A stretch of DNA of 64,000 bases, from the NCBI GenBank assembly GCA_045401155.1, contig CP174360.1, positions 233,403-297,402 of the forward strand. Direction: 5' to 3'. Numbering within the stretch: the first letter of the stretch is position 1; every line of letters starts with the position of its first letter. Source of the stretch: Candidatus Minusculum obligatum. Its GTDB lineage: Bacteria > Patescibacteriota > Minisyncoccia > Phycocordibacterales > Phycocordibacteraceae. Below are positions 1 through 64,000 of this stretch, piece after piece. Made by a program: the position numbers and the translations under genes. The notes beneath the pieces are model-generated. The model was not told the DNA's origin. It saw only the letters and a list, made by a program, of their open reading frames with translations, and did no database searches.

Positions 1-32
1 TATCAACAAAAGAGGCTGAGAGTCTAAAAGAG

Positions 33-1247
33 GTGTCTCGAGCAGTATATGCAATGCTCGAAGAGTGTTTTGAAAATACCAACAAAACAACTTTTGTTGT
101 TTCTGGAGAAGAAGATGCGAGTGTTTCTGGGGTGCATACAAAAATTGCGTACGCAACATTTGCTCGTATGCCTACAGAGAAAGCTCATGGTGCGTCTATT
201 GCACATATGTGCACCTCTTTTGTAAAGAGCGGGTTTGAAGTGCAACTTATAACGCCAGAGCGGAAAAATGTAATTGATACAGATATATATGAATACTATG
301 GTGTGCCGAACGTGTTCTCGCACACATATCTATCAGTACGGGATCTGTTATCTTTTTGTACGTCACAACTTTGTTTTTTCTTACAAAAAATATTATTTGC
401 ACGAGCTGTAGCAAAGAAGGCTCTTGCTCCAATTGTGTATACGCGAGATCCAGAGGTTGCGTTTTTCTTGAAGAAAAAGCGTACGGTTGTATTTGAGGCA
501 CACCGCATGCCTTCTGGAGTAAAGGCATCTATTGTTGGGTGGTTGTTGCGCGGAGTTTCTCTTGTTGTTGCAAACTCAAAAGGAACTGCCCAGGCATATG
601 CCTCTCAGGGTATAGAGAATATTGTTGTGGCGCCAAATGGTTTTGATGCAGCATCTTTTGATGTGGCGCATGCAAAAAAAGATGCACGTGCTGATCTTGG
701 AATTAAGGAGAGTATAAATGTTGCAATGTATGTTGGATCGCTAGAGTTGTGGAAGGGTGTGAAGACACTTTTTGAAGCAGCAGAAGGTTTGAGGCAGCAT
801 GGTATTGAAACGGTTGTTATAGGAGGAGGTGACAAGGAAGTAGAAAAACTTAAGGTAAAGTATCGCTCAGTTACATTTCTCGGATTTAAGCCGTATAAGG
901 ATTTGGCAAAAAATCTTCAAGCCGCAGATGTGCTCGTGTTGCCAAATACCAAGAAAGACACGCAGTCATTGAAGTACACGTCTCCTATTAAGCTATTTGG
1001 CTACATGGCCTCTGGGGTTCCTGTTGTTGCTTCAGATATTGAATCTATTCGAGAAGTTCTTACAGAAGATATGGGTGTTTTGGTTGCGCCAGATAATGTA
1101 GATGCACTTATCTCGGGAATTATTGGAGTTGTAGAGAGTGAGGGAAAAGGTCAGGAGCTTGCAGCTAATGCAAAAGAAGAGAGTAAGAAGTACACGTGGG
1201 ATATGCGTGGAAAGGCTGTTACTAGTGCAATACGTAACGTTATATGA
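33..1247 (+). CDS. Glycosyltransferase family 1 (GT4-like, GT-B fold)
   Basis: The 404-aa ORF has a C-terminal half with typical GT1 features: a FLG...K..L....ADVLVLP block and the EGFG-equivalent region 'KLFGYMASGVPVVASD'. The start is uncertain: GTG at 33, an alternative GTG at 132 giving '...HTKIAYATF', and the frame stays open to the window edge. Confidence 0.8.
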   Translation: MSRAVYAMLEECFENTNKTTFVVSGEEDASVSGVHTKIAYATFARMPTEKAHGASIAHMCTSFVKSGFEVQLITPERKNVIDTDIYEYYGVPNVFSHTYLSVRDLLSFCTSQLCFFLQKILFARAVAKKALAPIVYTRDPEVAFFLKKKRTVVFEAHRMPSGVKASIVGWLLRGVSLVVANSKGTAQAYASQGIENIVVAPNGFDAASFDVAHAKKDARADLGIKESINVAMYVGSLELWKGVKTLFEAAEGLRQHGIETVVIGGGDKEVEKLKVKYRSVTFLGFKPYKDLAKNLQAADVLVLPNTKKDTQSLKYTSPIKLFGYMASGVPVVASDIESIREVLTEDMGVLVAPDNVDALISGIIGVVESEGKGQELAANAKEESKKYTWDMRGKAVTSAIRNVI

Positions 1248-2263
1248 AAATCTGTCTTTTTGGTTTTTTTGATCCCTCTTACTCACGCAACAGTATTGTT
1301 GTAAAAAGCCTTTTGGCGTGTGAGGCGGAAGTTGTTTCAGTGCAAAAAGAGAAAGTGAGTTTAGGTGGGATTTTTTCACTCCTATTTTCAATTCCAAAAG
1401 ATATAGATGTTGTGCTTGTGGGATATTCAGATAATCGTATAGGAGTATTGCTCGCAAAAATCTTTTTTAGAGGTCCTGTTATTTGGGATGCATTTTATTC
1501 ACTCTATGATACGCGAGTACATGATAGAAACCTTGTATCAAAACATAATCTAAAAGCCTGGCTATATTGGTTTTTGGATTGGATGAATATTACTCTTGCC
1601 GATGGGTATGTATTTGATACTGCAGCACACAGGGAGTATTTTGAGAAAACGTTTGGTGCAAAAAGAAATAAAGGTAAGGTTTTGTATATTGGTTCAGATA
1701 CAGAAGAAGTTAGCTGTGAGGAGCGGGACGTCATTGGTTTTTATGGAAAGTACATTCCATTGCAGGGGGTTGAAAAAATAGTGGAGGCAGCAGCGTTGCT
1801 GCCCGAGTATTCTTTTGAATTTATTGGTTCAGGGCAAACGTATAAAGCAGTGCAAGAGCGCATAAAAGAACTTGGTGTAGAGAATATTACGTGTATTGAT
1901 CGTCTTCCATACGATGAGCTTATGCAGCGTGTTTGTTCATGGAAGCTCGCACTCGGTATTTTTGGCGCATCAGAGAAAGCGTCTCGTGTAATTCCAAATA
2001 AGATTTATGATGCTGCAGCTTTAGGTAAGGCAATTATCACACTTGATACACCTGCTGTTCGGGAATTATTTGTACACGATAGAGACATTATTCTTGTAGA
2101 TGGAAGTCCGGAGTCTGTTGCAAGGGAGATTAAAGACCTCATGGAGGACGCTGAACGCAGAGTGCGTATTGGAGACTCTGCAAAGATGCTTTCAAAGAAA
2201 AAACTGGCAAAGAAAGTGCTTGGCATAGAGCTTATTTCCTTTTTGCGTAAATACGTGGGATAG
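1244..2263 (+). CDS. Glycosyltransferase, GT1-like (GT-B fold)
   Basis: 339 aa. The C-terminal region 'NKIYDAAALGKAIITLD...DIILVD' resembles the GT1 nucleotide-sugar binding domain. There is a 4-nt start/stop overlap with the upstream GT, suggesting translational coupling. Confidence 0.65.
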   Translation: MKICLFGFFDPSYSRNSIVVKSLLACEAEVVSVQKEKVSLGGIFSLLFSIPKDIDVVLVGYSDNRIGVLLAKIFFRGPVIWDAFYSLYDTRVHDRNLVSKHNLKAWLYWFLDWMNITLADGYVFDTAAHREYFEKTFGAKRNKGKVLYIGSDTEEVSCEERDVIGFYGKYIPLQGVEKIVEAAALLPEYSFEFIGSGQTYKAVQERIKELGVENITCIDRLPYDELMQRVCSWKLALGIFGASEKASRVIPNKIYDAAALGKAIITLDTPAVRELFVHDRDIILVDGSPESVAREIKDLMEDAERRVRIGDSAKMLSKKKLAKKVLGIELISFLRKYVG

Positions 2264-2279
2264 GGCACTATAACTATAT

Positions 2280-3596
2280 ATGGAGCAGAAAAGCTACTAC
2301 AATACGCGTACTCCGTACGAGAAAATATCTCGAGGTAGATACGAGTCTATCGCTCGTCTTCTTAAGAAAAAGAACGTGCGTGCGGTTCTTGATATTGGTT
2401 GTGGTGTAGGAGGTCTTGGAAAAAAGTTAAAAGAGGACGGTATTGTTTCTTCTGTATACGGTCTTGATATCTCTAAGGAGGCTGTGGGAGAGGCAAAGAG
2501 CGTACTTGATGGCGCGTGGGTATTTGATGCAGAGAGTAATTCTTTCCCCAAAGAAGTTCCGCTTGAAGATGTTGATATCATTATTATTTCAGAAGTACTA
2601 GAGCATCTTTTTGATCCAGAAGAATTTCTTAAAAATGTTCGGGCGGTATCTAGTGCACCGATTTTAATTTCAGTTCCAAACATTCTCTTCTGGAAAAATA
2701 GATTAAAGTTATTGTTTGGTTCATTTCGGTATACACAAAGCGGTCTGATGGATCGGGGTCACATTCGTTTCTTTACACCAGACACGCTCAAAGAAACGCT
2801 TATTCGTGCGGGGTATGAGACTGTTGGTACAGACCATGTCTTCCCAACACGTATCACATCACTTTTAAATAACGTCTTCCCGGGCTTGTTTGCCCGGCAG
2901 TTTGTTGTATTGGCAGATCCTATCGATGTGCTGGTATATACTGCAATATTTGGAAAGTACGACACGCTTGCACCAGCGCCATCTATTCCAGGAGTTGCTT
3001 TTGTTTGCGTAACTGATTCAGAGAAATACAAAGTTTCGGGATGGACGATGCAATATATGGAGCCACAGTATGAAGATGTGGTGCGTAATGCACGGTTTGT
3101 AAAAGTAAATCCGCACATTGTATTTCGGCACATTCCTACAAGCATCTGGATAGATGGAAATATTTCTGTTGTTGGAGATGTAAAAGAGGCCTTGGAAAAG
3201 TATCTTGCAGATGGCGTGTCTATGGCCGTGTATGACCATGGGTCAACTGTAGGAGATGCTCGCACCTCGCTTTTTGAAGAGGCAGGTGTGCTTATCGCTT
3301 CAGGAAAGAAGGATGATCCAGAGGTGATGCAGAAACAGATTGATCGATATAAGGAGGAGGGGTATGCGGATGATCAAGGGCTTATCTCAAGTATGGTTAT
3401 GTTTCGTCGGCATATGGATCCTGTGCTTCAGAAGGGTCTTTCTCGTTGGTGGGAAGAAATAGAGGGAGGCAGCCGTCGTGATCAGCTCTCATTTAATTAT
3501 GCGATGTGGAAAGAGGGCGTGCCATTTACATATATAAAGGAAGATTCTCGAAATAATGCATATTTCGTACATGTTCCACATAAGAAGCGATCATGA
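2280..3596 (+). CDS. Fusion protein: class I SAM-dependent methyltransferase domain + DUF616-like putative glycosyltransferase domain
   Basis: The N-terminus carries SAM motif I 'VLDIGCGVGGLG' and a post-I acidic 'ISEVLEHL' block. The C-terminal ~240 aa ('YTAIFGKYD...IWIDGNISV...RRDQLSFNYAMW') resembles DUF616 (TOD1/MUCI70-like) as recalled from memory. Confidence 0.6.
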   Translation: MEQKSYYNTRTPYEKISRGRYESIARLLKKKNVRAVLDIGCGVGGLGKKLKEDGIVSSVYGLDISKEAVGEAKSVLDGAWVFDAESNSFPKEVPLEDVDIIIISEVLEHLFDPEEFLKNVRAVSSAPILISVPNILFWKNRLKLLFGSFRYTQSGLMDRGHIRFFTPDTLKETLIRAGYETVGTDHVFPTRITSLLNNVFPGLFARQFVVLADPIDVLVYTAIFGKYDTLAPAPSIPGVAFVCVTDSEKYKVSGWTMQYMEPQYEDVVRNARFVKVNPHIVFRHIPTSIWIDGNISVVGDVKEALEKYLADGVSMAVYDHGSTVGDARTSLFEEAGVLIASGKKDDPEVMQKQIDRYKEEGYADDQGLISSMVMFRRHMDPVLQKGLSRWWEEIEGGSRRDQLSFNYAMWKEGVPFTYIKEDSRNNAYFVHVPHKKRS

Positions 3597-4444
3597 AAGT
3601 AAGTGTAGTTATTCCAACGTACAATAGAGTAGATCTCCTAAAGAAGGCGATTGATTCTGTCGCAGCACAAACGTATAGAGATTTTGAAATTATCGTAGTT
3701 GATGATGGAGAAGACTCTCCAGAGGAAATGCTCGCCGCATTTTCAAACCTCTCTATTACGTATCATAAGAATGAAAAGAAGTTAGGTGGTGGCGGGTCTC
3801 GCAATAAAGGAGTGTCGCTTGCAGCACATGATGTTATTGCATTTTTAGATGATGATGACTCTTGGGTTCCCGAAAAGCTGGAGAAGCAGGTGGCAGCACT
3901 AAGGGAACACAAAGAAGCTCTATTTTGTTTTTGCGCGGTACTAAATGTGTTTCCAGATAAGGAAGAGCGCACGCATGTAGTAGAAGGGCTTTCTGATGTA
4001 CATCTACTATCTCTTCGTCGATTCAAAGGTTTTCTTACAAGCGGGCTTGTTGTGTATAAGGATGTGTTTGAGCGTATTGGTGGATTTGATGCTACCTTTC
4101 CAAGTCATCAAGAAGCTGAGCTTATGATTAGACTCTCGAGAGAGGGTAAGGGTGTTGGTATAGATGAACCACTTGTTCGCATGAACTTAGCGCATGGGAG
4201 AGATCATATTGGCGGAAATATAGAGCGAAGAATTAAAGGAAGAGAAATGCTTTTAAAAAAGCATGAAGGAGTATATAAAGAACATAAGGATATATATGCG
4301 CTTCAGTGGTACCGGCTCTCCTTTTTATACAGAGATGCTAAAAAAAGCGTTGTCGCAGCTTCATGCCTGCTTCATGCCTGGAGATTTAGTCTGAACCCGT
4401 ATTACCTGATCAGGTGCATTGTAATGTTGGTTTTTAAAAGGTAG
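3593..4444 (+). CDS. Glycosyltransferase family 2
   Basis: N-terminal 'VSVVIPTYNRVDLLKKAIDSVAAQTYRDFEIIVVDDGED' is a classic GT-A/GT2 signature with a DxD-like 'DDDD' block. It overlaps the upstream stop by 4 nt. Confidence 0.8.
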   Translation: MKVSVVIPTYNRVDLLKKAIDSVAAQTYRDFEIIVVDDGEDSPEEMLAAFSNLSITYHKNEKKLGGGGSRNKGVSLAAHDVIAFLDDDDSWVPEKLEKQVAALREHKEALFCFCAVLNVFPDKEERTHVVEGLSDVHLLSLRRFKGFLTSGLVVYKDVFERIGGFDATFPSHQEAELMIRLSREGKGVGIDEPLVRMNLAHGRDHIGGNIERRIKGREMLLKKHEGVYKEHKDIYALQWYRLSFLYRDAKKSVVAASCLLHAWRFSLNPYYLIRCIVMLVFKR

Positions 4445-4448
4445 TATT

Positions 4449-5174
4449 TTGGACATGAGAAATTTTGTAAAAGAGTTTAAGAGGCGAAACCTATATTTGA
4501 AGGGTGGAAGAGAAATTTTTTATGATCTTGCTGGAGAGTACCTTCCAGAAAACGATGATGCGGTTGTTGTTGATGTGGGTAGTGGCTTTGGTGTTTTTGC
4601 AAAACACCTGGGGCTGCATGACAGGTATAAGAACCTTCACCTTCTTGATGGAAGCAAAGAGGCTTTTAGAGTTGTTCCTCTAACTACGCTCTACACAATA
4701 CCTGAAAAACTTCCTTTTAAAGATGAAAGTGTAGATTTTTTGCACGCAAGCCATATCGTTGAGCATTTGTACTATGAAGACCTGCATTTTTTCATGAAAG
4801 AAGTAAATAGAACACTTAAAAATGGAGGAGTCTTTGTGGTAAGTGCACCGTTGTTTTGGAAGAAGTTTTTTGGGAATCTAACACACATAAAGCCATATGA
4901 GCCGAGAATGTTTGAGCGTTATTTAGGTCCGGAGGGAAATGGCCCTACGGCAGGCACAACACTTCCTAAAATTGCAGACACTTTCCATACTGAACGCCTA
5001 GAGTACAGGTATACAGAGCACGGGAGTGTTAGCGAGCTTGGATCTCGTTACTTCGTTGTTGATGTTTTAATGAAAATTACCCAGAATATCTTATGGCATT
5101 TTGGATTTAGGAGGTATCAAAAGAACGGTTATACGCTCGTGCTTAGAAAATTAGAGTCTGTTGAAAAGAAATAA
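4449..5174 (+). CDS. Class I SAM-dependent methyltransferase
   Basis: Motif I 'VVVDVGSGFGVFAKHL', the 'ASHIVEHL' block and 'LKNGGVFVVSAP' match the Methyltransf_11/23-like fold. Confidence 0.7.
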   Translation: MDMRNFVKEFKRRNLYLKGGREIFYDLAGEYLPENDDAVVVDVGSGFGVFAKHLGLHDRYKNLHLLDGSKEAFRVVPLTTLYTIPEKLPFKDESVDFLHASHIVEHLYYEDLHFFMKEVNRTLKNGGVFVVSAPLFWKKFFGNLTHIKPYEPRMFERYLGPEGNGPTAGTTLPKIADTFHTERLEYRYTEHGSVSELGSRYFVVDVLMKITQNILWHFGFRRYQKNGYTLVLRKLESVEKK

Positions 5175-6422
5175 AAGGAGGGCAATTCCAATTGCTCTAG
5201 AAGAGACAAGAGCATATATTGCACCCCAAAGCCCAAAGAGTGGAAGCAGTATAAGTAGTAGTGTTATCCGAACAATAGGCATTGTAATTTGAATAACATA
5301 AAGCTCTTTTGTGCGCATGTGTGCTGTTAGAACATTTGAAAAAAACATTGAAGGTAATGCAAGAAGAGTGAGAGAGAATATCTGAGAGTACGGAACAGCG
5401 TTTAAATAAAGAGGGAAAAAGATTTTAAATATATATGGCGCTGTAACAATATATAGCCCTACAACAAAAGTAATAAAGATAAAAAATAAGAATGCCTTGC
5501 GCGGCACACTTTCTTTTAGGCGATCTAATTTCTGCGTGCTTGTTTTGGGCAGGAGTAGTGTTGAAATAATTCTAGAAGACCCTTGTATTTGAGAAGGGAT
5601 TCCTGTTGCAAAGGCATATATTGCAGTTGGTAGTGCTCCTAGGAAGTGAAAAACAAGAATAGTATCAACATTATTGGCAACACTTCCAAGTATATTCATA
5701 AGACTTAGGTGAAGTCCGTAGGCGGGAAGTTCAGGGTCTGTTTTTTTCTCGGAACTTACATTTTTTTGTACGTATACAAAAAACACGAAAGAGATCAACG
5801 CGTGAGAAAAGAAGTGGGCAAATAAAATCAAAAGCACTTCTTTTGTAACTAAGAGAGTTGCAATAATTGTTGCGGTTGCAAGTGTGTTACGTATAAGAAA
5901 TAAGATTGTTTTTGTTTTAAACTTTTTCTTTCCAACAAGAAAAGCGTCATAGTAACCACCTGCTATGGATATTATTGAAAATACTCCTCCCAAAAGAATT
6001 CCACCTGCAAGAGTTAAGTTTTGATTTAGGAAGTAGTAGGCTCCAAGTCCTAAAGCTATAGTGATTGGAATAAAGCTCCAACGAATTTGAGTTAGAAAAC
6101 CTTGTAACAGCGCTCCATCAAAACCTTTTGCTGCAGAGCGTGTGATTGCCGCAGCCATGCTAGAAAGGGAAAATGCTGTAATAATTCCAACAATTGCAAG
6201 CACAAACTTATAATTGCCATACGTTGTCGCGGGGAGAAGGTTTGCAAAAAGAACAGTAAGGAGGAAAGTTAAGAAAATTCCGCCTATTTGGCCAACACTA
6301 AGCCAAAAGCCTCCATGGGCAAGGTAGACCATGTCTGTTTTTGTATATTTTTCACTCCATCTGAGTGTTTGCACAAGCATGTTTCTCATAAATATAAGTA
6401 TAGCAGCGAAGTTTGGTACCAT
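5151..6422 (-). CDS. Polysaccharide/oligosaccharide flippase (Wzx-like, MOP superfamily) membrane protein
   Basis: 423 aa and hydrophobic throughout with about 12 predicted TM helices. Its position inside a GT locus and its length are typical of Wzx/MurJ-like flippases. Confidence 0.7.
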   Translation of the reverse strand: MVPNFAAILIFMRNMLVQTLRWSEKYTKTDMVYLAHGGFWLSVGQIGGIFLTFLLTVLFANLLPATTYGNYKFVLAIVGIITAFSLSSMAAAITRSAAKGFDGALLQGFLTQIRWSFIPITIALGLGAYYFLNQNLTLAGGILLGGVFSIISIAGGYYDAFLVGKKKFKTKTILFLIRNTLATATIIATLLVTKEVLLILFAHFFSHALISFVFFVYVQKNVSSEKKTDPELPAYGLHLSLMNILGSVANNVDTILVFHFLGALPTAIYAFATGIPSQIQGSSRIISTLLLPKTSTQKLDRLKESVPRKAFLFFIFITFVVGLYIVTAPYIFKIFFPLYLNAVPYSQIFSLTLLALPSMFFSNVLTAHMRTKELYVIQITMPIVRITLLLILLPLFGLWGAIYALVSSRAIGIALLLFLFNRL

Positions 6423-6429
6423 AGTACAT

Positions 6430-6762
6430 ATGTACCTCTGGCTTGCAATTAGTTTTATCGCTGGCGTTTTTATAGGAAGAATGTTTTTAGGTAAGAAACA
6501 TAATGTTTTTTCTCATAAAGAAGCTGTAGAGTTTGGTAAAAAAGGAAGGGAGGCTCAGCAAGAAAGGGTGCAGCGCCGAAAAGAAAGAATTTTGGCGTAT
6601 GCAATAAAGAAGGGGAGAGTTGTAAATGATGATGCAGAAGACATGTTTTGCATTAGTGACTCTACGGCGTATAAGTATTTGCGCGAGTTAACTGATGAGG
6701 GAAAGCTAGAGAAACATGGGGAAGGTAGAGATACGTACTATGTGCCCATAAAGACACAGTAA
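6430..6762 (+). CDS. Small membrane-anchored protein with C-terminal winged-helix (HTH) domain
   Basis: Starting at ATG 6430 ('MYLWLAISFIAGVFIG', one TM) avoids overlap with the convergent flippase. The C-terminal 'RILAYAIKKGRVVNDDAEDMFCISDSTAYKYLRELTDEGKLEKHGEGRDTYYV' looks like a wHTH DNA-binding domain (DeoR/MarR-like). Confidence 0.45.
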   Translation: MYLWLAISFIAGVFIGRMFLGKKHNVFSHKEAVEFGKKGREAQQERVQRRKERILAYAIKKGRVVNDDAEDMFCISDSTAYKYLRELTDEGKLEKHGEGRDTYYVPIKTQ

Positions 6763-6771
6763 TAATTTGTA

Positions 6772-8628
6772 ATGAAAAAAGCACTTACATATTTTCTTGT
6801 CGGAATTACATTTTGTATAACCATTTTGCCGCTGCTGGTGTTTGATGGTCTATTTTTTCCATTTATTACGAGCAAGGCATTTGCATTTAGGTTTCTTGTT
6901 GAGTTTGGGGTAATTGCATTGTTGCTTCTTGCAACAATGGATAAGAAATTTATTCCAAAAATTACTCCGGTAACGGTATTCTTTTTTGTATTTGTAGGAG
7001 TAATGTTAATCGCAGATCTTTTGGGTCTTAATGTTACGCGAAGTGTATGGAGTAATTTTGAGCGTATGGAGGGGTGGGTAATGTTGGCGCACTTGTTTGG
7101 GCTGTTTCTTATATTTGATCGAGTGCTTTTTGTTAATGAATTATGGAAGCGTTTTTTACAGGCATCTCTAGGAGTTTCATTTTTGGTTGGGGTTCATGGC
7201 GCAGCTCAGCTTTTAGGATATGCAGAAATTCACCAGGGAGGTGTACGTCTTGATGCAAACTTTGGAAACGCAACATATCTTGCGGTATATACACTATTTC
7301 ATATCTTCTTTGCAGCATGGCTATTCTTTTCTACAAAGGTATCGTGGTTGCGATTCTTATACGTCGGAGTTGGTGCACTGAATCTTGTACTTTTGTACTT
7401 TAGTGGGACACGTGGTGCGCTTCTTGGTCTTATTGGAGGAGTGTTTGTGTCATTGCTTGTATATGGGTTTGCGAAGAAGAGTAAAAAAATACTTTCATTT
7501 GGACTAGGGTTTGTTTTGCTATCAGTCTTAGGTTTGGGAGTATTAAGTGCATATAAAGAGCACTCAGTTATTAAGGACGATCCTGTGCTTACACGTATTG
7601 CGGACATCTCGTTTCAGGCAGGAGAGACACGTTTTCGTATTTGGGATATCGCACTACAGGGATTTTATGAGCGACCACTTTTAGGTTGGGGGCAAGGGAA
7701 TTTCAATCTAGTATTTTCTAAGTATTACAATCCAAAACTTTATGCACAGGAGCCGTGGTTTGATCGTGCACACAATGTGTTTCTTGATTGGTTGATTGCA
7801 GGAGGAGCTTTTGGACTGTTGGCATATCTTCTGTTTTTCCTCTCCCTCTTTTTCTTTGTGTGGAGAGGTTCTTTTAGTCCAACAGAGAAAGGTCTTGTTA
7901 TAGGAGCATTAAGTGCGTATGCAATAAATAATTTATTTGTATTTGATAATCTTTTGAGTTACGTACCGTTTGTGTTTATTGCCGCGTTTGTAAGTAGTAG
8001 GGTTGTCAGGACATATAGCTTGCCAAAGATTTTACTACCCATCTCTATCACTCAGTCTCTCATTATTATTATTGGACTGTGTGTGGTGTATGTAGTGAAT
8101 ATCCCAGCGCTAAATGCAAATGGCGCGCTGCTTCGTGCACTTAACGGCACATATGCGCTTGAAGAGCGTCGTACATTCTTTGTAGAGGCGCTTTCATATA
8201 ACTCGTTTGCAGATCAAGAGATTCGAGAGCAGATGGTGCAGGTTGCGCTTTTGGGTGTGCGTAGCCCAAATCTTTCAGACCAGGCAAAGTTTGCACTTAT
8301 TGCTGATGCTGCTATTGAGATAGGGAAGCAAGCGCAGATTATGGAAGAGAGTGCTCGTATTCATATATTGTATGGAATCATGCTTCGTCTTCTTGGAAGC
8401 TTTGAAGATGCAGAAGTTGTGTTAGAGCGCGCATATAATGCCGCGCCAAACAAGCAAAGTGTTATTTTTGAATATGCACTCACAAAAGATCTTTTAGGTA
8501 AGCAAGAAGAGGCTGTTGCGTTGTTTAAGAAGGCGTATGAGTTAGAGCCAGGTTATTCAAAGGCAGAAGAGCTGTACCGTGCCATACTTGAAAAATATGA
8601 AAATTCTGCTATAGTATCGCCTAAGTGA
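6772..8628 (+). CDS. O-antigen ligase/polymerase family (Wzy_C) membrane protein with C-terminal TPR repeats
   Basis: Multi-TM N-terminal region with 'FSGTRGALLGLIGG', 'RFRIWDIALQGFYERPLLGWGQGNF' and 'AHNVFLDWL', matching Wzy_C/WaaL/PglL-type signatures. The C-terminal ~200 aa is TPR-like helical repeats ('EDAEVVLERAYNAAPNK...EEAVALFKKAYELEPGYSKAEELY'). Confidence 0.75.
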   Translation: MKKALTYFLVGITFCITILPLLVFDGLFFPFITSKAFAFRFLVEFGVIALLLLATMDKKFIPKITPVTVFFFVFVGVMLIADLLGLNVTRSVWSNFERMEGWVMLAHLFGLFLIFDRVLFVNELWKRFLQASLGVSFLVGVHGAAQLLGYAEIHQGGVRLDANFGNATYLAVYTLFHIFFAAWLFFSTKVSWLRFLYVGVGALNLVLLYFSGTRGALLGLIGGVFVSLLVYGFAKKSKKILSFGLGFVLLSVLGLGVLSAYKEHSVIKDDPVLTRIADISFQAGETRFRIWDIALQGFYERPLLGWGQGNFNLVFSKYYNPKLYAQEPWFDRAHNVFLDWLIAGGAFGLLAYLLFFLSLFFFVWRGSFSPTEKGLVIGALSAYAINNLFVFDNLLSYVPFVFIAAFVSSRVVRTYSLPKILLPISITQSLIIIIGLCVVYVVNIPALNANGALLRALNGTYALEERRTFFVEALSYNSFADQEIREQMVQVALLGVRSPNLSDQAKFALIADAAIEIGKQAQIMEESARIHILYGIMLRLLGSFEDAEVVLERAYNAAPNKQSVIFEYALTKDLLGKQEEAVALFKKAYELEPGYSKAEELYRAILEKYENSAIVSPK

Positions 8629-8659
8629 GTGCTTTGAGCGCACACCGATGTTTGTAGAG

Positions 8660-8684
8660 ATCCGCCTTTCGGCGGATTTTTGCA
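8660..8684 (+). terminator. Rho-independent terminator hairpin
   Basis: Stem ATCCGCC/GGCGGAT with a TTTC loop followed by a T-run (TTTTTGCATTTTTT), 30 nt after the stop of the upstream + strand gene. Confidence 0.5.
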
Positions 8685-8951
8685 TTTTTTACAACTCCTC
8701 TATACACTATATATAGTTTGTAGGAAGAAGTGGGGGCGGCTGCACTCACGTATTAACATCGGTGGAGCTCGCACCCGTCCCCGCTTCTCTCTAGAAACAA
8801 TCTACATAAACTACGTAGTTACAATTTATCCACACAAAACATGATTCATGCGTCATGTTTTTTGTTTTGTGTTCGATAATACATGCATGGACACGCAGGT
8901 GAGTTCCTGCAACAGGGGTCGACTTTTATTTCAGTAAACTACGTAGATTCT

Positions 8952-9194
8952 ATGCCGGCAAAAAAGAAAGCTGCGCCTAAGCGAAAGACTGCTAAGAAAG
9001 CAGCTCCAAAGCGAAAGGTTGCAAAAAAGGCAGCACCTAAGAAAAAGGTGGCCAAGAAGGCTGCACCAAAGCGAAAGGCAGCACCTAAGAAAAAGGTGGC
9101 CAAGAAGGCTGCACCAAAGAAGAAAGCAGCTCCAAAGCGAAAGGTTGCAAAAAAGGCAGCTCCTAAGAAGCGAGTTGCAAAGCGACGAAAGTAG
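8952..9194 (+). CDS. Histone H1-like / AlgP-like lysine-alanine repeat DNA-binding protein
   Basis: The protein is almost entirely tandem KKAAPKRKVA / KKAAPKKKVA decapeptide repeats, like bacterial histone H1-like proteins (Hc1/AlgP/HU C-tail type). The start is taken at ATG 8952 (MPAKKK) rather than 8883, because the 5' extension is not repeat-like and contains an intergenic palindrome. Confidence 0.6.
   Translation: MPAKKKAAPKRKTAKKAAPKRKVAKKAAPKKKVAKKAAPKRKAAPKKKVAKKAAPKKKAAPKRKVAKKAAPKKRVAKRRK
8990..9170 (+). repeat. Tandem ~30-nt coding repeats (KKAAPKRKVA units)
   Basis: Reiterated aaagcagc(t/a)cc(a/t)aagcgaaaggttgcaaaaaaggcagc... units are visible directly. The out-of-frame ORF 9019-9246 is the same repeat read in another frame. 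Confidence 0.7.
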
Positions 9195-9252
9195 TTTCGT
9201 AGCGTATCAAAACCCTCCAGAAATGGGGGGTTTTGTGCTATCTTAGGGCAAT

Positions 9253-11739
9253 ATGATGGATATGCTCAGTCGAGTATTTGGAGGAAAACCAGGCGCTTCA
9301 GAAGTGAAGCGTTTTACACCTGTAGTTTCGCAAATTAATGCTCTTGAGGAAGAGTTTAAAGGAAAAACTGATGAAGAGCTTATTGCGGTTACAGAGTCTC
9401 TCAAGAAAGAGTTAAAAGATGGCGCATCATTTGAAAGCGTACTGCCACGAGCATTTGCAAATGTGCGAGAGGTCTCAGCGCGTCGCTCTGGCATGCGTCA
9501 CTATGACGTACAGCTTATAGGAGGACTCATTCTTACAGATGGGAAGATTGCAGAGATGCGTACGGGAGAAGGAAAGACACTTGTGGCGACACTTCCAGCG
9601 TATGCGCATGCGCTTAAGGGTAAGGGGGTACATGTTATTACGGTGAATGATTATCTTGCTCGTCGAGATGCGGCATGGATGGGGCAAGTGTATTACGGTC
9701 TTGGTATGAGTGTTGGGGTTACCACTGGTGCGGGTGCATTTATATATGACCCAGAGCACCCAGAGGTAGATGAGAAAAGAGATGAGGAAGGATTTTTCAA
9801 AATTTATGAAGAATACCTTCGTCCATGTACAAAGAAGGAGGCATACGAGGCAGATATTACATACGGTACAAACAATGAGTTTGGATTTGATTATCTTCGA
9901 GACAATACCGTATACAGCAAAGAGCAGCGAGTGCAGCGTGGTCATCACTTTGCGCTTGTCGATGAGGTGGACTCAGTATTGATTGATGAGGCACGTACAC
10001 CTCTTATTATTTCTACTCCAGATACAGAGCGGGAGAATCTGTATGAGCGCTTTGCGCAGATTGTGAAAGGCTTTACAGAAGAGGACTACACAATTGATGA
10101 GAAGCAGAAGGCGGTGCAGATTTCAGACTCTGGTATTGATAAGGCGGAGCGTGCGCTTAATGTAGATAATCTATATGTAGAAGGAGGAGTAAAGTACGTA
10201 CATCTTCTTGAGAATGCGATTCGTGCAAAGGCTTTGTTTAATAAAGATAAAGAGTACGTAGTTAAAAATGGTGAAGTAATTATTGTCGATGAGTTTACGG
10301 GGCGTATGCAGCCAGGGCGACGATGGAGTGAGGGATTACATCAGGCTGTAGAGGCAAAAGAAGGCGTGCAAATTCAAAGAGAGAGTAGGACACTTGCTTC
10401 TATTACGTTCCAGAATTATTTCCGTATGTACGATGAGCTTGCCGGTATGACTGGTACCGCACTCTCTTCAAAGGAGGAACTTTATACTGTGTATGAACTT
10501 GATACGGTTCCTGTGCCTACACATCGGGATATTCAGCGTATTGATCACAATGACCTTATTTTCCAGACTGCAAAAGGTAAGTATCAAGCGCTTGCAAAGA
10601 AGGTGAAGGAATTACATGAGAAGGGGCAGCCGGTACTTATTGGTACGGTTTCTATTGATGATAATGAAGTGGTAGATCACGTGCTTACTGATGCAAAGAT
10701 TCCGCATGAGGTGCTTAACGCAAAGAATCATGAGCGAGAGGGAGAGATTGTTGCTGATGCGGGGCGCAAAGGTGGCGTTACGGTTGCTACAAACATGGCA
10801 GGTCGTGGAGTTGATATTAAACTCGGAGGAGAGTCTGCAACTAAAGAAGAAGAAGAAGAGATCAAGAAGCTTGGAGGGCTCTTTGTGATCGGTACAGAGC
10901 GACATGAGGCTCGACGTATCGATGATCAGCTTCGTGGACGTTCAGGGCGTCAGGGAGATCCAGGGGAAACACAGTTCTATGTGTCACTTGAAGATAAGCT
11001 GATGCGTATCTTTGCCACAGATTCTATAAAAGCAATGATGGGGCGTTTTGGTATTCCAGAAGATGAGCCTATTGCAAACAAGATGATCACCGGAGCACTT
11101 GAGAACGCACAGAAGAAAATTGAGGGCGTAAACTTTGATACACGTAAGCAGATTCTTGCGTATGACGATATTCTTAATCACCAGCGACAGATCTTCTATG
11201 AGAAGCGCAATACAATCGTAGATGGAGAGAAAGAAGATATTGAAGCTTACATTAAGAGTGTTGTTGCAGGTACTCCTGCAGAGGAGGCGCTTAAGAATAA
11301 AGAAGAAGCTTTTGGAGAAGAGAAACTTTATACAGGTATGCGGGGATTGCTACTACAACTTCTTGATGCACTGTGGCTCGATCATCTTGAGACTATGGAG
11401 TACCTACGACGATCTGTATCGCTTCGGGCGTACGGGCAGCGTGATCCACTCATCGAGTATCGTCGGGAGGGTCTACGGCTCTTCAAAGAGCTTGAGGAGG
11501 CTATTAATGCTCGTATTGTTGAGCTTGTTCCGCACATTGAAGAGAAGAAGTCTGAGCCAAAGCCGGTTGAGATTGTGATGGAAGGTGGATCAGAAGAGGC
11601 AAGTACAACCACTGTAGTAAAGGGTGATAGTTACGGTCGTAATGATATGGTGAAGGTGACAGATGGAAAGGAGGTAAAGGAGATGAAGTACAAGAAAGCA
11701 GAGGCACTTCTTGCTGCTGGTTGGCGTATCCAAAAATAA
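9253..11739 (+). CDS. secA: Preprotein translocase ATPase SecA
   Basis: 828 aa with the DEAD-like motor motifs ('MRTGEGKTLVATLPAY', 'LVDEVDSVLIDEARTPLIIS', 'TNMAGRGVDIKLGG') and collinear SecA architecture. Confidence 0.95.
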   Translation: MMDMLSRVFGGKPGASEVKRFTPVVSQINALEEEFKGKTDEELIAVTESLKKELKDGASFESVLPRAFANVREVSARRSGMRHYDVQLIGGLILTDGKIAEMRTGEGKTLVATLPAYAHALKGKGVHVITVNDYLARRDAAWMGQVYYGLGMSVGVTTGAGAFIYDPEHPEVDEKRDEEGFFKIYEEYLRPCTKKEAYEADITYGTNNEFGFDYLRDNTVYSKEQRVQRGHHFALVDEVDSVLIDEARTPLIISTPDTERENLYERFAQIVKGFTEEDYTIDEKQKAVQISDSGIDKAERALNVDNLYVEGGVKYVHLLENAIRAKALFNKDKEYVVKNGEVIIVDEFTGRMQPGRRWSEGLHQAVEAKEGVQIQRESRTLASITFQNYFRMYDELAGMTGTALSSKEELYTVYELDTVPVPTHRDIQRIDHNDLIFQTAKGKYQALAKKVKELHEKGQPVLIGTVSIDDNEVVDHVLTDAKIPHEVLNAKNHEREGEIVADAGRKGGVTVATNMAGRGVDIKLGGESATKEEEEEIKKLGGLFVIGTERHEARRIDDQLRGRSGRQGDPGETQFYVSLEDKLMRIFATDSIKAMMGRFGIPEDEPIANKMITGALENAQKKIEGVNFDTRKQILAYDDILNHQRQIFYEKRNTIVDGEKEDIEAYIKSVVAGTPAEEALKNKEEAFGEEKLYTGMRGLLLQLLDALWLDHLETMEYLRRSVSLRAYGQRDPLIEYRREGLRLFKELEEAINARIVELVPHIEEKKSEPKPVEIVMEGGSEEASTTTVVKGDSYGRNDMVKVTDGKEVKEMKYKKAEALLAAGWRIQK

Positions 11740-11745
11740 AATACT

Positions 11746-12753
11746 ATGGCATTCGTAGATGAGGTATACATATTTGCCCGTGCGGGTAATGGAGGAGACG
11801 GTGTTGTTCGTTGGTCTACTTCACGTGGGAAGCCAAAGGGAGGGCCTGCAGGAGGAGATGGAGGTCGTGGAGGAGACGTATATTTTGAGGCCGTACGAGA
11901 TCTCGCATTTTTGAGCACATATCGACATACTAAAAGCTTTGCCGCAGAGGATGGGGGAGATGGAATGAAGAATGATATGGAGGGTAAAAATGGAGAAGAT
12001 CTCATTCTCCAGGTTCCTGTGGGAAGCGTGGTAGTAAATAAAGACACTGACGAAGTGTTTGAGCTTGTTCATGAAGGAGAGCGGGTGCGTGTGCTTCAAG
12101 GTGGTCGAGGAGGTTTTGGAAACACTCATTTTAAAAGTTCTCGCAACGTTGCGCCAAGGCAGTCTACGACCGGGAAGCCAGGAGATCGAGGCAATTTTCA
12201 TATTGAACTAAAACTTTCTGCCGATATCGGCCTTATCGGATTTCCAAATGCAGGGAAGAGTTCACTATTAAACGCGCTTACAAATGCAAAGTCGCAGATT
12301 GGCGCATATCCATTTACGACACTAGAGCCACATCTCGGAAGCTTTTTTGGATACGTGCTTGCAGATATTCCTGGTCTTATCGAAGGCGCTTCATCTGGGA
12401 AGGGGCTTGGAGATAAGTTTTTACGCCATATCTCGCGTACCCGAGTATTATTTCATCTTGTTTCAGCAGAAGAGGAGGATGTATTGGAGCGATATCATAC
12501 TATCCGAGATGAGCTAAAAGCCTACGGAAAGGGGCTAGATGAGAAGCGCGAGATTATCGTGTTGTCTAAGGTAGATACTGTAGACCCTGAATCACAGGAG
12601 AAATATGTGAAAGAATTAGAGGGAGAGGGGAAGGAAGTATGGGTACTCTCTGTAGAGGATTCTAAGATTTTGAAGGAATTCTCAGCCAAAGTGTCACAGT
12701 TGCTTCAGGAGGAAGAGGCTAGTAAAGTAAAGGAAACGGAAGAAGATGTCTAA
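11746..12753 (+). CDS. obg: GTPase Obg/CgtA
   Basis: The Gly-rich N-terminal Obg fold 'GGDGGRGGDVYF' is followed by G-domain motifs 'GFPNAGKSSLLN' and 'DIPGLIEGAS'. Confidence 0.93.
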   Translation: MAFVDEVYIFARAGNGGDGVVRWSTSRGKPKGGPAGGDGGRGGDVYFEAVRDLAFLSTYRHTKSFAAEDGGDGMKNDMEGKNGEDLILQVPVGSVVVNKDTDEVFELVHEGERVRVLQGGRGGFGNTHFKSSRNVAPRQSTTGKPGDRGNFHIELKLSADIGLIGFPNAGKSSLLNALTNAKSQIGAYPFTTLEPHLGSFFGYVLADIPGLIEGASSGKGLGDKFLRHISRTRVLFHLVSAEEEDVLERYHTIRDELKAYGKGLDEKREIIVLSKVDTVDPESQEKYVKELEGEGKEVWVLSVEDSKILKEFSAKVSQLLQEEEASKVKETEEDV

Positions 12754-14152
12754 ATACAAACCAACAATTGGACTTGAGATTCATGCGGAGCTAAAGACAG
12801 CTACGAAGATGTTTTGTGACTCTAAGAATGCGCCGCATGCAAGTGAGCCTAATACGCACGTATGTCCTATTTGTATGGCGCACCCAGGAACACTTCCTGT
12901 GATCAATAAAGAGGCGGTACGACATGTGTGTCGTGTGGGAGTTGCGCTTGGCGCAAAACTTGCAGACTTTACCGAGTTTGATCGGAAGAATTATTTCTAT
13001 CCAGATATTCCAAAGGGGTATCAGATTAGTCAGTACAAGTATCCTCTAGTCTCTGGAGGAAGTTTAAATAATATAGAGATCACACGTGTGCATCTTGAAG
13101 AAGATACTGCGCGATCTTCTCACAAGGGGAATGAATCACTCATTGATTTTAATAGAGCGGGAGTTCCACTTATGGAGCTGGTGACGGAGCCGGTGATTCA
13201 TTCAGCAGAAGAGGCGAGTGCATTTGCCCGCGAACTTCAGATGCTTCTTCGTACACTTGGGGTGTCAGATGCAAATCTTGAGAAAGGGGAGATGCGTATC
13301 GAGGCAAATATTTCTATTAGTGATACTGATGCGCTTGGAACAAAAGTTGAGGTTAAAAATCTAAACTCATTTAGATCAGTTGAGCGTGCGATTGCGTATG
13401 AGCTTAAGCGACATGAGAAAGTGCTTGAGGAGGGAGGAGAGCTTCTTCAGGAGACTCGTGGATGGGATGAGGGTAAGCAGGAGACATTCTCTCAGCGTCT
13501 TAAGGAGGGTGCTGCGGACTATCGATATTTCGCAGAACCAGATCTTCCAAAATTGAAACTCTCAGAGATTCCAGAGTTTGCAGAAGATGTGTTGAAAGAA
13601 ACTCTTCCAGAGCTTCCGTGGGAGAAGCGTACTCGCTACGAAGGTCTTGGACTTAAGGAAGAAGATGTTACGTATCTTGTATCAAGTGTTGAGCGGGCAG
13701 AGTTTTTCGATACAGTGCTTGAGTCTATTGATGAGAAAAATATTGCAAAGGCAGTTAACTACCTAACCTCAGATGTTGCTGGTTTTTATAATGAGGTAGA
13801 TACACCAGAGTTTGAGAAACTCTCACCTAAAGCATTTGCAGAAGTGATTAGCATGCTTGCGGCAGATGAGATTTCATCTCGGGGAGCAAAAGATATTCTA
13901 CGAGTCCTTATGGAGGAGGGAGGAGAAGCACGCACTGTTGCAGAAGAAAAGAGTTTATTCCAAGTACAGGACACAGAGGCTCTTAAAGAAGTAGTGCTTG
14001 AAATCATCAAAGAAAATGAATCTGTTGTTGAGGAGTACAAGGGAGGTAAGGAAGCATCTCTTCAGTTTTTGGTAGGGCAAGGTATGAAGAAAACTAAAGG
14101 TGCTGCAAACCCGGGTCTTCTAAAAGAGGCTATTCTTGCCGAGATAGGCTAG
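12746..14152 (+). CDS. gatB: Asp-tRNA(Asn)/Glu-tRNA(Gln) amidotransferase subunit B
   Basis: 'PTIGLEIHAELKTATKMFC' and 'NYFYPDIPKGYQISQY' are GatB signatures. It overlaps the obg stop by 8 nt. Confidence 0.93.
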   Translation: MSKYKPTIGLEIHAELKTATKMFCDSKNAPHASEPNTHVCPICMAHPGTLPVINKEAVRHVCRVGVALGAKLADFTEFDRKNYFYPDIPKGYQISQYKYPLVSGGSLNNIEITRVHLEEDTARSSHKGNESLIDFNRAGVPLMELVTEPVIHSAEEASAFARELQMLLRTLGVSDANLEKGEMRIEANISISDTDALGTKVEVKNLNSFRSVERAIAYELKRHEKVLEEGGELLQETRGWDEGKQETFSQRLKEGAADYRYFAEPDLPKLKLSEIPEFAEDVLKETLPELPWEKRTRYEGLGLKEEDVTYLVSSVERAEFFDTVLESIDEKNIAKAVNYLTSDVAGFYNEVDTPEFEKLSPKAFAEVISMLAADEISSRGAKDILRVLMEEGGEARTVAEEKSLFQVQDTEALKEVVLEIIKENESVVEEYKGGKEASLQFLVGQGMKKTKGAANPGLLKEAILAEIG

Positions 14153-14178
14153 AAAATAAGGTTATCTCGTTGTTATTC

Positions 14179-14208
14179 TTGCCGAGACCGGAGGGTCTCG
14201 GCTATAAT
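14179..14208 (+). promoter_or_regulatory. Candidate sigma70-type promoter (TTGCCG-N18-TATAAT) overlapping a hairpin, immediately upstream of the 14216 ATG
   Basis: The -35-like TTGCCG at 14179-14184 and TATAAT at 14203-14208 are visible. The hairpin GCCGAGACC-GGAG-GGTCTCGGC at 14181-14202 sits between them, and the start codon is only 7 nt after the -10, which suggests a leaderless or very short leader mRNA. Confidence 0.4.
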
Positions 14209-14215
14209 ATATGTA

Positions 14216-14992
14216 ATGAAAGAGCTTACATTAAACGGGCGCACGTATTTGAGCACGAAGCGCGCAGCAGAAATTACTGGTTATACAACAGACTATGTCG
14301 GGCAGCTTGCTCGACAGGGAAAGGTGGATGCGCAACTTGTTGGGCGCAATTGGTATATAAGTGAAGAGGCAATTAAAAAGCACAAGTTTGGAGAGGCTTC
14401 GGTAGTGATAAAAAGAGAAGAGGAAGAAGTATCAGCTCCGCAGCTTGAAGTTCTTGTAAGTGCCACTGATGATGTTCTTGAAGTGGATGAAAAAGAAGAG
14501 GTTCCAGTTGAAGAAAACGTTGCAGAAGAAAAAGTTTCATCAGAAAACTCTCTTACAGAAATGCAAAGTGCGTGGCAAGAATGGTACAAGGCTCAACGAT
14601 CAGTTCCTACAGAAGAGGAAGAAGTTTTCTTAAGCAAAAATGATATTGAGGAAGAGAAGGCTTCAGAAGAAGTTTCTGTACCGATAACTAAAATGGAGTC
14701 TCCAAAAATAACACGTATTAACAATGATGTTAGTGCACCAACAGAAGTTGTTGAAGTTAAGCATGAAGAGGAGCGTGCACCCATGCCCTCACCTGTACAG
14801 GTAAGAGATCTTCCAGCAAAGCGTTCATGGACAGGAACAGGGTTGGTCGCTGCTGCGCTCGTAGCAATTCTGTTTGTAGGTGTCATTACAGTTTCTACTA
14901 CGTACGTACTCACAAAAAATACGGATACGCCTGTTGCAGCAGCTTTTCAAAGTCTTGAGGATTACCTACTTGGAATCAAGCGAATTGAATAG
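14216..14992 (+). CDS. Membrane protein with N-terminal excisionase/MerR-type HTH domain, acidic linker and C-terminal TM helix
   Basis: The N-terminus 'TKRAAEITGYTTDYVGQLARQGKVDAQLVGRNWYISEEAIKKH' is an HTH_17/excisionase-type HTH. A long E/D-rich linker follows, then a TM segment 'GLVAAALVAILFVGVITV' near the C-terminus. The HTH is clearly paralogous to the N-terminus of the downstream giant ORF. Confidence 0.6.
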   Translation: MKELTLNGRTYLSTKRAAEITGYTTDYVGQLARQGKVDAQLVGRNWYISEEAIKKHKFGEASVVIKREEEEVSAPQLEVLVSATDDVLEVDEKEEVPVEENVAEEKVSSENSLTEMQSAWQEWYKAQRSVPTEEEEVFLSKNDIEEEKASEEVSVPITKMESPKITRINNDVSAPTEVVEVKHEEERAPMPSPVQVRDLPAKRSWTGTGLVAAALVAILFVGVITVSTTYVLTKNTDTPVAAAFQSLEDYLLGIKRIE

Positions 14993-15100
14993 TTATTCTA
15001 TCCGAGATCTCCGAGATAGGTTATAAATAAAGCATATATCGGTCACCGAGATATCCGATAAGTCAGTAAAAGTAAGGTAAATAGAGCTTGGAGTGGTGTA

Positions 15101-15133
15101 AAAGCCCAGGAAACACAATTCCTGGGCTTTTTG
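15101..15133 (+). terminator. Rho-independent terminator
   Basis: AAAGCCCAGG-aaacacaatt-CCTGGGCTTT followed by TTTT, about 110 nt downstream of the stop at 14992. Confidence 0.55.
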
Positions 15134-15656
15134 TACAAGTCTTTGTAGAGAAAGATTCTTTATATACTCTTTCTTTGCTTAAGCAACTTATATCCTTAGG
15201 AGTTTTTTATTTAAAAATATCTCGGATACATATATATAGGTATAAGGGCAGGCGTATCTTCAAATATTAAGACCCTCAAGTTTTATTTTTTTATTGATTT
15301 ATATAGCTATTCTTTCAGTTCGTTAAAATTTTGTGTCGCAAAACAGCTTATATAAATTTACTTTATAAAAAATCCATTTCATCATTTCGAGTAAGTGTTT
15401 TTTGTTTGAACTGGGTATTTAAAATACGTTTCTAGTACAGCAGGTTTATGTGTAGTGTTTCTTTGGAGAAATATTTAATACTTTTCAAAGTAAATTTTGC
15501 TTCGAAATAAGAGGTTTAACAGTTTAATTTTTTATAATTCTCGGTAGGAAAACTTTTCTACGTAAACTACGTATTTATTAAAAAAGTATCCACATACAAA
15601 GTGCGTCAATACGGGAAATATTAGGTAAAATAATAGGGAAATCGTATATCCGTACT

Positions 15657-18600
15657 GTGTCTGCCGATTCAGAAAAATTTATTCCAACAAAGGAAGCTGC
15701 GTCTCTAGTCGGGCGTACTTCTGATTACGTTGGTCGACTTGCTCGAGAAGGGAAAATACCTGCGAGTCGGATTGGTCGATCTTGGGTTGTGAGTAAAAGA
15801 GCACTTCTGGAATATTTTGATGTTCAAGAGTCTGTAAAAGAAATTAAAAAAGAAAAACTTTCTCAAACAAGAAAAGAAGAATACAAGGAGGTCCAGAGGC
15901 CAAAAGCTAACGTTGGAAAAAGCTTAACAATTTTTGTTCAGAAGCTGCCAGTTGAAAATCTTGTTTCTTTTGCAGTTGCGGTCCTTGTTGTGTTTGGAAG
16001 TTTTTCTCTAGTGCATGCTTCTGGTTTAGCAAAGCTTCCAAAAGTTGCTCTTGATGTGATTCATGAAAAGGTTGTCTCTTTGAATCGAGGAATTGCAAGT
16101 GCAACAAACGGTCCTCGTCCAACATATGTAGGGAACTACGTAGTTGAAAAAGAAAACTTTGAAGTAGAGGGGTTTGAGATGAACAATATTTTTGCATCAG
16201 CCCTCGAAGGGTTTGAGAGTGTTGGAGAAGGTTTTGAATATCAAGGATTTTCAAAAAAGAATGACTACGTAGTTGAAGGTGATGATGGTCTGTCTCTCGT
16301 TGCTGTTTGGAATAATTACGTTGCACTAGGAGAAGGGATCGTGGAGACCTCTCATGTTTTGTCTCAAGCATATGTAGATCTTGTGCACGCGTTAGGTAAG
16401 GGGACTCTGCAGAACGCACTTGCCGCGAGAGATCTCTCACGAGCACTACATAGAAACACATTTGTTGCATATGAGTCTGGCGTGAACACTTACGTGAGTT
16501 CTCTTCAGGTAGCTCCAGATGCGTATACGGGTGCTGTATACGCTTTCGTAGATGAGAGTTATAAGATTACTAATGCTTTCGCTAAGGCTCCACTTCAGGT
16601 TGGTAATGCGATTCTTTCTTCGTCTCAGTCTATTCCTGAAGGGAACCAAAAGATCGGTTCTGGATTGCGTATAATAATGCCGGCTTTAGGTGAGGCTATT
16701 ATTAGCAGCCATGAACGTCTTGTGTATGGTTTTGTCGAGTCTTCATACGCTGTTGTAGATGCGTATAAGGATTCAATTATGCGTGCTGGTGACCATGTTG
16801 GAGGAGCGTATGCTTTTGCTCGTTTTGATTTGCCACCTAAGGTCGGCAAGGGTCTCGCAAATGCCTTTATGGCAACTACAGATGTTGTAGACGAGAGTGT
16901 AGAGCGCGCAGGAGAATATCTAGCGCAAGCATACATTGTACCAGCCGTTACAGTTACTTTGTCTGGGATTGAGGGTGTTCAGCATGATGTAGAGGGCTTC
17001 TCTAAAAATCTTGCGTCCGGGACTATTGCTAAAAAGAGTCTTTTTGAAGATGTTGCAGAGTCTGCACAGGCAAATGTTGTGGATGGTGTTCAGAACTTCT
17101 TTGCTCGAATCTTTGGGCGCGGAGAAGATCCTGTGCTTCTTGTAAACCCAGGGCCAGCTCAGACGAATGTTGTTATTAAAGAAGATGAGCCTGCGGTAAT
17201 CACTCCTGGAAACGTTGTTCAGAACTTCTTTGCAACAACAGATGTAAGTAAGAGCTACGTAGATGCCGGTATTACTTCATTGCATGCTGCGCTTTCTGCA
17301 GAAATACAAAAGCTTACTTCATTGAACCGCAACCAGATTATTCAGAACATTCAAACTACACATGTTCTTAATCGAATTGAAGATCTTACAGATACAATTC
17401 TTCGTACACCTGAAATTATCGGAGGAACACTCGATGATGTAGACATTCGAGGAAATTCTAATTTCTCAGGAAACACAGTCTCAGGAAATGAGTTTATTGG
17501 TGGTACCGCAAGCTTTGGAACAACAACTGTTTCTGAGATTAACGTAACAAATAACATTACAGCAGGAGGAGTACTTTCTGTTGCAGGTCTTACATCAAAC
17601 GGAGTTCTAACAGGACCGTACTTTACTGCAACAAGTACCACTGCAACTTCTACATTTGCTGGAAGTATAGCGGTTGATACAGACGGGTTCGTGTATGCAA
17701 CAAGCACTCGAAATGTTGGTATTGGAGTACTCTCTCCAAGTGCGCTTCTTTCGCTTCAAAACTCTACAAGTACACAGCCAATTGCGACGTTTGCAAATGA
17801 TTCTGGTTCTGAGTTATTCCGGTTTACAAATACTGGATATTTAGGAATTGGAACAACAAGTCCATATGAAGCGCTTTCAGTAGATGGAAATGGTGTGTTT
17901 ACAGGAACACTTACAGCAGGAGCAACGACGCTTTCGGGGGCGTTGGTTGGTACAACGGCAGAATTTACTTCTGGAACTACCACAAATGCTACAAGTACTA
18001 ACTTCTTTGCAACAAATGGGCGGTTTACCAATCTGATTGGCACAAATGCCACTATTACTGCAGCTACAACCACAAACTTCTACGCATCTATTTTTGACGC
18101 CGCGACAGCTGCACTCACAAATCTTGTAGCCACAAACGCCACAAGTACTAACTTTGCAGTTAGCTCTCTTGCACAAGGTTCAGTTCCATTTATTGGAACA
18201 GGGGGACGGTTAATTGATGATAATGCCAACTTCTATTGGGATGATACAAATAACCGTCTTGGCATTGGAACAAGTTCTCCGTATGCGAAGCTTTCTGTAG
18301 TAGGACAAACAGTGTCTGAATACTTTACAGCAACAAGCACCTCGCTTGTATCTACATTTCCGCTTGCGAGTTTTACATCTGCAACATCAACACAGCTTGC
18401 AGTAAATTCTCTGACATCAGGACGCCTGCCGTATGTCACTACAGGAGGTCGGTTGATCGATGATGCAGACCTTACATTCGACGGCACAACGCTTACGGGG
18501 ACAGATTTGATCTTCACTCGAGCAACCACCACAAATGCAACAAGTACCAACTTATCTGTGTCAGGAACCTTTAATGCGGTGACAGGAGGAGCTCAAGCTG

Positions 18601-21600
18601 CTGGAATTACAGTAAATGCAGATGGGTATGTAGGTATTAATAATACGAGTCCATTATCCCCACTTGATGTGACTGTTTCTGCGGCAAAGCCAGCTGTATT
18701 CAGAGGAACAACTGAGCCACGTGTTCGATTTGTTGCAAATGGAAGCAATGTCGGACTTCTAAATGGATATGTTGGAGATTCTTTCCGTGTGTACTCTTCA
18801 AGTGGGCTGCCGCTTCACATAGGAGCAAATGAGAGCACGCAGCTCCGCTTTACCACAACAGAGATTAATGTAAGTGATGATCTTATTCCTACTGCAAATG
18901 CAACATATGATCTTGGTTCTCCATCATTTTATTGGGACGATGCATACCTAGATTCTTTGACGGTAAATAACCTTTCAGCTGCATCTACATCTATTGCAGG
19001 TACAAATAATGCTTCATTCTCAATTAACTCAGACAACGCAACATCAGATGGTGAAGATGCATCACTTGTGTTTTATCGAGGCGTGGTGGTGCCAAATGCA
19101 GTGATTACGTGGGATGCAAGCGAAGATCATTTTGATTTCAACCAGAATATATTTATTCAAAATGATAATGGAGGAATTGCAACATCAACACTTGCGATTC
19201 GTGCGGCAAGTGGGCAGACAGGAAATCTATTTACAGTGCAGGATGTAAATGGTCTTGAGCTTGCAAACTTTGGGGTAAATGGATACTTGGGACTTGGGAG
19301 CTCAAGTCCATCAGTGCGCCTTACAGTTGGTACAGGCACCCCAAGTTCAATCGCTTCAGGTAATTACTATAATAGTGCGTATGTAAGTGGGGATCTTGAA
19401 GTGGATGGAACTATTTACGGAACGGTAAGTGGGGCAGTGACACCTGCTGGATTTACAGAAGGTTCGGTGGTGTTTGCGGGATCTGGAGGGACACTAACGC
19501 AAGATAATAGTAATTTTTACTGGGATGACTCAAATAATAGACTTGGAATCGGAACCTCAAGTCCGCGTAGAGCACTTCATATTGCAGAGAACAATCCATC
19601 ATTCCTCCTTGAAGATGTTTCTGGAGCTTCTGCAGGACAAAAGGTTTTGCGATTTAACTATACAGGGGGAACGGTAGATTCAGAGAGTAATTTTGCAGTA
19701 CAGTCTGCAACTGATATTGGGGGATTTTCTGAAAATCTTTTCCAGATTTTCAGAAACGGACAGGTAAGTATTAATGGAGACGCAACCCCAGAGTTTACGC
19801 TTGAGGTTTCAGGCAATGAAGGAAGTGCTGGATATTTTGGACTGTCTTCAAATACCTCAAGCGCTGGAAACATATTTATTGTTGATGGTTCAGGAAATGT
19901 TGGAATTGGTACAACTACCCCGGGGGCACGACTTCATTCTCTAAGTACAGGTACACAGCTTAGACTTGGATACGATTTTGATACGTATGCTGATTTTCAG
20001 GTTGGGTCAGGTGGCGTAACCACATTTAGTGGCGCTGGTCTTGAGTTGGATAATACAGCTGGTAATAGAATTAAACTTTCGCAAGATGGTGCAAGCGGAT
20101 GGTCAAATGAGCTTGCACTTACAGATGGATCTCAGGAATGGTGGATTCGTACAATCGCAGGACGCTTTAGTGTTCGTGATCAAACAGGCGGATCAAATGG
20201 AGTGTTTGATATTGAGGCAGGAGCTCCTGCTGAATCACAAAGTATCCAGTCAGACGGAGATGTCATCTTTGGTGTAGGAAATGTAGGAATTGGAACCACT
20301 TCTCCATATGCAAAGCTTTCAGTAGTCGGGCAAGCAGTTGCTGAGTACTTCACTGCAACAAGCACGTCGCTTGTTTCTACGTTCCCTCAGGCAAGCTTTA
20401 CATCAGCAACATCAACAAACTTCTATACCAGCACCTTTGGTATTAATAGTGAATACATTTCAGATCTTACAGGAAATGGTCTTTCAATCTCAGGCGGGCA
20501 GCTAAACGTTGCAACGAGCTCGCTTTCTGCAACCTCTGGATTCTTTTTGCAAAATGGAAATAGTTTTGGAGAAACTGCAGTTCTTGGAACAAATGATAGT
20601 AATAGTCTGGCATTTGAGACAGGAGGGTCTACAAGAGTAACTATTGATACAAGTGGAAACGTGGGAATCGGTGATACAAGCCCTGATGCTCAACTTGATA
20701 TTGTGGATACATCAACAACAGGAGCAGGTCTTATTGTTCAGAAAGATCTTGCAGCATCACGCTACACTACGAATGTTGAATCACAGTTCTCAATTCGAGG
20801 AAATACAGATGATACGGAGCGGTTGTTAATTGGGTACGCCACTGATGAAAATTATGGATATATAGAAGCTGTAGATTTCGGGAGCACCTTTAACAGGGAT
20901 TTGGTGCTTAATAGTCAGGGTGGAAACGTAGGAATTGGAACTACAACTCCTAATGTTCCACTTGAGGTACTTCGTTCAGGTGCTGCTGGGTATACATGGA
21001 CTCCAAATGCTCGTACCGCAGCACTATTCCAAAATAGTAGCGCTTCAGGTTCTGCTATTGGAATTATTGGAAAATCAACAGGATCAAGTTTTATCTGGTT
21101 TGGAGACGAGGCTTCAGAGACAATTGGACAGATTGGATTTAATCACACAAGTAATACCTTCTCTATTGAAACAGCGGGAGGGGCTGGAGACTTGTTCATC
21201 AACTCTAGTGGAAACGTAGGTATTGGAACCACAACAATAAACGCAAGCTTGACTGCGAGTGTTGCCTCAACAGGAGATGTGCTTTCTCTTGTGCGAAATG
21301 ACAACGGAAATAGGTGGGCGCTAGATCTTGGAGGAAATAATCTTAATTTCAAGTTTAATGGTGGAAATGATATTGTCACTATTAATAATGGTGCCCCAGC
21401 TGCTTCTCTTTATGTAGGGACTACAGGTGTGGGAATCGGTACAACAAGTCCATTAAGTAAGCTACATGTTGCTGGGCAAGTTACTATTGATGGCACAAAC
21501 TATTCTCGAGTAGAGTACGCGCGCAATGGTACAGATGTATGGACTGCTGGACTGCACGAAAGTGATGATTTTGAATTTTTCCGAACAAGTGGTTCGGGGA

Positions 21601-24600
21601 ATATTATTCTCCGAGCGGGCAACTTGAGTGTTGGTACAACAAGCCCAGCTGGGAAGTTGCATGTAGAGGGGTCCGGAACACAAAATGTTTTGGTTAAAGG
21701 TATTGGCAGTTCAGATCAGACAATACAATTTGGTCGTTCAGATCTTGCAACAAACTGGGTTGTTGGGCGTGATAATACAAGTAGCCGTTTTGGTATTGAG
21801 TACTTTTCTGAAGTTGGAGCAAGTCAGCTTACCGATAATTCCGTGTTCACCATTCTTCAGGGTGGAAACGTAGGTATTGGAACCACAACACCAGCACACC
21901 TCCTTGATGTAGATGGAGACTTCCGAGTAGGAGAGGCAGGAAGTTCAGACGCCTTCTTTGTAGATGCAACAAATGCATACATTGGAGTTGGTACTACAGC
22001 GCCAACTTCAAATCTTCATGTTGCTGGAACTGGAAACACTTTCCTTACAGTTGAGGCTGTAAATGGAAATGCTGTGCAGTGGATTTTGAAGACTGATAGC
22101 GGTAACCGTCGTTTTGTGGCTACTGATAATTCAAATGTACAACAATCTCAAATTCACTTTGCAGGGCAGAGAGAAATTGATTTCATTGGGGATTCTGTAA
22201 ATGATCCACTTGGAACATTTGAGGGCGGGAAGTTTGCGGTAGGAAAGACAAGTACACCAAACTTTGGTCTCGAGATTGCAACAAGTACTACAAACGGTTG
22301 GTTTGGTATTACAGATTCAACAGCTGGAGACATCTTCATTGTTGATGGTTCAGGAAACGTAGGAATTGGTACCACTACGCCAGTTGCAAAGCTTACCGTG
22401 CTGGACACATCGGCAGGTGCAGAAACGTTTGCGTTGTTTGGCCAGAACTCATCAGGTAGTGCGGGTACTGGTACTGGAATCAGGCTCGCACCGAGTGCTT
22501 TCTCATCAGGAGCAACGGTTCGAGCATTTGATATTGTTGCGGTAAATGATGGCGCAAATACCATTGATCTTGATTTCAGAGGTTCAAGTGGAGGAAGTCC
22601 AGCATCGCGTGTGCGAATTACTGGTGCTGGAAACGTAGGTATTGGTACTACTACGCCAGACGCAAACCTTTCTATTGTTAGTTCATCAGGAAACGATGCA
22701 ATTGTAAAGATAGAAGGAATACATAATGCTGTACCAGCTATTAAAATTACAGATGTAAGTGATAGTTCAGGAGGAATTGCACAAGTGATTCTTACTGGAA
22801 GACGTTTAGATGCAAATGTATCAGGTTCATTTGCAGGTAACTTTGCAGTAGGAAAACATTACAGTGGTGGTGCTGTTACAAGTGGGCAAAGGTTGGGAAG
22901 GTTTTTGTTTGGAGGAAATCATACGGATGGAACAATTGATAATCTTCTATACTCAGCAGGGATTACTGCAGTTGCAGAAGGTACGTTTACTAATGCCACA
23001 ACCATGCCAACAGGACTTGCGTTTTATACTGGCTCTGCAGGAGTGGCGCCAGGTACACCAAATGTAGAGCCTGGTACAGAACGTCTGCGTATTGATAATA
23101 GTGGAAACGTAGGTATTGGCACTCAAGCTCCAGGACGTAAGTTTGAGGTGGTTGATGCAACACAGCCGGCAATAAATGAAGTTGGATCATTTGGGGTTGG
23201 CGCAAGTGCTACAGAACAGGTTCGTATCGGGTACGATACCGCAGGTAGTGATTATGGGTGGATTCAATCTGCTGTATTTGGCACAAGCGCGACTAGTCTC
23301 TCACTTAATCCAAGGGGTGGAAACGTAGGAATTGGTACTACAACGCCATCTACAAAACTTGTTATTGCTGGGGCAAATTACAATGGAGAGCCAACCCACA
23401 AAGCAAAAGTGTTAATTCAAAATGATAATGCTAGCCAAACATTAAATAACACGGGAGGTATCGAATTTAGGTTAAGTGGATTTGGTTCAGGGTATGGATG
23501 GCGTATTGGAGGGTGGGACCTTGCTGCGTCTGGTGGAGGTGCGCCGTATGTGTGGGAGTTCCGAGGAAACTCTGCAACATGGTCAGAGCAGATGCGCCTT
23601 ACTGCAGATGGAAAGCTTGGTATTGGAACCACGAGTCCAACAGAGAAGCTTGAGGTGTATGGAGGAAAGATTTCAGTAGATTCTGGCGGGGCAACAGACA
23701 CAGAGTATCTAGAGTTTAGTTCTAGTGGAACAACGATTGGAGGAATTGGAAGAGACACAAATGATCTTGTGCTTTCAAGTCCATTTGGTATTCGACTTAC
23801 TGAAGGAAGCACGGATGTGCTGACTGTTGCGGGTGAAAATGTGATTATTGGTGGATCAAGCTTTGCCGGGCAAAGGGTGCAGATTACTGCAGATGCTGCG
23901 GTGCCGCTTGCGCTAAATCGTACAACAGATGATGGTGTGCTTGTCGATTTCTATCAGGCAACAACTGCTGAAGGATCAATTTCTGTTTCTGGAAACACAG
24001 TATCGTACAATGCCTTTACGGGGTCTCACTACGCAACTACAAATGAAAATATTCAAAAGGGACGCCTAGTTACCTTTACAGGAAATAATGCTCGCCTGAA
24101 TGGAAATCCAAGTTCTGAAATTTTGTATGGTATTACAGAGTCTTCAGTAGAAAACTCATCAAAGGTGTTGGGGTCAATGCTTGCGCTGGAAAGTCCAAGT
24201 AAGGTTCATTCAAATACAAATCCGTACCTTGTAATGGCGGTTGGTAACGGTGAAGTGTGGGTGGTAGATGAGGGAGAGAACCTTGAGCCAGGAGATTATC
24301 TTATTTCTTCAGATACGCTTGGGCATGCAGAGAAAGATACAGGAGCATATCCAATTTCACATATTGTTGCGCGTGTAGCAGAGCCAGTAGATTGGAGTAC
24401 GATTTCTGCAACCGTGGATGGAAAGAAACATGCGCTTGTAAGTGTTACGTTTGAGCAGTTTGATAAGCCAAACGGTATTAGTGTTGATGCGCTTGGAAAC
24501 GTAGGAATTGGAACAAGTGCGCCAGAGTACAAACTGCACGTTCTTGGGGATGCTGCTGCTACAAGCTTTGTAAACATTTCAACTCGTGAACAAAAGAAAG

Positions 24601-25949
24601 GTATTGCATATCTAGATGAAGCTCGAAAGGAAGACATTCTTGAGAAGCTAAAGGAGGTACAAATTGCAGAGTATCGATACAATTATGAGGATGATAATAA
24701 CCCGCTGCGCCTAGGGCTAATTGCAGAGGAGGCGCCCACAGAAGTACTGTCAGTATCAGGTAAGGGAGTTGATATCTATAAACTTGCAACCTTTACACTT
24801 GCGTCAGTACAGGAGCTTGCAACTCGTGTTGAGTCTCTTGAGGAGCGTGTCGCGGCCCTTGAGGCGCAAGGTGTAATGTCAGGATCTGGAGGAGTATTCA
24901 GTACCTCAACACTGCAGTCTGCACTTTCAGAGCTTGGTGTATTGATTGAGAGGGGGTTTGCACAGTTTGATAAGCTTGCATTCCGTCAGTTGATTGCACA
25001 GAAGGATAATGATGGACAGGGTGCTGCAGGTACAGGAACCGTACGTCTTGGAGACAAACTTGTGCTTGTTGAAAATAAGCAAATCAAAGCAAGTTCTAAG
25101 GTGTTTGTAACCTTCACGTCTCCAGTGGTTGGAAGCTGGTTTATCACAGACAAGGCAAATGGAAGCTTCCGTGTGACCCTAGATCAGGTGCAGACAAGTG
25201 ATGTAACCTTTGATTACTTCATTGTGCAGACTGAGCGAGAGGCTGTACCTACATCAGATACAGGAGTGGTAGATACTGAGGCACCTATTATTGAAATTAT
25301 TGGAGCAAATCCATACTACATAATTACAGGTAATACATTTACTGATCCAGGAGTAAATATCACAGACAATGTAGATCAAAATCTAGAGCACGAGCTATTT
25401 GTAGATGGGTATCCAGCAGCAGAGCGGCCACTTGATACGTCTGTAGCAGGAGAGCACGTGCTGACATACAAGGTGCTTGATACAGCAGGCAACCTTACAA
25501 CTGCGACACGAGCTGTGGTGGTTGGGTCGGGAGCAGGTCTTGGATCAACCGACACAGGAACTACAACACCAGCAACTACAGGAGACACAGGAACCTCTAC
25601 ACCTCCAGTTGTAGAGGAAGAAGGGGTTGTGGTTGAGGAGGAAGCAGAAGAAGTTCCAGTAGATGAGGTGGCGCCTGTAATTACGCTTACAGGAAAGGCG
25701 GCGCTTAAGGTTGCAGTTGGAGATACGTTTGTTGATGCGGGCGCAACCGCAACAGATGATGTAGATGGAGATCTTACCGCAGGTATTGTGGTAAGCGGAT
25801 CAGTTGATACAGCTACCGCAGGGCTATATACGCTCACATACACTGTTGCTGATGCGGCAGGAAATGAGTCTTCTGTATCACGTATTGTGACCGTTGAAGC
25901 TCCTGTGGAAGAAGAAGAGGAGGAAGTTACTGAAGAGGTGGTAGAGTAA
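15657..25949 (+). CDS. Giant (3430 aa) membrane-anchored surface protein: N-terminal HTH domain, TM helix, tail-fibre-like GNVGIGTTxP repeat array, internal intramolecular-chaperone (peptidase S74-like) domain, C-terminal Ig-like (DUF5011-like) domains
   Basis: An uninterrupted 10.3-kb ORF. It has an N-terminal excisionase-type HTH (aa ~10-55) and one TM helix (aa ~101-119, 'LVSFAVAVLVVFGSFSLV'). At least 12 copies of '(D)GSGNVGIGTT(T/S)P...KL.V' are Thr/Ser/Gly/Asn-rich beta-type repeats. Near aa 2975 sits 'STREQKKGIAYLDEARKEDILEKLKEVQIAEYRYNY...LGLIAEEAPTEVLSV...GVDIYKLATFTLASVQELATRVESLEERVAALEA', which matches the tail-fibre/endosialidase C-terminal intramolecular chaperone domain. Two Ig-like modules close the protein. 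Confidence 0.85.
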   Translation: MSADSEKFIPTKEAASLVGRTSDYVGRLAREGKIPASRIGRSWVVSKRALLEYFDVQESVKEIKKEKLSQTRKEEYKEVQRPKANVGKSLTIFVQKLPVENLVSFAVAVLVVFGSFSLVHASGLAKLPKVALDVIHEKVVSLNRGIASATNGPRPTYVGNYVVEKENFEVEGFEMNNIFASALEGFESVGEGFEYQGFSKKNDYVVEGDDGLSLVAVWNNYVALGEGIVETSHVLSQAYVDLVHALGKGTLQNALAARDLSRALHRNTFVAYESGVNTYVSSLQVAPDAYTGAVYAFVDESYKITNAFAKAPLQVGNAILSSSQSIPEGNQKIGSGLRIIMPALGEAIISSHERLVYGFVESSYAVVDAYKDSIMRAGDHVGGAYAFARFDLPPKVGKGLANAFMATTDVVDESVERAGEYLAQAYIVPAVTVTLSGIEGVQHDVEGFSKNLASGTIAKKSLFEDVAESAQANVVDGVQNFFARIFGRGEDPVLLVNPGPAQTNVVIKEDEPAVITPGNVVQNFFATTDVSKSYVDAGITSLHAALSAEIQKLTSLNRNQIIQNIQTTHVLNRIEDLTDTILRTPEIIGGTLDDVDIRGNSNFSGNTVSGNEFIGGTASFGTTTVSEINVTNNITAGGVLSVAGLTSNGVLTGPYFTATSTTATSTFAGSIAVDTDGFVYATSTRNVGIGVLSPSALLSLQNSTSTQPIATFANDSGSELFRFTNTGYLGIGTTSPYEALSVDGNGVFTGTLTAGATTLSGALVGTTAEFTSGTTTNATSTNFFATNGRFTNLIGTNATITAATTTNFYASIFDAATAALTNLVATNATSTNFAVSSLAQGSVPFIGTGGRLIDDNANFYWDDTNNRLGIGTSSPYAKLSVVGQTVSEYFTATSTSLVSTFPLASFTSATSTQLAVNSLTSGRLPYVTTGGRLIDDADLTFDGTTLTGTDLIFTRATTTNATSTNLSVSGTFNAVTGGAQAAGITVNADGYVGINNTSPLSPLDVTVSAAKPAVFRGTTEPRVRFVANGSNVGLLNGYVGDSFRVYSSSGLPLHIGANESTQLRFTTTEINVSDDLIPTANATYDLGSPSFYWDDAYLDSLTVNNLSAASTSIAGTNNASFSINSDNATSDGEDASLVFYRGVVVPNAVITWDASEDHFDFNQNIFIQNDNGGIATSTLAIRAASGQTGNLFTVQDVNGLELANFGVNGYLGLGSSSPSVRLTVGTGTPSSIASGNYYNSAYVSGDLEVDGTIYGTVSGAVTPAGFTEGSVVFAGSGGTLTQDNSNFYWDDSNNRLGIGTSSPRRALHIAENNPSFLLEDVSGASAGQKVLRFNYTGGTVDSESNFAVQSATDIGGFSENLFQIFRNGQVSINGDATPEFTLEVSGNEGSAGYFGLSSNTSSAGNIFIVDGSGNVGIGTTTPGARLHSLSTGTQLRLGYDFDTYADFQVGSGGVTTFSGAGLELDNTAGNRIKLSQDGASGWSNELALTDGSQEWWIRTIAGRFSVRDQTGGSNGVFDIEAGAPAESQSIQSDGDVIFGVGNVGIGTTSPYAKLSVVGQAVAEYFTATSTSLVSTFPQASFTSATSTNFYTSTFGINSEYISDLTGNGLSISGGQLNVATSSLSATSGFFLQNGNSFGETAVLGTNDSNSLAFETGGSTRVTIDTSGNVGIGDTSPDAQLDIVDTSTTGAGLIVQKDLAASRYTTNVESQFSIRGNTDDTERLLIGYATDENYGYIEAVDFGSTFNRDLVLNSQGGNVGIGTTTPNVPLEVLRSGAAGYTWTPNARTAALFQNSSASGSAIGIIGKSTGSSFIWFGDEASETIGQIGFNHTSNTFSIETAGGAGDLFINSSGNVGIGTTTINASLTASVASTGDVLSLVRNDNGNRWALDLGGNNLNFKFNGGNDIVTINNGAPAASLYVGTTGVGIGTTSPLSKLHVAGQVTIDGTNYSRVEYARNGTDVWTAGLHESDDFEFFRTSGSGNIILRAGNLSVGTTSPAGKLHVEGSGTQNVLVKGIGSSDQTIQFGRSDLATNWVVGRDNTSSRFGIEYFSEVGASQLTDNSVFTILQGGNVGIGTTTPAHLLDVDGDFRVGEAGSSDAFFVDATNAYIGVGTTAPTSNLHVAGTGNTFLTVEAVNGNAVQWILKTDSGNRRFVATDNSNVQQSQIHFAGQREIDFIGDSVNDPLGTFEGGKFAVGKTSTPNFGLEIATSTTNGWFGITDSTAGDIFIVDGSGNVGIGTTTPVAKLTVLDTSAGAETFALFGQNSSGSAGTGTGIRLAPSAFSSGATVRAFDIVAVNDGANTIDLDFRGSSGGSPASRVRITGAGNVGIGTTTPDANLSIVSSSGNDAIVKIEGIHNAVPAIKITDVSDSSGGIAQVILTGRRLDANVSGSFAGNFAVGKHYSGGAVTSGQRLGRFLFGGNHTDGTIDNLLYSAGITAVAEGTFTNATTMPTGLAFYTGSAGVAPGTPNVEPGTERLRIDNSGNVGIGTQAPGRKFEVVDATQPAINEVGSFGVGASATEQVRIGYDTAGSDYGWIQSAVFGTSATSLSLNPRGGNVGIGTTTPSTKLVIAGANYNGEPTHKAKVLIQNDNASQTLNNTGGIEFRLSGFGSGYGWRIGGWDLAASGGGAPYVWEFRGNSATWSEQMRLTADGKLGIGTTSPTEKLEVYGGKISVDSGGATDTEYLEFSSSGTTIGGIGRDTNDLVLSSPFGIRLTEGSTDVLTVAGENVIIGGSSFAGQRVQITADAAVPLALNRTTDDGVLVDFYQATTAEGSISVSGNTVSYNAFTGSHYATTNENIQKGRLVTFTGNNARLNGNPSSEILYGITESSVENSSKVLGSMLALESPSKVHSNTNPYLVMAVGNGEVWVVDEGENLEPGDYLISSDTLGHAEKDTGAYPISHIVARVAEPVDWSTISATVDGKKHALVSVTFEQFDKPNGISVDALGNVGIGTSAPEYKLHVLGDAAATSFVNISTREQKKGIAYLDEARKEDILEKLKEVQIAEYRYNYEDDNNPLRLGLIAEEAPTEVLSVSGKGVDIYKLATFTLASVQELATRVESLEERVAALEAQGVMSGSGGVFSTSTLQSALSELGVLIERGFAQFDKLAFRQLIAQKDNDGQGAAGTGTVRLGDKLVLVENKQIKASSKVFVTFTSPVVGSWFITDKANGSFRVTLDQVQTSDVTFDYFIVQTEREAVPTSDTGVVDTEAPIIEIIGANPYYIITGNTFTDPGVNITDNVDQNLEHELFVDGYPAAERPLDTSVAGEHVLTYKVLDTAGNLTTATRAVVVGSGAGLGSTDTGTTTPATTGDTGTSTPPVVEEEGVVVEEEAEEVPVDEVAPVITLTGKAALKVAVGDTFVDAGATATDDVDGDLTAGIVVSGSVDTATAGLYTLTYTVADAAGNESSVSRIVTVEAPVEEEEEEVTEEVVE
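24570..24870 (+). other. Intramolecular chaperone auto-processing (peptidase S74-like) domain inside the giant ORF
   Basis: The Ser of 'NISTREQKK' is encoded at 24579. The stretch shows the S(D/T)R..K ... AxEYxY ... GxIAQE..xV.PEVV ... GVDYxxL ... QEL ... LE.R. pattern of tail-spike/endosialidase chaperone domains. It is preceded by 'GNVGIGTSAPEYKLHVLGDAAATSF', as in many bacterial tail-fibre-domain proteins. Confidence 0.6.
25276..25905 (+). other. Two Ig-like DUF5011-type domains at the C-terminus of the giant ORF, separated by an acidic PT/E-rich linker
   Basis: 'APIIEIIGANPYYIITGNTFTDPGVNITDNVDQNL...EHVLTYKVLDTAGNLTTATRAVVV' and 'APVITLTGKAALKVAVGDTFVDAGATATDDVDGDLT...LYTLTYTVADAAGNESSVSRIVTVEA' have the G(D/N)xFxDPG(V/A)TATD..DG.LT...YT.TY.V.D.AGN pattern typical of DUF5011 Ig-like domains. 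Confidence 0.5.
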
Positions 25950-25956
25950 TAGACAT

Positions 25957-26976
25957 ATGGCAAAGATAGCAATAAATGGATTTGGAAGAATTGGACGAGC
26001 GTTTTTTAAATTGGCGCTTGAGAGAGATGAGTTAGAGATTGTTGCAATAAATGATCTGGGAGATCCAGAGAATCTTGCATACCTCCTTAAATATGACTCT
26101 GTGTATGGAGCAAGTGGTTTAGAAGTTGATGTAGAGGAAGGGAGGTTGATTGTAAATGGGAAGGAGGTACTCCTTCTTTCTGAGAGAGATCCAGCCAAGC
26201 TTCCGTGGAAGAAGCTTGGCATTGATGTTGCTCTTGAAGCAACAGGAATATTCGCAAGTTATAAAGATGCACAAATGCATCTAAAGGCCGGTGCAAAACG
26301 TGTTGTGGTATCTGCTCCAGTTAAAGACGTGCCGCCAAGTGGTGTAAATGGAGCAACAGTTTTGATGGGGGTAAATGATGAAAAGCTTAAGACATGTGAC
26401 ATTTCATCAAATGCATCATGTACAACAAATGCAGGAAGCCCGCTTGTTGCAATTCTTGATGAAGCTATTGGAATTGAGAAGGCAATTCTAAATACTGTGC
26501 ACGGATATACAAGTACGCAAAATCTTATTGATGGCCCAAACAAAAAGATGCGTCGTGGACGAGCGGCTGCATTAAATATTGTGCCAAGCTCTACAGGTGC
26601 TGCTGTTGCAACAACACAAGCTTACACATCTCTTGAAGGGAAGTTTGATGGTGTTGCAATGCGTGTCCCTGTGCCTGCAGGCTCAATTGTAGACATCACA
26701 TTTATTGCAAAGAAAGATGTGACGGTTGAAGAGGTAAATCAGGCGCTTATTGATGCGGCGCACGAAGATAGATGGAAGGGAATCTTCACAGTCACCACAG
26801 ATCCAATTGTTTCTACAGACATTTTGGGATCTCCGTTTGCATCTATTGCAGACCTTGATATGACACGCGTGGTCGATGGAAACCTTATTAAGGTATGTGC
26901 GTGGTACGACAATGAGATGGGGTACTCACACATGCTTGTAGATCATGTGGTTAAGACAGCTGGGTATGCAAAATAA
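25957..26976 (+). CDS. gap: Glyceraldehyde-3-phosphate dehydrogenase
   Basis: 'KIAINGFGRIGR' is the NAD-binding motif, 'SNASCTTN' is the catalytic Cys motif, and the protein is collinear over 339 aa. Confidence 0.95.
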   Translation: MAKIAINGFGRIGRAFFKLALERDELEIVAINDLGDPENLAYLLKYDSVYGASGLEVDVEEGRLIVNGKEVLLLSERDPAKLPWKKLGIDVALEATGIFASYKDAQMHLKAGAKRVVVSAPVKDVPPSGVNGATVLMGVNDEKLKTCDISSNASCTTNAGSPLVAILDEAIGIEKAILNTVHGYTSTQNLIDGPNKKMRRGRAAALNIVPSSTGAAVATTQAYTSLEGKFDGVAMRVPVPAGSIVDITFIAKKDVTVEEVNQALIDAAHEDRWKGIFTVTTDPIVSTDILGSPFASIADLDMTRVVDGNLIKVCAWYDNEMGYSHMLVDHVVKTAGYAK

Positions 26977-27412
26977 AACTGTACTATTTGCAACAGACCA
27001 CGCGGGATTTGAGTTGCGTGAGTTTGTGCTTGATCATCTTCGGTCTCTTGAATACACTGTTGAGGACATGGGGCCACAAAAACTAAAGGAGGGAGATGAT
27101 TATCCTGAATATATGAATCCTCTGGCACAAAAGATCTCAGAGAATCCCGATAAGTATGTCGGCATTGTTATGGGAGGATCGGGGCAAGGGGAAGCAATGG
27201 TGTGCAATCGATATAAGAATGTGCGTGCCGCAGTGTACTATGGAGCAGATGAGGAGATCGTAAAACTCTCTCGAGAGCACAATGATGCAAACGTGCTTTC
27301 TCTTGGGGCCCGATTTCTTTCAGCAGATCAGGCACGTAAAGCTTGTGAGCTCTGGCTCTCTACAGCGTTTAGTGGAGATGATCGTCACGTGCGTAGGTTA
27401 GAAAAGTTTTAG
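26966..27412 (+). CDS. rpiB: Ribose-5-phosphate isomerase B (RpiB/LacAB family)
   Basis: 'KTVLFATDHAGFELREF' and 'GIVMGGSGQGEAMVCNRYKNVRAA' are RpiB signatures. The start is taken at ATG 26966, which overlaps the gap stop by 11 nt. Confidence 0.9.
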   Translation: MQNKTVLFATDHAGFELREFVLDHLRSLEYTVEDMGPQKLKEGDDYPEYMNPLAQKISENPDKYVGIVMGGSGQGEAMVCNRYKNVRAAVYYGADEEIVKLSREHNDANVLSLGARFLSADQARKACELWLSTAFSGDDRHVRRLEKF

Positions 27413-27413
27413 C

Positions 27414-27878
27414 ATGAAAAAAGGATTTACACTCATTGAATTGCTTGTGGTGGTTGCCATCATTGGCATGCTTTCATCTGTAGTGCTTTCTTCTTTGAAC
27501 ACTGCTCGTGCAAGTGCTCGTGATGCACGTCGTGCACAAGATGGGAAGCAGGTGGCTGCTGCACTCGAACTTTACTATAGTGCAAATAATGGATTTCCTG
27601 CCAATGGGGGGACCGGTTGTTCTACAAACTATTGTTTATCTCATATAAGCGCAGCACTTACGCCTACGTATATTCCAAACTTACCTACGGATCCTATTTA
27701 TGGAGACTCAGGAACGTATCCATATCGGTATTGTGTGACAGGGAATGCATTTGAGCTCCTTGTGTACGATGAAGGCCTATCGTCTTGGTGTCATATTAGA
27801 CATGGATCAAATGACTCTGGAAGTGGGTGTTGGATGACAAATGGAGTTCCAAATAGTGGAACTGTTTGGTGTGACTAA
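27414..27878 (+). CDS. Type IV pilin-like protein (prepilin-type N-terminal cleavage/methylation domain)
   Basis: 'MKKG|FTLIELLVVVAIIGMLSSVVLSSLNTARA' is a class III signal peptide with a conserved Glu at +5. It is about 150 aa with C-terminal Cys residues. Confidence 0.85.
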   Translation: MKKGFTLIELLVVVAIIGMLSSVVLSSLNTARASARDARRAQDGKQVAAALELYYSANNGFPANGGTGCSTNYCLSHISAALTPTYIPNLPTDPIYGDSGTYPYRYCVTGNAFELLVYDEGLSSWCHIRHGSNDSGSGCWMTNGVPNSGTVWCD

Positions 27879-27899
27879 GGGCATGCTACAATTTTCTTA

Positions 27900-28619
27900 A
27901 TGCTTGTTACTCCAGCAATACTTCCAAAAAGCTTTGCAGAATTAAGTGAAAAGATCACGCAAATACGCCCATTTGTAAAAAATGTGCAGCTTGATGTGTG
28001 TGATGGGAAGTATGTAGACACAATGACGTGGCCGTATACAGAAGCCGGTCCTTCTGTTGAGGAAATGAAAAGAAGAGGTGAGGTGTTGCCCGAGGCAGAC
28101 ACGATTCACTATGGTGTTGATCTTATGGTTTCGAACCCAGATGAGGTGATCGGTGATTTTATTGCTCTCGGTGCTACGCGAGTCATCATTCATTTCAAGA
28201 GCACTAAGGATTTTAAAAAAACGATTGATCGCATCACTCGTGACTTTGGATACGATAAAGAATTTGCACCAGATCTTCTTTCCGTTGGTATGGCGGTGCC
28301 AATTGACTTGCCACTTACAGAATTTGCACCGTACGTGCAGCATGTAGATTTCATTCAGTTTATGGGGATTGTAGATATTGGAAGACAGGGACAGGGATTT
28401 GATCCTCGTGTGGTCGCAAAGATAAAAGATTTCCATAAGCGATATCCTGACGTAACAATTCAAGTAGATGGTGGCATCTCGCTTGAAACGGCACCTGCAC
28501 TGTTGGGGGCAGGTGCAGATAGATTAGCTGTGGGTTCTGCACTATTTAAAACACCAAACATAGGTCATACTATAAAAGAGTTTGAGAAGCTCTCAGAGCA
28601 ATATGGTATTTACGAATAA
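27900..28619 (+). CDS. rpe: Ribulose-phosphate 3-epimerase family protein
   Basis: 'VQLDVCDGKYV', 'DLMVSNP', 'IHFKS' and 'IQVDGGIS' are characteristic RPE TIM-barrel motifs. Confidence 0.88.
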   Translation: MLVTPAILPKSFAELSEKITQIRPFVKNVQLDVCDGKYVDTMTWPYTEAGPSVEEMKRRGEVLPEADTIHYGVDLMVSNPDEVIGDFIALGATRVIIHFKSTKDFKKTIDRITRDFGYDKEFAPDLLSVGMAVPIDLPLTEFAPYVQHVDFIQFMGIVDIGRQGQGFDPRVVAKIKDFHKRYPDVTIQVDGGISLETAPALLGAGADRLAVGSALFKTPNIGHTIKEFEKLSEQYGIYE

Positions 28620-29070
28620 CAAAGGGTTTACACTTATTGAATTGCTTGTGGTGGTTGCCATCATCGGCATGCTTTCTTCCGTTGTTTTAAGTTCTTTAAA
28701 TCAGGCACGAGCAAATTCTCGAGATGCTCGACGTACAGGTGATATACATTCTATACGTACTGCACTTGAGCTTTTTTATAATGCTTATAACAGGTATCCA
28801 TCATCTGCAGATGGTAATTGTGTTTATAATAACAGCTTTGCTTCAGGTGGGTGTTTACAAGTGCTTGTTTCAAACGGTTTTATTCAAGCTTTGCCAGAAG
28901 ATCCTGTCGGAACACAAACGTACTACTACGATAATTGGTGTCGAGAGATCGGTTCAAATAATCAGAATTTTCGTGTATGGGCAAATGGAGAAACAGACAA
29001 CAATGGTCTTGCTGAAAATTGGTGGTATGAGGAAACAATTGGTGAGACAACGTGTTATGACCCGAGTTAA
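28603..29070 (+). CDS. Type IV pilin-like protein (prepilin-type N-terminal domain)
   Basis: 'MVFTNNKG|FTLIELLVVVAIIGMLSSVVLSSLNQARA'. The start at ATG 28603 overlaps the rpe 3' end by 17 nt. Confidence 0.8.
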   Translation: MVFTNNKGFTLIELLVVVAIIGMLSSVVLSSLNQARANSRDARRTGDIHSIRTALELFYNAYNRYPSSADGNCVYNNSFASGGCLQVLVSNGFIQALPEDPVGTQTYYYDNWCREIGSNNQNFRVWANGETDNNGLAENWWYEETIGETTCYDPS

Positions 29071-29174
29071 TCACTCTGAGCACATGCTACAATTTTTCTA
29101 ATGCGTAATAGGAGCATGGGTGCAGATAATAAATTTCTTGTACATAATTTGATGGGTACTCGCTGCTGGTAAAT

Positions 29175-30008
29175 ATGATTTCAGAAAAACAAATACAAAT
29201 TATAAAAGATAGAGCTCAAGATATTCGTGAAAGCATTATTGAGATGCTTGTTGAAGCCAAAAGTGGTCATACTGCAGGGCCACTTGGTATGGCAGATATC
29301 TTTGCTACATTCTATTTTCATATTTTAAAGCATGATCCCAAGAGGCCTGATTGGGAGGAGCGTGATCGTCTTATTCTTTCAAACGGGCACATTGTGCCAG
29401 TTCGCTATGCAACGATGGCGCACGCAGGATATTTCCCAGTAAAGGAGATCATGACGCTTCGTAAATTTGGAAGTCGTCTGCAGGGGCATCCAGAGCCAGA
29501 GCGATTGCCTGGGCTTGAAAGCACCTCAGGACCTCTTGGAAGTGGTCTCTCTCAAGCTTCCGGTATTGCGTATGCAAATAAGATGGATGGGAAGGAGAAT
29601 TATACATACTGCTTCCTTTCAGATGGGGAGCTGCAAGCAGGCAATACATGGGAGGCGGCAATGTTTGCGGGGAACAATAAACTAAATCGTTTGATTTGTG
29701 TTGTAGATCGCAACTTTATTCAAATTAATGGGAATACTCAGGATGTGATGCCGCTTGAGCCACTTGCTGATAAGTTCCGATCGTTTAATTTCCACGTTAT
29801 TGATATAGACGGTCATGATATTGAGGCAATTATTGCTGCGGTTGAAGAGGGGAAAGCTCAAGCGGATAAGCCAACAATGATTTTGGCAAAAACAATTCCA
29901 GGCAAAGGAGTTCCTGAGATTGAGGGAAATTATATTTGGCACGGGAAGCCACCAACTCCTGAGGAAGCAGAGCGATTTCTAGAAGCAATACGCGGATACT
30001 ATGATTAA
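29175..30008 (+). CDS. tkt: Transketolase, N-terminal (TPP-binding) subunit
   Basis: 'GHTAGPLGMADIFATFYFHIL', 'DRLILSNGH' and 'GSRLQGHPE' are present. The gene is split, with the C-terminal subunit encoded immediately downstream (an 8-nt overlap). Confidence 0.9.
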   Translation: MISEKQIQIIKDRAQDIRESIIEMLVEAKSGHTAGPLGMADIFATFYFHILKHDPKRPDWEERDRLILSNGHIVPVRYATMAHAGYFPVKEIMTLRKFGSRLQGHPEPERLPGLESTSGPLGSGLSQASGIAYANKMDGKENYTYCFLSDGELQAGNTWEAAMFAGNNKLNRLICVVDRNFIQINGNTQDVMPLEPLADKFRSFNFHVIDIDGHDIEAIIAAVEEGKAQADKPTMILAKTIPGKGVPEIEGNYIWHGKPPTPEEAERFLEAIRGYYD

Positions 30009-31002
30009 TAAGAATGCACATATACATGAAGATGTTTTTACTCCTGAGAAGTTAGAGCAGGGTTCTACTCGCGATGGGTATGGAAAGGGTGTTGTAGAGG
30101 CTGGAGAGGAGGATGTAAACATATGTGTGCTTTGTGCAGATCTTATGGAAAGCACGCGCTCACATTGGTTTTATGAAAAGTTTCCTGAGCGATACATAGA
30201 GCTTGGGGTGGCTGAGCAAAACTTAGCAGCTCTTGGTGCGGGACTGGCTCTTGGCGGAAAGGTTCCATTTATTGCCTCATATGCTGCATTTTCTCCAGGG
30301 CGAAATAATGAGCAGATACGCACACTTATTTCATTGCAAGGCACAAATGTAAAAGTGTGCGGTATGCATGCGGGGGTTTCTGTAGGGCCAGATGGCGCAA
30401 CACATCAAGCGCTTGAAGATGTTGCGCTTATGCGTACACAGCCAAACATGACAGTTATTGTTCCTGCAGATGTAGAAGAAGCTCGTAAGGCAACTATTGC
30501 TGCAGCAAAGTATAAGGGGCCAGTGTACCTCCGTTTTGGACGAAGTAAGTTTCCTATCTACACTACAAAAGATACGCCGTTTGAAATTGGGAAAGCATAC
30601 CGTGTTTGGGAGAGTGAGAATCCAAAGGTTGGTATTGTCGCAGCAGGAGGACTGCTTCACAATGCGCTTCTTGCTGCAAAGAAATTAGATGAAGCTGGTA
30701 TTGGAAGTATTGTGCTTAATTTACACACCATAAAACCACTTGATGGAAAGGCACTTCTTGCGCTTTCTGAAGAGGTAGGTGCGATTGTTACTGTTGAGGA
30801 GCATCAAGTTGCCGGAGGGATGGGGTCTGCTGTTGTAGAGTACCTCTCTCAAGTTAAACCGATGCCGTTTGAGTTTGTCGGCGTGCGGGATCAGTATGGT
30901 CAGTCAGGTAATCCTGATGAATTAATAGAGCACTATGGTATGGGCGTATCTCATATCGAGCGTGCGGTTCATAAAGCAATTGATCGTGTTAAGGCTATTT
31001 AA
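30001..31002 (+). CDS. tkt: Transketolase, C-terminal (pyrimidine-binding) subunit
   Basis: 'ELGVAEQNLAALGAGLALGGKVPFIASYAAF' and 'GPDGATHQALEDVALMRTQPNMTV' are present. Confidence 0.9.
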   Translation: MINKNAHIHEDVFTPEKLEQGSTRDGYGKGVVEAGEEDVNICVLCADLMESTRSHWFYEKFPERYIELGVAEQNLAALGAGLALGGKVPFIASYAAFSPGRNNEQIRTLISLQGTNVKVCGMHAGVSVGPDGATHQALEDVALMRTQPNMTVIVPADVEEARKATIAAAKYKGPVYLRFGRSKFPIYTTKDTPFEIGKAYRVWESENPKVGIVAAGGLLHNALLAAKKLDEAGIGSIVLNLHTIKPLDGKALLALSEEVGAIVTVEEHQVAGGMGSAVVEYLSQVKPMPFEFVGVRDQYGQSGNPDELIEHYGMGVSHIERAVHKAIDRVKAI

Positions 31003-31145
31003 AAACAAGTGGTTCATTATTATTTTATTCTTTGCGTTTGCAATTTTTGCTATTACAGTAATTGCGCAATCAAGTGGAGACCATGACTTTCTTTATCATG
31101 ACGAAGAAGGGGATATATTTGATGTAATAGATACACTTGAGTAAT

Positions 31146-31172
31146 AAAAAGCCCTCAGTTGAGGGCTTTTTA
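31146..31172. terminator. Bidirectional rho-independent terminator between convergent genes
   Basis: AAAAAGCCCTC-agtt-GAGGGCTTTTT with A/T runs on both sides, lying between the tkt (+) stop and the PfkB kinase (-) stop. Confidence 0.6.
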
Positions 31173-32162
31173 TTATAGTTCTTGTACTTTGTAATCCTCT
31201 GGAGCGTTTTCGAGGTGATCGAGTAGCTTGCCTCGTGTAAGGAGTCCTTTTTGTGCTCCCATGTATTGCACTACAGACATTGAGTTAATTGGCCCCCAAA
31301 GAAGCGCGTGTTCAAGTGGTTCACCAAGTGCTAGCGCTGCGGTTACGGTTGAAGAGAAAGCGTCTCCCGCGCCGGTTCTATCTACAGGTTTTTTGGGATC
31401 TGGGTACATTGGCGCAAAGAGAAACCTGTTTCCATCATAGCTATATGCGCCATTTGGGCCGTCGGTGATGATTGGCACCTTTGGTCCTTTCTTCTTCATC
31501 ATCTTAAGAAGTTCTTTGATGTCAAGTTCGTCAGTTTTTAGAATTCGTTGCGCCTCTTGTTTGTTACAGAAGAATAGATATGAGGCTTGGTATAGATCTT
31601 TTAGTTCTTCATACCCCTGGTTTATCTGGAATGTGCCCGGTTGGAATGCAAGACGGATATCAGGGTGCCTTTTTACATAGTCTGCAATTTCATGTTGAAA
31701 AGGAAGAGAGTTCTCAGCAAGGCTTGAAAGGTACATGTACTTAGGAGGTGCCATTTGAGGAAGTTTGTAATCATATTCGTAGTGTTTTACGAGAATAGTT
31801 CGCTCTGCGTTATAGCTAAGTACGTAGTGGTAGTTACTTCCCATACCTGCCTGGCGTGTAAGGTATGTAAGATCAATACCTTCTTTTGTAAACGCATCTT
31901 CAATCTCATCTCCAAACTTATCGTCTCCAATCCAGGCCATAATGCCACTATTAAGTCCTAGGCGATGTGCAGATACGGTTGCATTTGCAGCGTTTCCTAC
32001 GGCAGGCACTACCGTCACGCCATCAAAAGGGATTTTATCTCCCCAGTTCATTGAAATCTTGCAATTATCTTTATCTATATCGCAGGTAATTTCAGGGTTG
32101 TGTAATTGGATAAAGGCATCAATTACGGGGTCTCCAATTCCTAAGAAGTCTAGTTTTTTCAT
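31173..32162 (-). CDS. Carbohydrate/nucleoside kinase, PfkB (ribokinase) family
   Basis: The C-terminal 'DRTGAGDAFSSTVTAALALG' is the PfkB signature 2. The N-terminal 'MKKLDFLGIGDPVIDAF' gives the likely start at 32162; an alternative upstream ATG is at 32195. Confidence 0.8.
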   Translation of the reverse strand: MKKLDFLGIGDPVIDAFIQLHNPEITCDIDKDNCKISMNWGDKIPFDGVTVVPAVGNAANATVSAHRLGLNSGIMAWIGDDKFGDEIEDAFTKEGIDLTYLTRQAGMGSNYHYVLSYNAERTILVKHYEYDYKLPQMAPPKYMYLSSLAENSLPFQHEIADYVKRHPDIRLAFQPGTFQINQGYEELKDLYQASYLFFCNKQEAQRILKTDELDIKELLKMMKKKGPKVPIITDGPNGAYSYDGNRFLFAPMYPDPKKPVDRTGAGDAFSSTVTAALALGEPLEHALLWGPINSMSVVQYMGAQKGLLTRGKLLDHLENAPEDYKVQEL

Positions 32163-32208
32163 ATGTCCGTATTGTAACAGGAGAGTGGTGTACACTTACG
32201 CATATATG

Positions 32209-32772
32209 AAAGTTTTTCTTGTAGATAATGGCACAACACTTCTTGAGAAGTTACAGAAACTTATTCCAGGAGAGGAAGAGGTGGTTTGTTTTGACTCGTT
32301 TGATAGTGCTGCCGCACAAGATGCTGATCTTGTAGTGCTCTCAGGTAGTAGTATCGGACCTTTGTATGGAAATGAAGATAAGTACAAAGAAGAGATCGAG
32401 TTTATAAAAAACACAGACAAGCCCATTTTTGGTATTTGTTTTGGATGTGAACTCATCGTGCACGCATTTGGTGGTACGCTAAAAAAACTAGATGAACATG
32501 AGCATGGAGAAGTGTTGGTTTCTGTCGTAGATAATAAAGAACTTTTTTGTGGCAAGGATTCTTTTACAGCATTTGAGAATCATAGATGGGGTATAGATGT
32601 TTTGCCTGAAGGATTTAGCACTCTTGCAGAGTCTGAGCATGGTCCAGAAGTGATTGTAGACAGAAAAAGGAATATGTATGGAATTCAGTACCATCCAGAG
32701 AATCAAGTAGAAGAACATGAGGCAGATGAAGTGTTCTTACACATGTTTGAGAGTGTTGTGCGTGGAATCTAA
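32209..32772 (+). CDS. Class I glutamine amidotransferase, stand-alone (possibly GMP synthase GATase subunit-like)
   Basis: 'PIFGICFGCELIVHAFGG' is the Cys nucleophile elbow and 'GIQYHPE' is the His-x-Glu motif. The start is taken at ATG 32209 (MKVFLVDNG), because the longer ORF from 31942 overlaps the divergent kinase gene. Confidence 0.65.
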   Translation, partial: KVFLVDNGTTLLEKLQKLIPGEEEVVCFDSFDSAAAQDADLVVLSGSSIGPLYGNEDKYKEEIEFIKNTDKPIFGICFGCELIVHAFGGTLKKLDEHEHGEVLVSVVDNKELFCGKDSFTAFENHRWGIDVLPEGFSTLAESEHGPEVIVDRKRNMYGIQYHPENQVEEHEADEVFLHMFESVVRGI

Positions 32773-32808
32773 AATTGTACGGTTAGAGTGCGTGCTAGAG
32801 TAGAGGTA

Positions 32809-33831
32809 ATGAAAAATCTAAAAGATGTTGCCGCAGCACTTGTTGCGCCCGGAAAGGGTATTTTGGCTGCAGATGAAAGTACAAAATCTGCAAATAAAAG
32901 ATTGCGTAGCGTTGGTATTGCAGAGACACCAGAGATGCGTCGTGTGTATCGAGAGGTGTTTCTAACTGCTCCGCAAGTAGAAAAGTATCTTTCGGGAGTA
33001 ATTTTATATGAAGAAACGTTTAATGATCATACTCGATCAGGTGTTTCTTTCATTGATCTTTTAAATCAAAAAGGAATTTTGGTTGGTATTAAGGTAGACC
33101 AAGGAACAGCTCCATTTGGAAAGGACGAGCTTACAACAGATGGGCTAGAAGGTCTTCCTGGAAGACTAAAGGGATATAAAGAAAAGGGCGCGCATTTTGC
33201 AAAGTGGCGTGCAGTAATTGAGATTAAAGGGGATGAGCTTCCAACTGCTGCAGCCCTTAAAGAAAACGCAGGACGTCTTGCACAGTATGCAAAAGATTGT
33301 CAGGAAGCAGGTATTGTTCCAATTCTTGAACCAGAAGTTTTACTTCAAGGAAATCATACTCGAGCACGAGCGTGTGAAGTAATAACAGAGACACTGCAGG
33401 CTGTATTTAAGGAGGTTGTGGCGCTTGGCGTTGACCCTGAGGCTCTCATTATCAAATCATCTATGGCAGTTTCTGGTTCTGAATCTCATTGTAAAGACCG
33501 ACCACATGATGTGGCAGAAGATACACTTGCTGCTTTTCACGACTCTGTTCCAGAAGAGGTGCCCGGAATCGTATTTCTTTCAGGTGGACAGTCTGCTGCT
33601 CAGGCCACAGAAAATTTACAAGCAATAGCATCTAGAAAAGAAACAATGTGGCAGCTTACATTTTCATACGCTAGAGCCCTTCAGGGAGAAGCGCTTCAGG
33701 CTTGGGCAGGAAAAGATGAGAATATTCCACGTGCTCAGCAAATCTTCTTAAAGAGATTAGAGCTTGTGGCGCTTGCAAGAGATGGGCGATACAAGGAGGA
33801 AATGGAGGACGAACTATCTGAAATTTTGTAA
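32809..33831 (+). CDS. fba: Fructose-bisphosphate aldolase, class I
   Basis: 'GKGILAADES', the Schiff-base Lys region 'IKSSMAVSG...' and 'ARALQGEAL' are present, and the length fits class I FBA. A GAGG lies 4 nt before ATG 32809; the ORF also opens at 32788. Confidence 0.88.
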   Translation: MKNLKDVAAALVAPGKGILAADESTKSANKRLRSVGIAETPEMRRVYREVFLTAPQVEKYLSGVILYEETFNDHTRSGVSFIDLLNQKGILVGIKVDQGTAPFGKDELTTDGLEGLPGRLKGYKEKGAHFAKWRAVIEIKGDELPTAAALKENAGRLAQYAKDCQEAGIVPILEPEVLLQGNHTRARACEVITETLQAVFKEVVALGVDPEALIIKSSMAVSGSESHCKDRPHDVAEDTLAAFHDSVPEEVPGIVFLSGGQSAAQATENLQAIASRKETMWQLTFSYARALQGEALQAWAGKDENIPRAQQIFLKRLELVALARDGRYKEEMEDELSEIL

Positions 33832-33833
33832 GT

Positions 33834-34796
33834 ATGGGAATCGTATACGTTACAAGGCATATACCAGAAGTTGGTATTGATCTGTTAAAAGATGCGGGGC
33901 ATGAAGTTATCGTCTCAAAAAAAGACGGGGTTCTTGAAAAAGGTGAGTTATTAAAAGAACTTTCTTCTCGACCGTTTGATGCGGTGCTTTGTCTGCTTAC
34001 AGACGCAATTGATGCAGAGGTTTTTGACACGGTTCCTTCTGCAAAGGTTTTTTCTAATTATGCGGTTGGTTTCAATAATATAGATATAGATGAGGCAAAG
34101 AAGCGGGGTATTACGGTTACAAATACTCCAGGAGTGTTAAGTGATACTGTCGCTGAATACACATTTTCTCTTATGCTTTCACTACTACATCGTATTCCTG
34201 AGGGAGATCGTTTTGTGCGTAGAGGCAAATATGAAGGGTGGGCACCAGAGCTTTTACTAGGGGATGATATTAAAGGGAAGGTAATTGGTATCTTGGGCGC
34301 AGGTCGTATTGGCTCTTCTGTTGCAAAGTGCGCAGCATGTTTTGGGGCCTCAGTTATATATAACGATGTAGTAAGGAATAATGCTTTTGAAAAGGAAACA
34401 GGTGCAGTGTTTAAGGATATAGATGATGTGTTTAAAGAGGCAGATATTGTGTCTGTACATGTGCCGCTCCTAGATAGTACGCACCACTTTGTCTCAAAAG
34501 AAAGGTTAGAGATGATGAAGAAAGATGCGTATCTTATAAATACATCACGGGGAGCTGTTGTTGATGAGCGCGCACTTATTGATCACCTTAGAGCAAAAAA
34601 GATTAAAGGTGCGGCTATAGATGTGTTTGAGTATGAGCCTAAACTTACGCCCGGAGCAGTTGAGTTAGATAATCTTATTGTTACGCCACATATTGCTTCT
34701 GCAACACATAAGGTTCGGGAAGAAATGGCAATCCTTGCAGCAGAAAATGTTATCAACTTCTTAAAGGGAAAGGTTCCCAAACATGTAGTATCGTAA
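33834..34796 (+). CDS. D-isomer-specific 2-hydroxyacid dehydrogenase (glycerate/hydroxypyruvate/phosphoglycerate dehydrogenase-like)
   Basis: 'GILGAGRIGSSVAKCA' is the NAD-binding GxGxxG motif, and 'VHVPLLDSTHHFV' and 'INTSRGAVVDE' are family motifs. Confidence 0.85.
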   Translation: MGIVYVTRHIPEVGIDLLKDAGHEVIVSKKDGVLEKGELLKELSSRPFDAVLCLLTDAIDAEVFDTVPSAKVFSNYAVGFNNIDIDEAKKRGITVTNTPGVLSDTVAEYTFSLMLSLLHRIPEGDRFVRRGKYEGWAPELLLGDDIKGKVIGILGAGRIGSSVAKCAACFGASVIYNDVVRNNAFEKETGAVFKDIDDVFKEADIVSVHVPLLDSTHHFVSKERLEMMKKDAYLINTSRGAVVDERALIDHLRAKKIKGAAIDVFEYEPKLTPGAVELDNLIVTPHIASATHKVREEMAILAAENVINFLKGKVPKHVVS

Positions 34797-34802
34797 AAGT
34801 AT

Positions 34803-35030
34803 ATGAACAACGTTCAATTTGATGATCAGCAACAGTTTCGTACTGTGCAAAAGAAAAAGGGCTTGACCCAAATGGTTATTAATATGGGGCTCGCAAAGGA
34901 TGAGAAGGGTGCGCAGGTAGTGCTTCTTATTGTGGGGGTGGTTGCGCTTGCAGTCATGTTCTTCTTTATGTTTTCAGGAGGAGGCGCACCTGCTCCAGCT
35001 GAGCTTCCAGATCCAAATGTAGGTCTATAG
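34803..35030 (+). CDS. Small single-TM protein, pilin-associated family (paralog of 60129-60368)
   Basis: 'MNNVQFDDQQQFRTVQKKKGLTQMVINMGLAKDEKGAQVVLLIVGVVALAVMFFFMF' then a short Gly/Pro tail. It ends 4 nt before a pilin gene. The N-terminal 45 aa are about 80% identical to ORF 60129. Confidence 0.55.
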   Translation: MNNVQFDDQQQFRTVQKKKGLTQMVINMGLAKDEKGAQVVLLIVGVVALAVMFFFMFSGGGAPAPAELPDPNVGL

Positions 35031-35033
35031 ATT

Positions 35034-35534
35034 GTGAGAAAAGGATTTACACTTATTGAACTTCTTGTAGTAGTAGCCATTATTGGCATGCTTTCTTCAG
35101 TGGTACTGTCGTCACTTAATACTGCACGCGCAAATACCCGTGACGCAAGACGCTATGCTGATCTACGCCAAATAGCAAACGCCCTTGAGTTGTATTATCA
35201 AGCAAATGGTCGCTATCCGATACAGACAACGTGGAGAGGGACAACTCCCGGATGTTATGGGACAGGAAGTGATCCAAATACGTCTATTCCAGGTCTTGTA
35301 CCAACATATATACCAGTCATACCACAAGATCCTCGGTGGGTGCCAAACTCGTATTGCTATCTGTATGTTTCGTATGCTCCTTACCAAGACTATAAACTGC
35401 TTGCGTACGGCACAGTTGAGGGTGGTCAGGTACCGGTAAGTGACCCTAAGTCACGGTATGCGGGGTGCTCATCTGGTGGCGCCGCCGAAGCATCCTACGG
35501 GATTGCGTCAAGCCCAACATCAGCCTGTTGGTAG
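35034..35534 (+). CDS. Type IV pilin-like protein (prepilin-type N-terminal domain)
   Basis: GTG start. 'MRKG|FTLIELLVVVAIIGMLSSVVLSSLNTARA'. Confidence 0.85.
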   Translation: MRKGFTLIELLVVVAIIGMLSSVVLSSLNTARANTRDARRYADLRQIANALELYYQANGRYPIQTTWRGTTPGCYGTGSDPNTSIPGLVPTYIPVIPQDPRWVPNSYCYLYVSYAPYQDYKLLAYGTVEGGQVPVSDPKSRYAGCSSGGAAEASYGIASSPTSACW

Positions 35535-35694
35535 CTTTTCATCACTACTCATCAATAGGTACTAAAGCTCTTTGTTATGCTAAAGGCGTATATGATTGTT
35601 GATTGTGCAATTTCAGGAAATGCTGGCAAGGTTTGTTTTTAACGAGTTTAGTCATGATATGTGTTGAAATAACGGCATGCGCCTACGCATAGGC

Positions 35695-35722
35695 TTGCAA
35701 AACATCAATTTATCGCTATACT
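35695..35722 (+). promoter_or_regulatory. Candidate promoter TTGCAA-N16-TATACT upstream of rplY
   Basis: The hexamers are visible at 35695-35700 and 35717-35722. The ATG at 35733 is only about 10 nt downstream, suggesting a short or absent leader. Confidence 0.35.
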
Positions 35723-35732
35723 CCTTCCTATT

Positions 35733-36371
35733 ATGATCAAACTAGAAGCAAGTCCTCGAGAGGCGGGGAAGAATGTGGTTAAAACTCTTCGAGAAGAAGA
35801 GCGTATTCCTGCTGTGGTATATGGGGCAAAGGTAGAGGCTGCACCTATTTCTGTAGGGCGCGCAGACCTTGAGAAGATCCTCCGAGAAGAGGGAGAGACA
35901 GTACTTATTACTCTTACTGGGCTAGGAGAGGATCACGAGGTGCTTATGCACGATATCGAGGTAGATCCTGTAAAGGGATTTGTGTCGCATATTGATTTTT
36001 ATGCAGTAGAGCGAGGAAAAGAAATTGAGGTTACCGTACCGTTTGAGTTTATTGGAGAGAGTGCTGCTGAGAAGGGTGGTGCAAATATTGTTAAGACAAT
36101 GCACGAGCTTGATGTAAAGACTACTCCAGGAAAGATTCCTTCACACATTGAGGTGGATCTTGCAAAGCTTGCTGCAGTTGGAGATCAGATTCTTATTAAA
36201 GACATTACGTTCCCAGAGGGTGTAGCGCCTGTTGCTGAGGAAGATGAGGTGGTTATCTTGGCGCAGGAGCATGTTGAGGAGGCTGAAGAGGAGACAACAG
36301 CAGTTGATATGGACAGTATCGAAGTTGCTCAAAAAGGTAAGGAAGAGCAAGAAGGAGGAGAAGAAGAGTAA
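35733..36371 (+). CDS. rplY: 50S ribosomal protein L25 / general stress protein Ctc form, with acidic C-terminal tail
   Basis: 'KTLREEERIPAVVYG', 'DFYAV' and 'LPFEFIGES' are bL25 Ctc-type signatures. The C-terminus is an E-rich low-complexity tail. Confidence 0.85.
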   Translation: MIKLEASPREAGKNVVKTLREEERIPAVVYGAKVEAAPISVGRADLEKILREEGETVLITLTGLGEDHEVLMHDIEVDPVKGFVSHIDFYAVERGKEIEVTVPFEFIGESAAEKGGANIVKTMHELDVKTTPGKIPSHIEVDLAKLAAVGDQILIKDITFPEGVAPVAEEDEVVILAQEHVEEAEEETTAVDMDSIEVAQKGKEEQEGGEEE

Positions 36372-36375
36372 GGAA

Positions 36376-36403
36376 AAGCCCGGGACAGCACCCGGGCTTT
36401 TGC
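36376..36403 (+). terminator. Rho-independent terminator
   Basis: AAAAGCCCGGG-acagca-CCCGGGCTTTTG immediately after the rplY stop. Confidence 0.6.
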
Positions 36404-36418
36404 TATACTAGGCACTGC

Positions 36419-37792
36419 ATGATACGTGCTCTTATATTTTCATTTTTGTTTTTATTGCCAGGCATCGCATTTGCTGATGTTGTAGCAGAGCGTAGAGCGC
36501 AGCTTGAGGCTGAGCTTAGAGATCTTGAAGTGCAGATTGCAGCGCAGCAAGAGCTTTTGAATGATAAGGCGCGAGAGCGAACAACGCTTGAGCGAGATGT
36601 GGCGATTCTAGACGCACAGATTAAGAAGGCAGAGCTTCAGATTCGTGCACGTACTGTCGCAATCCAGCAGTTAAATAATGGTATTGCACAAAAACAAGAA
36701 ACTATTGGAGAGCTTGGGGAGAAGCTTGTGCGGGAAAAGAATTCTCTTGCGCAAATTTTACGCAAAACAAGCCGTATTGATGATATTTCATTAGTTGAAA
36801 TTGTATTAAGTCAGGAAACACTCTCAGACTTCTTTGGAGATTTAGATAACTTCTCAGATATTAAGGTTGCACTCTCTGCTTCTTTTGATGAAATTGCATA
36901 CACAAGTGCTCAAACTGAGGAAGAAAAAGTGGTGCTTACAGATCGTAGAGCTGAGGAGCTTGAGCTTAAGCAGCTTCAAGAGCTTGAACGACAGAAGATC
37001 GCAGGATTTAAGGCAGAGAAGGATGAAATTCTAAAGATTACAAAAGGAGAAGAGGCGGCATACCAGGCGCTTGTGAATACAAGTAAAAAGACTGCAGCAG
37101 AGATTCGCTCAGAGTTATTTGCGCTGCGAGATTCTGCAGCCATTCCATTTGGAGAGGCGCTTGCGCTTGCGGAGAAGGCGGGTGCTGCAGTTGGAGTACG
37201 TCCCGCAGTTATTCTTGGAGTGCTGAAACAGGAGACTCGGCTTGGAGAGTTTTTAGGTACTGGTAGTTGGTTAACTGACGCACACCCAACAAGAGATCGT
37301 CCTGTGTTTGCATACATTATGGCTGAGCTTGGGCTTGACCCAGATCAGATGCCGGTTTCTAAGGCACCAAGTTATGGTTGGGGAGGAGCTATGGGGCCAT
37401 CTCAGTTTATTCCTTCTACATGGGTGTGTTATGGAGGATTTATTAATGTAAATACAGGGGATTGTAATAATGCCAAGCGTTCAATGAGTTGGGATAACTT
37501 CTGGCAAGGACCATGGGAGTATCGAGCAAATAAAGACCGTATTCGGAATGCGCTTGGTTCAGGTCGTGTTTCAAATCCTTACAATAACCAGGATGCTTTT
37601 ACCGCTACCGGTATGCTTATGGCAGATAATGGGGCAGATGCGGGCACATGGGCGTCTGAGCGACTTGCCGCACTCCGGTACTTTGCGGGATGGGGAAATG
37701 CAAATAAGCCACAGTATGCCTTTTATGGAGATTCTGTGATGGAGCATGCTGATTTCTTCCAGGAGCAGATTGATATCTTGTATGGAAACTAA
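36419..37792 (+). CDS. Secreted coiled-coil protein with C-terminal MltB-like lytic transglycosylase domain
   Basis: A signal peptide 'MIRALIFSFLFLLPGIAFA' is followed by about 200 aa of heptad-rich coiled coil. The C-terminal 'YGWGGAMGPSQFIPSTW' resembles the family-3 lytic transglycosylase (MltB/Slt35) catalytic motif AGAMGxxQFMPS. Confidence 0.5.
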   Translation: MIRALIFSFLFLLPGIAFADVVAERRAQLEAELRDLEVQIAAQQELLNDKARERTTLERDVAILDAQIKKAELQIRARTVAIQQLNNGIAQKQETIGELGEKLVREKNSLAQILRKTSRIDDISLVEIVLSQETLSDFFGDLDNFSDIKVALSASFDEIAYTSAQTEEEKVVLTDRRAEELELKQLQELERQKIAGFKAEKDEILKITKGEEAAYQALVNTSKKTAAEIRSELFALRDSAAIPFGEALALAEKAGAAVGVRPAVILGVLKQETRLGEFLGTGSWLTDAHPTRDRPVFAYIMAELGLDPDQMPVSKAPSYGWGGAMGPSQFIPSTWVCYGGFINVNTGDCNNAKRSMSWDNFWQGPWEYRANKDRIRNALGSGRVSNPYNNQDAFTATGMLMADNGADAGTWASERLAALRYFAGWGNANKPQYAFYGDSVMEHADFFQEQIDILYGN

Positions 37793-37836
37793 AGGTGGTG
37801 TAGTATGTATTATATAATCATATTATATTTTAATAT

Positions 37837-38049
37837 ATGGCAACAATTTCAGTACCATTAAGTAGTGAGCTTGAAGCGCGTCTAGATGCGCTTATTGCAG
37901 ATGGGGCAGGCTCAAACCGTGCAGATGTCATGCGTCGAGCTCTTGAGCAGTTTGCAGAAGATGAGGCTGTTCGAAAAGTTCTAGAATCAGAGCAAGAAGT
38001 AAAAGAAGGAAAAATTATTCGAGGCGACATTGATGCGCTTCTTGCATGA
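37837..38049 (+). CDS. Type II antitoxin, ribbon-helix-helix (ParD/CopG-like)
   Basis: 70 aa, 'ISVPLSSELEARLDALIADGAGSNRADVMRRALEQF' is an RHH fold. It overlaps the downstream toxin gene in an ATGA arrangement. Confidence 0.7.
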   Translation: MATISVPLSSELEARLDALIADGAGSNRADVMRRALEQFAEDEAVRKVLESEQEVKEGKIIRGDIDALLA

Positions 38050-38309
38050 TTGAAGCAAGTGTAACGCCACGGTTTCTTAAAAGCTTTAAGAAACTACATC
38101 CTGACCTTAAGGATGAGGTTAGGATTGCGATAAAGGAGTTTTCAGACCCCAGTCTTCACGAGAAACGAAAGGTGCATAAGCTTAAGGGTCGTATGGAGGG
38201 GTACTATAGCTTTTCTGTTAATTACAAGTATCGAGTTGTTTTCTCTTGGGAAAAGAAGAATACTTCAGTGATTTTAAGAATGGTTGGCGATCATTCAATC
38301 TATAATTAG
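38046..38309 (+). CDS. Type II toxin, RelE/ParE superfamily
   Basis: 87 aa. 'FLKSFKKL...KLKGRMEGYYSFSVNYKYRVVFSWEKKNTSVILRMVGDHSIY' matches the ParE/RelE core (L.G....Y..R.G.YR..Y.......V.I..I.HR..Y). Confidence 0.75.
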   Translation: MIEASVTPRFLKSFKKLHPDLKDEVRIAIKEFSDPSLHEKRKVHKLKGRMEGYYSFSVNYKYRVVFSWEKKNTSVILRMVGDHSIYN

Positions 38310-38347
38310 TTGCCAAATAAGCTTTTTCCGGTATACTCCACCCACAT

Positions 38348-38602
38348 ATGAAGAAAGATATTCATCCAGAGAATCATCGACCAGTTATCTTTGAAGACAC
38401 CGAGGCAGGTGCCCGATTTTTGGTAATGTCTACAATCAAGACAGATGAGACTGATAAGTGGGAGGATGGTAATGAGTATCCAAAGGTTTCTATCGAGGTA
38501 AGTAGCGCATCTCACCCATTTTATACTGGAGAGGATCGTACAATCGACAAGGCTGGACGTGTAGAGCGATTTAAGGCTCGCGCAGCAAAAGCAAAGAAGT
38601 AA
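38348..38602 (+). CDS. rpmE: 50S ribosomal protein L31, type B (non-zinc form)
   Basis: '[10 protein letters not shown]' and '[20 protein letters not shown]' are present. The CxxC pairs are replaced (DTEAG / SSAS), so this is a zinc-independent paralog type. Confidence 0.85.
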
Positions 38603-38618
38603 GTACAAGCGCCCACTC

Positions 38619-39578
38619 TTGGGCGTTTTACGTTATATTTTGTATATGGAATACGATCCAGCATTTAAAGAGAACATAAAGACGCAGTATCTTGCTGCGG
38701 AGTATGAGCGCCTTGAAGAGGAGAAGGCGAAGGTTATTGCTGATGGTGAGGGAGATGTGGATCTAAAAGAGCTTGCGGATGAAGAAGTAAGGACTATTAC
38801 CGAAGCGCAGGAGGGGATTTTAAATACTATTAAGGGAATCCTTGAGGAAGAAAAAGAGGAGCTAGCATCTCCCAAAAAGATTGTGATGGAGTTCCGTGCG
38901 GGAGCCGGGGGAGATGAAGCAAATATTTTTGCGCAGGACCTGCGTGATATGTATCTAAAATTTGCAGAGCATCGAGGGTACAAGAGTAAGTTTGTGGATG
39001 ATTATACGCTTGAGGTAGATGGAAAGGGTGCGTGGGAGGATCTTAAGTATGAGACAGGCGTGCATCGTGTACAGCGTGTTCCTGAGACGGAGAAGTCAGG
39101 GCGTATTCATACCTCTACCGCATCTGTTGCTGTGCTTCCTCTTCGAGAGAAATCTACGATTGAGATTAATCCATCTGATATTGAGATGGAATTCTCACGT
39201 GCGGGGGGTGCAGGAGGACAGAACGTGAACAAGGTGGAGACCGCAGTGCGATTGGTGCATACGCCAACCGGTATTGATGTGCGAAGCTCAAGCGAGAGAA
39301 GCCAGCTTGCAAACCGTGAGAAGGCCATGGCTATTTTGACCGCTAAGCTTGAGCAGCTACATGAGGAGCAAGAGGCGAAAAAGCACGCAGAAGAGCGGAA
39401 AAATCAGATTGGAACAGGTGATCGTTCAGAAAAAATCAGGACGTATAATGTGCTTCAGGACCGTATTACAGACCACCGGATTAAGGAGAGTTGGCATAAT
39501 CTTCCAAAGATTATGGGAGGTAATTTAGATGATATTATTGATACCCTAAAAGAAAGAGAATCTGCTATTGCCGAATAA
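38619..39578 (+). CDS. prfA: Peptide chain release factor 1
   Basis: '[23 protein letters not shown]' holds the GGQ motif. '[14 protein letters not shown]' is the RF1-type PxT tripeptide region, where RF2 would have SPF. The N-terminus is shorter than canonical RF1; an alternative start is at 38646. Confidence 0.9.
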
Positions 39579-39607
39579 GGTTTTATTTGGTAGTGTAGCC
39601 CCCGTAT

Positions 39608-40312
39608 ATGGCAACAGAGAACACACAGGTAAATGTTGACGCGCTCGTAGCAACTGGAGCGCATTTTGCGCATGTTAAGAGTCGTCGGCATCCTTCAATG
39701 AAGAAGTTTATTCTTGGAAACAAGAACAAGGTAGATCTTATTGACCTTTCAAAGAGCGTTGAGCTTCTTGGGGAGGCGGCTAAGACTATTGAGCGATACG
39801 GAGCAGAAGGAAAGACTGTGTTGTTTGTTGCAGGTAAGCGAGAGGCAATTAAACCAACACGTGCGATTGCTGAGTCTCTATCAATGCCACACGTAACAGG
39901 ACGATGGCTTGGAGGTACGCTTACAAACTTCTCTGAAATCAAGAAGCGACTTGCGCGACTTGAGGAGCTTAAGAAAATGCGAGAGTCAGCCGATTTCTCA
40001 AAGAAGTACACAAAGCTTGAGCGACTGATGCTCTCTCGAGAGGAGAATCGTCTGGAGACACGTCTTGGAGGTCTTTCAGGACTTAGCAAGCTTCCAGATC
40101 TTATGGTTGTAGTTGATACAAAGGCAGAGGCTATTGCGATTGCTGAGGCAAAGGGACGAGGCGTTCCTGTGATCGGTATCATGAGTTCAGACTGTGATAC
40201 TGCTGATGCGACATACCCAATCGTGGTAAACGATGCATCAGTGAAGACTATTGAGCTTGTGCTATCTGCACTTGCAGGAGCGTACAAGAAGGGGCGAGAC
40301 GGTACTGCCTAG
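39608..40312 (+). CDS. rpsB: 30S ribosomal protein S2
   Basis: 'GAHFAHVKSRRHPSMKKFI' and 'VLFVAGKREA' are present, with full-length uS2 collinearity. Confidence 0.95.
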   Translation: MATENTQVNVDALVATGAHFAHVKSRRHPSMKKFILGNKNKVDLIDLSKSVELLGEAAKTIERYGAEGKTVLFVAGKREAIKPTRAIAESLSMPHVTGRWLGGTLTNFSEIKKRLARLEELKKMRESADFSKKYTKLERLMLSREENRLETRLGGLSGLSKLPDLMVVVDTKAEAIAIAEAKGRGVPVIGIMSSDCDTADATYPIVVNDASVKTIELVLSALAGAYKKGRDGTA

Positions 40313-40315
40313 TAC

Positions 40316-40352
40316 CTCTAGGGCATACCTAGTTTACTAGTTATGCCCTAGG
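40316..40352 (+). terminator. Inverted repeat / attenuator-terminator hairpin between rpsB and tsf
   Basis: TCTAGGGCATA ... TATGCCCTAGG is a perfect 11-bp stem with a palindromic loop, and a T-run follows about 10 nt later. The rpsB-tsf intergenic attenuators of other bacteria are established knowledge. Confidence 0.4.
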
Positions 40353-40388
40353 TGTAGTAGGTTTTATTTTTGTAAATAGAAAAACATC

Positions 40389-40973
40389 ATGAGTATTTCA
40401 ACAGACGACGTAAAAGCACTTCGAGAAAAGACTGGAGTTTCTATCATGCAGTGTAAGAAAGCACTTGAGGATGCAGATGGAGACATGGAGCAGGCTATCG
40501 TACTTCTAAAGAAGCGTGCAGGAGCAATTGCGGAGAAGAAGTCAGATCGAGATCTTGGTGCGGGTTCTGTTGCTTCATACATTCATGGTGGAGAAGTTGG
40601 AGCACTTGTGGTTCTTTCTTGCGAGACAGACTTCGTAGGAAAGAATGAAGAGTTTGTAGCACTTGCACGTGAGATTGCGATGCAAGTTGCTGCTACAGAT
40701 CCTAAGTTCATCTCTGAGGCAGATATCACTCCTGAGGCTCGTGAAGCAGCTCACAAGGTGTTTGTAGAGGAGGTAAAAGATAAGCCTGCTGATATGCAGG
40801 AGAAGATCCTAGAAGGGAAGATGCAGTCATACTTTAAGGACATGGTGCTTCTATCCCAGCCATTTATTAAGAATGGTGATAAGACTATTGCAGATCTTCT
40901 TTCAGAGGGTACACAGAAGTTTGGGGAGCGAATTGAGGTAACACGTATTGCACGCTTTTCAGTACGGGGTTAG
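40389..40973 (+). CDS. tsf: Elongation factor Ts (short form)
   Basis: 'VKALREKTGVSIMQCKKALEDADGDMEQAIVLLKKRAGAIAEKKSDR' is the UBA-like N-domain and 'ASYIHGGEVGALVVLSCETDFVGKNEEF' is the core. Confidence 0.93.
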   Translation: MSISTDDVKALREKTGVSIMQCKKALEDADGDMEQAIVLLKKRAGAIAEKKSDRDLGAGSVASYIHGGEVGALVVLSCETDFVGKNEEFVALAREIAMQVAATDPKFISEADITPEAREAAHKVFVEEVKDKPADMQEKILEGKMQSYFKDMVLLSQPFIKNGDKTIADLLSEGTQKFGERIEVTRIARFSVRG

Positions 40974-40985
40974 CATACTCTGTAC

Positions 40986-41351
40986 ATGGTAGCCATGTAT
41001 TTCTTTCTTATTTTCTTTATTCTTCTATCCCTGTTTATGGGGGTGGTGTGGTTTGAGCGAAAGCGAAACAAAAAATTCTTTGAAGAAGTTCGTGCAAAGT
41101 TTGACGTATTTGTACAAGATCAGCAGGATGCACTATCCTCACTTGATATTATTCAAGCTCTCGAGTACATTATGCGGTATCTGGCACACCAGGTATCTCA
41201 TGTGACTGTTGCGCTGCTTCACTTTGCAGCACGTCGTAGCGAACGCATGTTGCGCAAGGCGCGCAAACGTCTCGCAGATGCAAAGCCGGTAGAAGAGCCT
41301 TCACACTTTGTAAAAAGCATGAAGGAGATCAAGGAGATTTCTCCTGAATAA
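40986..41351 (+). CDS. Hypothetical small membrane protein
   Basis: An N-terminal TM 'YFFLIFFILLSLFMGVVWF' is followed by a basic/helical tail. No recognisable family. Confidence 0.4.
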   Translation: MVAMYFFLIFFILLSLFMGVVWFERKRNKKFFEEVRAKFDVFVQDQQDALSSLDIIQALEYIMRYLAHQVSHVTVALLHFAARRSERMLRKARKRLADAKPVEEPSHFVKSMKEIKEISPE

Positions 41352-41353
41352 CT

Positions 41354-41427
41354 GCCACCTTAGCTCAGTTGGCTAGAGCGGCGCTCTTGTAAAGCGCAGG
41401 TCCTCGGTTCGATCCCGAGAGGTGGCT
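41354..41427 (+). tRNA. tRNA-Thr (anticodon UGU)
   Basis: A cloverleaf folded by hand: acceptor GCCACCT/AGGTGGC; D-arm GCTC/GAGC; anticodon stem GCGCT/AGCGC with loop CTTGTAA (anticodon TGT at 41388-41390); T-arm CTCGG-TTCGATC-CCGAG; discriminator T. CCA is not encoded. Confidence 0.85.
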
Positions 41428-41437
41428 CAGAGTTTAG

Positions 41438-41462
41438 AAAAACGCCCGAGAGGGCGTTTTTC
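41438..41462. terminator. Bidirectional rho-independent terminator (AAAAACGCCC-gaga-GGGCGTTTTT)
   Basis: A perfect hairpin flanked by A and T runs between the tRNA (+) and the convergent gene 41463-42125 (-). A near-identical copy is at 48353-48378. Confidence 0.6.
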
Positions 41463-42125
41463 TTATTGTTCTGTACTTGTTGCAGTGAGTATCTCTGGGA
41501 GACGCTCTGTAAGCTCATCAAGGGTAGAGAATCCATTTGTCTTCTCTCCATCGATGATAAATACAGGAAGCTCTTCTTTTTGGATGTTATGGATTGCCGT
41601 TAGTGTTCTAAGTGCTGGCAGATCTAGATCATAATCAAATGAATATACGCGTAGCGCAGGAATGTCTTTTCGGAGCTTCGTGAGTGCATATCCTGCACGT
41701 GTACAGTCCTCACAGTCATTAGCGTAGAAATATAGTACGGGTGTGATTCCAGTATCGCATGTCTCAGATACTCGAGAGAGTAGAAGGTTGTCTTTGATTT
41801 GTAGAAGTGAGTACTGCTCCTTTAGTTGTAGCACCTCTTCATTATCTGCTCCTAGACGGATCTCTGTTGTCTGTAGGCGGTCTCCAAGGCTTCCAAGCTC
41901 ACGAGAGAGTAGCGGAGAGTCTTTTAGGGTCTCACACGACACTTGAGAAAGTAGATCAAACTGTGTCTCAAGTGAGAGAATGTCAATTGCAATACGATCT
42001 TGGATTCCTTGTAGTTGAGAGATGCGAATACCAGAGATTCGATCTCCTACAAAAAATGCGGTTACAAAAATAATTACAGTGATTACAAGTGCAATCACGT
42101 ATGTCTTTGGATTTGTGGTGTTCAT
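41463..42125 (-). CDS. Membrane-anchored thioredoxin-fold protein (CxxC)
   Basis: An N-terminal TM 'YVIALVITVIIFVTAFFV' and a coiled-coil middle are followed by the C-terminal 'VLYFYANDCEDCTRAGYAL...ELPVFIIDG', which has a CEDC active-site-like motif and a thioredoxin/DsbA-like layout. Confidence 0.5.
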   Translation of the reverse strand: MNTTNPKTYVIALVITVIIFVTAFFVGDRISGIRISQLQGIQDRIAIDILSLETQFDLLSQVSCETLKDSPLLSRELGSLGDRLQTTEIRLGADNEEVLQLKEQYSLLQIKDNLLLSRVSETCDTGITPVLYFYANDCEDCTRAGYALTKLRKDIPALRVYSFDYDLDLPALRTLTAIHNIQKEELPVFIIDGEKTNGFSTLDELTERLPEILTATSTEQ

Positions 42126-42126
42126 A

Positions 42127-43359
42127 TTAGCGCCAACTATTCTTTCTAATGACTATAGCGTCAAATACTGCCTTAGAGAGCCATAGTGGACCGAAGATAC
42201 CATAGAGGAAGATATAAAGCACGATACCTCTATCAAGACGTACTTTCTCGCCTCCAATATACTTTCCAGCAAGCACAAGGACTGCAGTAAGGACAAATAG
42301 GGCAAAGGTTACGTATACGATGGTGCTTGGGGTAAATGTGTACCAATCAATTGAAAGTGGGTTGAAATAAAATGCTGAAAATCCAATGGTTTGGAACTCT
42401 ACTGCTTTTGTTACTGCAGCGTGTGCGGTACTTGAAAGTAGGCGAATTGGCATGTACGCAGCAGCAAAGATAGATACAAGCGTAAGGGGAAGAATGAAGA
42501 ATCCAAGGTAGATATTTTTTGGGTTAAAGAAGAGGTGCTTGTATGGAAGTGTATTTCGGAGGAATCCGTATGCCCATCGTACGCGTTGTTTAAATAACGG
42601 GTGGAATGTCTTTGGTGCGCGTGTGTACACAACTGCTCGCGGTGCGTTTTCAATTACTTTTCCAGCTTCCTGAAGACGCAGTCCCATCTCAAGATCTTCT
42701 GTGTTGTGTGCAGATCGGAATTTCCCGATAGTTTCAAACACCTCTTTTCTATATAGAGAGAATGGTCCTGGAGTAATAAACTGAGCGTTTGCATCAGCAA
42801 AGATGCGACGGAAGAGAATTCCAACCTCATACTCTGCTTTTTGCATGTAGCGGAAGAAGCTGTCTGGCTTTTCAATCTTGATAGCCGGTGTTACCGCCAT
42901 TGCCTCTGTGTTTTCAAACACTTTAAGAATTTCAACAAGCGCCATAGAGTCTACAAATGAATCAGCATCAAGACATCCGATGATATCTGCATTTGATCGC
43001 TCGATCGCGTAGTTTAGGGCGGTGTGCTTTCCGCCATTTTCCTTATGAGAAACAATCACTTGCGGGTGATTTTGAAATTCTTTAAGTGCCTCTCTCGTTC
43101 CATCCGTGCTCCCGTCATTTACGACGTGTACACGTAGTTTTTTCTTTGGATACTCTAGAGAGAGGATAGACCTTATGGTTGCTGCTACCGTATGTTGCTC
43201 GTTGTAGCAAGGCACAACAATTTCAACCTTCGGGTGATAGGCAAGGCCTTTTGTTGTTTCTTTTGCGCTTTTTCGTAGTCGCTCTACAAATCCAATCAAA
43301 AGAAGGACCTCAAAGTAGAGAATAAAGAAAAAGAATGCCCATGTGAGCGCGCTTATCAT
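42127..43359 (-). CDS. Processive family 2 glycosyltransferase (cellulose/PNAG/chitin synthase-like membrane synthase)
   Basis: The N-terminal TM is followed by 'VVPCYNEQ', 'VNDGSTDGT', 'DADS' and the 'QRVRWAYGF' (QxxRW) motif diagnostic of processive GT2 synthases. C-terminal TM helices are present. Confidence 0.8.
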   Translation of the reverse strand: MISALTWAFFFFILYFEVLLLIGFVERLRKSAKETTKGLAYHPKVEIVVPCYNEQHTVAATIRSILSLEYPKKKLRVHVVNDGSTDGTREALKEFQNHPQVIVSHKENGGKHTALNYAIERSNADIIGCLDADSFVDSMALVEILKVFENTEAMAVTPAIKIEKPDSFFRYMQKAEYEVGILFRRIFADANAQFITPGPFSLYRKEVFETIGKFRSAHNTEDLEMGLRLQEAGKVIENAPRAVVYTRAPKTFHPLFKQRVRWAYGFLRNTLPYKHLFFNPKNIYLGFFILPLTLVSIFAAAYMPIRLLSSTAHAAVTKAVEFQTIGFSAFYFNPLSIDWYTFTPSTIVYVTFALFVLTAVLVLAGKYIGGEKVRLDRGIVLYIFLYGIFGPLWLSKAVFDAIVIRKNSWR

Positions 43360-43395
43360 TAGACGGATACTAGCACGATTTTAAGCGTTTTTATA

Positions 43396-44118
43396 TTGAC
43401 AGATATGCGCTATACTGCGCCTTATATGAAGGGGAGTAGACACCCAATTAACCACGCGATTCGTGAGTTTTACGACATTTTCTCTGAGATGGGCTTTGAT
43501 ATAGATATGGGGCCTGAGATTGAGACTGAGCATTACAACTTTGATGCACTCAATGTGCCCAAGGACCATCCAGCTCGGGATATGCAAGATACGTTTTATC
43601 TTGAGGATGGACGCGTGCTTCGCACACACACCTCTCCAGTACAGATCCATCACATGGAGAACAATAAACCTCCTATTCGCACTATTGTTGCAGGACGTGT
43701 ATATCGAAATGAGGCAACAGATGCGACACATGAGGCGCAGTTCCATCAGATTGAAGGTCTGGTAATAGATAAGGGTATTACGCTTGCGCATCTTAAGACC
43801 ACTTTGATGAAAGGTCTTTCAAAGTATTTTGGAAAGGAAACACAGCTTCGCTTTCGTCCGGGGTACTTTCCATTTGTGGAGCCAGGTGTAGAGGTAGACG
43901 TACTTTGGGAGATGAGTAATGGAGACAAGCGGTGGCTTGAAGTGTTGGGAGCTGGGATGGTGCATCCGAATGTGCTTAAGGGCGCAGGTATTGATCCAGA
44001 GGAGTATTCAGGATTTGCATTTGGTACAGGGCTTGAGCGTTTGTCTATGTTTAAGCACGGTATTGAGGATACACGGCGCTTTAGTAGTCCAGATCTTCGA
44101 ACGATAAATCAATTTTGA
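43396..44118 (+). CDS. pheS: Phenylalanine--tRNA ligase alpha subunit (catalytic core only; N-terminal coiled-coil domain absent)
   Basis: '[16 protein letters not shown]' is class II motif 2 and '[10 protein letters not shown]' ... '[11 protein letters not shown]' is motif 3. Only 240 aa. Confidence 0.9.
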
Positions 44119-44119
44119 T

Positions 44120-45982
44120 ATGATTGTAAGTTACAAATGGCTGCAAGAGTTTTTTGATGAGCCGCTTCCAAGTGCTAAGGAGGTTGCTGATTTACTATCG
44201 GTACATTCTTTTGAGATTGAAGGAGTAGAAGAGAAGGGGGATGATGTGCTTATTGATGTGGATGTGCTCCCAAACCGTGCGCATGATTGTCTCTCACATC
44301 GCGGTATTGCTAAAGAGGTTGGTGCGATCTTAGGGAGAGATTTATATAAGGATCCACTACGAGATGATTTTCTAGAGCTTCCAGAGGGTGGAATTGTTTC
44401 TTCAGTTGAAGAAGGGTTAGACGATGTGTCTACTGTTTCAATTCTGGTTAAGAATATTTCTATAAAAGAATCTCCAGACTGGCTTAAGGAGCGGCTTATA
44501 GTATTAGGGCAGCGCTCAATAAATAACATTGTAGACATTACAAACTACGTGATGCTTCTTACGGGACAGCCACTTCATGCATTTGATGCAAAAGCATTTG
44601 CTGATGGCGTGCTTAAGATAAAAAGAGCAGAGGAAGGTGAGAAGCTTACGCTTCTTGGAGATATTCCTGTAGAACTTACAAAAGAGGATGTGGTGGTCTC
44701 AGATGGAAAGAAGGCACTTGATGTTGCAGGTATTCGTGGGGGAGAAGATGCGGAGATTACAGAGTCTACAACTGACATTGTTATTTCAGCATCTCACTTC
44801 AATCCGACAATGGTTCGAAAGACTGCGCAGCGTCTAAAGCTCTGGACCGATGCGGCAAAGCGTTTCCAAAATGAACCATCTCCATATCTAGCTGAGCATG
44901 GTGCTCGCGAGTGTCTTGAAATGGTTCTTGATCTTGCAGGAGGAGAGGTTGTTGGTATTTCTCGAGCTGGTGCAAAGCTTCCTGAAGGGAAAAGTGTAGA
45001 GGTTTCAATGGATAAGATTAATGGCCTTCTAGGACTTCAGCTTTCCCTTGAAGAGGTGGGAGATATTCTAAAGCGTCTAGGGTGTCCATACTCTGGTACA
45101 GATGTGCTCACAGTCTCTATCCCTTTTGAGCGTTTAGATTTAAATATTGCAGAGGACATTATCGAAGAGGTGGGGAGAATTTATGGGTATGACAAATTAC
45201 CAGAGATGGATTTGCCTCCACGGGAGACGTCATATGTTGCTAAAGATTTTGTAGTTTCCGAGCATATTCGAGATCTATTGTTGTCTGCTGGGTACTCAGA
45301 AGTGTTTACATACGCACTTGTTGAGAAGGGTGAGGTGAAGCTACAAAATGCGCTAAATACAGAGAAGAGTTACATGCGTACAAATCTTGCCGAGGGGCTT
45401 GAGACTGCGTTGGTATTAAATAAAAATAACGCGCCACTTCTTGGGAAAGATCATATTGATATTTTTGAGATTGGAAATATCTTTTCTAAAGATGGGGAGT
45501 ATACGCACCTTGGTATTGCTACAACTCGCAAGAAGAAGGAGCAGGTGTTTGAGGAATTGGTACAGAAGTTGGAAGAGGCGCTTGGCACATCTCTTGAAGG
45601 AAAGGTTAATGGAAATGTGTATGAAGTTAATCTGGGTTCTGTAATTGAAAAAATGGAAGCGAAAGACCTTCCAGCGTATGAGGCATCTTCTGTAAAGTTT
45701 AAGATTCCATCTCCATATCCATTTGCGCTTCGAGATGTTGCGGTGTGGGTGCCAGAGAGTTTTAAAGAAGAAGAGCTTCGTTCTCTAATTGAAAAAGAGG
45801 CGGGGGAGCTTTTGTATAGAATGGATCTCTTTGATGATTTTAATAAAGAAGGACGTACGTCATACGCATACCACTTGGTGTTCCAATCTCCTACAGAGAC
45901 GTTAAACGATGATGAAATCAATACAATTATGGAGCGTGTATATGCTGTTTTATCTCAACAGGAAGGGTTTGAGGTCAGGTAG
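44120..45982 (+). CDS. pheT: Phenylalanine--tRNA ligase beta subunit (shortened)
   Basis: 'MIVSYKWLQEFFDEPLPSAKEVADLLSVHSFEIEGVE' is the PheT N-terminus, and the B3/4 and B5 regions are collinear. 620 aa. Confidence 0.9.
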   Translation: MIVSYKWLQEFFDEPLPSAKEVADLLSVHSFEIEGVEEKGDDVLIDVDVLPNRAHDCLSHRGIAKEVGAILGRDLYKDPLRDDFLELPEGGIVSSVEEGLDDVSTVSILVKNISIKESPDWLKERLIVLGQRSINNIVDITNYVMLLTGQPLHAFDAKAFADGVLKIKRAEEGEKLTLLGDIPVELTKEDVVVSDGKKALDVAGIRGGEDAEITESTTDIVISASHFNPTMVRKTAQRLKLWTDAAKRFQNEPSPYLAEHGARECLEMVLDLAGGEVVGISRAGAKLPEGKSVEVSMDKINGLLGLQLSLEEVGDILKRLGCPYSGTDVLTVSIPFERLDLNIAEDIIEEVGRIYGYDKLPEMDLPPRETSYVAKDFVVSEHIRDLLLSAGYSEVFTYALVEKGEVKLQNALNTEKSYMRTNLAEGLETALVLNKNNAPLLGKDHIDIFEIGNIFSKDGEYTHLGIATTRKKKEQVFEELVQKLEEALGTSLEGKVNGNVYEVNLGSVIEKMEAKDLPAYEASSVKFKIPSPYPFALRDVAVWVPESFKEEELRSLIEKEAGELLYRMDLFDDFNKEGRTSYAYHLVFQSPTETLNDDEINTIMERVYAVLSQQEGFEVR

Positions 45983-46028
45983 TTTATAGTGGGGATATAT
46001 GGTAAAATATCCCTAATTAAAAGGATAT

Positions 46029-48053
46029 ATGGCAAAAGGAACGCAAGGCGGTAAAGGTAGCTACGGCGCAAAAGACATTACAGTTCTCGAAGGTCTTGAG
46101 CCGGTACGTAAGCGACCAGGTATGTACATTGGTACTACTGGTCCTGATGGTCTTCATCATTTGATTTGGGAGGTTTTTGACAACTCTCGAGATGAGGCAA
46201 TGGCCGGAGAGGCTGATGATATTGAGGTTGCACTTTTGCCTGATCATACGATTCGTGTAGTTGATAACGGACGAGGTATTCCCGTTGATAAACATCCAAA
46301 GACAAAAGTTTCAGCACTTGAAACTATTATGACGACACTCCATGCAGGAGGTAAGTTTGGTGGTGAGGGATACAAGGTGTCAGGAGGACTCCATGGAGTG
46401 GGAGTATCTGTAGTGAACGCTCTTTCAACTATGGTGCGTGCAGAGGTGCACAAAGAGGGGGATGTGTACATGCAGGAGTATGCGATTGGAATTGCACAGG
46501 CGCCAGTTAAAAAGGTTGGAAAGAGTGACCGGCGTGGAACTGTAATTACATTCCGTGCAGATGATTCTATTTTTGAAACAGTTGAATACAACTGGGATAA
46601 GATCGTGTCTCACTTGCGACAGCAGGCATATCTTGTAAAAGGTACGCGCATTTCAGTACTTGATGCACGTGAGAAAGATTTAGATCTTAAGAATGTATTT
46701 TATATTCGAGATTTAGGTGAAGAGATGCCATCTCAGAGTTTTTACTTTGAGGAGGGGCTTCGGTCTCTTATTGGATTTAAGAATCAGTACCAGACACCCG
46801 TACACAAAAACATTTTCTATATAGATCGTCAGATTGAAGATGTGCAGGTTGAGGTTGCGCTTCAGTATGTAGATGATATTTCTTCACGACTTACTGCATT
46901 TGCGAACAATACATACAACCCAGAAGGGGGTACGCACGTAACTGGATTTAAGACTGCGCTTACGCGTACGCTCAATAACTACGCGAAAAAGAATAATCTT
47001 GGCGCAAAAGATGAGGCGTTTACGGGAGATGATGTGCTTGAGGGAATTACCGCCGTGGTCTCAGTAAAGCTTCCAGAGATTCAGTTTGAGGGGCAGACAA
47101 AGGCAAAGCTTGGATCTGTTGAAGCTCGTGGAGCAACTGACACGGTATTTGCAGAAGCATTCTCATATTTCCTTGAAGAGCATCCAGAGGATGCAAAGCA
47201 GATCATTTCTAAAATCACGCTTGCACTTAAGGCACGAAAGGCTGCCAAGGCTGCCAAAGAGTCAGTGCTTCGAAAGGGTGCGCTTGAAGGAATGACGCTT
47301 CCTGGAAAGCTCGCTGATTGTTCTTCACGAACTGCAGAAGATTCAGAGATCTTCATTGTAGAGGGAGACTCAGCGGGAGGTTCTTCAAAGCAGGCTCGAG
47401 ATCGAAAGACGCAAGCCATCTTGCCGCTTCGAGGAAAGATTCTAAATGTAGAGCGGGCTCGTATTGATCGTATGCTTGCATCAGCTGAGATTAAGGCGCT
47501 TGTGATTGCGATGGGTACTGCAATTGGAGATGTATTTGATATTTCAAAGCTTCGCTACCATAAGATTATTATCGCAACAGATGCCGACGTTGATGGAGCG
47601 CACATTAGAACACTGCTTTTGACTCTATTTTATCGATACTTCAAGCCAGTTATCGAGGGAGGGTATCTATATATTGCACAGCCACCGCTGTATAAGATTC
47701 AGCAAGGAAAGAAGATTGATTACGTATATACAGAAGATGAGAAGGCAAAGCTTCTTGGAGAAGGTGATGTAGATCTTGTTGAGGCAAATGATGATGAAGA
47801 TGCAGAAGATGAAGAAGTGCAGAAGAAAAATTCCACAAAGGCTCGCATCCAGCGATACAAGGGACTTGGAGAGATGAACCCAAGTGAGCTTTGGGAGACA
47901 ACTATGGACCCAGAGAATCGTGTGTTAAAGCAGGTAACTATTAAGGATGCACAGGAAGCAGACAAGGTATTTGATATTCTTATGGGTACAGATGTGCCTT
48001 CTCGAAAGAACTTTATTCAGACAAATGCCAAGATGGCGAATCTAGACGTGTAG
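46029..48053 (+). CDS. gyrB: DNA gyrase subunit B (type IIA topoisomerase ATPase/Toprim subunit)
   Basis: 'LEGLEPVRKRPGMYIGTT' and 'HHLIWEVFDNSRDEAMAG' form the GHKL ATPase region. 'EGDSAGGS' and 'PLRGKILNVE' form the Toprim region. 'KIIIATDADVDGAHIRTLLLTLFYRY' is also present. Confidence 0.9.
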   Translation: MAKGTQGGKGSYGAKDITVLEGLEPVRKRPGMYIGTTGPDGLHHLIWEVFDNSRDEAMAGEADDIEVALLPDHTIRVVDNGRGIPVDKHPKTKVSALETIMTTLHAGGKFGGEGYKVSGGLHGVGVSVVNALSTMVRAEVHKEGDVYMQEYAIGIAQAPVKKVGKSDRRGTVITFRADDSIFETVEYNWDKIVSHLRQQAYLVKGTRISVLDAREKDLDLKNVFYIRDLGEEMPSQSFYFEEGLRSLIGFKNQYQTPVHKNIFYIDRQIEDVQVEVALQYVDDISSRLTAFANNTYNPEGGTHVTGFKTALTRTLNNYAKKNNLGAKDEAFTGDDVLEGITAVVSVKLPEIQFEGQTKAKLGSVEARGATDTVFAEAFSYFLEEHPEDAKQIISKITLALKARKAAKAAKESVLRKGALEGMTLPGKLADCSSRTAEDSEIFIVEGDSAGGSSKQARDRKTQAILPLRGKILNVERARIDRMLASAEIKALVIAMGTAIGDVFDISKLRYHKIIIATDADVDGAHIRTLLLTLFYRYFKPVIEGGYLYIAQPPLYKIQQGKKIDYVYTEDEKAKLLGEGDVDLVEANDDEDAEDEEVQKKNSTKARIQRYKGLGEMNPSELWETTMDPENRVLKQVTIKDAQEADKVFDILMGTDVPSRKNFIQTNAKMANLDV

Positions 48054-48054
48054 C

Positions 48055-48351
48055 ATGAAAGCGGTCTTTAATGGACATATTCTTGCAGATAGTACACATA
48101 CAATAGTGATTGAGCTAAATCATCACTTTCCTCCGGATACAGTTAATTTTGAGTATTTGAAAGAGAATGGAAATACTTCAGAGTGTCCATGGAAGGGTGT
48201 TGCTGAGTATTTTGATGTGGATGTAAAGGGGCATGTAATTAAAGATGGTGCGTGGCATTATCCGAATCCTAAAAAGGGTTCAGCACAGAGAGTGGGAGAT
48301 GACTTTACTGGCTATGTTGGTTTTGCTGAAGCAGTAGATATAGTTCCGTAA
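48055..48351 (+). CDS. DUF427-family small protein
   Basis: 98 aa. 'TSECPWKGVAEYFDV' and 'AWHYPNP' resemble the DUF427 conserved CPYKG.A.Y motif. The start lies 1 nt after the gyrB stop. Confidence 0.5.
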   Translation: MKAVFNGHILADSTHTIVIELNHHFPPDTVNFEYLKENGNTSECPWKGVAEYFDVDVKGHVIKDGAWHYPNPKKGSAQRVGDDFTGYVGFAEAVDIVP

Positions 48352-48352
48352 C

Positions 48353-48378
48353 AAAAAACGCCCGAGAGGGCGTTTTTT
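48353..48378. terminator. Bidirectional rho-independent terminator (AAAAAACGCCC-gaga-GGGCGTTTTTT), copy 2
   Basis: The same hairpin core as 41438-41462, again between convergent genes (DUF427 + / CARDB protein -). Confidence 0.6.
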
Positions 48379-48398
48379 GATTAAGAGTTTTGTGAGTG

Positions 48399-49160
48399 TT
48401 AGTTGGTTACGGTGATTTTTACAAATGCGCCGTTATTATTCTCATCTGATTCAGTGACACCGTTATTCTGGTCTACTGCAACTGAGATTTGTAGATCTTC
48501 TCCAACCTTAGATCGGTCAAATCCGATTACGTACTCAATCTTTTCTCCAGGGAGAAGGTTTTGTACATGCTGCTCTTGTCCTTCAAAGATATACGTAGTC
48601 TCTGTAGGCATCACAACATTGAATCGCCAGTTAGTTCCAGTCTCCTTAGTTCCATTGTTTGCTACCTGGAACTTTACTGCAATTCGATCATTTTTTACAA
48701 GATCTGATGTTGGAATAAAGTTTTCTGCTTGTACTCCTCCTACAAGTTTTCCTGTAGCAAGGATTGTTGGCACAAGGTCTGCCAATCCATTTGGATCTGA
48801 CACTGGAGATGGGTTCTGAGTAATTACCTCAGTATCCTCATTTCCTGGTGTAGGAGTAACTGGTGTTGTAGGAGCCTCTGGCTCCTCAGTTTCTTCCTCT
48901 TTATCTTCAAGTACGATAGGGAAGTTTGTATTTGGTGTCTCTGTGTCTACTACAATGACATTCTCATCTTGTACAAAGATAGATGTCACACCAATTACAG
49001 TCGCTGATAGCCCTTCTACTGCTCCATTAACAATAGTTGGTACAAATCGTGCTGCATTTCCCGCAAGTACTACGGCCAAAGTAAGTAGGGTAATGAACCC
49101 AACTACTGCAAGACCATTTACTGCTGCTTGTTTTGTTTCCATATTGCTTATAACGCTCAC
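48399..49160 (-). CDS. Membrane-anchored protein with C-terminal CARDB-like domain
   Basis: An N-terminal signal-anchor 'LAVVGFITLLTLAVVLAG' is followed by a Pro/Thr/Glu-rich linker. The C-terminal 'RIAVKFQVANNGTKETGTNWRF...ESDENNNGAFVKITV' has the CARDB hallmark (E.NE.NN). Confidence 0.6.
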   Translation of the reverse strand: MSVISNMETKQAAVNGLAVVGFITLLTLAVVLAGNAARFVPTIVNGAVEGLSATVIGVTSIFVQDENVIVVDTETPNTNFPIVLEDKEEETEEPEAPTTPVTPTPGNEDTEVITQNPSPVSDPNGLADLVPTILATGKLVGGVQAENFIPTSDLVKNDRIAVKFQVANNGTKETGTNWRFNVVMPTETTYIFEGQEQHVQNLLPGEKIEYVIGFDRSKVGEDLQISVAVDQNNGVTESDENNNGAFVKITVTN

Positions 49161-49219
49161 AAATAATGTGGCAGATTTTTACCATACACAAAGTATAATG
49201 TCAAGGAAGGGGGATTTGC

Positions 49220-49948
49220 GTGCTCTTGACATTGGGCATGTTTTCGTGTATTAATATGCCGGTAGATATGAGCGACATGAGCACTAAAGCAAACGGTTTC
49301 GCGTACGTGCTAGGTACGATTTTCAAGAACAAATGGAAGTTCTTGGCTTTTTCAGTACTAGCCTTCATCTTTTTTGTATGGATTCTTGGGAAGCTAGATC
49401 TTCTTCCAGAACCTGATACATCAAAGAGTTTAAGTACGATTACGATTGCGTCTGCGGCTGCAGCATTTCCTGTAGTTACAGATGTTGAGGAAGTTGTTGT
49501 TCCGGAAAAGCCACTTCGGGTGTCTATTCCGTCGCTTGATATTGATGTGCGTGTTAACAACCCGTACAAGAGTGATATTAAGACACTTGATGCTGCACTG
49601 TATGACGGTGTGGTGCGGTACCCAGGATCTGGAATGCTTGGAGAGAATGGAAACGTTGTTATCTTCGGGCACAGCTCATACCTTCCGGTAGTGAAGAATG
49701 AATACTTTAAAGCATTTAATGGTGTTCAGAAGCTTTCTACAGGAGATGTGATTGAGGTATACGGACTTGATACCGTGTATCGATATGAGGTTGCGTCTGT
49801 ATATGAGGCGGATGCCACAGATACACGCATTGCTCTTAGTAAGGATAGTAAGAAGCTAACGCTTTCTACATGTAATTCATTTGGTGATTTAAATGACCGA
49901 TATGTAGTAGAGGCGTACTTCGTGGGAAGCACACAGATTTCTTCTTAG
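49220..49948 (+). CDS. Sortase family transpeptidase
   Basis: N-terminal TM 'FLAFSVLAFIFFVWIL', the catalytic His context 'VVIFGHSSY', the active-site 'LTLSTCNSF' (TLxTC) and the downstream Arg 'RYVVEAY' are all present. The exact start among several in-frame ATGs is uncertain. Confidence 0.8.
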   Translation: MLLTLGMFSCINMPVDMSDMSTKANGFAYVLGTIFKNKWKFLAFSVLAFIFFVWILGKLDLLPEPDTSKSLSTITIASAAAAFPVVTDVEEVVVPEKPLRVSIPSLDIDVRVNNPYKSDIKTLDAALYDGVVRYPGSGMLGENGNVVIFGHSSYLPVVKNEYFKAFNGVQKLSTGDVIEVYGLDTVYRYEVASVYEADATDTRIALSKDSKKLTLSTCNSFGDLNDRYVVEAYFVGSTQISS

Positions 49949-50037
49949 AGATCTGTGTGCTCTCCGTGAGGGAGAGTGGAAAGAACATTACAATTGTCGC
50001 CGAGAATATCGGCGACGCAATAGAGAGGAGAATCGAG

Positions 50038-51183
50038 ATGTTCAAATATCTCGCACTCGCCGCGTCGCTGGTCTTTGGACTGGCGACGCCCGCAATTGCT
50101 CAAGTCGGCATGCCTATGTCGTATGAGCTCATGTCTCGTCCAGATGATGGATACTCCCAAGATGATCTCTTTGAGATCCGGGAGCGCCTTATCGTTCAGA
50201 TCGAAGCTTCGCTTCGTCTGGATCCGCTCGGAGACGCCTATATCGTCGGAACTCCGTGTTCGACGCCGAATGACTTTTTTCGTGCGTTTCGGGAATACCA
50301 TCCTGAACACGCTCCGGAAAATGTCGAAGATCTTCCGAGGTTCTTGCGTACGCTTCAACTGATGCGTGCACAAGAGCTCGGAATTCAGGGTGACACGTAT
50401 GCGTCTACGCGCATGATGTGTCACTCTGCAGATTCTTCTTCTTCGGAAGATGAGTTGGATCTCGAAGGTGTCGAGCGAGCCGTGCGTCTGAATGAGTTCG
50501 TGTGGGTTCACCCCAATGGCTCAGTCATGATGCTCGGGGATTGTTCGAACATTGTTCGGGCTCCGGTTACCTCCCAAGAAGCTTCGCCTGTTCCGCCGGC
50601 TCTTGAGGAGCCGTGGTACCAGCAGTGCCTGTTTGTTCCCGTCGGAACACGTCGGGGTGCGTCCTATCAATGGGCACATTTCCTACGCGAACCGATCCCC
50701 GGATCAAACTCGCAGACTTGTCGGGTGCTTTGTCAGGGCGTCTTGCGCAATGACGGAACGCCCCTGGTGGTTGAGGACACATGCATTCGTGCACCGCGTC
50801 CTTGTCAGGATTGCGAATGGGGCGAACAGCCTATTCCTTCGAGGTTTGAGGTTCAGGACAGCTCCCAGTGGGATGCTGAATGGGACCTCACCATGATCGG
50901 CATTAGTGTCGATGATGCACGTCTTGGTGGATACTTCGCAATCTGTGGCTATCAGGATGATCGTGAGCGTACCGGGGTTCCAATTTTTGAACCCAACGAG
51001 CTCGCCGATGCTGCGGATGCCGGAGTCTGGAATCAGGGGATTGTTGTTCCGTACTGGAATCGCGGTCCTACTCGTCAGATGCAGGCAGTGTTCCGTGTTG
51101 GCGACCTGGTGTACTTCCAGGATCGTCGCGGAAACGTCGAGGTTCGGGAAGATCCTTTGGATTTTTCTCGAGGTAATGAGTAG
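50038..51183 (+). CDS. Secreted Cys-rich hypothetical protein in a locally GC-rich segment (probable horizontal acquisition)
   Basis: The start is taken at ATG 50038, where a classic signal peptide 'MFKYLALAASLVFGLATPAIAQ' begins. Codon usage (GCG/CGC/GTC-rich) and GC content differ from the flanks. No recognisable family. Confidence 0.5.
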   Translation: MFKYLALAASLVFGLATPAIAQVGMPMSYELMSRPDDGYSQDDLFEIRERLIVQIEASLRLDPLGDAYIVGTPCSTPNDFFRAFREYHPEHAPENVEDLPRFLRTLQLMRAQELGIQGDTYASTRMMCHSADSSSSEDELDLEGVERAVRLNEFVWVHPNGSVMMLGDCSNIVRAPVTSQEASPVPPALEEPWYQQCLFVPVGTRRGASYQWAHFLREPIPGSNSQTCRVLCQGVLRNDGTPLVVEDTCIRAPRPCQDCEWGEQPIPSRFEVQDSSQWDAEWDLTMIGISVDDARLGGYFAICGYQDDRERTGVPIFEPNELADAADAGVWNQGIVVPYWNRGPTRQMQAVFRVGDLVYFQDRRGNVEVREDPLDFSRGNE

Positions 51184-51232
51184 CATTCGTGTCCGGGCAG
51201 GAAACTGTCCGGACACATCACCTCTCTTTTTT

Positions 51233-54073
51233 ATGATTATGATTTCAAAACCAACAAATATTCTAAGTTATGCAAAAGCACATCCGATTAAATCGGGGTT
51301 ACTTGCTGTGTTTACATTTTTTACGATTCTAGGAACTGGTTTTGGAACACTTTATGTTGTTGCGCCCGACACAGCAGAGGCTGTGCTAGTTGGTAACCCT
51401 TGTTGTACAACTGGTTGGGATCCTTGGGGGCCAGGAGGATGGAATCCTGAACCTGTTATTGATCCAGGATTTCCTGGTGGAGGCGGAGGTGGGGGAACTG
51501 TTCCTGCGCCAGTGTGTTCTCTTACTGTAAATCCAACTTCAATTGTTGAGGGTGATTCGGCAACACTTACGTGGGTAACACGATACGCAGATCTTCTTGC
51601 AATTGATAATAGTATTGGGAACCTTTCTGAGATTACAGGATCAGTAAGTGTTTCTCCTACAGAAACGACAACATATACGCTTGTGGCTCAAAACAGTTAT
51701 ACAGGGCGAACTGTTGAGTGTAATGCAACAGTTACGGTTACTGAGCCACCTGTAGTGCCAGTGTGTACGCTAAACGTAAATCCATCAGCTATTGAGCGAG
51801 GGGGCAGCGCAACCATTTCTTGGACAACTACAAATGGATCAACATTCCGTATTGGAGGTATCGGTGATCTAACTCCAGTATCTGGAGGATCAACCGAGGT
51901 TACTCCAGTTGCTGCAGGTACCTATACATATGTTGGAGTTGTAACGAGTGCAGATGGAAGTACTGCAACGTGTGAAGACACACTTACTGTTACTCCTCCA
52001 ATTGTTGTAAATCCACCAGTGTGTACGCTTGATATTGTTCAAGACACAATTACGATTGGTGAAAAAATCAATATTGATTGGGAGACACGTCATGCGAATA
52101 CTTTTAGTATTGATAATGGAGTGGGAGACATAAATCTTTGGACAGATCCAATTGCGAGTGGATCAGTTTCAACTACTCCAGGTTCAGAAGGGACCATTAC
52201 GTATACAGGAACTGCAACAAATACAGATGGAGATACGGTTGAGTGTTCAGACACGGTAACCGTGCTTCCAATTGGGATTGATACGCCAGCATGTACGCTA
52301 ACAGCAGATAAGTTCTCACTACTTCCTGGTGAGACCACAACTATTCGATGGACGCTTATAAACGTTACAGAAGCAACACTACAGCATCTAGACGCGGTGC
52401 AGATCATCGATCCTACAGATGGATCTCAGTCTGCAGTTGCGGGTACGTATACGCTTCGAGCTGGGAATGGTCTAGCGAGTGTTGAGTGTGAGGTAACCAT
52501 TGTACGGGTTACAGTAGATGCGCCAGCATGTACGCTAACTGCAGATAAACTCTCACTACTCCCAGGAGAAACAACTACCATTAATTGGACTATTGAGAAT
52601 GCCACAGAGGCGACACTACAGCATCTAGACGCGGTACAGATTATTGATCCTACAGATGGATCCCAGTCTGCAGTTGCAGGTACGTACACACTTTCAGTTG
52701 GAAACGGAACGTTGTCTGAAACATGTGAAGTTACAATTGTGCGTATTACTCCAGGAACACTCAGTTGTGATCTAAATATTGATCGAGCAATTATTCGTTC
52801 TGGTGAGACTGCTGAAATTAGCTGGACCACAAACGAGGCGGTAAGTTTTGAGATTAATGGAGAAGACAAACCCCTTAATGGTTCTGAGACTATTCAACCG
52901 CTTGGTGTACAGATCCACACATACACGGGAATTGCGACTGATGCAGATGGAAATACAGTTGAGTGTGAAGACACTGTTCAAGTAACTGGAGGTTCAGGAG
53001 GTGGAGGTCTTTCGTGTGCGATGAGTTTTGATCGATCTGCAATTCGAGCAGGGCAATCAGCAACACTTCGTTGGGAGGTGCGCAATGCCGATGTTAATAC
53101 TATTGAGATCAATCAAGGTATTGGAAATGTAGCACCGCTTGCTTCAGAGGAGGTTCGTCGAAGCGATACTGGTACACATGAGTACGTTCTTACCGCTCGA
53201 GGAGATGGAGATCAGGTTACGTGTCGAGCGACACTAACTGTTTCAGGTGGATCAGGATGTTCTGGAAACTGTGGAGGTGGATCTACACCACAGATCAGTA
53301 TTGATTTCCTTAAGACTCCTGGAGAGCAGGCGCTTGCCTTCGTGACTCTTTCACAGATTCCATATACTGGACTTGAGCTAGGTCCTGTTGGAGCCGTAAT
53401 TTACTGGGTATTCCTAATTGTATGGAGTGGTGCTGTTGCATATCTTGTACTGTTTAAGGCTCTTCCATTTGCACGTCGAAAGCTTGTGATGGTTGGAGAA
53501 GACGTAATGGAGGTGCTTGATGCAAGTAAAGAGGATACAATGTACGCATCTATGCCAGAGGAAAAAGAGCACGTGGAATTTCTACCAAACCAGAAAGGGG
53601 ATGATGCGCTATCTGTAGAAGATATCGTACGTGGCCTCTCACGTATGCATAAGGAAAAGGCTCCAGAGGAGAATGTGCTTGATGAGATAGATGTTGCTGC
53701 TGAGATGGAGCTTCCTCCAGTTGAGAAGGTTGCACCAGTTACTAGTGGGGAAGATATGCGTCTTCTAAATGCAATTATCTCAGGTGATAAGGATGCAAGC
53801 TTTGGAATTCTTCGACGAGTTATCCGAAATGGTGCTCGAGCAGAGGATCTATTTGAAAAAGTCCTTGTGCATCTTGATAGCGCATACCGAGCACGTGTTG
53901 ATGGTGCGTATGTAGATGAAGATGTGCGTCGAGCAACCGCATCTCTCGACACAGCACTTCTTGAGGAGGTTATTACCGCACTTGCTCCGGCAATTGATAC
54001 AACCTACTCACATGCACAAACTGGTGCAAAACTTGCACTTACTCGAGTGCATCAGGTGATTGCGCGTGGTTAA
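51233..54073 (+). CDS. Large surface protein: N-terminal TM, ~8 Cys-bracketed Ig-like repeats, LPXTG-like IPYTG + TM + RRK segment, and a ~230-aa C-terminal cytoplasmic domain
   Basis: The start is taken at ATG 51233 (MIMISKP...), downstream of the GC-rich gene. The repeats look like 'P.C.L...P..I..G...T..W.T......I....G.........V.P..TT.YT..A.N..G..V.C...VTV'. After the repeats comes 'GGSGCSGNCGGG', then 'LSQIPYTGLELGPVGAVIYWVFLIVWSGAVAYLVLFKALPFARRK', then a soluble E/D-rich domain. Confidence 0.65.
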   Translation: MIMISKPTNILSYAKAHPIKSGLLAVFTFFTILGTGFGTLYVVAPDTAEAVLVGNPCCTTGWDPWGPGGWNPEPVIDPGFPGGGGGGGTVPAPVCSLTVNPTSIVEGDSATLTWVTRYADLLAIDNSIGNLSEITGSVSVSPTETTTYTLVAQNSYTGRTVECNATVTVTEPPVVPVCTLNVNPSAIERGGSATISWTTTNGSTFRIGGIGDLTPVSGGSTEVTPVAAGTYTYVGVVTSADGSTATCEDTLTVTPPIVVNPPVCTLDIVQDTITIGEKINIDWETRHANTFSIDNGVGDINLWTDPIASGSVSTTPGSEGTITYTGTATNTDGDTVECSDTVTVLPIGIDTPACTLTADKFSLLPGETTTIRWTLINVTEATLQHLDAVQIIDPTDGSQSAVAGTYTLRAGNGLASVECEVTIVRVTVDAPACTLTADKLSLLPGETTTINWTIENATEATLQHLDAVQIIDPTDGSQSAVAGTYTLSVGNGTLSETCEVTIVRITPGTLSCDLNIDRAIIRSGETAEISWTTNEAVSFEINGEDKPLNGSETIQPLGVQIHTYTGIATDADGNTVECEDTVQVTGGSGGGGLSCAMSFDRSAIRAGQSATLRWEVRNADVNTIEINQGIGNVAPLASEEVRRSDTGTHEYVLTARGDGDQVTCRATLTVSGGSGCSGNCGGGSTPQISIDFLKTPGEQALAFVTLSQIPYTGLELGPVGAVIYWVFLIVWSGAVAYLVLFKALPFARRKLVMVGEDVMEVLDASKEDTMYASMPEEKEHVEFLPNQKGDDALSVEDIVRGLSRMHKEKAPEENVLDEIDVAAEMELPPVEKVAPVTSGEDMRLLNAIISGDKDASFGILRRVIRNGARAEDLFEKVLVHLDSAYRARVDGAYVDEDVRRATASLDTALLEEVITALAPAIDTTYSHAQTGAKLALTRVHQVIARG
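52283..52762 (+). repeat. Tandem 240-bp (80-aa) near-identical duplication encoding two Ig-like repeat units
   Basis: The copies 52283-52522 and 52523-52762 align base-for-base at about 85% ('cgccagcatgtacgctaac(a/t)gcagataa...cagcatctagacgcggt(g/a)cagat(c/t)at(c/t)gatcctacagatggatc(t/c)cagtctgcagttgc'). The antisense ORFs 52090-52407 and 52426-52869 translate to near-identical peptides, which corroborates the duplication. Confidence 0.75.
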
Positions 54074-54095
54074 TCACTATATTTAACCGATGTAC

Positions 54096-54126
54096 AAAAA
54101 GAGCGTCCATATGGACGCTCTTTTTG
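54096..54126. terminator. Bidirectional terminator hairpin between convergent genes
   Basis: AAAGAGCGTCCAT/ATGGACGCTCTTT, a perfect palindrome, then TTTTG. It lies between the stop at 54073 (+) and the thrS stop at 54127 (-). Confidence 0.55.
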
Positions 54127-55899
54127 TTATTGTTTTGGCGCTAGAAGCCTTCCGTCTCTTTCCTCTCTAAGTTTTTCTACTGCCGCATCAATTGAAAGCG
54201 GGTCAAGTTTTCCAAGATCTCGGTGTTCAAGAATAATTTCATCACTCTCAACCTCCTTGTCTCCGAGCACGATCATGTACGGTACGTACTGTCCTTTAAA
54301 TGCATATAGTCGCTTACCAAGAGATGTGTCTTCTTTGTTTATGTTTGCACGAAGGCCAGCATCCTCAAGCTTTTGTTTTAGCTCCTCTGCTTTCTCATGG
54401 TGCGCCTCAGCTACGGGCACAATTCCAACTTGTACAGGTGAGAGCCATAGAGGGAATTTTCCAGCAAAGTGTTCGATCGCAACTCCAAGGAACCGCTCAA
54501 GAGATCCAGAGATGGCTCGGTGGATCATCACTGGGCGCTTCTTAGACCCATCTTTGTCCGTGTATTCAAGTTCAAATCGTTCTGGAAGGTTGAAATCAAG
54601 CTGTGCAGTTGCAAGCTGCCACTCTCGTCCAATTGCATCTGTTGCAATGAAGTCGATCTTTGGTCCATAGAATGCTGCCTCACCAACACCAATTTCAAAT
54701 GTCTGTCCCACAGCCTCAATACATTCTTTTAGTGTATTAATTGAGCTCTCCCATAGTTTCTCATCTCCAAGGTAGTTCTCTGGTTTCTCAGGATCATTTG
54801 TAGATAGGCGAATACGAAGGGGCATATCAAATACCTCATAGTACTTAGTGATGATATCGTAAATTGCGAGCACCTCATCCTTTACTTGGTCCTCGGTACA
54901 AAATACGTGTGCATCGTCTTGTGTAATGCTTCGTACACGTGTAAGTCCTGCAAGTTGTCCTGTATTCTCGTCTCGATATACGGTTGTTACTTCAGAGTAT
55001 CGAATAGGAAGATCTTTGTACGATCGGGGAGATGAAGCAAAGATCTGCGTGTGGTGCGGACAGTTCATGGGCTTCATGATGAACTCATCACTTGTTTTCT
55101 TGCTTTTTACAAAGAAGATATCATCTGCAAATTTATCGTAGTGGCCGCTTGTTTTGTATAGATCACACTTTGCCATGTGAGGGATATTTACACGCTCATA
55201 CCCATACGGCTTCATGAGGCTCCATACAAAGTCTTCAAGCTCCTTACGCATGATATTTCCTTTAGGGGTGAAAAGGGGGAGTCCGCTTCCCACAAGAGGA
55301 GAAAAGGCGAATAGGTCTAGTTCTTTTCCGATCTTTCGGTGATCCCGCTTCTTTGCCTCTTCTTGCTGCTCCTTGTACTTTTCAAGGTCTTCTTTTGTCT
55401 CAAATGCGATTCCATATACACGGGTAAGCATCTGATTATTCTCATCTGCTTGCCAGTATGCACCAGCAACATTGCTCAGCATGAATGACTCAGGATCAAT
55501 GTCTTTTGAGGATTCTACGTGTGGTCCTTCACAAAGGTCAGTAAAGGTTCCGATTGTATATGTGGTGATCTTTTCTCCTGCAGTATTGATTTTCTCGATC
55601 AACTCAAGTTTGTATGGCTGATCTTTAAATCGCTGCTTTGCGTCATCGTATGAAATCTCATGCATCTCTGGAGTAAATCCTTCTTTAAGGATCTCGCGCA
55701 TAATTTCTTCTAGTTTTGGAAGATCTTCAGGAGAGATAGGGTTTTGAAGCTCTACGTCGTAGTAGAAACCATTATCTGTTGCGGGTCCCGTTCCGAATTT
55801 CGCTGTCTCATCATGTTCTAGAATTGCGCCAGCTAATACGTGGGCAAGTGAGTGTCTGATCTTTAAAAGTTTTTCTTCCATATACTGTGTACTATACAA
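54127..55899 (-). CDS. thrS: Threonine--tRNA ligase (lacking N-terminal TGS domain)
   Basis: 'RHSLAHVLAGAI', class II motifs 'FRDE...GLTRVRSITQDDAHVF', 'HRAISGSLERFLGVAIEH' and the C-terminal anticodon-binding domain. 590 aa; an alternative start is at 55881. Confidence 0.9.
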   Translation of the reverse strand: MYSTQYMEEKLLKIRHSLAHVLAGAILEHDETAKFGTGPATDNGFYYDVELQNPISPEDLPKLEEIMREILKEGFTPEMHEISYDDAKQRFKDQPYKLELIEKINTAGEKITTYTIGTFTDLCEGPHVESSKDIDPESFMLSNVAGAYWQADENNQMLTRVYGIAFETKEDLEKYKEQQEEAKKRDHRKIGKELDLFAFSPLVGSGLPLFTPKGNIMRKELEDFVWSLMKPYGYERVNIPHMAKCDLYKTSGHYDKFADDIFFVKSKKTSDEFIMKPMNCPHHTQIFASSPRSYKDLPIRYSEVTTVYRDENTGQLAGLTRVRSITQDDAHVFCTEDQVKDEVLAIYDIITKYYEVFDMPLRIRLSTNDPEKPENYLGDEKLWESSINTLKECIEAVGQTFEIGVGEAAFYGPKIDFIATDAIGREWQLATAQLDFNLPERFELEYTDKDGSKKRPVMIHRAISGSLERFLGVAIEHFAGKFPLWLSPVQVGIVPVAEAHHEKAEELKQKLEDAGLRANINKEDTSLGKRLYAFKGQYVPYMIVLGDKEVESDEIILEHRDLGKLDPLSIDAAVEKLREERDGRLLAPKQ

Positions 55900-55902
55900 C
55901 GA

Positions 55903-55928
55903 AATGCGGCCTCTGGAGGCCGCATTTC
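55903..55928 (-). terminator. Hairpin (AAATGCGGCCTC-tgga-GGCCGCATTT), putative terminator for the upstream minus-strand small gene / 5' element of thrS
   Basis: A perfect 10-bp GC-rich stem with A/T flanks lies in the 183-bp gap between the gene 56083-56370 (-) and the thrS (-) start. A second GC hairpin sits at 56041-56067. Confidence 0.35.
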
Positions 55929-56082
55929 ATCTTTGAACTACAACCACCAGGGGGCGTCTACACGGTAGTAGTTGTTGTAGTTGTGTTATTCATAATCAAT
56001 ATCTAAAAGGTAGCAGATGGGAGAGGGAAGTCAATAATAAAGGGCGTCGCGGTATGTTGCGGCGCCCCAAAACAGAGGTGCG

Positions 56083-56370
56083 TTAAGCGATTGTTGCCTC
56101 GATTGCCTCGAGGACAATTTCTCGAAATGATTTACTGCCTTTACTCGAGAGTAAAAGCAGGTTTCCACCAAGACTCTCAACGTGTTCTACGAACGTGTCC
56201 CAGTAGAGTTCTGGACCTTTGCAGATCATGTTGATTGCCTTAATGTGGTCCCCGTTTTTTGCCTCCTTAAGGATCGGGGAGAAAAATTGTTGTTTAGCTC
56301 GCCATTCTTCCGAAAATGATTTTAGGAATATGGTGACGGGCTCGAAGGTGATTGAAAACTTTTCAAGCAC
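56083..56370 (-). CDS. Hypothetical protein (95 aa)
   Basis: An ORF with no recognisable motifs, in the same orientation as dnaE and thrS and followed by GC-rich hairpins. Confidence 0.35.
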   Translation of the reverse strand: MLEKFSITFEPVTIFLKSFSEEWRAKQQFFSPILKEAKNGDHIKAINMICKGPELYWDTFVEHVESLGGNLLLLSSKGSKSFREIVLEAIEATIA

Positions 56371-56420
56371 TGTTCCTCTCCCAGTTGCCTGTTTGTAAAG
56401 TAAAACATTTTATAGAAAAG

Positions 56421-59400
56421 TCAAAGAGACTGGAGCTTATCAATGATGATACTTGTTTCTCCATTTCGTCCCGAGAGACTTCCTTTAAGCACAACGCAAG
56501 AAGAAGGGTAGATTATTTCTGCAGATTGTTCGTATACCTTAGGGAATACTACGCACTCAATAGAGCCAGATTTGTCTTGGATTTTTACAAAGGCCATTCG
56601 ATCTCCTTTCTTTGTTAAAAATGGCTTTGCTTCTTCAATCATTCCTGCAATCACGATCGGTAACCCGCTCTTTGGTCCATGTAGGATGTGGTGAATATTT
56701 CTTTTTACCGTTTTTAGTTTCTCTTCAAATTCATCCAGTGGGTGTCCAGATACATAAATTCCAAGCAATTCTTTTTCCCATACAAGTTTTTCTTTAAGTG
56801 GCGCATCTTCTGCAGGAGCAAGATCAAGTCTGTGCGTTGGCATAAGTTCTCCAAAGAGAGAGTCTTGGGATCCTTTCTCATGGCCCGCTTCTTTATGGAA
56901 GGTGATGAGTTGGTCAATATTCTTTAGAAACTCTCCTCGAGTTCCAAGGGAATCAAGCGCTCCAGATTTGATAAGTGACTCCAGTCCTTTACGGTTCAGT
57001 GCACTACTTGTTACGCGAGAGAGGAAGTCTGCAATATTTGTAAACTTTCCGTTTTCTTCACGTTCCTTGATGATTGCTTCTGCCACTCCTGCTCCAAAGT
57101 TTTTAATAGACACAAGTCCAAAGCGGATCTTTGTATTGTTCTCCACGATGGTGAAATCACTATTACTTTCATTGATGTCAGGAGGAAGTACGGGGATTCC
57201 CATGCGCTCACATTCTGCAATAAGTATTGAAATCTTTTCAGTGTCTCCCGCATCAGCAGTTAGAAGGGCTGCCATATACGGCACAGGGTAATTAGCCTTC
57301 ATGTAGGCTGTTTGGTACGCCACACGTCCATAACTTGCGGCGTGTGCTTTGTTGAATCCGTATCCGGCAAATGGGGCAATAAGGTCCCAGATTTGATTTG
57401 CTTTTGCGAGGTCTGTGCCATTATCGACGCATCCTTGAAGGAATTTCTCTTTCTGCTTTTCCATCTCCTCTGGAATTTTCTTACCCATAGCTTTTCGGAG
57501 CTTGTCAGCTTCAAGCCATGAGTATCCTGCGATATTAATCGCAATGAGGAGCACGTCATCCTGATAGGTGATCACACCGTGAGATGCTTCGAGAATATCT
57601 TTCATTTTCTCATGCATATAACTCACTTTCTTTGGATTGTGTTTTCGCTCAATATATTCAGGAATAGAGTCCATCGGTCCAGGACGATACAGCGCCACCA
57701 TCGCGTTGATGTCATTAATGTTTGTGGGCTTTAGTTCCTTGAGGAATCTAGTCATTCCAGAACCATTAAGCTGAAAGAGTCCTTCTGTTTGTCCTGAGGC
57801 AAGGAGCTTAAAGGTGATTGGGTCATCTACCGGAACATTTTCAATATCAATTTCATCTCCTGTTTCTTCTTTAGCGCGCGCCACGGCATCAGCCAAAATC
57901 GCAAGGTTTTTAATACCAAGGAAGTCAAACTTAATAAGGCCCGCATCTTCTACGGCATGCATGTCGTACTGCGTGATAAGTTTTCCTCCCTTCGGGTCGT
58001 GCTGGATTGGTGTCCATTCATGAAGTGGAGAAGGGGAGATCACCACCCCGGCGGCGTGCACTCCAGTTTGCCTAGCGCATCCTTCAACTTTCTTAGCAAG
58101 ATCAATGATTTCCTTTGCATCTTCATCCCCTTTATAGAGTTTTTTAAGATCAGGCTCAATTTGAAGTGCTCGTTCGATTGTCATGGGGAATCCCTGGCTT
58201 CCCATAGGAATAAGTTTTGCAATCTTATCTCCAACCATGTAGGCGTGTCCGAGTGCTCGAGCAGTATCTCTGACCGCGGCACGGGCTGCCATGGTTCCAA
58301 ATGTACCAATCTGCGCTACGTGGTCTTCACCATACTTTTCTCGAGCATAGTTAATAACCTCATCACGACGGTTATCAGCAAAGTCCATATCGATATCAGG
58401 AGCAGAAGGTCGCTCAGGGTTTAGGAATCGTTCAAAAGGTAGTCGGTATTCAAGTGGATCCACATTTGTAATACCAAGCACATAGGTTGTAAGAGACCCA
58501 GCAACAGATCCTCGAATGGTTGTAAGGATTTTATTTTCTCTAGCAAAACGAAGGAGGTCCGCCACAATAAGGAAATATGGAGCAAATTTCTTTTGCTCAA
58601 TAATATCTAGTTCGTAGTTTAGACGATCTACGACCTCTTTAGTTTCTTCAAGGCCCCGATTTTTAATACCCTCAAAGGCAAGTCGCCTAAGCTCATCTTG
58701 GTACTCTAGGCCGCTTGGTACCTCAATGTCAGGGAACACCCATTTCCCAAGATCAAATGAAAGATCTATTTTATCTGCAATCTTTTTAGAGTTTTCAATT
58801 GCTTCTGGAAGATCCTTAAATGCTTTTTCAATATCTTTTGGCTTTTTAAATGAAAGGTCTAGGTTTCCAGCAGCTTTTGCATGTCGTCCTTCGCGGATAC
58901 GCATCAGCACTTCTCGCGCTTCTTTATCTTCAGGTTTGATGTAGTACACCTCTTGGTTCGCAACAAGGGGTACATTTTCTTTTTCTGAAAGAGTTACGAT
59001 CTTTTCATTTAACGCTTTACGATCTTTATTTTCTGGGTGATCAGTGATTTCAAGATATAGATCGTCTTTGTATATATCTTTATAGGTAGCAAGGAGTGCT
59101 GAGGCACCCTCGATGTCATTTTGAAGGAGTAGGTTAGAAGTTTCGCTTTGGTACGCTGGAAGAATCGCAATTACTCCTTCGCTGTGGTTGGTAAGAAGTT
59201 CTAGATCTACACGTGGCCGCTCCCAAAAGCCAGTAAGGTATGAGTCTGAGACAATTGCAAGAAGGTTTTTATATCCTTTTTCATTCTTTGCAAGAAGGAT
59301 AATTCGAGCCAGATCATGCTCTCTGTCATGCGGGTCAGTTCTATTACCTGGAGCAACGTATGTGTGTACACCAAGAATGGGTTTAATTTCTTGTTTCTCA

Positions 59401-59564
59401 CACTCTTTATAAAAGGCGATAGCGCCGTGTAAGTTTCCGGCATCAGTAAGTGCGATTGCGGGCAATTCGTGCTTTTTTGCCTCTGCTACAAGCTCTTTTA
59501 TCTTTGGGAGTGCCCGAAGGAAGCTGTAGTGGCTGTGAGTGTTTATTTGCACATAATTGCTCAT
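56421..59564 (-). CDS. dnaE: DNA polymerase III alpha subunit
   Basis: 'MSNYVQINTHSHYSFL' is the PHP domain start. 'GSVAGSLTTYVLGITNVDPL', 'PDIDMDF' and 'GLFQLNGSGM' mark the polymerase core, and a C-terminal OB region is present. The start is taken at ATG 59564. Confidence 0.93.
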   Translation of the reverse strand: MSNYVQINTHSHYSFLRALPKIKELVAEAKKHELPAIALTDAGNLHGAIAFYKECEKQEIKPILGVHTYVAPGNRTDPHDREHDLARIILLAKNEKGYKNLLAIVSDSYLTGFWERPRVDLELLTNHSEGVIAILPAYQSETSNLLLQNDIEGASALLATYKDIYKDDLYLEITDHPENKDRKALNEKIVTLSEKENVPLVANQEVYYIKPEDKEAREVLMRIREGRHAKAAGNLDLSFKKPKDIEKAFKDLPEAIENSKKIADKIDLSFDLGKWVFPDIEVPSGLEYQDELRRLAFEGIKNRGLEETKEVVDRLNYELDIIEQKKFAPYFLIVADLLRFARENKILTTIRGSVAGSLTTYVLGITNVDPLEYRLPFERFLNPERPSAPDIDMDFADNRRDEVINYAREKYGEDHVAQIGTFGTMAARAAVRDTARALGHAYMVGDKIAKLIPMGSQGFPMTIERALQIEPDLKKLYKGDEDAKEIIDLAKKVEGCARQTGVHAAGVVISPSPLHEWTPIQHDPKGGKLITQYDMHAVEDAGLIKFDFLGIKNLAILADAVARAKEETGDEIDIENVPVDDPITFKLLASGQTEGLFQLNGSGMTRFLKELKPTNINDINAMVALYRPGPMDSIPEYIERKHNPKKVSYMHEKMKDILEASHGVITYQDDVLLIAINIAGYSWLEADKLRKAMGKKIPEEMEKQKEKFLQGCVDNGTDLAKANQIWDLIAPFAGYGFNKAHAASYGRVAYQTAYMKANYPVPYMAALLTADAGDTEKISILIAECERMGIPVLPPDINESNSDFTIVENNTKIRFGLVSIKNFGAGVAEAIIKEREENGKFTNIADFLSRVTSSALNRKGLESLIKSGALDSLGTRGEFLKNIDQLITFHKEAGHEKGSQDSLFGELMPTHRLDLAPAEDAPLKEKLVWEKELLGIYVSGHPLDEFEEKLKTVKRNIHHILHGPKSGLPIVIAGMIEEAKPFLTKKGDRMAFVKIQDKSGSIECVVFPKVYEQSAEIIYPSSCVVLKGSLSGRNGETSIIIDKLQSL

Positions 59565-59607
59565 ATTGGAGCTAGTATACCAAATCAAGATGGTATAGTT
59601 ATTTTAT

Positions 59608-60117
59608 ATGAAACGAGGATTTACCCTGATTGAGCTTCTTGTAGTGGTTGCCATTATTGGAATGCTTTCATCTGTGGTGTTGTCATCTCTAAACCAGGCT
59701 CGTTCTGGTGCTCGAGATGCACGCCGCGCGCAAGATATTAAGCAGTTCCAGGCTGCGCTAGAGCTTTACTATAATGACAATAATTCTTATCCAGTATCTG
59801 GATGGGCACACAGTAGCGGAGGTACAAACTGGACAAATCTACAAACGGCTTTGTCTTCATACATCACATCTCTTCCAACAGATCCGATTAATACAGCAGG
59901 TGGTGCAGGGTATAATAACGATCAATATGTGTATTCATACTATGCATCAGGGTATGGAGGATCGGGACAGTGGTACATGATTATCTGGGAGCTTGAGAAC
60001 TCAAATCAGGCATTTGAGGGTACCGATGGAGTAACTGCATGTAATGGACAAGTATTCCATTATGGTAGTGGAACAGATGGTCGTGTTAGCACCGGTGGAA
60101 CCTGTGCAGGTCAGTAA
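59608..60117 (+). CDS. Type IV pilin-like protein (prepilin-type N-terminal domain)
   Basis: 'MKRG|FTLIELLVVVAIIGMLSSVVLSSLNQARSGARDARR'. Confidence 0.85.
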   Translation: MKRGFTLIELLVVVAIIGMLSSVVLSSLNQARSGARDARRAQDIKQFQAALELYYNDNNSYPVSGWAHSSGGTNWTNLQTALSSYITSLPTDPINTAGGAGYNNDQYVYSYYASGYGGSGQWYMIIWELENSNQAFEGTDGVTACNGQVFHYGSGTDGRVSTGGTCAGQ

Positions 60118-60128
60118 TGTAAATAATT

Positions 60129-60368
60129 ATGGATAACAACGTTCAATTTCAAGATCAACAAAATCAATACACAGTCTCTAAGAAAAAGGGGCTGACACAA
60201 ATGGTGATTAATATGGGGCTTGCAAAAGATGCAAAAGGGGCACAAATGGTGCTTCTCGTGGTTGCGGTTGTTGCAGTTCTTATCGCTGGATTCTTTATGT
60301 TCACTGGAAATTCTGTCGGAGACGGGCAGCCAAATGTGCTTCCTGAAGGACAGTTTATTCCAGAATAA
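60129..60368 (+). CDS. Small single-TM protein, pilin-associated family (paralog of 34803-35030)
   Basis: 'MDNNVQFQDQQNQYTVSKKKGLTQMVINMGLAKDAKGAQMVLLVVAVVAVLIAGFFMF'. Its stop overlaps the start of the next pilin gene. Confidence 0.55.
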   Translation: MDNNVQFQDQQNQYTVSKKKGLTQMVINMGLAKDAKGAQMVLLVVAVVAVLIAGFFMFTGNSVGDGQPNVLPEGQFIPE

Positions 60369-60823
60369 TGAAGAAAGGGTTTACATTGATTGAGCTTCTT
60401 GTAGTGGTTGCCATTATCGGCATGCTGTCTTCAGTGGTATTAAGTTCTCTTAATACAGCGCGAGCTGGTGCTCGAGATGCAAGGCGTCAGCAAGACATAA
60501 AGCAGATTCAGACGGCTCTTGAGCTTTACTACAATGTAAACAATGCATACCCGCTTGAGGTTGGGTGTGACACAAGTAAAGGGAGCGGTTCAAGTGGCTG
60601 CAATAGTTCAGGAACGGATTGGGATGAAAGTAGCTATATTCATAGCGGTCTTGTGCCGGGCTTCATTGCTGATCTTCCTGTTGACCCCATAAACGACAGC
60701 ACCTATTACTACAACTATGAGCCGGGAAATCCCGCAGGGCAAAACTATTGCATCGGTGCAACTCTTGAGGGGGGAGGACGTTTCCGTGTATATGATGGAA
60801 CTCCATCGTATACTAACTGTTAA
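60368..60823 (+). CDS. Type IV pilin-like protein (prepilin-type N-terminal domain)
   Basis: 'MKKG|FTLIELLVVVAIIGMLSSVVLSSLNTARAGARDARR'. Confidence 0.85.
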   Translation: MKKGFTLIELLVVVAIIGMLSSVVLSSLNTARAGARDARRQQDIKQIQTALELYYNVNNAYPLEVGCDTSKGSGSSGCNSSGTDWDESSYIHSGLVPGFIADLPVDPINDSTYYYNYEPGNPAGQNYCIGATLEGGGRFRVYDGTPSYTNC

Positions 60824-61389
60824 TGTACGTTGCGGGTGTAGATGAAGTAGGAAGGGGGCCACTTGCTGGTCCTGTTTCTATAGGGGTTGCGTGGTGTAAG
60901 GAGGATGTGGATCTGATGAAGCTTTTTCCGTTTTTAAATGATTCAAAAAAGGTTACAGAAAAGAGAAGGGAGGAAATATATGAAGCGGTAAAGAAATGTG
61001 ATGACATTTCATTTGTGGTGGTGAGCTCATCAAATAAAGTGATAGATGAAAAGGGAATTAGTTTTGCAATTGAAGATGCAATAGAAAGAGGGTGTAAGGA
61101 TCTACCAGAAGATGTGTTTGTGTATCTAGACGGAAGGCTTTCTGCTCCAGAGAAATTTAAACAAAAAAGTGTAATAGGAGGAGATGGAAGTGTTCCAATT
61201 ATTTCTCTTGCTTCTATCGTCGCAAAAGTAGAGCGAGATAAGTATATGGAGAAAATAGGAGAAGATTACCCAGAGTATGGACTGGGGAAGCATAAGGGGT
61301 ATGGAACAAAGGTGCATAGGGAGGCGATTGTTGAGTTTGGGCTATCTGAAATACATAGGGAGAGTTTTTGTAAGAATTTGACCAAATAA
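60823..61389 (+). CDS. rnhB: Ribonuclease HII
   Basis: 'VAGVDEVGRGPLAGPV' is the DEDD site 1, and 'DSKK' and 'GYGT' are present. It overlaps the pilin stop (TAATG). Confidence 0.9.
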   Translation: MYVAGVDEVGRGPLAGPVSIGVAWCKEDVDLMKLFPFLNDSKKVTEKRREEIYEAVKKCDDISFVVVSSSNKVIDEKGISFAIEDAIERGCKDLPEDVFVYLDGRLSAPEKFKQKSVIGGDGSVPIISLASIVAKVERDKYMEKIGEDYPEYGLGKHKGYGTKVHREAIVEFGLSEIHRESFCKNLTK

Positions 61390-61429
61390 ATTTTTCATTG
61401 TACTTTTTTCTTAGAAAGAGAGGTGAGCT

Positions 61430-61624
61430 ATGGAATTTCCACTTATTATATGGCTCTTTGGTGGAGCAATTTTTGTCGGACTGTTTGGGGTTATAGCGGT
61501 CAGCATTCGAGAGTTTGCAGATCGACCGTCTATGCCGCCTGTTCGATTCTGGGGCCTTACTTTGGCGTCCATCGCATTCGTGCTTTTGGGAGCTTTTGGT
61601 CTCTATCTTGAACTTTCTCACTAG
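61430..61624 (+). CDS. Hypothetical small membrane protein (2 TM)
   Basis: 64 aa with two hydrophobic helices. A GAGGTGAG lies 8 nt upstream. Confidence 0.35.
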   Translation: MEFPLIIWLFGGAIFVGLFGVIAVSIREFADRPSMPPVRFWGLTLASIAFVLLGAFGLYLELSH

Positions 61625-61635
61625 AGGAGGAGAAC

Positions 61636-61824
61636 ATGGACATTTTTTGGTTTGGTTTCGGCATGTTGATATTTGGCATCATTGTTGGCGGAATCGTTCC
61701 TGAGTATGTGAAAGATGAAGTGGTGCCGAGAGTATTTTTCTATATAATCGGTGTCGTGTTCATCATTGTTGGGGCGCTCATGGCCATCTCAGGCGCCGTT
61801 CAAGATATACCCGCTGCTATGTAG
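61636..61824 (+). CDS. Hypothetical small membrane protein (2 TM)
   Basis: 62 aa with two hydrophobic helices. A GGAGGAG lies 5 nt upstream. It is adjacent to and similar in layout to 61430-61624. Confidence 0.35.
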   Translation: MDIFWFGFGMLIFGIIVGGIVPEYVKDEVVPRVFFYIIGVVFIIVGALMAISGAVQDIPAAM

Positions 61825-61874
61825 CGGGTATTCTCTTGCCTTTTTTCTTGTATTTAGTATAGTGTTGGCCACAT

Positions 61875-62234
61875 ATGAGTTCACGAATGCGAATCACAAA
61901 AGGAAAGACGGGAAGCCGTCGATCTCACCACGGGCTTTCTGCACCGCGGCTTTCGCATGACAAGGAAACAGATTCTACACACAAGCGACATCATGTAGAT
62001 CTTGAGACAGGAATGTATCGAGGAAAGAAGATTTTTGAACCTAAAGTAAAAGTAGCTGCACCAGTAGCAGAAGAAAAAGAGGAGAAAGAAAATGTAGTTG
62101 AGGAAGTGGTAGAAGAAGTAAAGGAGACTGCAGAGGAAGTGAAGGAAAAAGTAGAGGAGATCGGAGAGGAAATCAAAGAAGAGATCGAAGAGGTGGTAGA
62201 GGCAGTCACTGAAGAGAAAAAAGAAGAGAAGTAA
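61875..62234 (+). CDS. rpmF: 50S ribosomal protein L32 with long Glu/Lys-rich C-terminal extension
   Basis: 'RITKGKTGSRRSHHGLSAPRLSHDKETDSTHKRHHVDLETGMYRGKKI' matches the bL32 core (RRSH.AL.AP.LS.....G..H..HH....G.YRG.K.). The start may be ATG 61887. The roughly 60-aa EEVKE-type tail is unusual. Confidence 0.65.
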   Translation: MSSRMRITKGKTGSRRSHHGLSAPRLSHDKETDSTHKRHHVDLETGMYRGKKIFEPKVKVAAPVAEEKEEKENVVEEVVEEVKETAEEVKEKVEEIGEEIKEEIEEVVEAVTEEKKEEK

Positions 62235-62300
62235 TCAACAACATCCCGCAGTACATGCGGGATTTTGTGTGGTACTTTTTATGTATACGTTCTTTGTATG

Positions 62301-63185
62301 GCAAACCGACACCTTGCACGAAGTATAGTGTTACAGACACTCTTTGAGTGGGACTCTGCTGAAGCAGGGAAGATTGATGTTGCCGATGCATTGACTCGAA
62401 ATATAGAAGAGTTTGCTCCAGACTCTAAAGATCACGCCTTTATGGAAGGGCTTCTAGATGGTGTGCTTGCAAAGCAAAAGGACATTGATCTTATTATTGA
62501 AAAAGCTGCACCGGATTGGCCGCTTGAGAAAATTTCTACGGTAGATAGAAATATTTTACGTATTGGATTGTTTGAGCTGTTGTTTGCAGATCGAGAGCAG
62601 GTTCCTGCAAAAGTGGCAATTAACGAAGCAATTGAGCTTGCTAAAACATTTGGAGGAGAGAGTAGTGGACGTTTTGTAAATGGAGTATTGGGAGCGGTAT
62701 ATAAAGAGATTGGAGAGCCAGGGAAAAATGATACTGGAAAGAAGAATAAAAAAGATATTCCAGTAGAGAAATATGGTGGAGCAGTAGTCTATGCCATTGA
62801 TGATGGGCAGACGTACCTTGCGCTTGTGCATGATATCTTCGGGCACTGGACGTTATCTAAAGGGCATATTGAAGAAGATCCTTCTGTTGAAGCTGGCATT
62901 AAGCGCGTAATTAAAGATGAGCTTGATCTTGATGTCGAGGTAGAGGAAAAGGTTGGAGAAAATGATTATGTTGCAAGTCATCCTGAAAAAGGAAAGATAA
63001 AAAAGGTTGGAATTTATCATTTGGCACGGGCTGATTTTGCTCCACTGACACTAAAAAAATCAGGAGGACTAGATGACGCAAAGTGGTTTAAATTGCAAGA
63101 CATACTTGAGCTCAATTTCTATCGTGATATGCTCCCTGTAGTTACCGAGGCGGTACAGACTCTGGCAGCTAAGAAAGATTCATGA
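62301..63185 (+). CDS. nusB: Transcription antitermination factor NusB fused to a C-terminal Nudix-like domain
   Basis: Residues 1-140 are a NusB fold ('ARSIVLQTLFEWD', 'RNILRIGLFELLF', 'AINEAIELAKTFGGESSGRFVNGVLG'). The C-terminal ~150 aa ('GAVVYAIDDGQTYLALVHDIFGHWTLSKGHIEEDPSVEAGIKRVIKDELDL...') has a Nudix-fold layout with a degenerate box (REx2EE replaced by RVx2DE). The start is taken at ATG 62301. Confidence 0.75.
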   Translation, partial: ANRHLARSIVLQTLFEWDSAEAGKIDVADALTRNIEEFAPDSKDHAFMEGLLDGVLAKQKDIDLIIEKAAPDWPLEKISTVDRNILRIGLFELLFADREQVPAKVAINEAIELAKTFGGESSGRFVNGVLGAVYKEIGEPGKNDTGKKNKKDIPVEKYGGAVVYAIDDGQTYLALVHDIFGHWTLSKGHIEEDPSVEAGIKRVIKDELDLDVEVEEKVGENDYVASHPEKGKIKKVGIYHLARADFAPLTLKKSGGLDDAKWFKLQDILELNFYRDMLPVVTEAVQTLAAKKDS

Positions 63186-63871
63186 GTACAATCAAAGATT
63201 TTGAAGAAGTAATTGGCGTTTCTTTTTCCAATGCGTCACTTATTGAACAGGCCTTAACACACAGGTCGTTTTTAAATGAAAATAAAGGAGATGTACTAGG
63301 GCACAATGAGCGTCTTGAGTTTTTGGGAGATGCGGTGCTTGAGCTTGCGACTACAGATCGTTTGTATAGAGAGTATCCAAATGCACCAGAAGGTGAGCTT
63401 ACGGCATATCGGGCAGCACTCGTTAACACACAGTCTCTAGCAGATATTGCAGAGAAGCTTGGGGTAAATGATTTTATGCGCCTTTCAAAGGGTGAGGCAA
63501 AGGACACAGGGCGCGCTCGTCAGTTTATTCTTGCAAATTCAGTTGAGGCAATCATTGGAGCAATTTATTTAGATAAGGGGTATGAAGCTGCAGAGAAGTT
63601 TATTGCAGATAATTTTTATCCAAAGCTTGATGAGATTATCAGCAAGCGACTATGGCAGGACTCAAAGAGTGCCTTTCAGGAGAAGGCTCAGGAAAAGGTT
63701 TCTATTACACCTGAGTACAAGGTGGTAAGTGAAGAAGGCCCAGATCACGATAAGACATTTACCATTGCGGTATTTCTTGGAGAAGAGGAAGTTGCAAAGG
63801 GGAGTGGAAGCTCTAAGCAGGAGGCAGAGCAAGAGGCGGCTCGCTCTGGACTTGTGGCAAAGGGTTGGTAA
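63182..63871 (+). CDS. rnc: Ribonuclease III
   Basis: 'ERLEFLGDAVLELATTDRLY' is the RNase III signature, and a C-terminal dsRBD is present. It overlaps the nusB stop by 4 nt. Confidence 0.93.
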   Translation: MSTIKDFEEVIGVSFSNASLIEQALTHRSFLNENKGDVLGHNERLEFLGDAVLELATTDRLYREYPNAPEGELTAYRAALVNTQSLADIAEKLGVNDFMRLSKGEAKDTGRARQFILANSVEAIIGAIYLDKGYEAAEKFIADNFYPKLDEIISKRLWQDSKSAFQEKAQEKVSITPEYKVVSEEGPDHDKTFTIAVFLGEEEVAKGSGSSKQEAEQEAARSGLVAKGW

Positions 63872-63891
63872 AAAAGTGATACACTAGGCGC

Positions 63892-64000
63892 ATGCAGCTT
63901 AAGGCGCTCGAGCTTTCTGGATTTAAGTCGTTTGGTAAGAAAACGACGCTTTCTTTTACACGGCCCATTACTGCTATCGTGGGACCAAATGGTAGTGGAA
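63892..64000 (+). CDS. smc: Chromosome segregation protein SMC, N-terminal fragment (runs off window)
   Basis: '[36 protein letters not shown]' is the SMC N-terminal Walker A region. Confidence 0.7.

Follow-up and report, generated by a model that had tools for sequence, protein, structure and literature searches.

Positions 48399 to 54073 of the window (the whole 64-kb stretch of DNA analyzed) constitute, judging from sequence comparison, one copy of a conserved four-gene surface-protein cassette of Paceibacteria, which are tiny uncultured CPR bacteria. We consider that the cassette probably encodes a dedicated sortase system, in which the sorting signal of the substrate is non-canonical and non-terminal. 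The CARDB, sortase, secreted protein, and Ig-repeat protein genes described in the original prediction are all present at these positions (Table 1), and its suggestion of a CPR-like organism agrees with the relatives, all of which are Paceibacteria, Kaiserbacteria, or Parcubacteria MAGs.

In the system that we favor, the membrane-anchored sortase would recognize a single cognate protein, the gene of which lies about 1 kb downstream. This 946-aa protein would be exported via its N-terminal hydrophobic segment, would display an ectodomain that evolves rapidly (in the window, seven Ig-like repeats bracketed by disulfides), and would be anchored in the membrane by a module resembling a sorting signal and composed of the motif, a TM helix, and basic residues. 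The sortase would most likely cut the T712/G713 bond, after which the ectodomain would be transferred to the wall, with an amine of a peptidoglycan precursor as the acceptor. A membrane stub with a conserved cytoplasmic domain, here a helical bundle similar to clamp-loader domain III, would be left behind.

Table 1. Features of the cassette (coordinates are those of the window)
Feature	Coordinates (nt)	Strand	Basis or remark
CARDB membrane protein, 253 aa	48399..49160	-	Pfam CARDB 3.4e-10
CARDB domain	about 48429-48722	-	
N-terminal TM of CARDB protein	about 49053-49118	-	
Sortase, 242 aa from GTG 49220	49220..49948	+	PF04203 1.8e-21
N-terminal TM of sortase	about 49334-49396	+	
Sortase His151	49670-49672	+	catalytic residue
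Sortase Cys218	49871-49873	+	catalytic residue
Sortase Arg227	49898-49900	+	catalytic residue
"Mid" Cys-rich secreted protein, 381 aa from ATG 50038	50038..51183 (ORF from 49957)	+	signal peptide; homologous family
Putative sortase substrate, 946 aa, bitopic or type I membrane protein	51233..54073	+	ORF, architecture
N-terminal hydrophobic segment, aa 21-44	51293..51364	+	hydropathy
PCC, aa 56-58	51398-51406	+	
Seven Cys-bracketed Ig-like repeats, aa 92-669	51506..53239	+	repeat alignment, AF2, Foldseek
Repeats 4 and 5	52283-52756	+	
LSQIPYTG, aa 706-713	53348..53371	+	conservation in 294 unique sequences
Pentapeptide IPYTG, aa 709-713	53357-53371	+	
TM helix plus basic cluster	53387..53482	+	hydropathy, conserved TM residues, AF2
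TM helix, aa 719-741	53387-53455	+	
Basic cluster K742...R748 R749 K750 (K-ALPFA-RRK), aa 742-750	53456-53482	+	
Predicted cytoplasmic tail, aa 751-946	53483..54070	+	pI 4.63, no Cys
C-terminal helical bundle of tail, aa 840-945	53750-54067	+	

Synteny and accessory genes of the cassette

In genomes of the Paceibacteria/Kaiserbacteria type, the cassette is located between gyrB and thrS/dnaE, and the genomes of hundreds of Paceibacteria species contain the motif protein family. The sortase and the IPYTG protein proved to be linked much more strongly than could originally be foreseen. In all 57 informative loci (those with at least 3 kb of sequence upstream of the motif ORF), a sortase gene of the same subfamily precedes this ORF on the same strand at a distance of 0.7 to 2.8 kb, enzyme and putative target being adjacent and co-distributed throughout. 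Only one motif ORF is present per 20-kb locus, and the 64-kb window likewise contains one. A CARDB gene is located beside the sortase gene in 56 of the 57 loci, the exception being L013. The CARDB protein of the window matches PF07705 over amino acids 147 to 244 (3.4e-10; 40.5 bits versus a cutoff of 22.7), and its orthologues, with 30% to 36% identity, adjoin the sortase in loci L001 to L004.

The mid gene is preceded by a ribosome-binding site and encodes a protein with a signal peptide (MFKYLALAASLVFGLATPAIAQ) and 10 cysteines, for which scans of Pfam and NCBIfam gave no matches. The GC content of the gene is 54.6% (GC3, 53%), compared to 43% GC for the genome, and the gene had been regarded as acquired. 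It belongs instead to the cassette: one homologous family (a 62-node BLAST cluster) fills the gap between sortase and substrate in nearly all loci, and the GC3 excess, which is real, is also present in a relative at 48% amino acid identity. The protein in the window matches its counterpart in L038 with a BLAST E value of 1.6e-15. We regard both the CARDB protein and the mid protein as constant accessory components of the cassette.

In loci L086 and L085, both the ectodomains and the short tails are unrelated, and the gyrB…motif protein–thrS–dnaE slot is kept. The L085 contig ends before the CARDB, sortase, and small Cys-rich protein genes; all three were seen in L086, where the sortase matches the cassette-sortase HMM at 2.9e-58 and the motif is found at 1e-24, with no match to the tail HMM. 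The linkage to the sortase thus persists despite the swapped ectodomain and tail, suggesting that the motif and TM helix travel with the sortase.

The sortase and the sorting-signal-like module

The sortase was identified both in the Pfam scan (PF04203, 1.8e-21; 76.6 bits versus a cutoff of 26.6) and with NCBIfam (TIGR01076, 40.5 bits versus 39.35), and its GTG start is preceded by the ribosome-binding site AAGGAAGGGGG. As first reported, the His/TLSTC/Arg triad is intact; the residues reside in the motifs FGH(151)SS, TLSTC(218), and NDR(227)YV, each of which is at least 90% conserved among 60 cassette sortases. The sortase is also N-terminally anchored, a topology that agrees with the proposed system. 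The nearest solved structure is that of Clostridium perfringens SrtD (4d70; 1e-11). As for the class, which the original prediction had left to HMM comparison, none of the NCBIfam models of classes A to F and GN reaches its curated cutoff. The best scores, at most 42 bits against cutoffs of 140 to 165, were those of SrtD (41.8 versus 140), class D (40.8 versus 165), and class E (36.3 versus 160), followed by class C (29.1 versus 160), GN (24.4 versus 158), class F (22.5 versus 166), and class B (11.9 versus 154). By these scores, the cassette sortase forms a subfamily of its own, to which classes D and E are the nearest. Since it falls outside every characterized class, its specificity cannot be deduced from relatives.

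A canonical sortase signal is C-terminal and consists of the motif, a TM helix, and a few basic residues, after which the protein ends. The three-part layout of IPYTG, TM helix, and ARRK, recognized originally as having a non-canonical motif, was confirmed. In 294 unique sequences, the L, P, T, and G residues are conserved at 100%, S at 99%, and Y at 98%, and the extended consensus is LSQ[IV]PYTG-L-[DE]-L-G followed by the TM helix and basic residues. The pentapeptide is of the [L/x]PxTG type with I or V rather than L at position 1, and a hydrophobic segment and a basic cluster follow it. Across the family, the variants IPYTG, VPYTG, LPYTG, MPYTG, IPQTG, IPKTG, VPHTG, and VPSTG occur, so that position 1 is I, V, L, or M and the x position accepts Y, Q, K, H, or S. 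An acidic residue is located two positions past the G, as in many LPXTG signals. The invariance of P, T, and G together with a tolerant x matches the pattern of an LPXTG-type sortase site, and we infer that the motif would be the sortase substrate. In the TM helix, the pattern Y-W...L...W....A-Y is conserved, with Y30, W31, L34, A42, and Y43 at 92% or more, and the AF2 model has a continuous helix across amino acids 718 to 768. The module is not at the extreme C terminus, as 196 residues follow ARRK.

When the 946-aa protein was scanned against NCBIfam, no family was matched at an E value of ≤0.1 and hence no LPXTG-anchor model. A profile of the motif plus TM helix retrieved 1004 cluster representatives (clusters at 50% identity) from 1.84 billion proteins at an E value of ≤1e-3, which argues that the arrangement is not due to chance. 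In a six-frame scan of the 64-kb window for [LIVMFA]PxT[GASN] followed by a TM segment, IPYTG was the sole site in a real gene, and the genome probably encodes no other protein with the IPYTG-TM-basic arrangement. Such a lone target does not refute the idea, because one sortase with one target is the signature of a dedicated system.

Ectodomain, topology, and cytoplasmic tail of the 946-aa protein

By hydropathy, the 946-aa protein has an export signal: its N-terminal hydrophobic segment is preceded by K/H residues, is followed by AEA|V, and may be a signal peptide or a signal anchor. The feature is shared by orthologues, which reach the N-terminal TM in four of four loci checked by hand. The PCC residues precede a Gly-rich linker, and a PPCC motif is found after the N-terminal TM in 34 of 60 orthologues. 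The repeat alignment yielded seven Cys-bracketed repeats of ~80 aa each, one fewer than the eight first counted, and repeats 4 and 5 are 81% identical. Their Ig-like fold was upheld. The AF2 model of repeat 2 (pLDDT, 95.2) is a 7-strand beta-sandwich matching Rib, PKD, FnIII, and Ig domains in Foldseek (TM, 0.6 to 0.7); by sequence, the repeats matched no Pfam Ig family. Family ectodomains range from zero to many repeats, and those of three members contain SpaA-type prealbumin domains (8.8e-8), which are typical of sortase-anchored proteins. Hypervariability of this kind, in which repeats are gained and lost and domains are swapped, is expected for a protein in contact with a host or exposed to phages.

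There are no K or R residues among the 15 residues before the TM helix and four among the first nine after it, and all 18 cysteines are N-terminal to the motif, with none in the tail. A cytoplasmic tail fits both the positive-inside rule and the confinement of cysteines to the ectodomain, a predicted topology that agrees with the original proposal. The acidic character ascribed to the tail also holds (Table 1). Its given length of about 230 residues after the basic residues is correct when counted from the motif (233 aa) but not from ARRK (196 aa). The tail includes a conserved helix (LSVEDIVRGLSR, amino acids 795 to 806), and its C-terminal bundle has the helical collar fold of clamp-loader domain III, a likeness of fold alone. 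The AAA+ region (domains I/II) is absent, and sequence comparison does not place the tail among the clamp loaders: in Pfam, DNA_pol3_gamma3 reached an E value of 0.12 in just 2 of 79 members and Rep_fac_C reached 0.11, and the PDB profile search gave no matches.

Across the family, the tails fall into at least three unrelated classes. Among 100 new representatives with a located motif, none had fewer than 45 residues after it, ~60 had 240 to 320, and ~33 had 80 to 130. The family-wide minimum found was ~40 to 47 residues, and apart from a few unverified short entries, at least ~80 residues follow the motif.

Alternative explanations and comparison with known systems

The long tail could be an artefact in which a normal sorted protein has become joined, through gene fusion, a frameshift, or misassembly, to a cytoplasmic protein encoded by a separate gene downstream. 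Public gene calls for the family are often wrong, and many entries start just before the motif; however, such errors shorten the N terminus and not the tail. An unbroken ORF runs through ectodomain, motif, TM helix, and tail in 84 of 84 loci examined, from independent assemblies, and 81 homologues span the motif to the C terminus, so this explanation is effectively refuted. It is unlikely, but considerably less so, that the 946-aa protein is never cleaved. LSQIPYTG and the TM helix would then be a structural juxtamembrane/TM interaction module of a bitopic protein that permanently joins a cytoplasmic domain to a variable domain at the surface; the module may dock to the TM segments of the CARDB protein or the sortase, which are just as conserved, and the sortase would act elsewhere or non-catalytically. 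The TM residues are unusually conserved, far more than sorting signals require, which counts against cleavage and suggests that the module could be a permanent TM interaction element. Every sequence seen retains a tail of at least 40 to 47 aa past the motif, and each tail class is characterized by a conserved C-terminal peptide or domain of its own, suggesting that the cytoplasmic end functions in the mature protein. Yet neither the cassette nor the window offers the sortase another candidate substrate, its catalytic triad is under conservation, and the invariant P, T, and G with a tolerant x are exactly what a sortase site looks like.

Processing at IPYTG might also occur without wall anchoring, by hydrolytic shedding or by ligation to the CARDB or Cys-rich protein into a covalent hetero-oligomeric or pilus-like structure. 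The Ig-like and SpaA-like ectodomains are similar to the building blocks of pilins, certain sortases (class C) polymerize pilins, the CARDB gene adjoins the sortase gene in all informative loci but one, and a mid-family ORF is in the gap in most. The class C score (29 bits), however, is below those of classes D and E (36 to 42 bits), and the mid protein N termini past the signal peptide are not conserved in the sequences compared; we regard this outcome as rather improbable. In the dedicated sortase–substrate system that we favor, cleavage at IPYT|G could in addition be a coupling device, turning a bitopic protein into a wall-anchored, fast-evolving adhesin and a stub acting inside the cell. 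The DnaX-collar-like bundle could form oligomers or associate with the clamp loader or the replisome, so that surface assembly would be reported to, or positioned by, the cytoplasm; this extension is speculative and has, in our view, little chance of being correct. The wider genomic neighborhood of the cassette is gyrB–thrS/dnaE–rnhB.

The CPR envelope and host attachment are poorly understood, and the cassette belongs to a small number of surface systems in these bacteria that are conserved and syntenic. In a large family spanning the clade, an LPXTG-like motif and its TM helix are located in mid-protein, against the usual rule for sortase signals, and a conserved cytoplasmic tail nearly always follows. 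If the module is cleaved, each anchoring event would also yield a defined cytoplasm-facing membrane protein, a simple coupling of surface display to intracellular state; if it is not, an LPXTG-like module can serve as a permanent anchor. Were the coupling to prove true, the cassette would represent a sortase-driven analogue of regulated proteolytic signaling and a new class of internal sorting signals with about 1000 clusters. The motif, enzyme, and predicted products are sufficiently defined for a direct cleavage assay on the peptide LSQIPYTGLELG.

Compared to clamp-loader domain III (DnaX gamma/tau, delta, delta', and the RFC collar) and the MgsA C-terminal domain, the tail bundle is similar in fold only, being membrane tethered, without AAA+, and without significant sequence similarity. 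With the Gram-positive LPXTG/SrtA paradigm, the cassette shares a His/Cys/Arg sortase-fold enzyme with an N-terminal membrane anchor and a substrate with an export signal, [hydrophobic]-P-x-T-G, an acidic residue, a TM helix, and a basic cluster. It differs in that [IV]PYTG is embedded in the longer invariant LSQ[IV]PYTGL[DE]LG, the TM helix is itself conserved in sequence, the signal lies within the protein with 80 to 320 predicted cytoplasmic residues after it, and the organism is a CPR bacterium. Dedicated sorting enzymes encoded beside a single target are an established pattern, exemplified by the Gram-negative "class GN/marine" sortase TIGR03784 and its single LPXTG target (PMC3237569). 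Like those pairs, the cassette combines one enzyme with one adjacent cognate target and accessory genes in a conserved arrangement, whereas its sortase subfamily (24 bits versus the cutoff of 158), motif, and target family are different and its target keeps a cytoplasmic domain. For the remnant, C-pep sensing in Streptococcus gordonii, in which a two-component kinase senses the membrane remnant of sortase-A-processed adhesins (cited in PMC11326707), is a precedent for an informative post-cleavage remnant. In that case, the remnant is only the canonical signal of ~30 aa and is sensed by a separate kinase, whereas the remnant predicted for the cassette would comprise ~230 aa with a folded domain of its own.

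Organization and conservation of the sortase cassette

Four genes occupy positions 48399 to 54073 of the window, flanked by gyrB/DUF427 (46029 to 48351) and by thrS/dnaE on the minus strand (54127 to 59588). Their features are collected in the table below. The gene content and layout agree with the original prediction, which, however, had claimed eight Ig-like repeats in the 946-amino-acid (aa) protein; seven were counted.

Features of the cassette and of the 946-aa putative substrate (nucleotide positions refer to the window; aa positions refer to the 946-aa protein)
Feature	Position	Strand	Details
CARDB protein, 253 aa	48399-49160	-	N-terminal transmembrane (TM) segment; C-terminal CARDB domain (Pfam, 3.4e-10)
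Sortase	49220-49948	+	PF04203, 1.8e-21; N-terminal TM anchor
Cys-rich secreted protein	50038-51183	+	Signal peptide; 10 Cys; RBS before ATG 50038
946-aa putative substrate	51233-54073	+	ORF
Hydrophobic N-terminal segment	aa 21-44
PCC	aa 56-58 (51398-51406)		Followed by Gly-rich linker
Seven repeats	aa 92-669		78-90 aa each; one bracketing Cys pair per repeat
GCSGNCGGG linker			Between repeats and LSQIPYTG
LSQIPYTG	aa 706-713
TM helix	aa 719-741
Basic residues	K742, R748-R749-K750
Tail			196 aa; pI 4.63; no cysteine
Putative sortase-site peptide around motif			...FVTLSQIPYTGLELGPV

The sortase contains the catalytic motifs FGH151SS, TLSTC218, and NDR227YV, and its closest solved structure is Clostridium perfringens SrtD (4d70, 1e-11). 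It could be placed in none of the NCBI sortase classes, since all scores fell below the model cutoffs of 140 to 165 bits (best, class D with 41 to 42 bits and class E with 36 bits). The Cys-rich secreted protein had no family match in Pfam or NCBIfam.

Searches with the C-terminal 266 aa of the 946-aa protein matched 81 homologues, whose source organisms, wherever named, were Paceibacteria/Kaiserbacteria-type metagenomes. The motif, the TM helix, and the tail were common to all of the homologues except the weakest few (E values, 1e-49 to 1e-24). Homologues of 260 to 300 aa that start ~15 aa before the motif were considered as a case against a sorted ectodomain, and this was rejected: in the DNA of all four loci checked (L001 to L004), the ORF is open upstream up to an N-terminal TM segment, and the short public entries are therefore truncated gene calls. 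Public annotation of the family is systematically truncated in this way: at these loci, the called genes begin internally, immediately ahead of the motif, and the repeat region is either uncalled or lies under spurious antisense ORFs. Similar long antisense ORFs are found in the window cassette (e.g., 49945 to 50511, 50704 to 51216, and 52426 to 52869, all on the minus strand).

The gene order around the four homologues is gyrB, CARDB (minus strand), sortase, a Cys-rich protein of 320 to 376 aa, motif protein, thrS (minus strand), and dnaE (minus strand), the exception being L001, which has a rearranged order and lacks the gyrB, thrS, and dnaE flanks. A census of 185,579 genomes, one per species, yielded 234 confirmed motif sites, and each of the best 80 of these 234 loci, which were retrieved, contains one motif ORF with a class I tail, i.e., the type of the window protein. 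Together with L001 to L004, the retrieved loci included 57 informative ones with at least 3 kb upstream of the motif ORF. A same-strand sortase gene was located 0.7 to 2.8 kb upstream of the motif ORF in all 57 and a CARDB gene in 56, and the His, Cys, and Arg motifs were at least 90% conserved among 60 cassette sortases. BLAST comparison joined the ORFs in the sortase-substrate gap, including that of the window (best, 1.6e-15), into one family of 62 nodes. The comparative evidence for the cassette is strong.

Many of the 80 retrieved loci derive from metagenome-assembled genomes titled "uncultured Candidatus Saccharibacteria bacterium"; these titles look like default or misassigned taxonomy and not like evidence of the cassette in Saccharibacteria. 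A NusB-NUDIX fusion (62265 to 63185, plus strand; NusB, 4.5e-35; NUDIX, 6.2e-8) is also present downstream of dnaE/rnhB in the related loci L002 to L004.

The Cys-rich gene has a GC content of 54.6% (genome, 43%) and a GC3 of 53%, with sharp borders to neighbors having a GC3 of 25% to 39%. Foreign cargo was considered as its origin, and the original prediction had described the gene as acquired. However, members of its family sit at this position in most related loci, and the GC3 excess is shared by relatives with 48% aa identity (L087; GC3 of 0.555 versus 0.23 to 0.30 in the flanks) and 90% aa identity (L088); a recent foreign insertion was therefore rejected. The slot gene of L086, a locus with an unrelated ectodomain and tail, likewise has 70% GC versus 57%. 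Judging from these relatives, the GC excess is maintained and not recently imported.

The motif and TM helix as the shared module

When the 54-aa motif profile was run in a word-indexed protein search, no more than nine ORFs, all short, were recovered, and an exhaustive search of cluster representatives was needed. Performed with the motif and TM helix only (54 positions), it matched 1,004 representatives at an E value of ≤1e-3 and 491 at ≤1e-10. Three classes were distinguished by what follows the TM helix: 240 to 320 residues after the motif in class I (window type); 80 to 125 residues with the end (G/A)IDPFIxSQIxR in class II; and about 100 to 125 residues with the end DxMxV...G..PRIxIxR in class III. 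No representative with a placeable motif has fewer than 45 residues after it; the short database entries P0086 and P0090, which end 40 to 47 residues after the motif, are possibly truncated.

Among 294 unique sequences, 80 of which were retrieved by a motif-forcing pattern and the remainder by profile searches, L, P, T, and G of the motif were conserved in 100%, S in 99%, and Y in 98%. The pentapeptide starts with I in 72% and with V in 22% of the sequences, and Q, K, H, or S is also accepted at the x position. C-terminal to the motif come L-[DE]-L-G-P-x-G-T and then the TM helix, in which Y-W, L, and A-Y are nearly invariant.

Motif proteins of classes II and III are encoded at the chromosomal position that class I also occupies. 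The order in L086 is gyrB, CARDB-like gene, sortase, small Cys-rich protein, motif protein, and thrS, and thrS and dnaE form the end of the slot in L085, the other locus with an unrelated ectodomain and tail. The L086 sortase matches the cassette sortase HMM at 2.9e-58 and its motif scores 1e-24, and the tail HMM had no match in this locus. The ectodomains are entirely different from locus to locus: some consist of Ig-like repeats, that of L003 of nothing but a proline linker, that of L085 of CPxGYTGTYPNC repeats, and that of L086 of acidic/aromatic repeats, and three family members have SpaA-type prealbumin domains. On these comparisons, the motif and TM helix are the part that travels with the sortase.

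Ectodomain and cytoplasmic tail of the 946-aa protein

Repeats 4 and 5 (52283 to 52756) are 81% identical in protein sequence versus 27% to 43% for the other pairs, which indicates a recent internal duplication. Tandem Repeats Finder detected no DNA tandem repeats in the ectodomain, and the repeats are seen in the protein-level comparison alone. Their number in orthologues ranges from zero to at least seven. With an alignment of the repeats as input, AlphaFold2 (AF2) predicted repeat 2 as a confident seven-strand sandwich (pLDDT, 95.2) resembling Rib, PKD, FnIII, and Ig domains (TM scores, 0.6 to 0.7), and the designation "Ig-like" is therefore appropriate at the level of the predicted fold. 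Of 60 orthologues, 34 have two adjacent cysteines, in the form PPCC, a short distance behind the hydrophobic segment at the N terminus, and a long polyproline run usually comes next; in the window protein, GNPCC precedes a Gly/Pro/Trp-rich linker. This Cys pair is not a lipobox.

The tail was modeled by AF2 from a 79-sequence alignment (mean pLDDT, 77.6). In the model, the TM helix runs on into the cytoplasm (aa 718 to 768) and is followed by a short conserved helix, LSVEDIVRGLSR (aa 795 to 806), and a C-terminal bundle (aa 840 to 945; pLDDT above 93). The predicted bundle is like domain III of clamp loaders. Searches of Pfam, NCBIfam, and PDB with the tail sequence gave nothing significant and the tail has no AAA+ domains, so the likeness is by fold only; dnaX, sought in the window for a profile comparison with the tail, was not present there. 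Domain III forms an oligomeric collar in clamp loaders, and by analogy we speculate that the tail may oligomerize or dock to a partner. Five orthologues (P0015, P0019, P0039, P0041, and P0044) have two to four tandem copies of EP[IV]YE[NKH]VEP in the cytoplasmic linker between TM helix and bundle, resembling EPIYA- or YxN-type tyrosine motifs; their counterpart in the window tail is degenerate and acidic, EENVLDEIDVAAEMELPPVEKV.

Elsewhere in the window there is a giant ORF of 3,430 aa (15657 to 25949, plus strand). Its N terminus matches HTH_17 (1.9e-7), the region near aa 2977 to 3026 matches Peptidase_S74 (endosialidase chaperone), and its C terminus has two Bact_surface_Ig-like domains (1.4e-34). 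Given the HTH at its start, the true start may be further downstream. A scan of this ORF for an [IV]PxTG-TM signal found none.

Proposed mechanism and comparison with known sorting systems

The conserved gene arrangement is most economically read as a dedicated sortase system, in which a single enzyme serves a single target encoded next to it. The sortase would cleave the substrate between T712 and G713, and the ectodomain would then be moved to the wall. We consider this the likeliest mechanism, and a reasonably probable one, because P, T, and G are invariant while the x position is tolerant; because an acidic residue, the TM helix, and a basic cluster follow the G; because the protein has an export signal and all of its cysteines are extracellular; and because the sortase catalytic triad is conserved and the linkage to the sortase outlasts replacement of both ectodomain and tail. 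Two features depart from canonical sorting signals: the motif is internal, not C-terminal, and the TM helix is conserved well beyond the needs of a retention segment. Both would accord with the main alternative, in which the protein stays bitopic and uncleaved and the module serves it as a lasting anchor and site of interaction; we regard this alternative as unlikely. Shedding of the ectodomain by the sortase, or its ligation to a protein partner, seems more improbable still. If wall transfer following T712/G713 cleavage does occur, one speculative idea is that the remaining stub might signal.

Sortases are common in CPR bacteria (PMC6744442). The searchable literature on IPYTG, on CPR/Paceibacteria sortases, and on internal or cytoplasmic-tailed LPXTG signals contained no description of the motif, the cassette, or a tailed signal. 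A loose precedent for signaling by the stub may be seen in Streptococcus gordonii, in which, according to work cited in PMC11326707, a kinase senses the C-peptide of sortase A substrates. Pairing of one dedicated enzyme with a single adjacent target, as in the cassette, has already been described for other sorting enzymes (PMC3237569). A dedicated sortase/sorting signal system is known in principle, and what is new, as far as the sequences indicate, is the distinct sortase subfamily, the distinct extended motif, and the obligatory cytoplasmic extension.

Follow-up and report, generated by a model that had tools for sequence, protein, structure and literature searches.

A GC-rich gene for a secreted protein in a variable slot downstream of the sortase gene of Paceibacteria

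Introduction

Atypical GC-content is routinely taken as a sign of recent horizontal transfer. The O-antigen cluster of enterobacteria (galF-gnd) and the capsule locus of pneumococci (dexB-aliA) are hypervariable loci that occupy a fixed site and present a persistently atypical GC-content. DGR targets are common in the surface proteins of CPR bacteria. The attachment biology of these organisms is almost unknown.

We analyzed a stretch of 64,000 nucleotides from Candidatus Minusculum obligatum (contig CP174360.1, positions 233,403 to 297,402), hereafter the window. It contains a conserved succession of genes: gyrB, a gene for a CARDB protein, a sortase gene, a gene that we call X and the gene of a giant [IV]PYTG surface protein. 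We found no description of this locus in the Patescibacteria/CPR and sortase literature. The original prediction, made from the letters of the window, was that X had been recently transferred from a higher-GC donor into a surface-protein hotspot, between the sortase and its putative substrate. Here, we report that X did not arrive by a recent import from a foreign source: many Paceibacteria have, directly downstream of the sortase, a rapidly changing gene for a secreted protein, and X is the copy of this gene in the source genome.

Results

Organization of the locus

Using gyrB as a query, we retrieved 80 Patescibacteria loci. Downstream of gyrB, and with the order kept, a CARDB homolog was found in 59 of the 90 scanned sequences and a sortase homolog in 62 of the 90. 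Every member of the X family with a readable flank is directly preceded by a sortase gene. The features of the locus are listed in Table 1.

Table 1. Features of the sortase-X locus, with coordinates on the 64,000-nt window
Feature	Position	Strand	Basis or remark
gyrB, upstream conserved anchor	46029..48053	+	ORF translation; 90% identical to GyrB of Patescibacteria UBA3533
CARDB-domain membrane protein, conserved neighbor	48399..49160	-	Pfam PF07705, E=3.4e-10
Sortase gene	49220..49948	+	Pfam PF04203, E=1.8e-21
Hairpin across sortase stop codon	49928..49961	+	Inverted repeat I1, 15-nt arms, 93% complementary
Leader hairpin 1 (CTCTCC-GTGA-GGGAGAG)	49960..49976	+	MFE fold
Conserved leader motif GAACATTACAA	49983..49993	+	Identical in L003, L007, L010; near-identical in L011
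Leader hairpin 2 (GTCGCCG-AGAATAT-CGGCGAC)	49996..50016	+	Immediately 5' of ribosome-binding site
Ribosome-binding site GAGAGGAG	50023-50030	+	Precedes ATG at 50038
Gene X, secreted two-domain protein	50038..51183	+	381 aa; start ATG at 50038, stop ends 51183
Sec signal peptide, residues 1-21	50038..50100	+	Sequence; DNA still alignable with UBA3533
N domain, residues 22-176, alpha+beta	50101..50565	+	AF2 pLDDT >90
Pro-rich disordered linker, residues 177-192	50566..50613	+	pLDDT <50 at residues 179-184
C domain, residues 193-381, mostly beta	50614..51180	+	Phylogenetic affinity unlike that of the N domain
Cassette without nucleotide homology to otherwise collinear UBA3533 (L010)	50095..51219	+	blastn, pairwise border alignments
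Terminator-like hairpin (GTGTCCGG...CCGGACAC)	51189..51216	+	Sequence; then T-run 51227-51232
Giant repeat-rich surface protein, probable sortase substrate	51233..54073	+	IPYTG at 53357-53371, then TM segment, basic residues

The I1 hairpin is part of the fold predicted for the X leader (fold z=-6.3). A hairpin is present at the place of leader hairpin 1 in eight relatives (L001, L002, L004, L007, L010, L011, L090 and L091, in our numbering of the loci), with different stems in some of them, and relatives also present a hairpin at the position of leader hairpin 2, where the stems vary. Across both hairpins, covariation in the close group was limited to a compensatory change in 1 of the 12 predicted pairs, and Rfam returned for the leader only a chance match to a miRNA model (E=1.4). 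A structure predicted from sequence in the leader of the X transcript is plausible. At the other end of the gene, the terminator-like hairpin is 100% conserved in L003, and analogous hairpins with other stems were found in L007, L093 and L010. A simple terminator scan missed this hairpin on account of the 10 nt between its stem and the T-run.

The gene downstream of the island had been proposed to encode the substrate of the sortase. In 22 of the 23 loci, the giant protein retains the [IV]PYTG motif and, after it, a TM segment and basic residues, which makes this protein a credible sortase substrate. In the window, the basic stretch is ARRK and the protein runs about 230 residues beyond its TM segment.

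Composition of the GC-rich island

The GC-rich island of about 1.3 kb is real: GC-content in 300-nt windows is 0.52-0.58 over positions 50000-51200 and 0.40-0.46 on either side. X presents a GC-content of 54.5% relative to a mean of 43.3% for the window (sd 2.6% for 1146-nt windows; z=4.4), the highest value in the 64 kb, and all the top-ranked 1146-nt windows overlap it. Its GC3 is 0.53, when the other 47 ORFs taken as genes range from 0.26 to 0.43. The codon, dinucleotide and tetranucleotide usage of X are the most deviant of the window, with the worst codon-usage fit among 48 genes (z=-5.0) and a tetranucleotide distance of z=4.8. The CpG o/e is 1.20 in X versus 0.79, and the TpA o/e 0.43 versus 0.78. 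As originally described, the island coincides with this single gene: composition changes stepwise at its borders, GC3 is flat along X, and GC3 follows no trend along the sortase in the direction of the slot (Q4 0.467 vs Q1-3 0.456; P=0.78).

The shift in codon choice that had been noted holds in part. GTC (0.37 in X vs 0.05 in the window) and CCG (0.43 vs 0.15) are strongly raised and CGC is mildly raised (0.19 vs 0.12), whereas GCG is not (0.21 vs 0.20). The clearest rule is the avoidance of A-ending codons (GTA 0 vs 0.35, CCA 0.07 vs 0.51 and ACA 0.14 vs 0.48). By decomposition, the amino-acid composition (Lys-free, Arg- and Pro-rich) contributes about 4 points to the GC excess and synonymous choice about 7 points, chiefly through this avoidance. 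The amino-acid shifts are selective, with Lys falling to 0 and neither Ala nor Gly raised. A principal-component analysis of RSCU was too noisy and did not set X apart.

We considered ordinary translational selection and rejected it. Agreement with the average codon usage is highest for the genes of S2 and EF-Ts and lowest for X. In addition, neither GC3 nor CpG is raised in the ribosomal and glycolytic genes of the window, so ordinary translational selection does not explain the bias of X. X has the lowest TpA o/e in the window; the next-lowest values are those of a short basic ORF (61875-62234), possibly a ribosomal protein, and of the genes of GAPDH, S2, aldolase and EF-Ts. Many distant slot genes present consensus TTGACA-17-TATAAT promoters and leader hairpins. 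Together, this low-TpA company, the promoters and the leader hairpins hint at a predicted high expression of X. A clustering of Dam/GATC sites was also discarded, as X contains 12 GATC sites and other 1-kb bins reach 10-13. GGCC is absent from X (Markov expectation of 2.4), yet its avoidance by the host is mild (o/e 0.76), and this absence is uninformative as a residence clock.

Product of gene X

The Sec signal peptide of X (MFKYLALAASLVFGLATPAIA, cleaved before the following Q) is as anticipated, and the number of Cys is 10 rather than about 12. The sole Lys is residue 3, within the signal peptide, and the mature part is Lys-free. The C-terminus (...REDPLDFSRGNE) carries neither an LPXTG-like motif nor a TM segment, and the protein has no pilin-motif lysine nucleophile; X therefore has the signature of neither a sortase substrate nor a pilin. 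X matched no family in Pfam-A or NCBIfam and nothing in a sequence profile search of PDB, and scanning 69 relatives of X against Pfam gave one weak, chance-level match. Fold searches with the AF2 model (pLDDT 82.4) returned nothing informative. The family of X, whose members carry signal peptides, is uncharacterised and was seen here in the sortase slot alone.

Compared with its 90%-identical ortholog in L003, X presents dN=0.05 and dS=0.555 (dN/dS=0.089) and is, therefore, a real gene under purifying selection. We rejected the presence of an overlapping antisense gene. The two candidate ORFs (49945-50511 and 50704-51216) are codon-aligned shadows of X, which exist because X avoids the codons TTA, CTA and TCA; in addition, the synonymous sites of X are unconstrained, with a dS higher than in the flanks.

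Conservation and replacement of the slot gene

Relatives of X occupy the identical slot in all 10 of the other lineages with readable flanks. The succession of sortase and X was found in L001-L004, L008, L009 and L090-L092, and in the GTDB genomes L010, L026 and L032. An iterative search added L023, L025, L033, L045, L054 and L059 to the family. Between the window and L003, X is 86.8% identical and its flanks 93.8% and 87.8%, with no step at the borders, and dS is higher in X than in the flanks by a factor of 1.6-2. X was inherited with its flanks and evolves faster than its neighbors. The similarity between X proteins correlates with sortase identity (Spearman 0.39), the closest relatives of X occur in the closest hosts, and no pair combines a close X with a distant sortase. 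We also polarised AT-to-GC and GC-to-AT substitutions between the window and L003 with the outgroups L007, L002, L001 and L010, but the outcome mirrors the composition of the outgroup because of saturation.

The two domains of X have different nearest relatives. Matches to the family profile center on positions 50-190, and the N domain is conserved more widely across the family than any other part. Identity in this domain reaches 83% with L007, 65% with L002 and 39% with L001, with no match in L010. L007 is the nearest relative of the N domain, whereas the C domain is closest to L001 (57%). Our alignment of the family (A1) and the identity profile shift at the linker, which is likely a domain-swap junction.

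In the nearest genome, UBA3533 (L010), the flanks share 72-82% identity with the window and enclose an unrelated mature protein. The blastn alignment runs up to 50085 and resumes at 51219, with the 5' break within about 50085-50095. This cassette was assigned to the X superfamily as a differing cassette. X is rebuilt by swaps of whole domains or of whole mature-protein cassettes between conserved borders. The 5' border consists of the leader together with the signal peptide, and the 3' border of the sequence immediately past the terminator hairpin. As read from these alignments, the domain mosaics imply recombination at the slot. The gene that follows the conserved sortase differs between lineages across Paceibacteria, which agrees with the surface-protein hotspot of the original prediction. 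In 12 genomes, the giant protein directly follows the sortase and there is no slot gene, indicating that the slot gene is dispensable.

GC offset across the family and the slot

The 18 family genes that we compared are all GC-richer than the rest of their own locus, by 10 points on average and by at least 4.4 (P=7.6e-6; Wilcoxon test), in hosts ranging from 42 to 61% GC. The GC-content of X increases with that of the host with a slope of 0.45. The CpG o/e is 0.96-1.23 in the family and 0.66 to 1.47 in the hosts. Overall, X genes present 53-65% GC and a CpG o/e of about 1.0-1.2, with a TpA o/e of about 0.3-0.55 in most, whatever the composition of the host. As a result, the gene is visible as an island only in low-GC hosts such as the source genome.

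This trait extends beyond the family. In 20 of the 49 species genomes of Paceibacteria, no other gene within about 20 kb is as rich in GC as the one directly downstream of the sortase, when 3.3 such cases are expected by chance (P ~1e-11), and these GC-richest slot genes include occupants without detectable relation to X. In ten slot genes of low-GC hosts (the window, L003, L001, L010, L023, L026, L092, L093 and the non-family L062 and L064), GC3 lies within 0.51-0.59. L007, whose host was not seen, has a slot gene with a GC3 of 0.44. In hosts of comparable GC3, other slot genes reach 0.65-0.67 (L045, L059 and L066) or 0.71-0.78 (L025 and L054). The GC3 offset is almost gone in the GC-richest hosts, and the weak family members L029 and L036 have a lower GC3 than their own sortase. 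The GC3 excess over the sortase gene is about +0.13 in the window and about +0.25 in L001, two lineages between which dS is about 1.5 for the sortase and saturated for X. GC-richness is a standing trait of slot genes across the lineages examined.

Discussion

We favor, with a probability of roughly one half, the reading in which a variable Paceibacteria slot has X as its resident gene and gene-bounded selection on the sequence or the transcript holds the GC offset of X. A variable slot would be kept between the conserved sortase gene and the gene of the giant [IV]PYTG substrate, and selection on the X gene or its transcript, ending at the gene borders, would keep the GC offset. A candidate is selection for a UpA-poor, GC-rich and stable mRNA of a strongly expressed and separately terminated secreted protein. 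An offset maintained in this way would not be the fading trace of a foreign origin. Several observations count against this reading. The dS of X is higher than that of its flanks, not lower, which is a better fit to import or to a non-equilibrium composition, and cassette replacement was directly observed, so that some lateral input is certain. The unraised GC3 and CpG of the ribosomal and glycolytic genes of the window, the near loss of the GC3 offset in the GC-richest hosts and the GC3 of L029 and L036, lower than that of their sortase, also speak against it. To our knowledge, a GC3 offset of +0.13 to +0.28 produced by mRNA-level selection has no precedent.

The main rival to gene-bounded selection is import within the class. 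The cassette, or each domain, would have been acquired by homologous replacement from a GC-richer relative in Paceibacteria before the lineages of the window and L003 diverged, and its foreign GC-content would not have decayed. This scenario would account for the replaced cassette with its border breaks in UBA3533, the mosaicism of the N and C domains, a dinucleotide signature unlike that of the host and a dS 1.6-2 times that of the flanks. A slope of 0.45 further indicates that the GC-content of X is weakly host-dependent, as predicted by a shared pool. However, X is GC-richer than its host in 18 of 18 cases, including the GC-richest hosts, and therefore no sampled host is a possible source. 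Moreover, the ten slot genes of low-GC hosts cluster in GC3 without any donor-to-host spread, the nearest relatives of X are in the nearest hosts, and the offset is kept in the window and in L001 despite a near-saturated dS. We consider within-class import rather doubtful.

A regional mutational process could also raise both GC-content and substitution rate, either through recombination at a hotspot with GC-biased gene conversion or through local error-prone repair. Recombination is evident at the slot, dS is elevated in X, and the effect appears bound to the slot and not to one protein family, all of which such a process would explain. It is nevertheless difficult to reconcile with the step at the gene borders, the absence of a GC3 gradient in the sortase and the flat GC3 of X. 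Crossovers must fall in the conserved flanks, which remain host-like in composition, and the selective amino-acid shifts (Lys to 0; Ala and Gly unraised) differ from a general increase of GARP. This makes a regional process improbable.

The original prediction of a recent acquisition from an unrelated, higher-GC donor rested on a GC, codon, di- and tetranucleotide signature limited to one gene, and the dispensability of the slot gene would be compatible with it. Recency is disfavored by orthologs and paralogous members that present the same anomaly at the same position in all ten other lineages with readable flanks, by the joint divergence of X and its flanks, and by a GC3 excess that persists past near-saturated dS. 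A higher-GC donor is likewise disfavored by an excess in 18 of 18 family genes across hosts of 42-61% GC, and no donor lineage was found: all the members with a readable context lie downstream of a Patescibacteria-type sortase. Pattern scans based on alignment A1 detected no homolog in GTDB contigs (one genome per species), JGI metagenome contigs or IMG/VR, nor did tblastn searches of phage and plasmid records, and none of the 123 profile matches was seen outside the sortase slot. A second alignment, A2, had too much diversity to yield scan patterns. Signs of mobility were also lacking. No tRNA adjoins X (the only one in the window is at 41354-41428), and no att-like repeat was found at X, the only direct repeat being a 14-nt match with 86% identity. 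The segment 49949-51230 is not repeated, even in part, in the 64-kb window (best match of 14 nt), and the neighbors of X, a sortase, a CARDB protein and a surface protein, include no integrase or transposase. Among the signs of a genomic island, X thus shows an atypical composition and lacks mobility hallmarks, absence from relatives or discontinuity at the borders, and a donor lineage. By comparison, it shows the signs of a hypervariable cassette, with a fixed position between conserved flanks and non-homologous or mosaic alleles with defined breaks. We regard a recent acquisition as very improbable. An assembly chimera or contaminant segment, suggested by the compositional step and nothing more, is practically negligible, as the junctions of X with the sortase and with the next gene recur in assemblies obtained independently from other samples (L003, L001 and L004-L006) and as the leader, signal peptide and post-terminator sequence are continuous with host-like sequence common to UBA3533.

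A broader and more tentative proposal, which we view as possible and short of an even chance, is that Paceibacteria keep a secreted-protein slot at a composition of its own (about 53-65% GC, CpG not depleted and, in most, UpA low), largely independent of host GC (42-61%) and even for mutually non-homologous occupants, through a dedicated gene-bounded force and not through horizontal transfer. If true, such a force would act on the host-contact genes of ultra-small episymbiotic bacteria. It could be transcript selection or a targeted process of diversification or repair, and the island would then be no product of horizontal transfer.

The anomaly recurs at one position in dozens of species-level genomes and outlasts synonymous saturation, which makes this locus a counter-example to the inference of horizontal transfer from GC-content; it would mislead island-finding software applied to Patescibacteria genomes. 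If its composition is actively maintained, X offers a tractable test of selection or biased repair on a single bacterial gene. The sortase, the variable two-domain secreted protein and the [IV]PYTG-anchored giant adhesin form a previously undescribed, Paceibacteria-specific candidate module for host contact. Judging from gene context, the X protein probably acts with the sortase-anchored adhesin in host-cell contact, which would explain its diversification. As the variable member of the module, X is a strong candidate for determining host-cell recognition.

Several known systems share features with this locus. Like a classical genomic island, X has sharp borders and an atypical GC, codon and oligonucleotide signature. 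Unlike such an island, it has no adjoining tRNA, flanking repeats, second copy in the window or neighboring integrase or transposase, and its anomaly lies at the same place across the class with no donor lineage found. As with DGR targets, X encodes a protein that diversifies fast, is secreted or exposed at the surface and belongs to an episymbiont-type bacterium, but the 64-kb window around it contains no pair of template and variable repeats, and its divergence spans whole domains instead of a short C-terminal variable region. The sortase pilus and adhesin clusters of Gram-positive bacteria also associate a sortase with a giant repeat-rich protein bearing a signal that resembles LPXTG (in our loci, [IV]PYTG with a TM segment and basic residues), with a smaller secreted protein encoded in between; X differs by its lack of a C-terminal sorting signal or pilin-nucleophile lysine, and the giant substrate by its long continuation past the TM segment. 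The O-antigen and capsule loci resemble the X slot in their fixed site between conserved genes, in alleles that are non-homologous or mosaic in close relatives and share a composition unlike that of the chromosome, and in a product exposed on or outside the cell. However, their unit is a multi-gene sugar pathway of low GC-content, whereas the X slot holds one protein gene of about 1.1 kb with a high GC-content, and the sampled alleles of X largely follow the host phylogeny, with no exchange between distant lineages caught.

Composition of gene X

Gene X encodes a secreted protein and occupies the position between a sortase gene and the gene of a giant surface protein (hereafter, the slot). In 300-nt sliding windows, GC-content was 0.52–0.58 over positions 50000-51200 versus 0.40–0.46 on both sides. 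The ORF itself (50038-51183, plus strand) presents 54.5% GC relative to a mean of 43.3% for the 64-kb window (z = 4.4 against windows of the same length; sd 2.6%), and the top-ranked GC windows of the 64 kb all overlap it. By tetranucleotide distance, too, gene X lies farthest from the window (z = 4.8). The original prediction had placed a GC-rich island on this one gene, and the island and its coordinates are confirmed. At the other extreme, the GC minimum of the window (33.5%) was found in kilobase 15001-16000, at the start of the largest gene (3430-aa ORF, 15657-25949).

The GC3 of gene X is 0.53 versus 0.26–0.43 in the 47 other window ORFs taken as genes; scored against the codon usage pooled from these, X has the lowest per-codon likelihood (z = −5.0). 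About 4.3 points of the GC excess were attributed to the amino-acid sequence and 6.9 points to synonymous choice, whose chief rule is that A-ending codons are avoided, C- and G-ending codons are gained and T-ending codons are kept. The observed/expected ratios differ from those of the window for CpG (1.20 vs. 0.79), TpA (0.43 vs. 0.78) and GpC (0.87 vs. 1.20). GC3 is flat along gene X and shows no gradient toward the slot in the sortase gene; composition changes stepwise at the gene borders. Since TTA, CTA and TCA codons are nearly absent, long antisense ORFs lie codon-aligned over gene X (49945-50511, 188 aa, and 50704-51216, 170 aa, both minus strand), which we rejected as genes.

The sortase locus across Patescibacteria

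The window GyrB retrieved 80 genomes of Patescibacteria, the closest being UBA3533 (90% identity) followed by a Candidatus Wolfebacteria MAG (84%). Among 90 scanned sequences, 62 contained a sortase homolog and 59 a CARDB homolog, with the conserved order gyrB, CARDB protein (minus strand) and sortase (plus strand). Downstream of these genes, the locus encodes a giant repeat-rich protein. Its [IV]PYTG motif, with a TM segment and then basic residues behind it, is conserved at 22 of the 23 loci, so that the proposed role of this protein as sortase substrate is well founded. The class-wide sorting signal reads [IV]PYTG[FLIV][ED][AL]GP, followed by the TM segment and basic residues (window 53357-54073, the relatives' loci L004 and L010, and 19 others). 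In many loci including the window, the giant protein runs on for 200–340 residues past the TM segment, which is unusual for a sortase substrate.

X-superfamily genes fill the slot in L010 (UBA3533), L023, L025, L026, L032, L033, L045, L054, L059 and the looked-up loci. The slot is empty in 12 genomes, where the giant protein directly follows the sortase, and the remaining genomes carry other secreted proteins, many of them small and rich in Cys, that share no detectable similarity with X. We found no description of this gene arrangement in the literature on Patescibacteria/CPR and sortase.

Three side observations concern the locus and the window. A DUF427 gene lies between the gyrB and CARDB genes (window 48055-48351), where L001 and L004-L006 have none. 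In L011 (Candidatus Wolfebacteria NORP156), positions 13440-14760 are rich in N bases and lack an intact ORF for either the sortase or the slot gene, yet still align to the window; poor assembly quality or decay of the locus may be the cause. Finally, five paralogous window genes start with a type IV pilin-like N terminus.

Coordinates of surface-protein features in the window
Feature	Position	Sequence character
IPYTG motif of the giant protein	53357-53371	
Pilin-like paralog	27414-27878	N terminus (K/R)GFTLIELLVVVAIIGMLSSVVLSSLN
Pilin-like paralog	28582-29070	N terminus (K/R)GFTLIELLVVVAIIGMLSSVVLSSLN
Pilin-like paralog	35034-35534	N terminus (K/R)GFTLIELLVVVAIIGMLSSVVLSSLN
Pilin-like paralog	59608-60117	N terminus (K/R)GFTLIELLVVVAIIGMLSSVVLSSLN
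Pilin-like paralog	60368-60823	N terminus (K/R)GFTLIELLVVVAIIGMLSSVVLSSLN

GC excess across the X family and its slot

In each of the 18 X-superfamily genes, GC-content exceeds that of the remaining locus, by 10 points on average and at least 4.4 (P = 7.6e-6; Wilcoxon test). Host GC across these loci ranges from 0.42 to 0.61, and the GC-content of X depends only weakly on it (slope 0.45). CpG ratios are 0.96–1.23 in the X genes and 0.66–1.47 in their hosts, and TpA falls below the host value in 16 of the 18 genes. In low-GC hosts, ten slot genes (window, L003, L001, L010, L023, L026, L092, L093 and the non-family L062 and L064) present a GC3 of 0.51–0.59 versus 0.27–0.40 for the host; the L007 slot gene is lower (0.44; host unseen). 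Higher values of 0.65–0.78 were seen in the slot genes of L045, L059, L066, L054 and L025, whose hosts are comparable in GC3 to these low-GC hosts. In GC-rich hosts, the GC3 offset is nearly gone. In 20 of the 49 species-representative genomes, the gene right after the sortase (plus strand, starting within 600 nt) has the highest GC-content of the ~20-kb locus, where 3.3 are expected by chance (P ~ 1e-11; Poisson-binomial). The GC excess thus characterizes both the family and the slot.

Gene X is resident, and its slot recombines

A search of 5.8 billion protein clusters returned four close homologs of X, and a profile search of 1.84 billion representatives returned 123 matches (E < 1e-3). The sortase gene lies immediately upstream of every family member with a readable flank (L001, L002, L003, L004-L006, L008, L009, L090, L091, L092). 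The window and L003 align collinearly over 2.4 kb (88.7% identity), and identity does not step at either border (sortase 3' end 93.8%, X 86.8%, next gene 87.8%). The possibility of a chimeric assembly, raised with the original prediction, is ruled out by these independent assemblies, among which L003 is collinear across both borders. Between L003 and the window, X presents dN = 0.05 and dS = 0.555 (dN/dS = 0.089), a dS 1.6–2-fold above the flanks. Gene X is both genuine and resident.

Collinearity between UBA3533 and the window spans 36375-57927 (72–82% identity). The alignment crosses the sortase gene and the leader, continues through the signal peptide to ~50085-50095, breaks off there and resumes at 51219-51220, just past a terminator-like hairpin. 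The UBA3533 slot protein (327 aa; GC 0.529 vs. a locus mean of 0.434) resembles X in the signal peptide only and carries a C domain of the type of the relatives' proteins P0003 and P0004 and of L007. The N domain of X is 83%, 65% and 39% identical to those of L007, L002 and L001, respectively, and its C domain is 57% identical to that of L001 with no match in L007 or L002. These split affinities and the UBA3533 breaks indicate that single domains as well as the entire mature-protein cassette can be exchanged as units, and the slot is indeed a hotspot, one of recombination.

No recent transfer from a foreign donor

The excess had been attributed to recent transfer from a higher-GC donor. Pattern scans of GTDB genomes, JGI metagenome contigs and IMG/VR, together with tblastn of phage and plasmid records, revealed no relative of X outside the slot, and the 64-kb window contains no adjacent tRNA, flanking repeat or second copy of X. 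Between the window and L001, sortase dS is ~1.5 and X dS is saturated, with a GC3 excess over the own sortase of +0.13 and +0.25; by our own calculation with a simple two-state decay, a gene acquired before these two lineages separated would have had to start from a GC3 greater than 1. The similarity between X proteins is only loosely related to sortase identity (Spearman 0.39), with the closest alleles in the closest hosts, and no pair among the compared loci combines a close X with a distant sortase. These results all speak against recent arrival from a foreign source. The finding in this single window has another explanation, and we hold with high confidence that X is a resident slot gene whose composition is a family and slot trait without recent foreign transfer. 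The class-wide pattern behind it was unexpected and is testable.

What maintains the composition

Selection bounded by the gene and acting on the X sequence or transcript would keep its GC high. We favor this reading after weighing its rivals, inferring it with a probability of about 0.5 as the full explanation. Import of X from GC-richer relatives would account for the replacement events, the deviant dinucleotide and tetranucleotide signature and the raised dS, but the GC of X lies above every sampled host, many values in low-GC hosts form a narrow cluster and no immigrant allele turned up. Biased gene conversion or another regional process is a poor fit to the steps at the gene borders, the sortase GC3 without gradient and the flat GC3 of X. 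Ordinary translational selection is excluded, as the codons of S2 and EF-Ts are the most typical and those of X the least.

The favored reading draws support from TpA, which after X is lowest in the window in a short basic ORF (61875-62234, possibly a ribosomal protein), GAPDH, S2, aldolase and EF-Ts, mostly genes expected to be highly expressed. In many lineages, the slot gene also comes with a consensus TTGACA-17-TATAAT promoter, hairpins in the leader, a strong ribosome-binding site and a terminator-like hairpin of its own.

Further features were observed in the spacers. Near-consensus promoters of this type occur in the remoter slot spacers (L015, L026, L045, L054, L059-L062, L064, L066, L073, L083), with a recurring GTTCTTT/GTTCTCT motif upstream of the ribosome-binding site. 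The sortase-X spacer (89 nt; window 49928-50037) has three predicted hairpins (MFE −50.4 kcal/mol; z = −6.3), with a single compensatory pair within the close group and no match in Rfam. Its motif GAACATTACAA is kept in L003, L007, L010 and L011, including a genome with a different cassette.

The product of gene X

The X product (381 aa) has the canonical signal peptide described by the original prediction; it contains 10 Cys rather than about 12, and the reported shift to GCG codons did not hold. Its sole Lys lies inside the signal peptide, leaving the mature protein Lys-free in a proteome with ~6% Lys. Across the proteins compared (window 50101-51180; P0001-P0009, P0016, P0024, P0034, P0037, P0044), Lys content is 0–1.4% in the closest subfamily members and 3–9% in remoter ones. 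Ala and Gly show no rise, which suggests that Lys is specifically avoided and that GC-content is not the cause.

No match to X was found in Pfam, NCBIfam or PDB sequences. The AlphaFold2 model is confident (pLDDT 82.4 overall, >90 in the N domain) and predicts an N domain of alpha+beta type and a C domain rich in beta structure, joined by a disordered Pro-rich linker (residues 177-192). The sequence has neither a sorting signal nor a lysine outside the signal peptide, which excludes X both as a sortase substrate and as a pilin-type acceptor. Gene context leads us to infer that X is a secreted partner of the sortase-anchored adhesin in host-cell contact, diversifying for that reason.

Comparison with known systems

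O-antigen and capsule loci are hypervariable surface-antigen loci at a fixed site with persistently atypical GC-content. From general knowledge of these systems, they are the closest known kind to the X slot, and Gram-positive clusters of sortase and substrate genes also resemble the locus. Relative to both, the X slot differs in that the variable part consists of just one protein gene, the GC-content of this gene is raised rather than lowered, the product of X lacks a sorting signal and the composition is common even to unrelated occupants of the slot.
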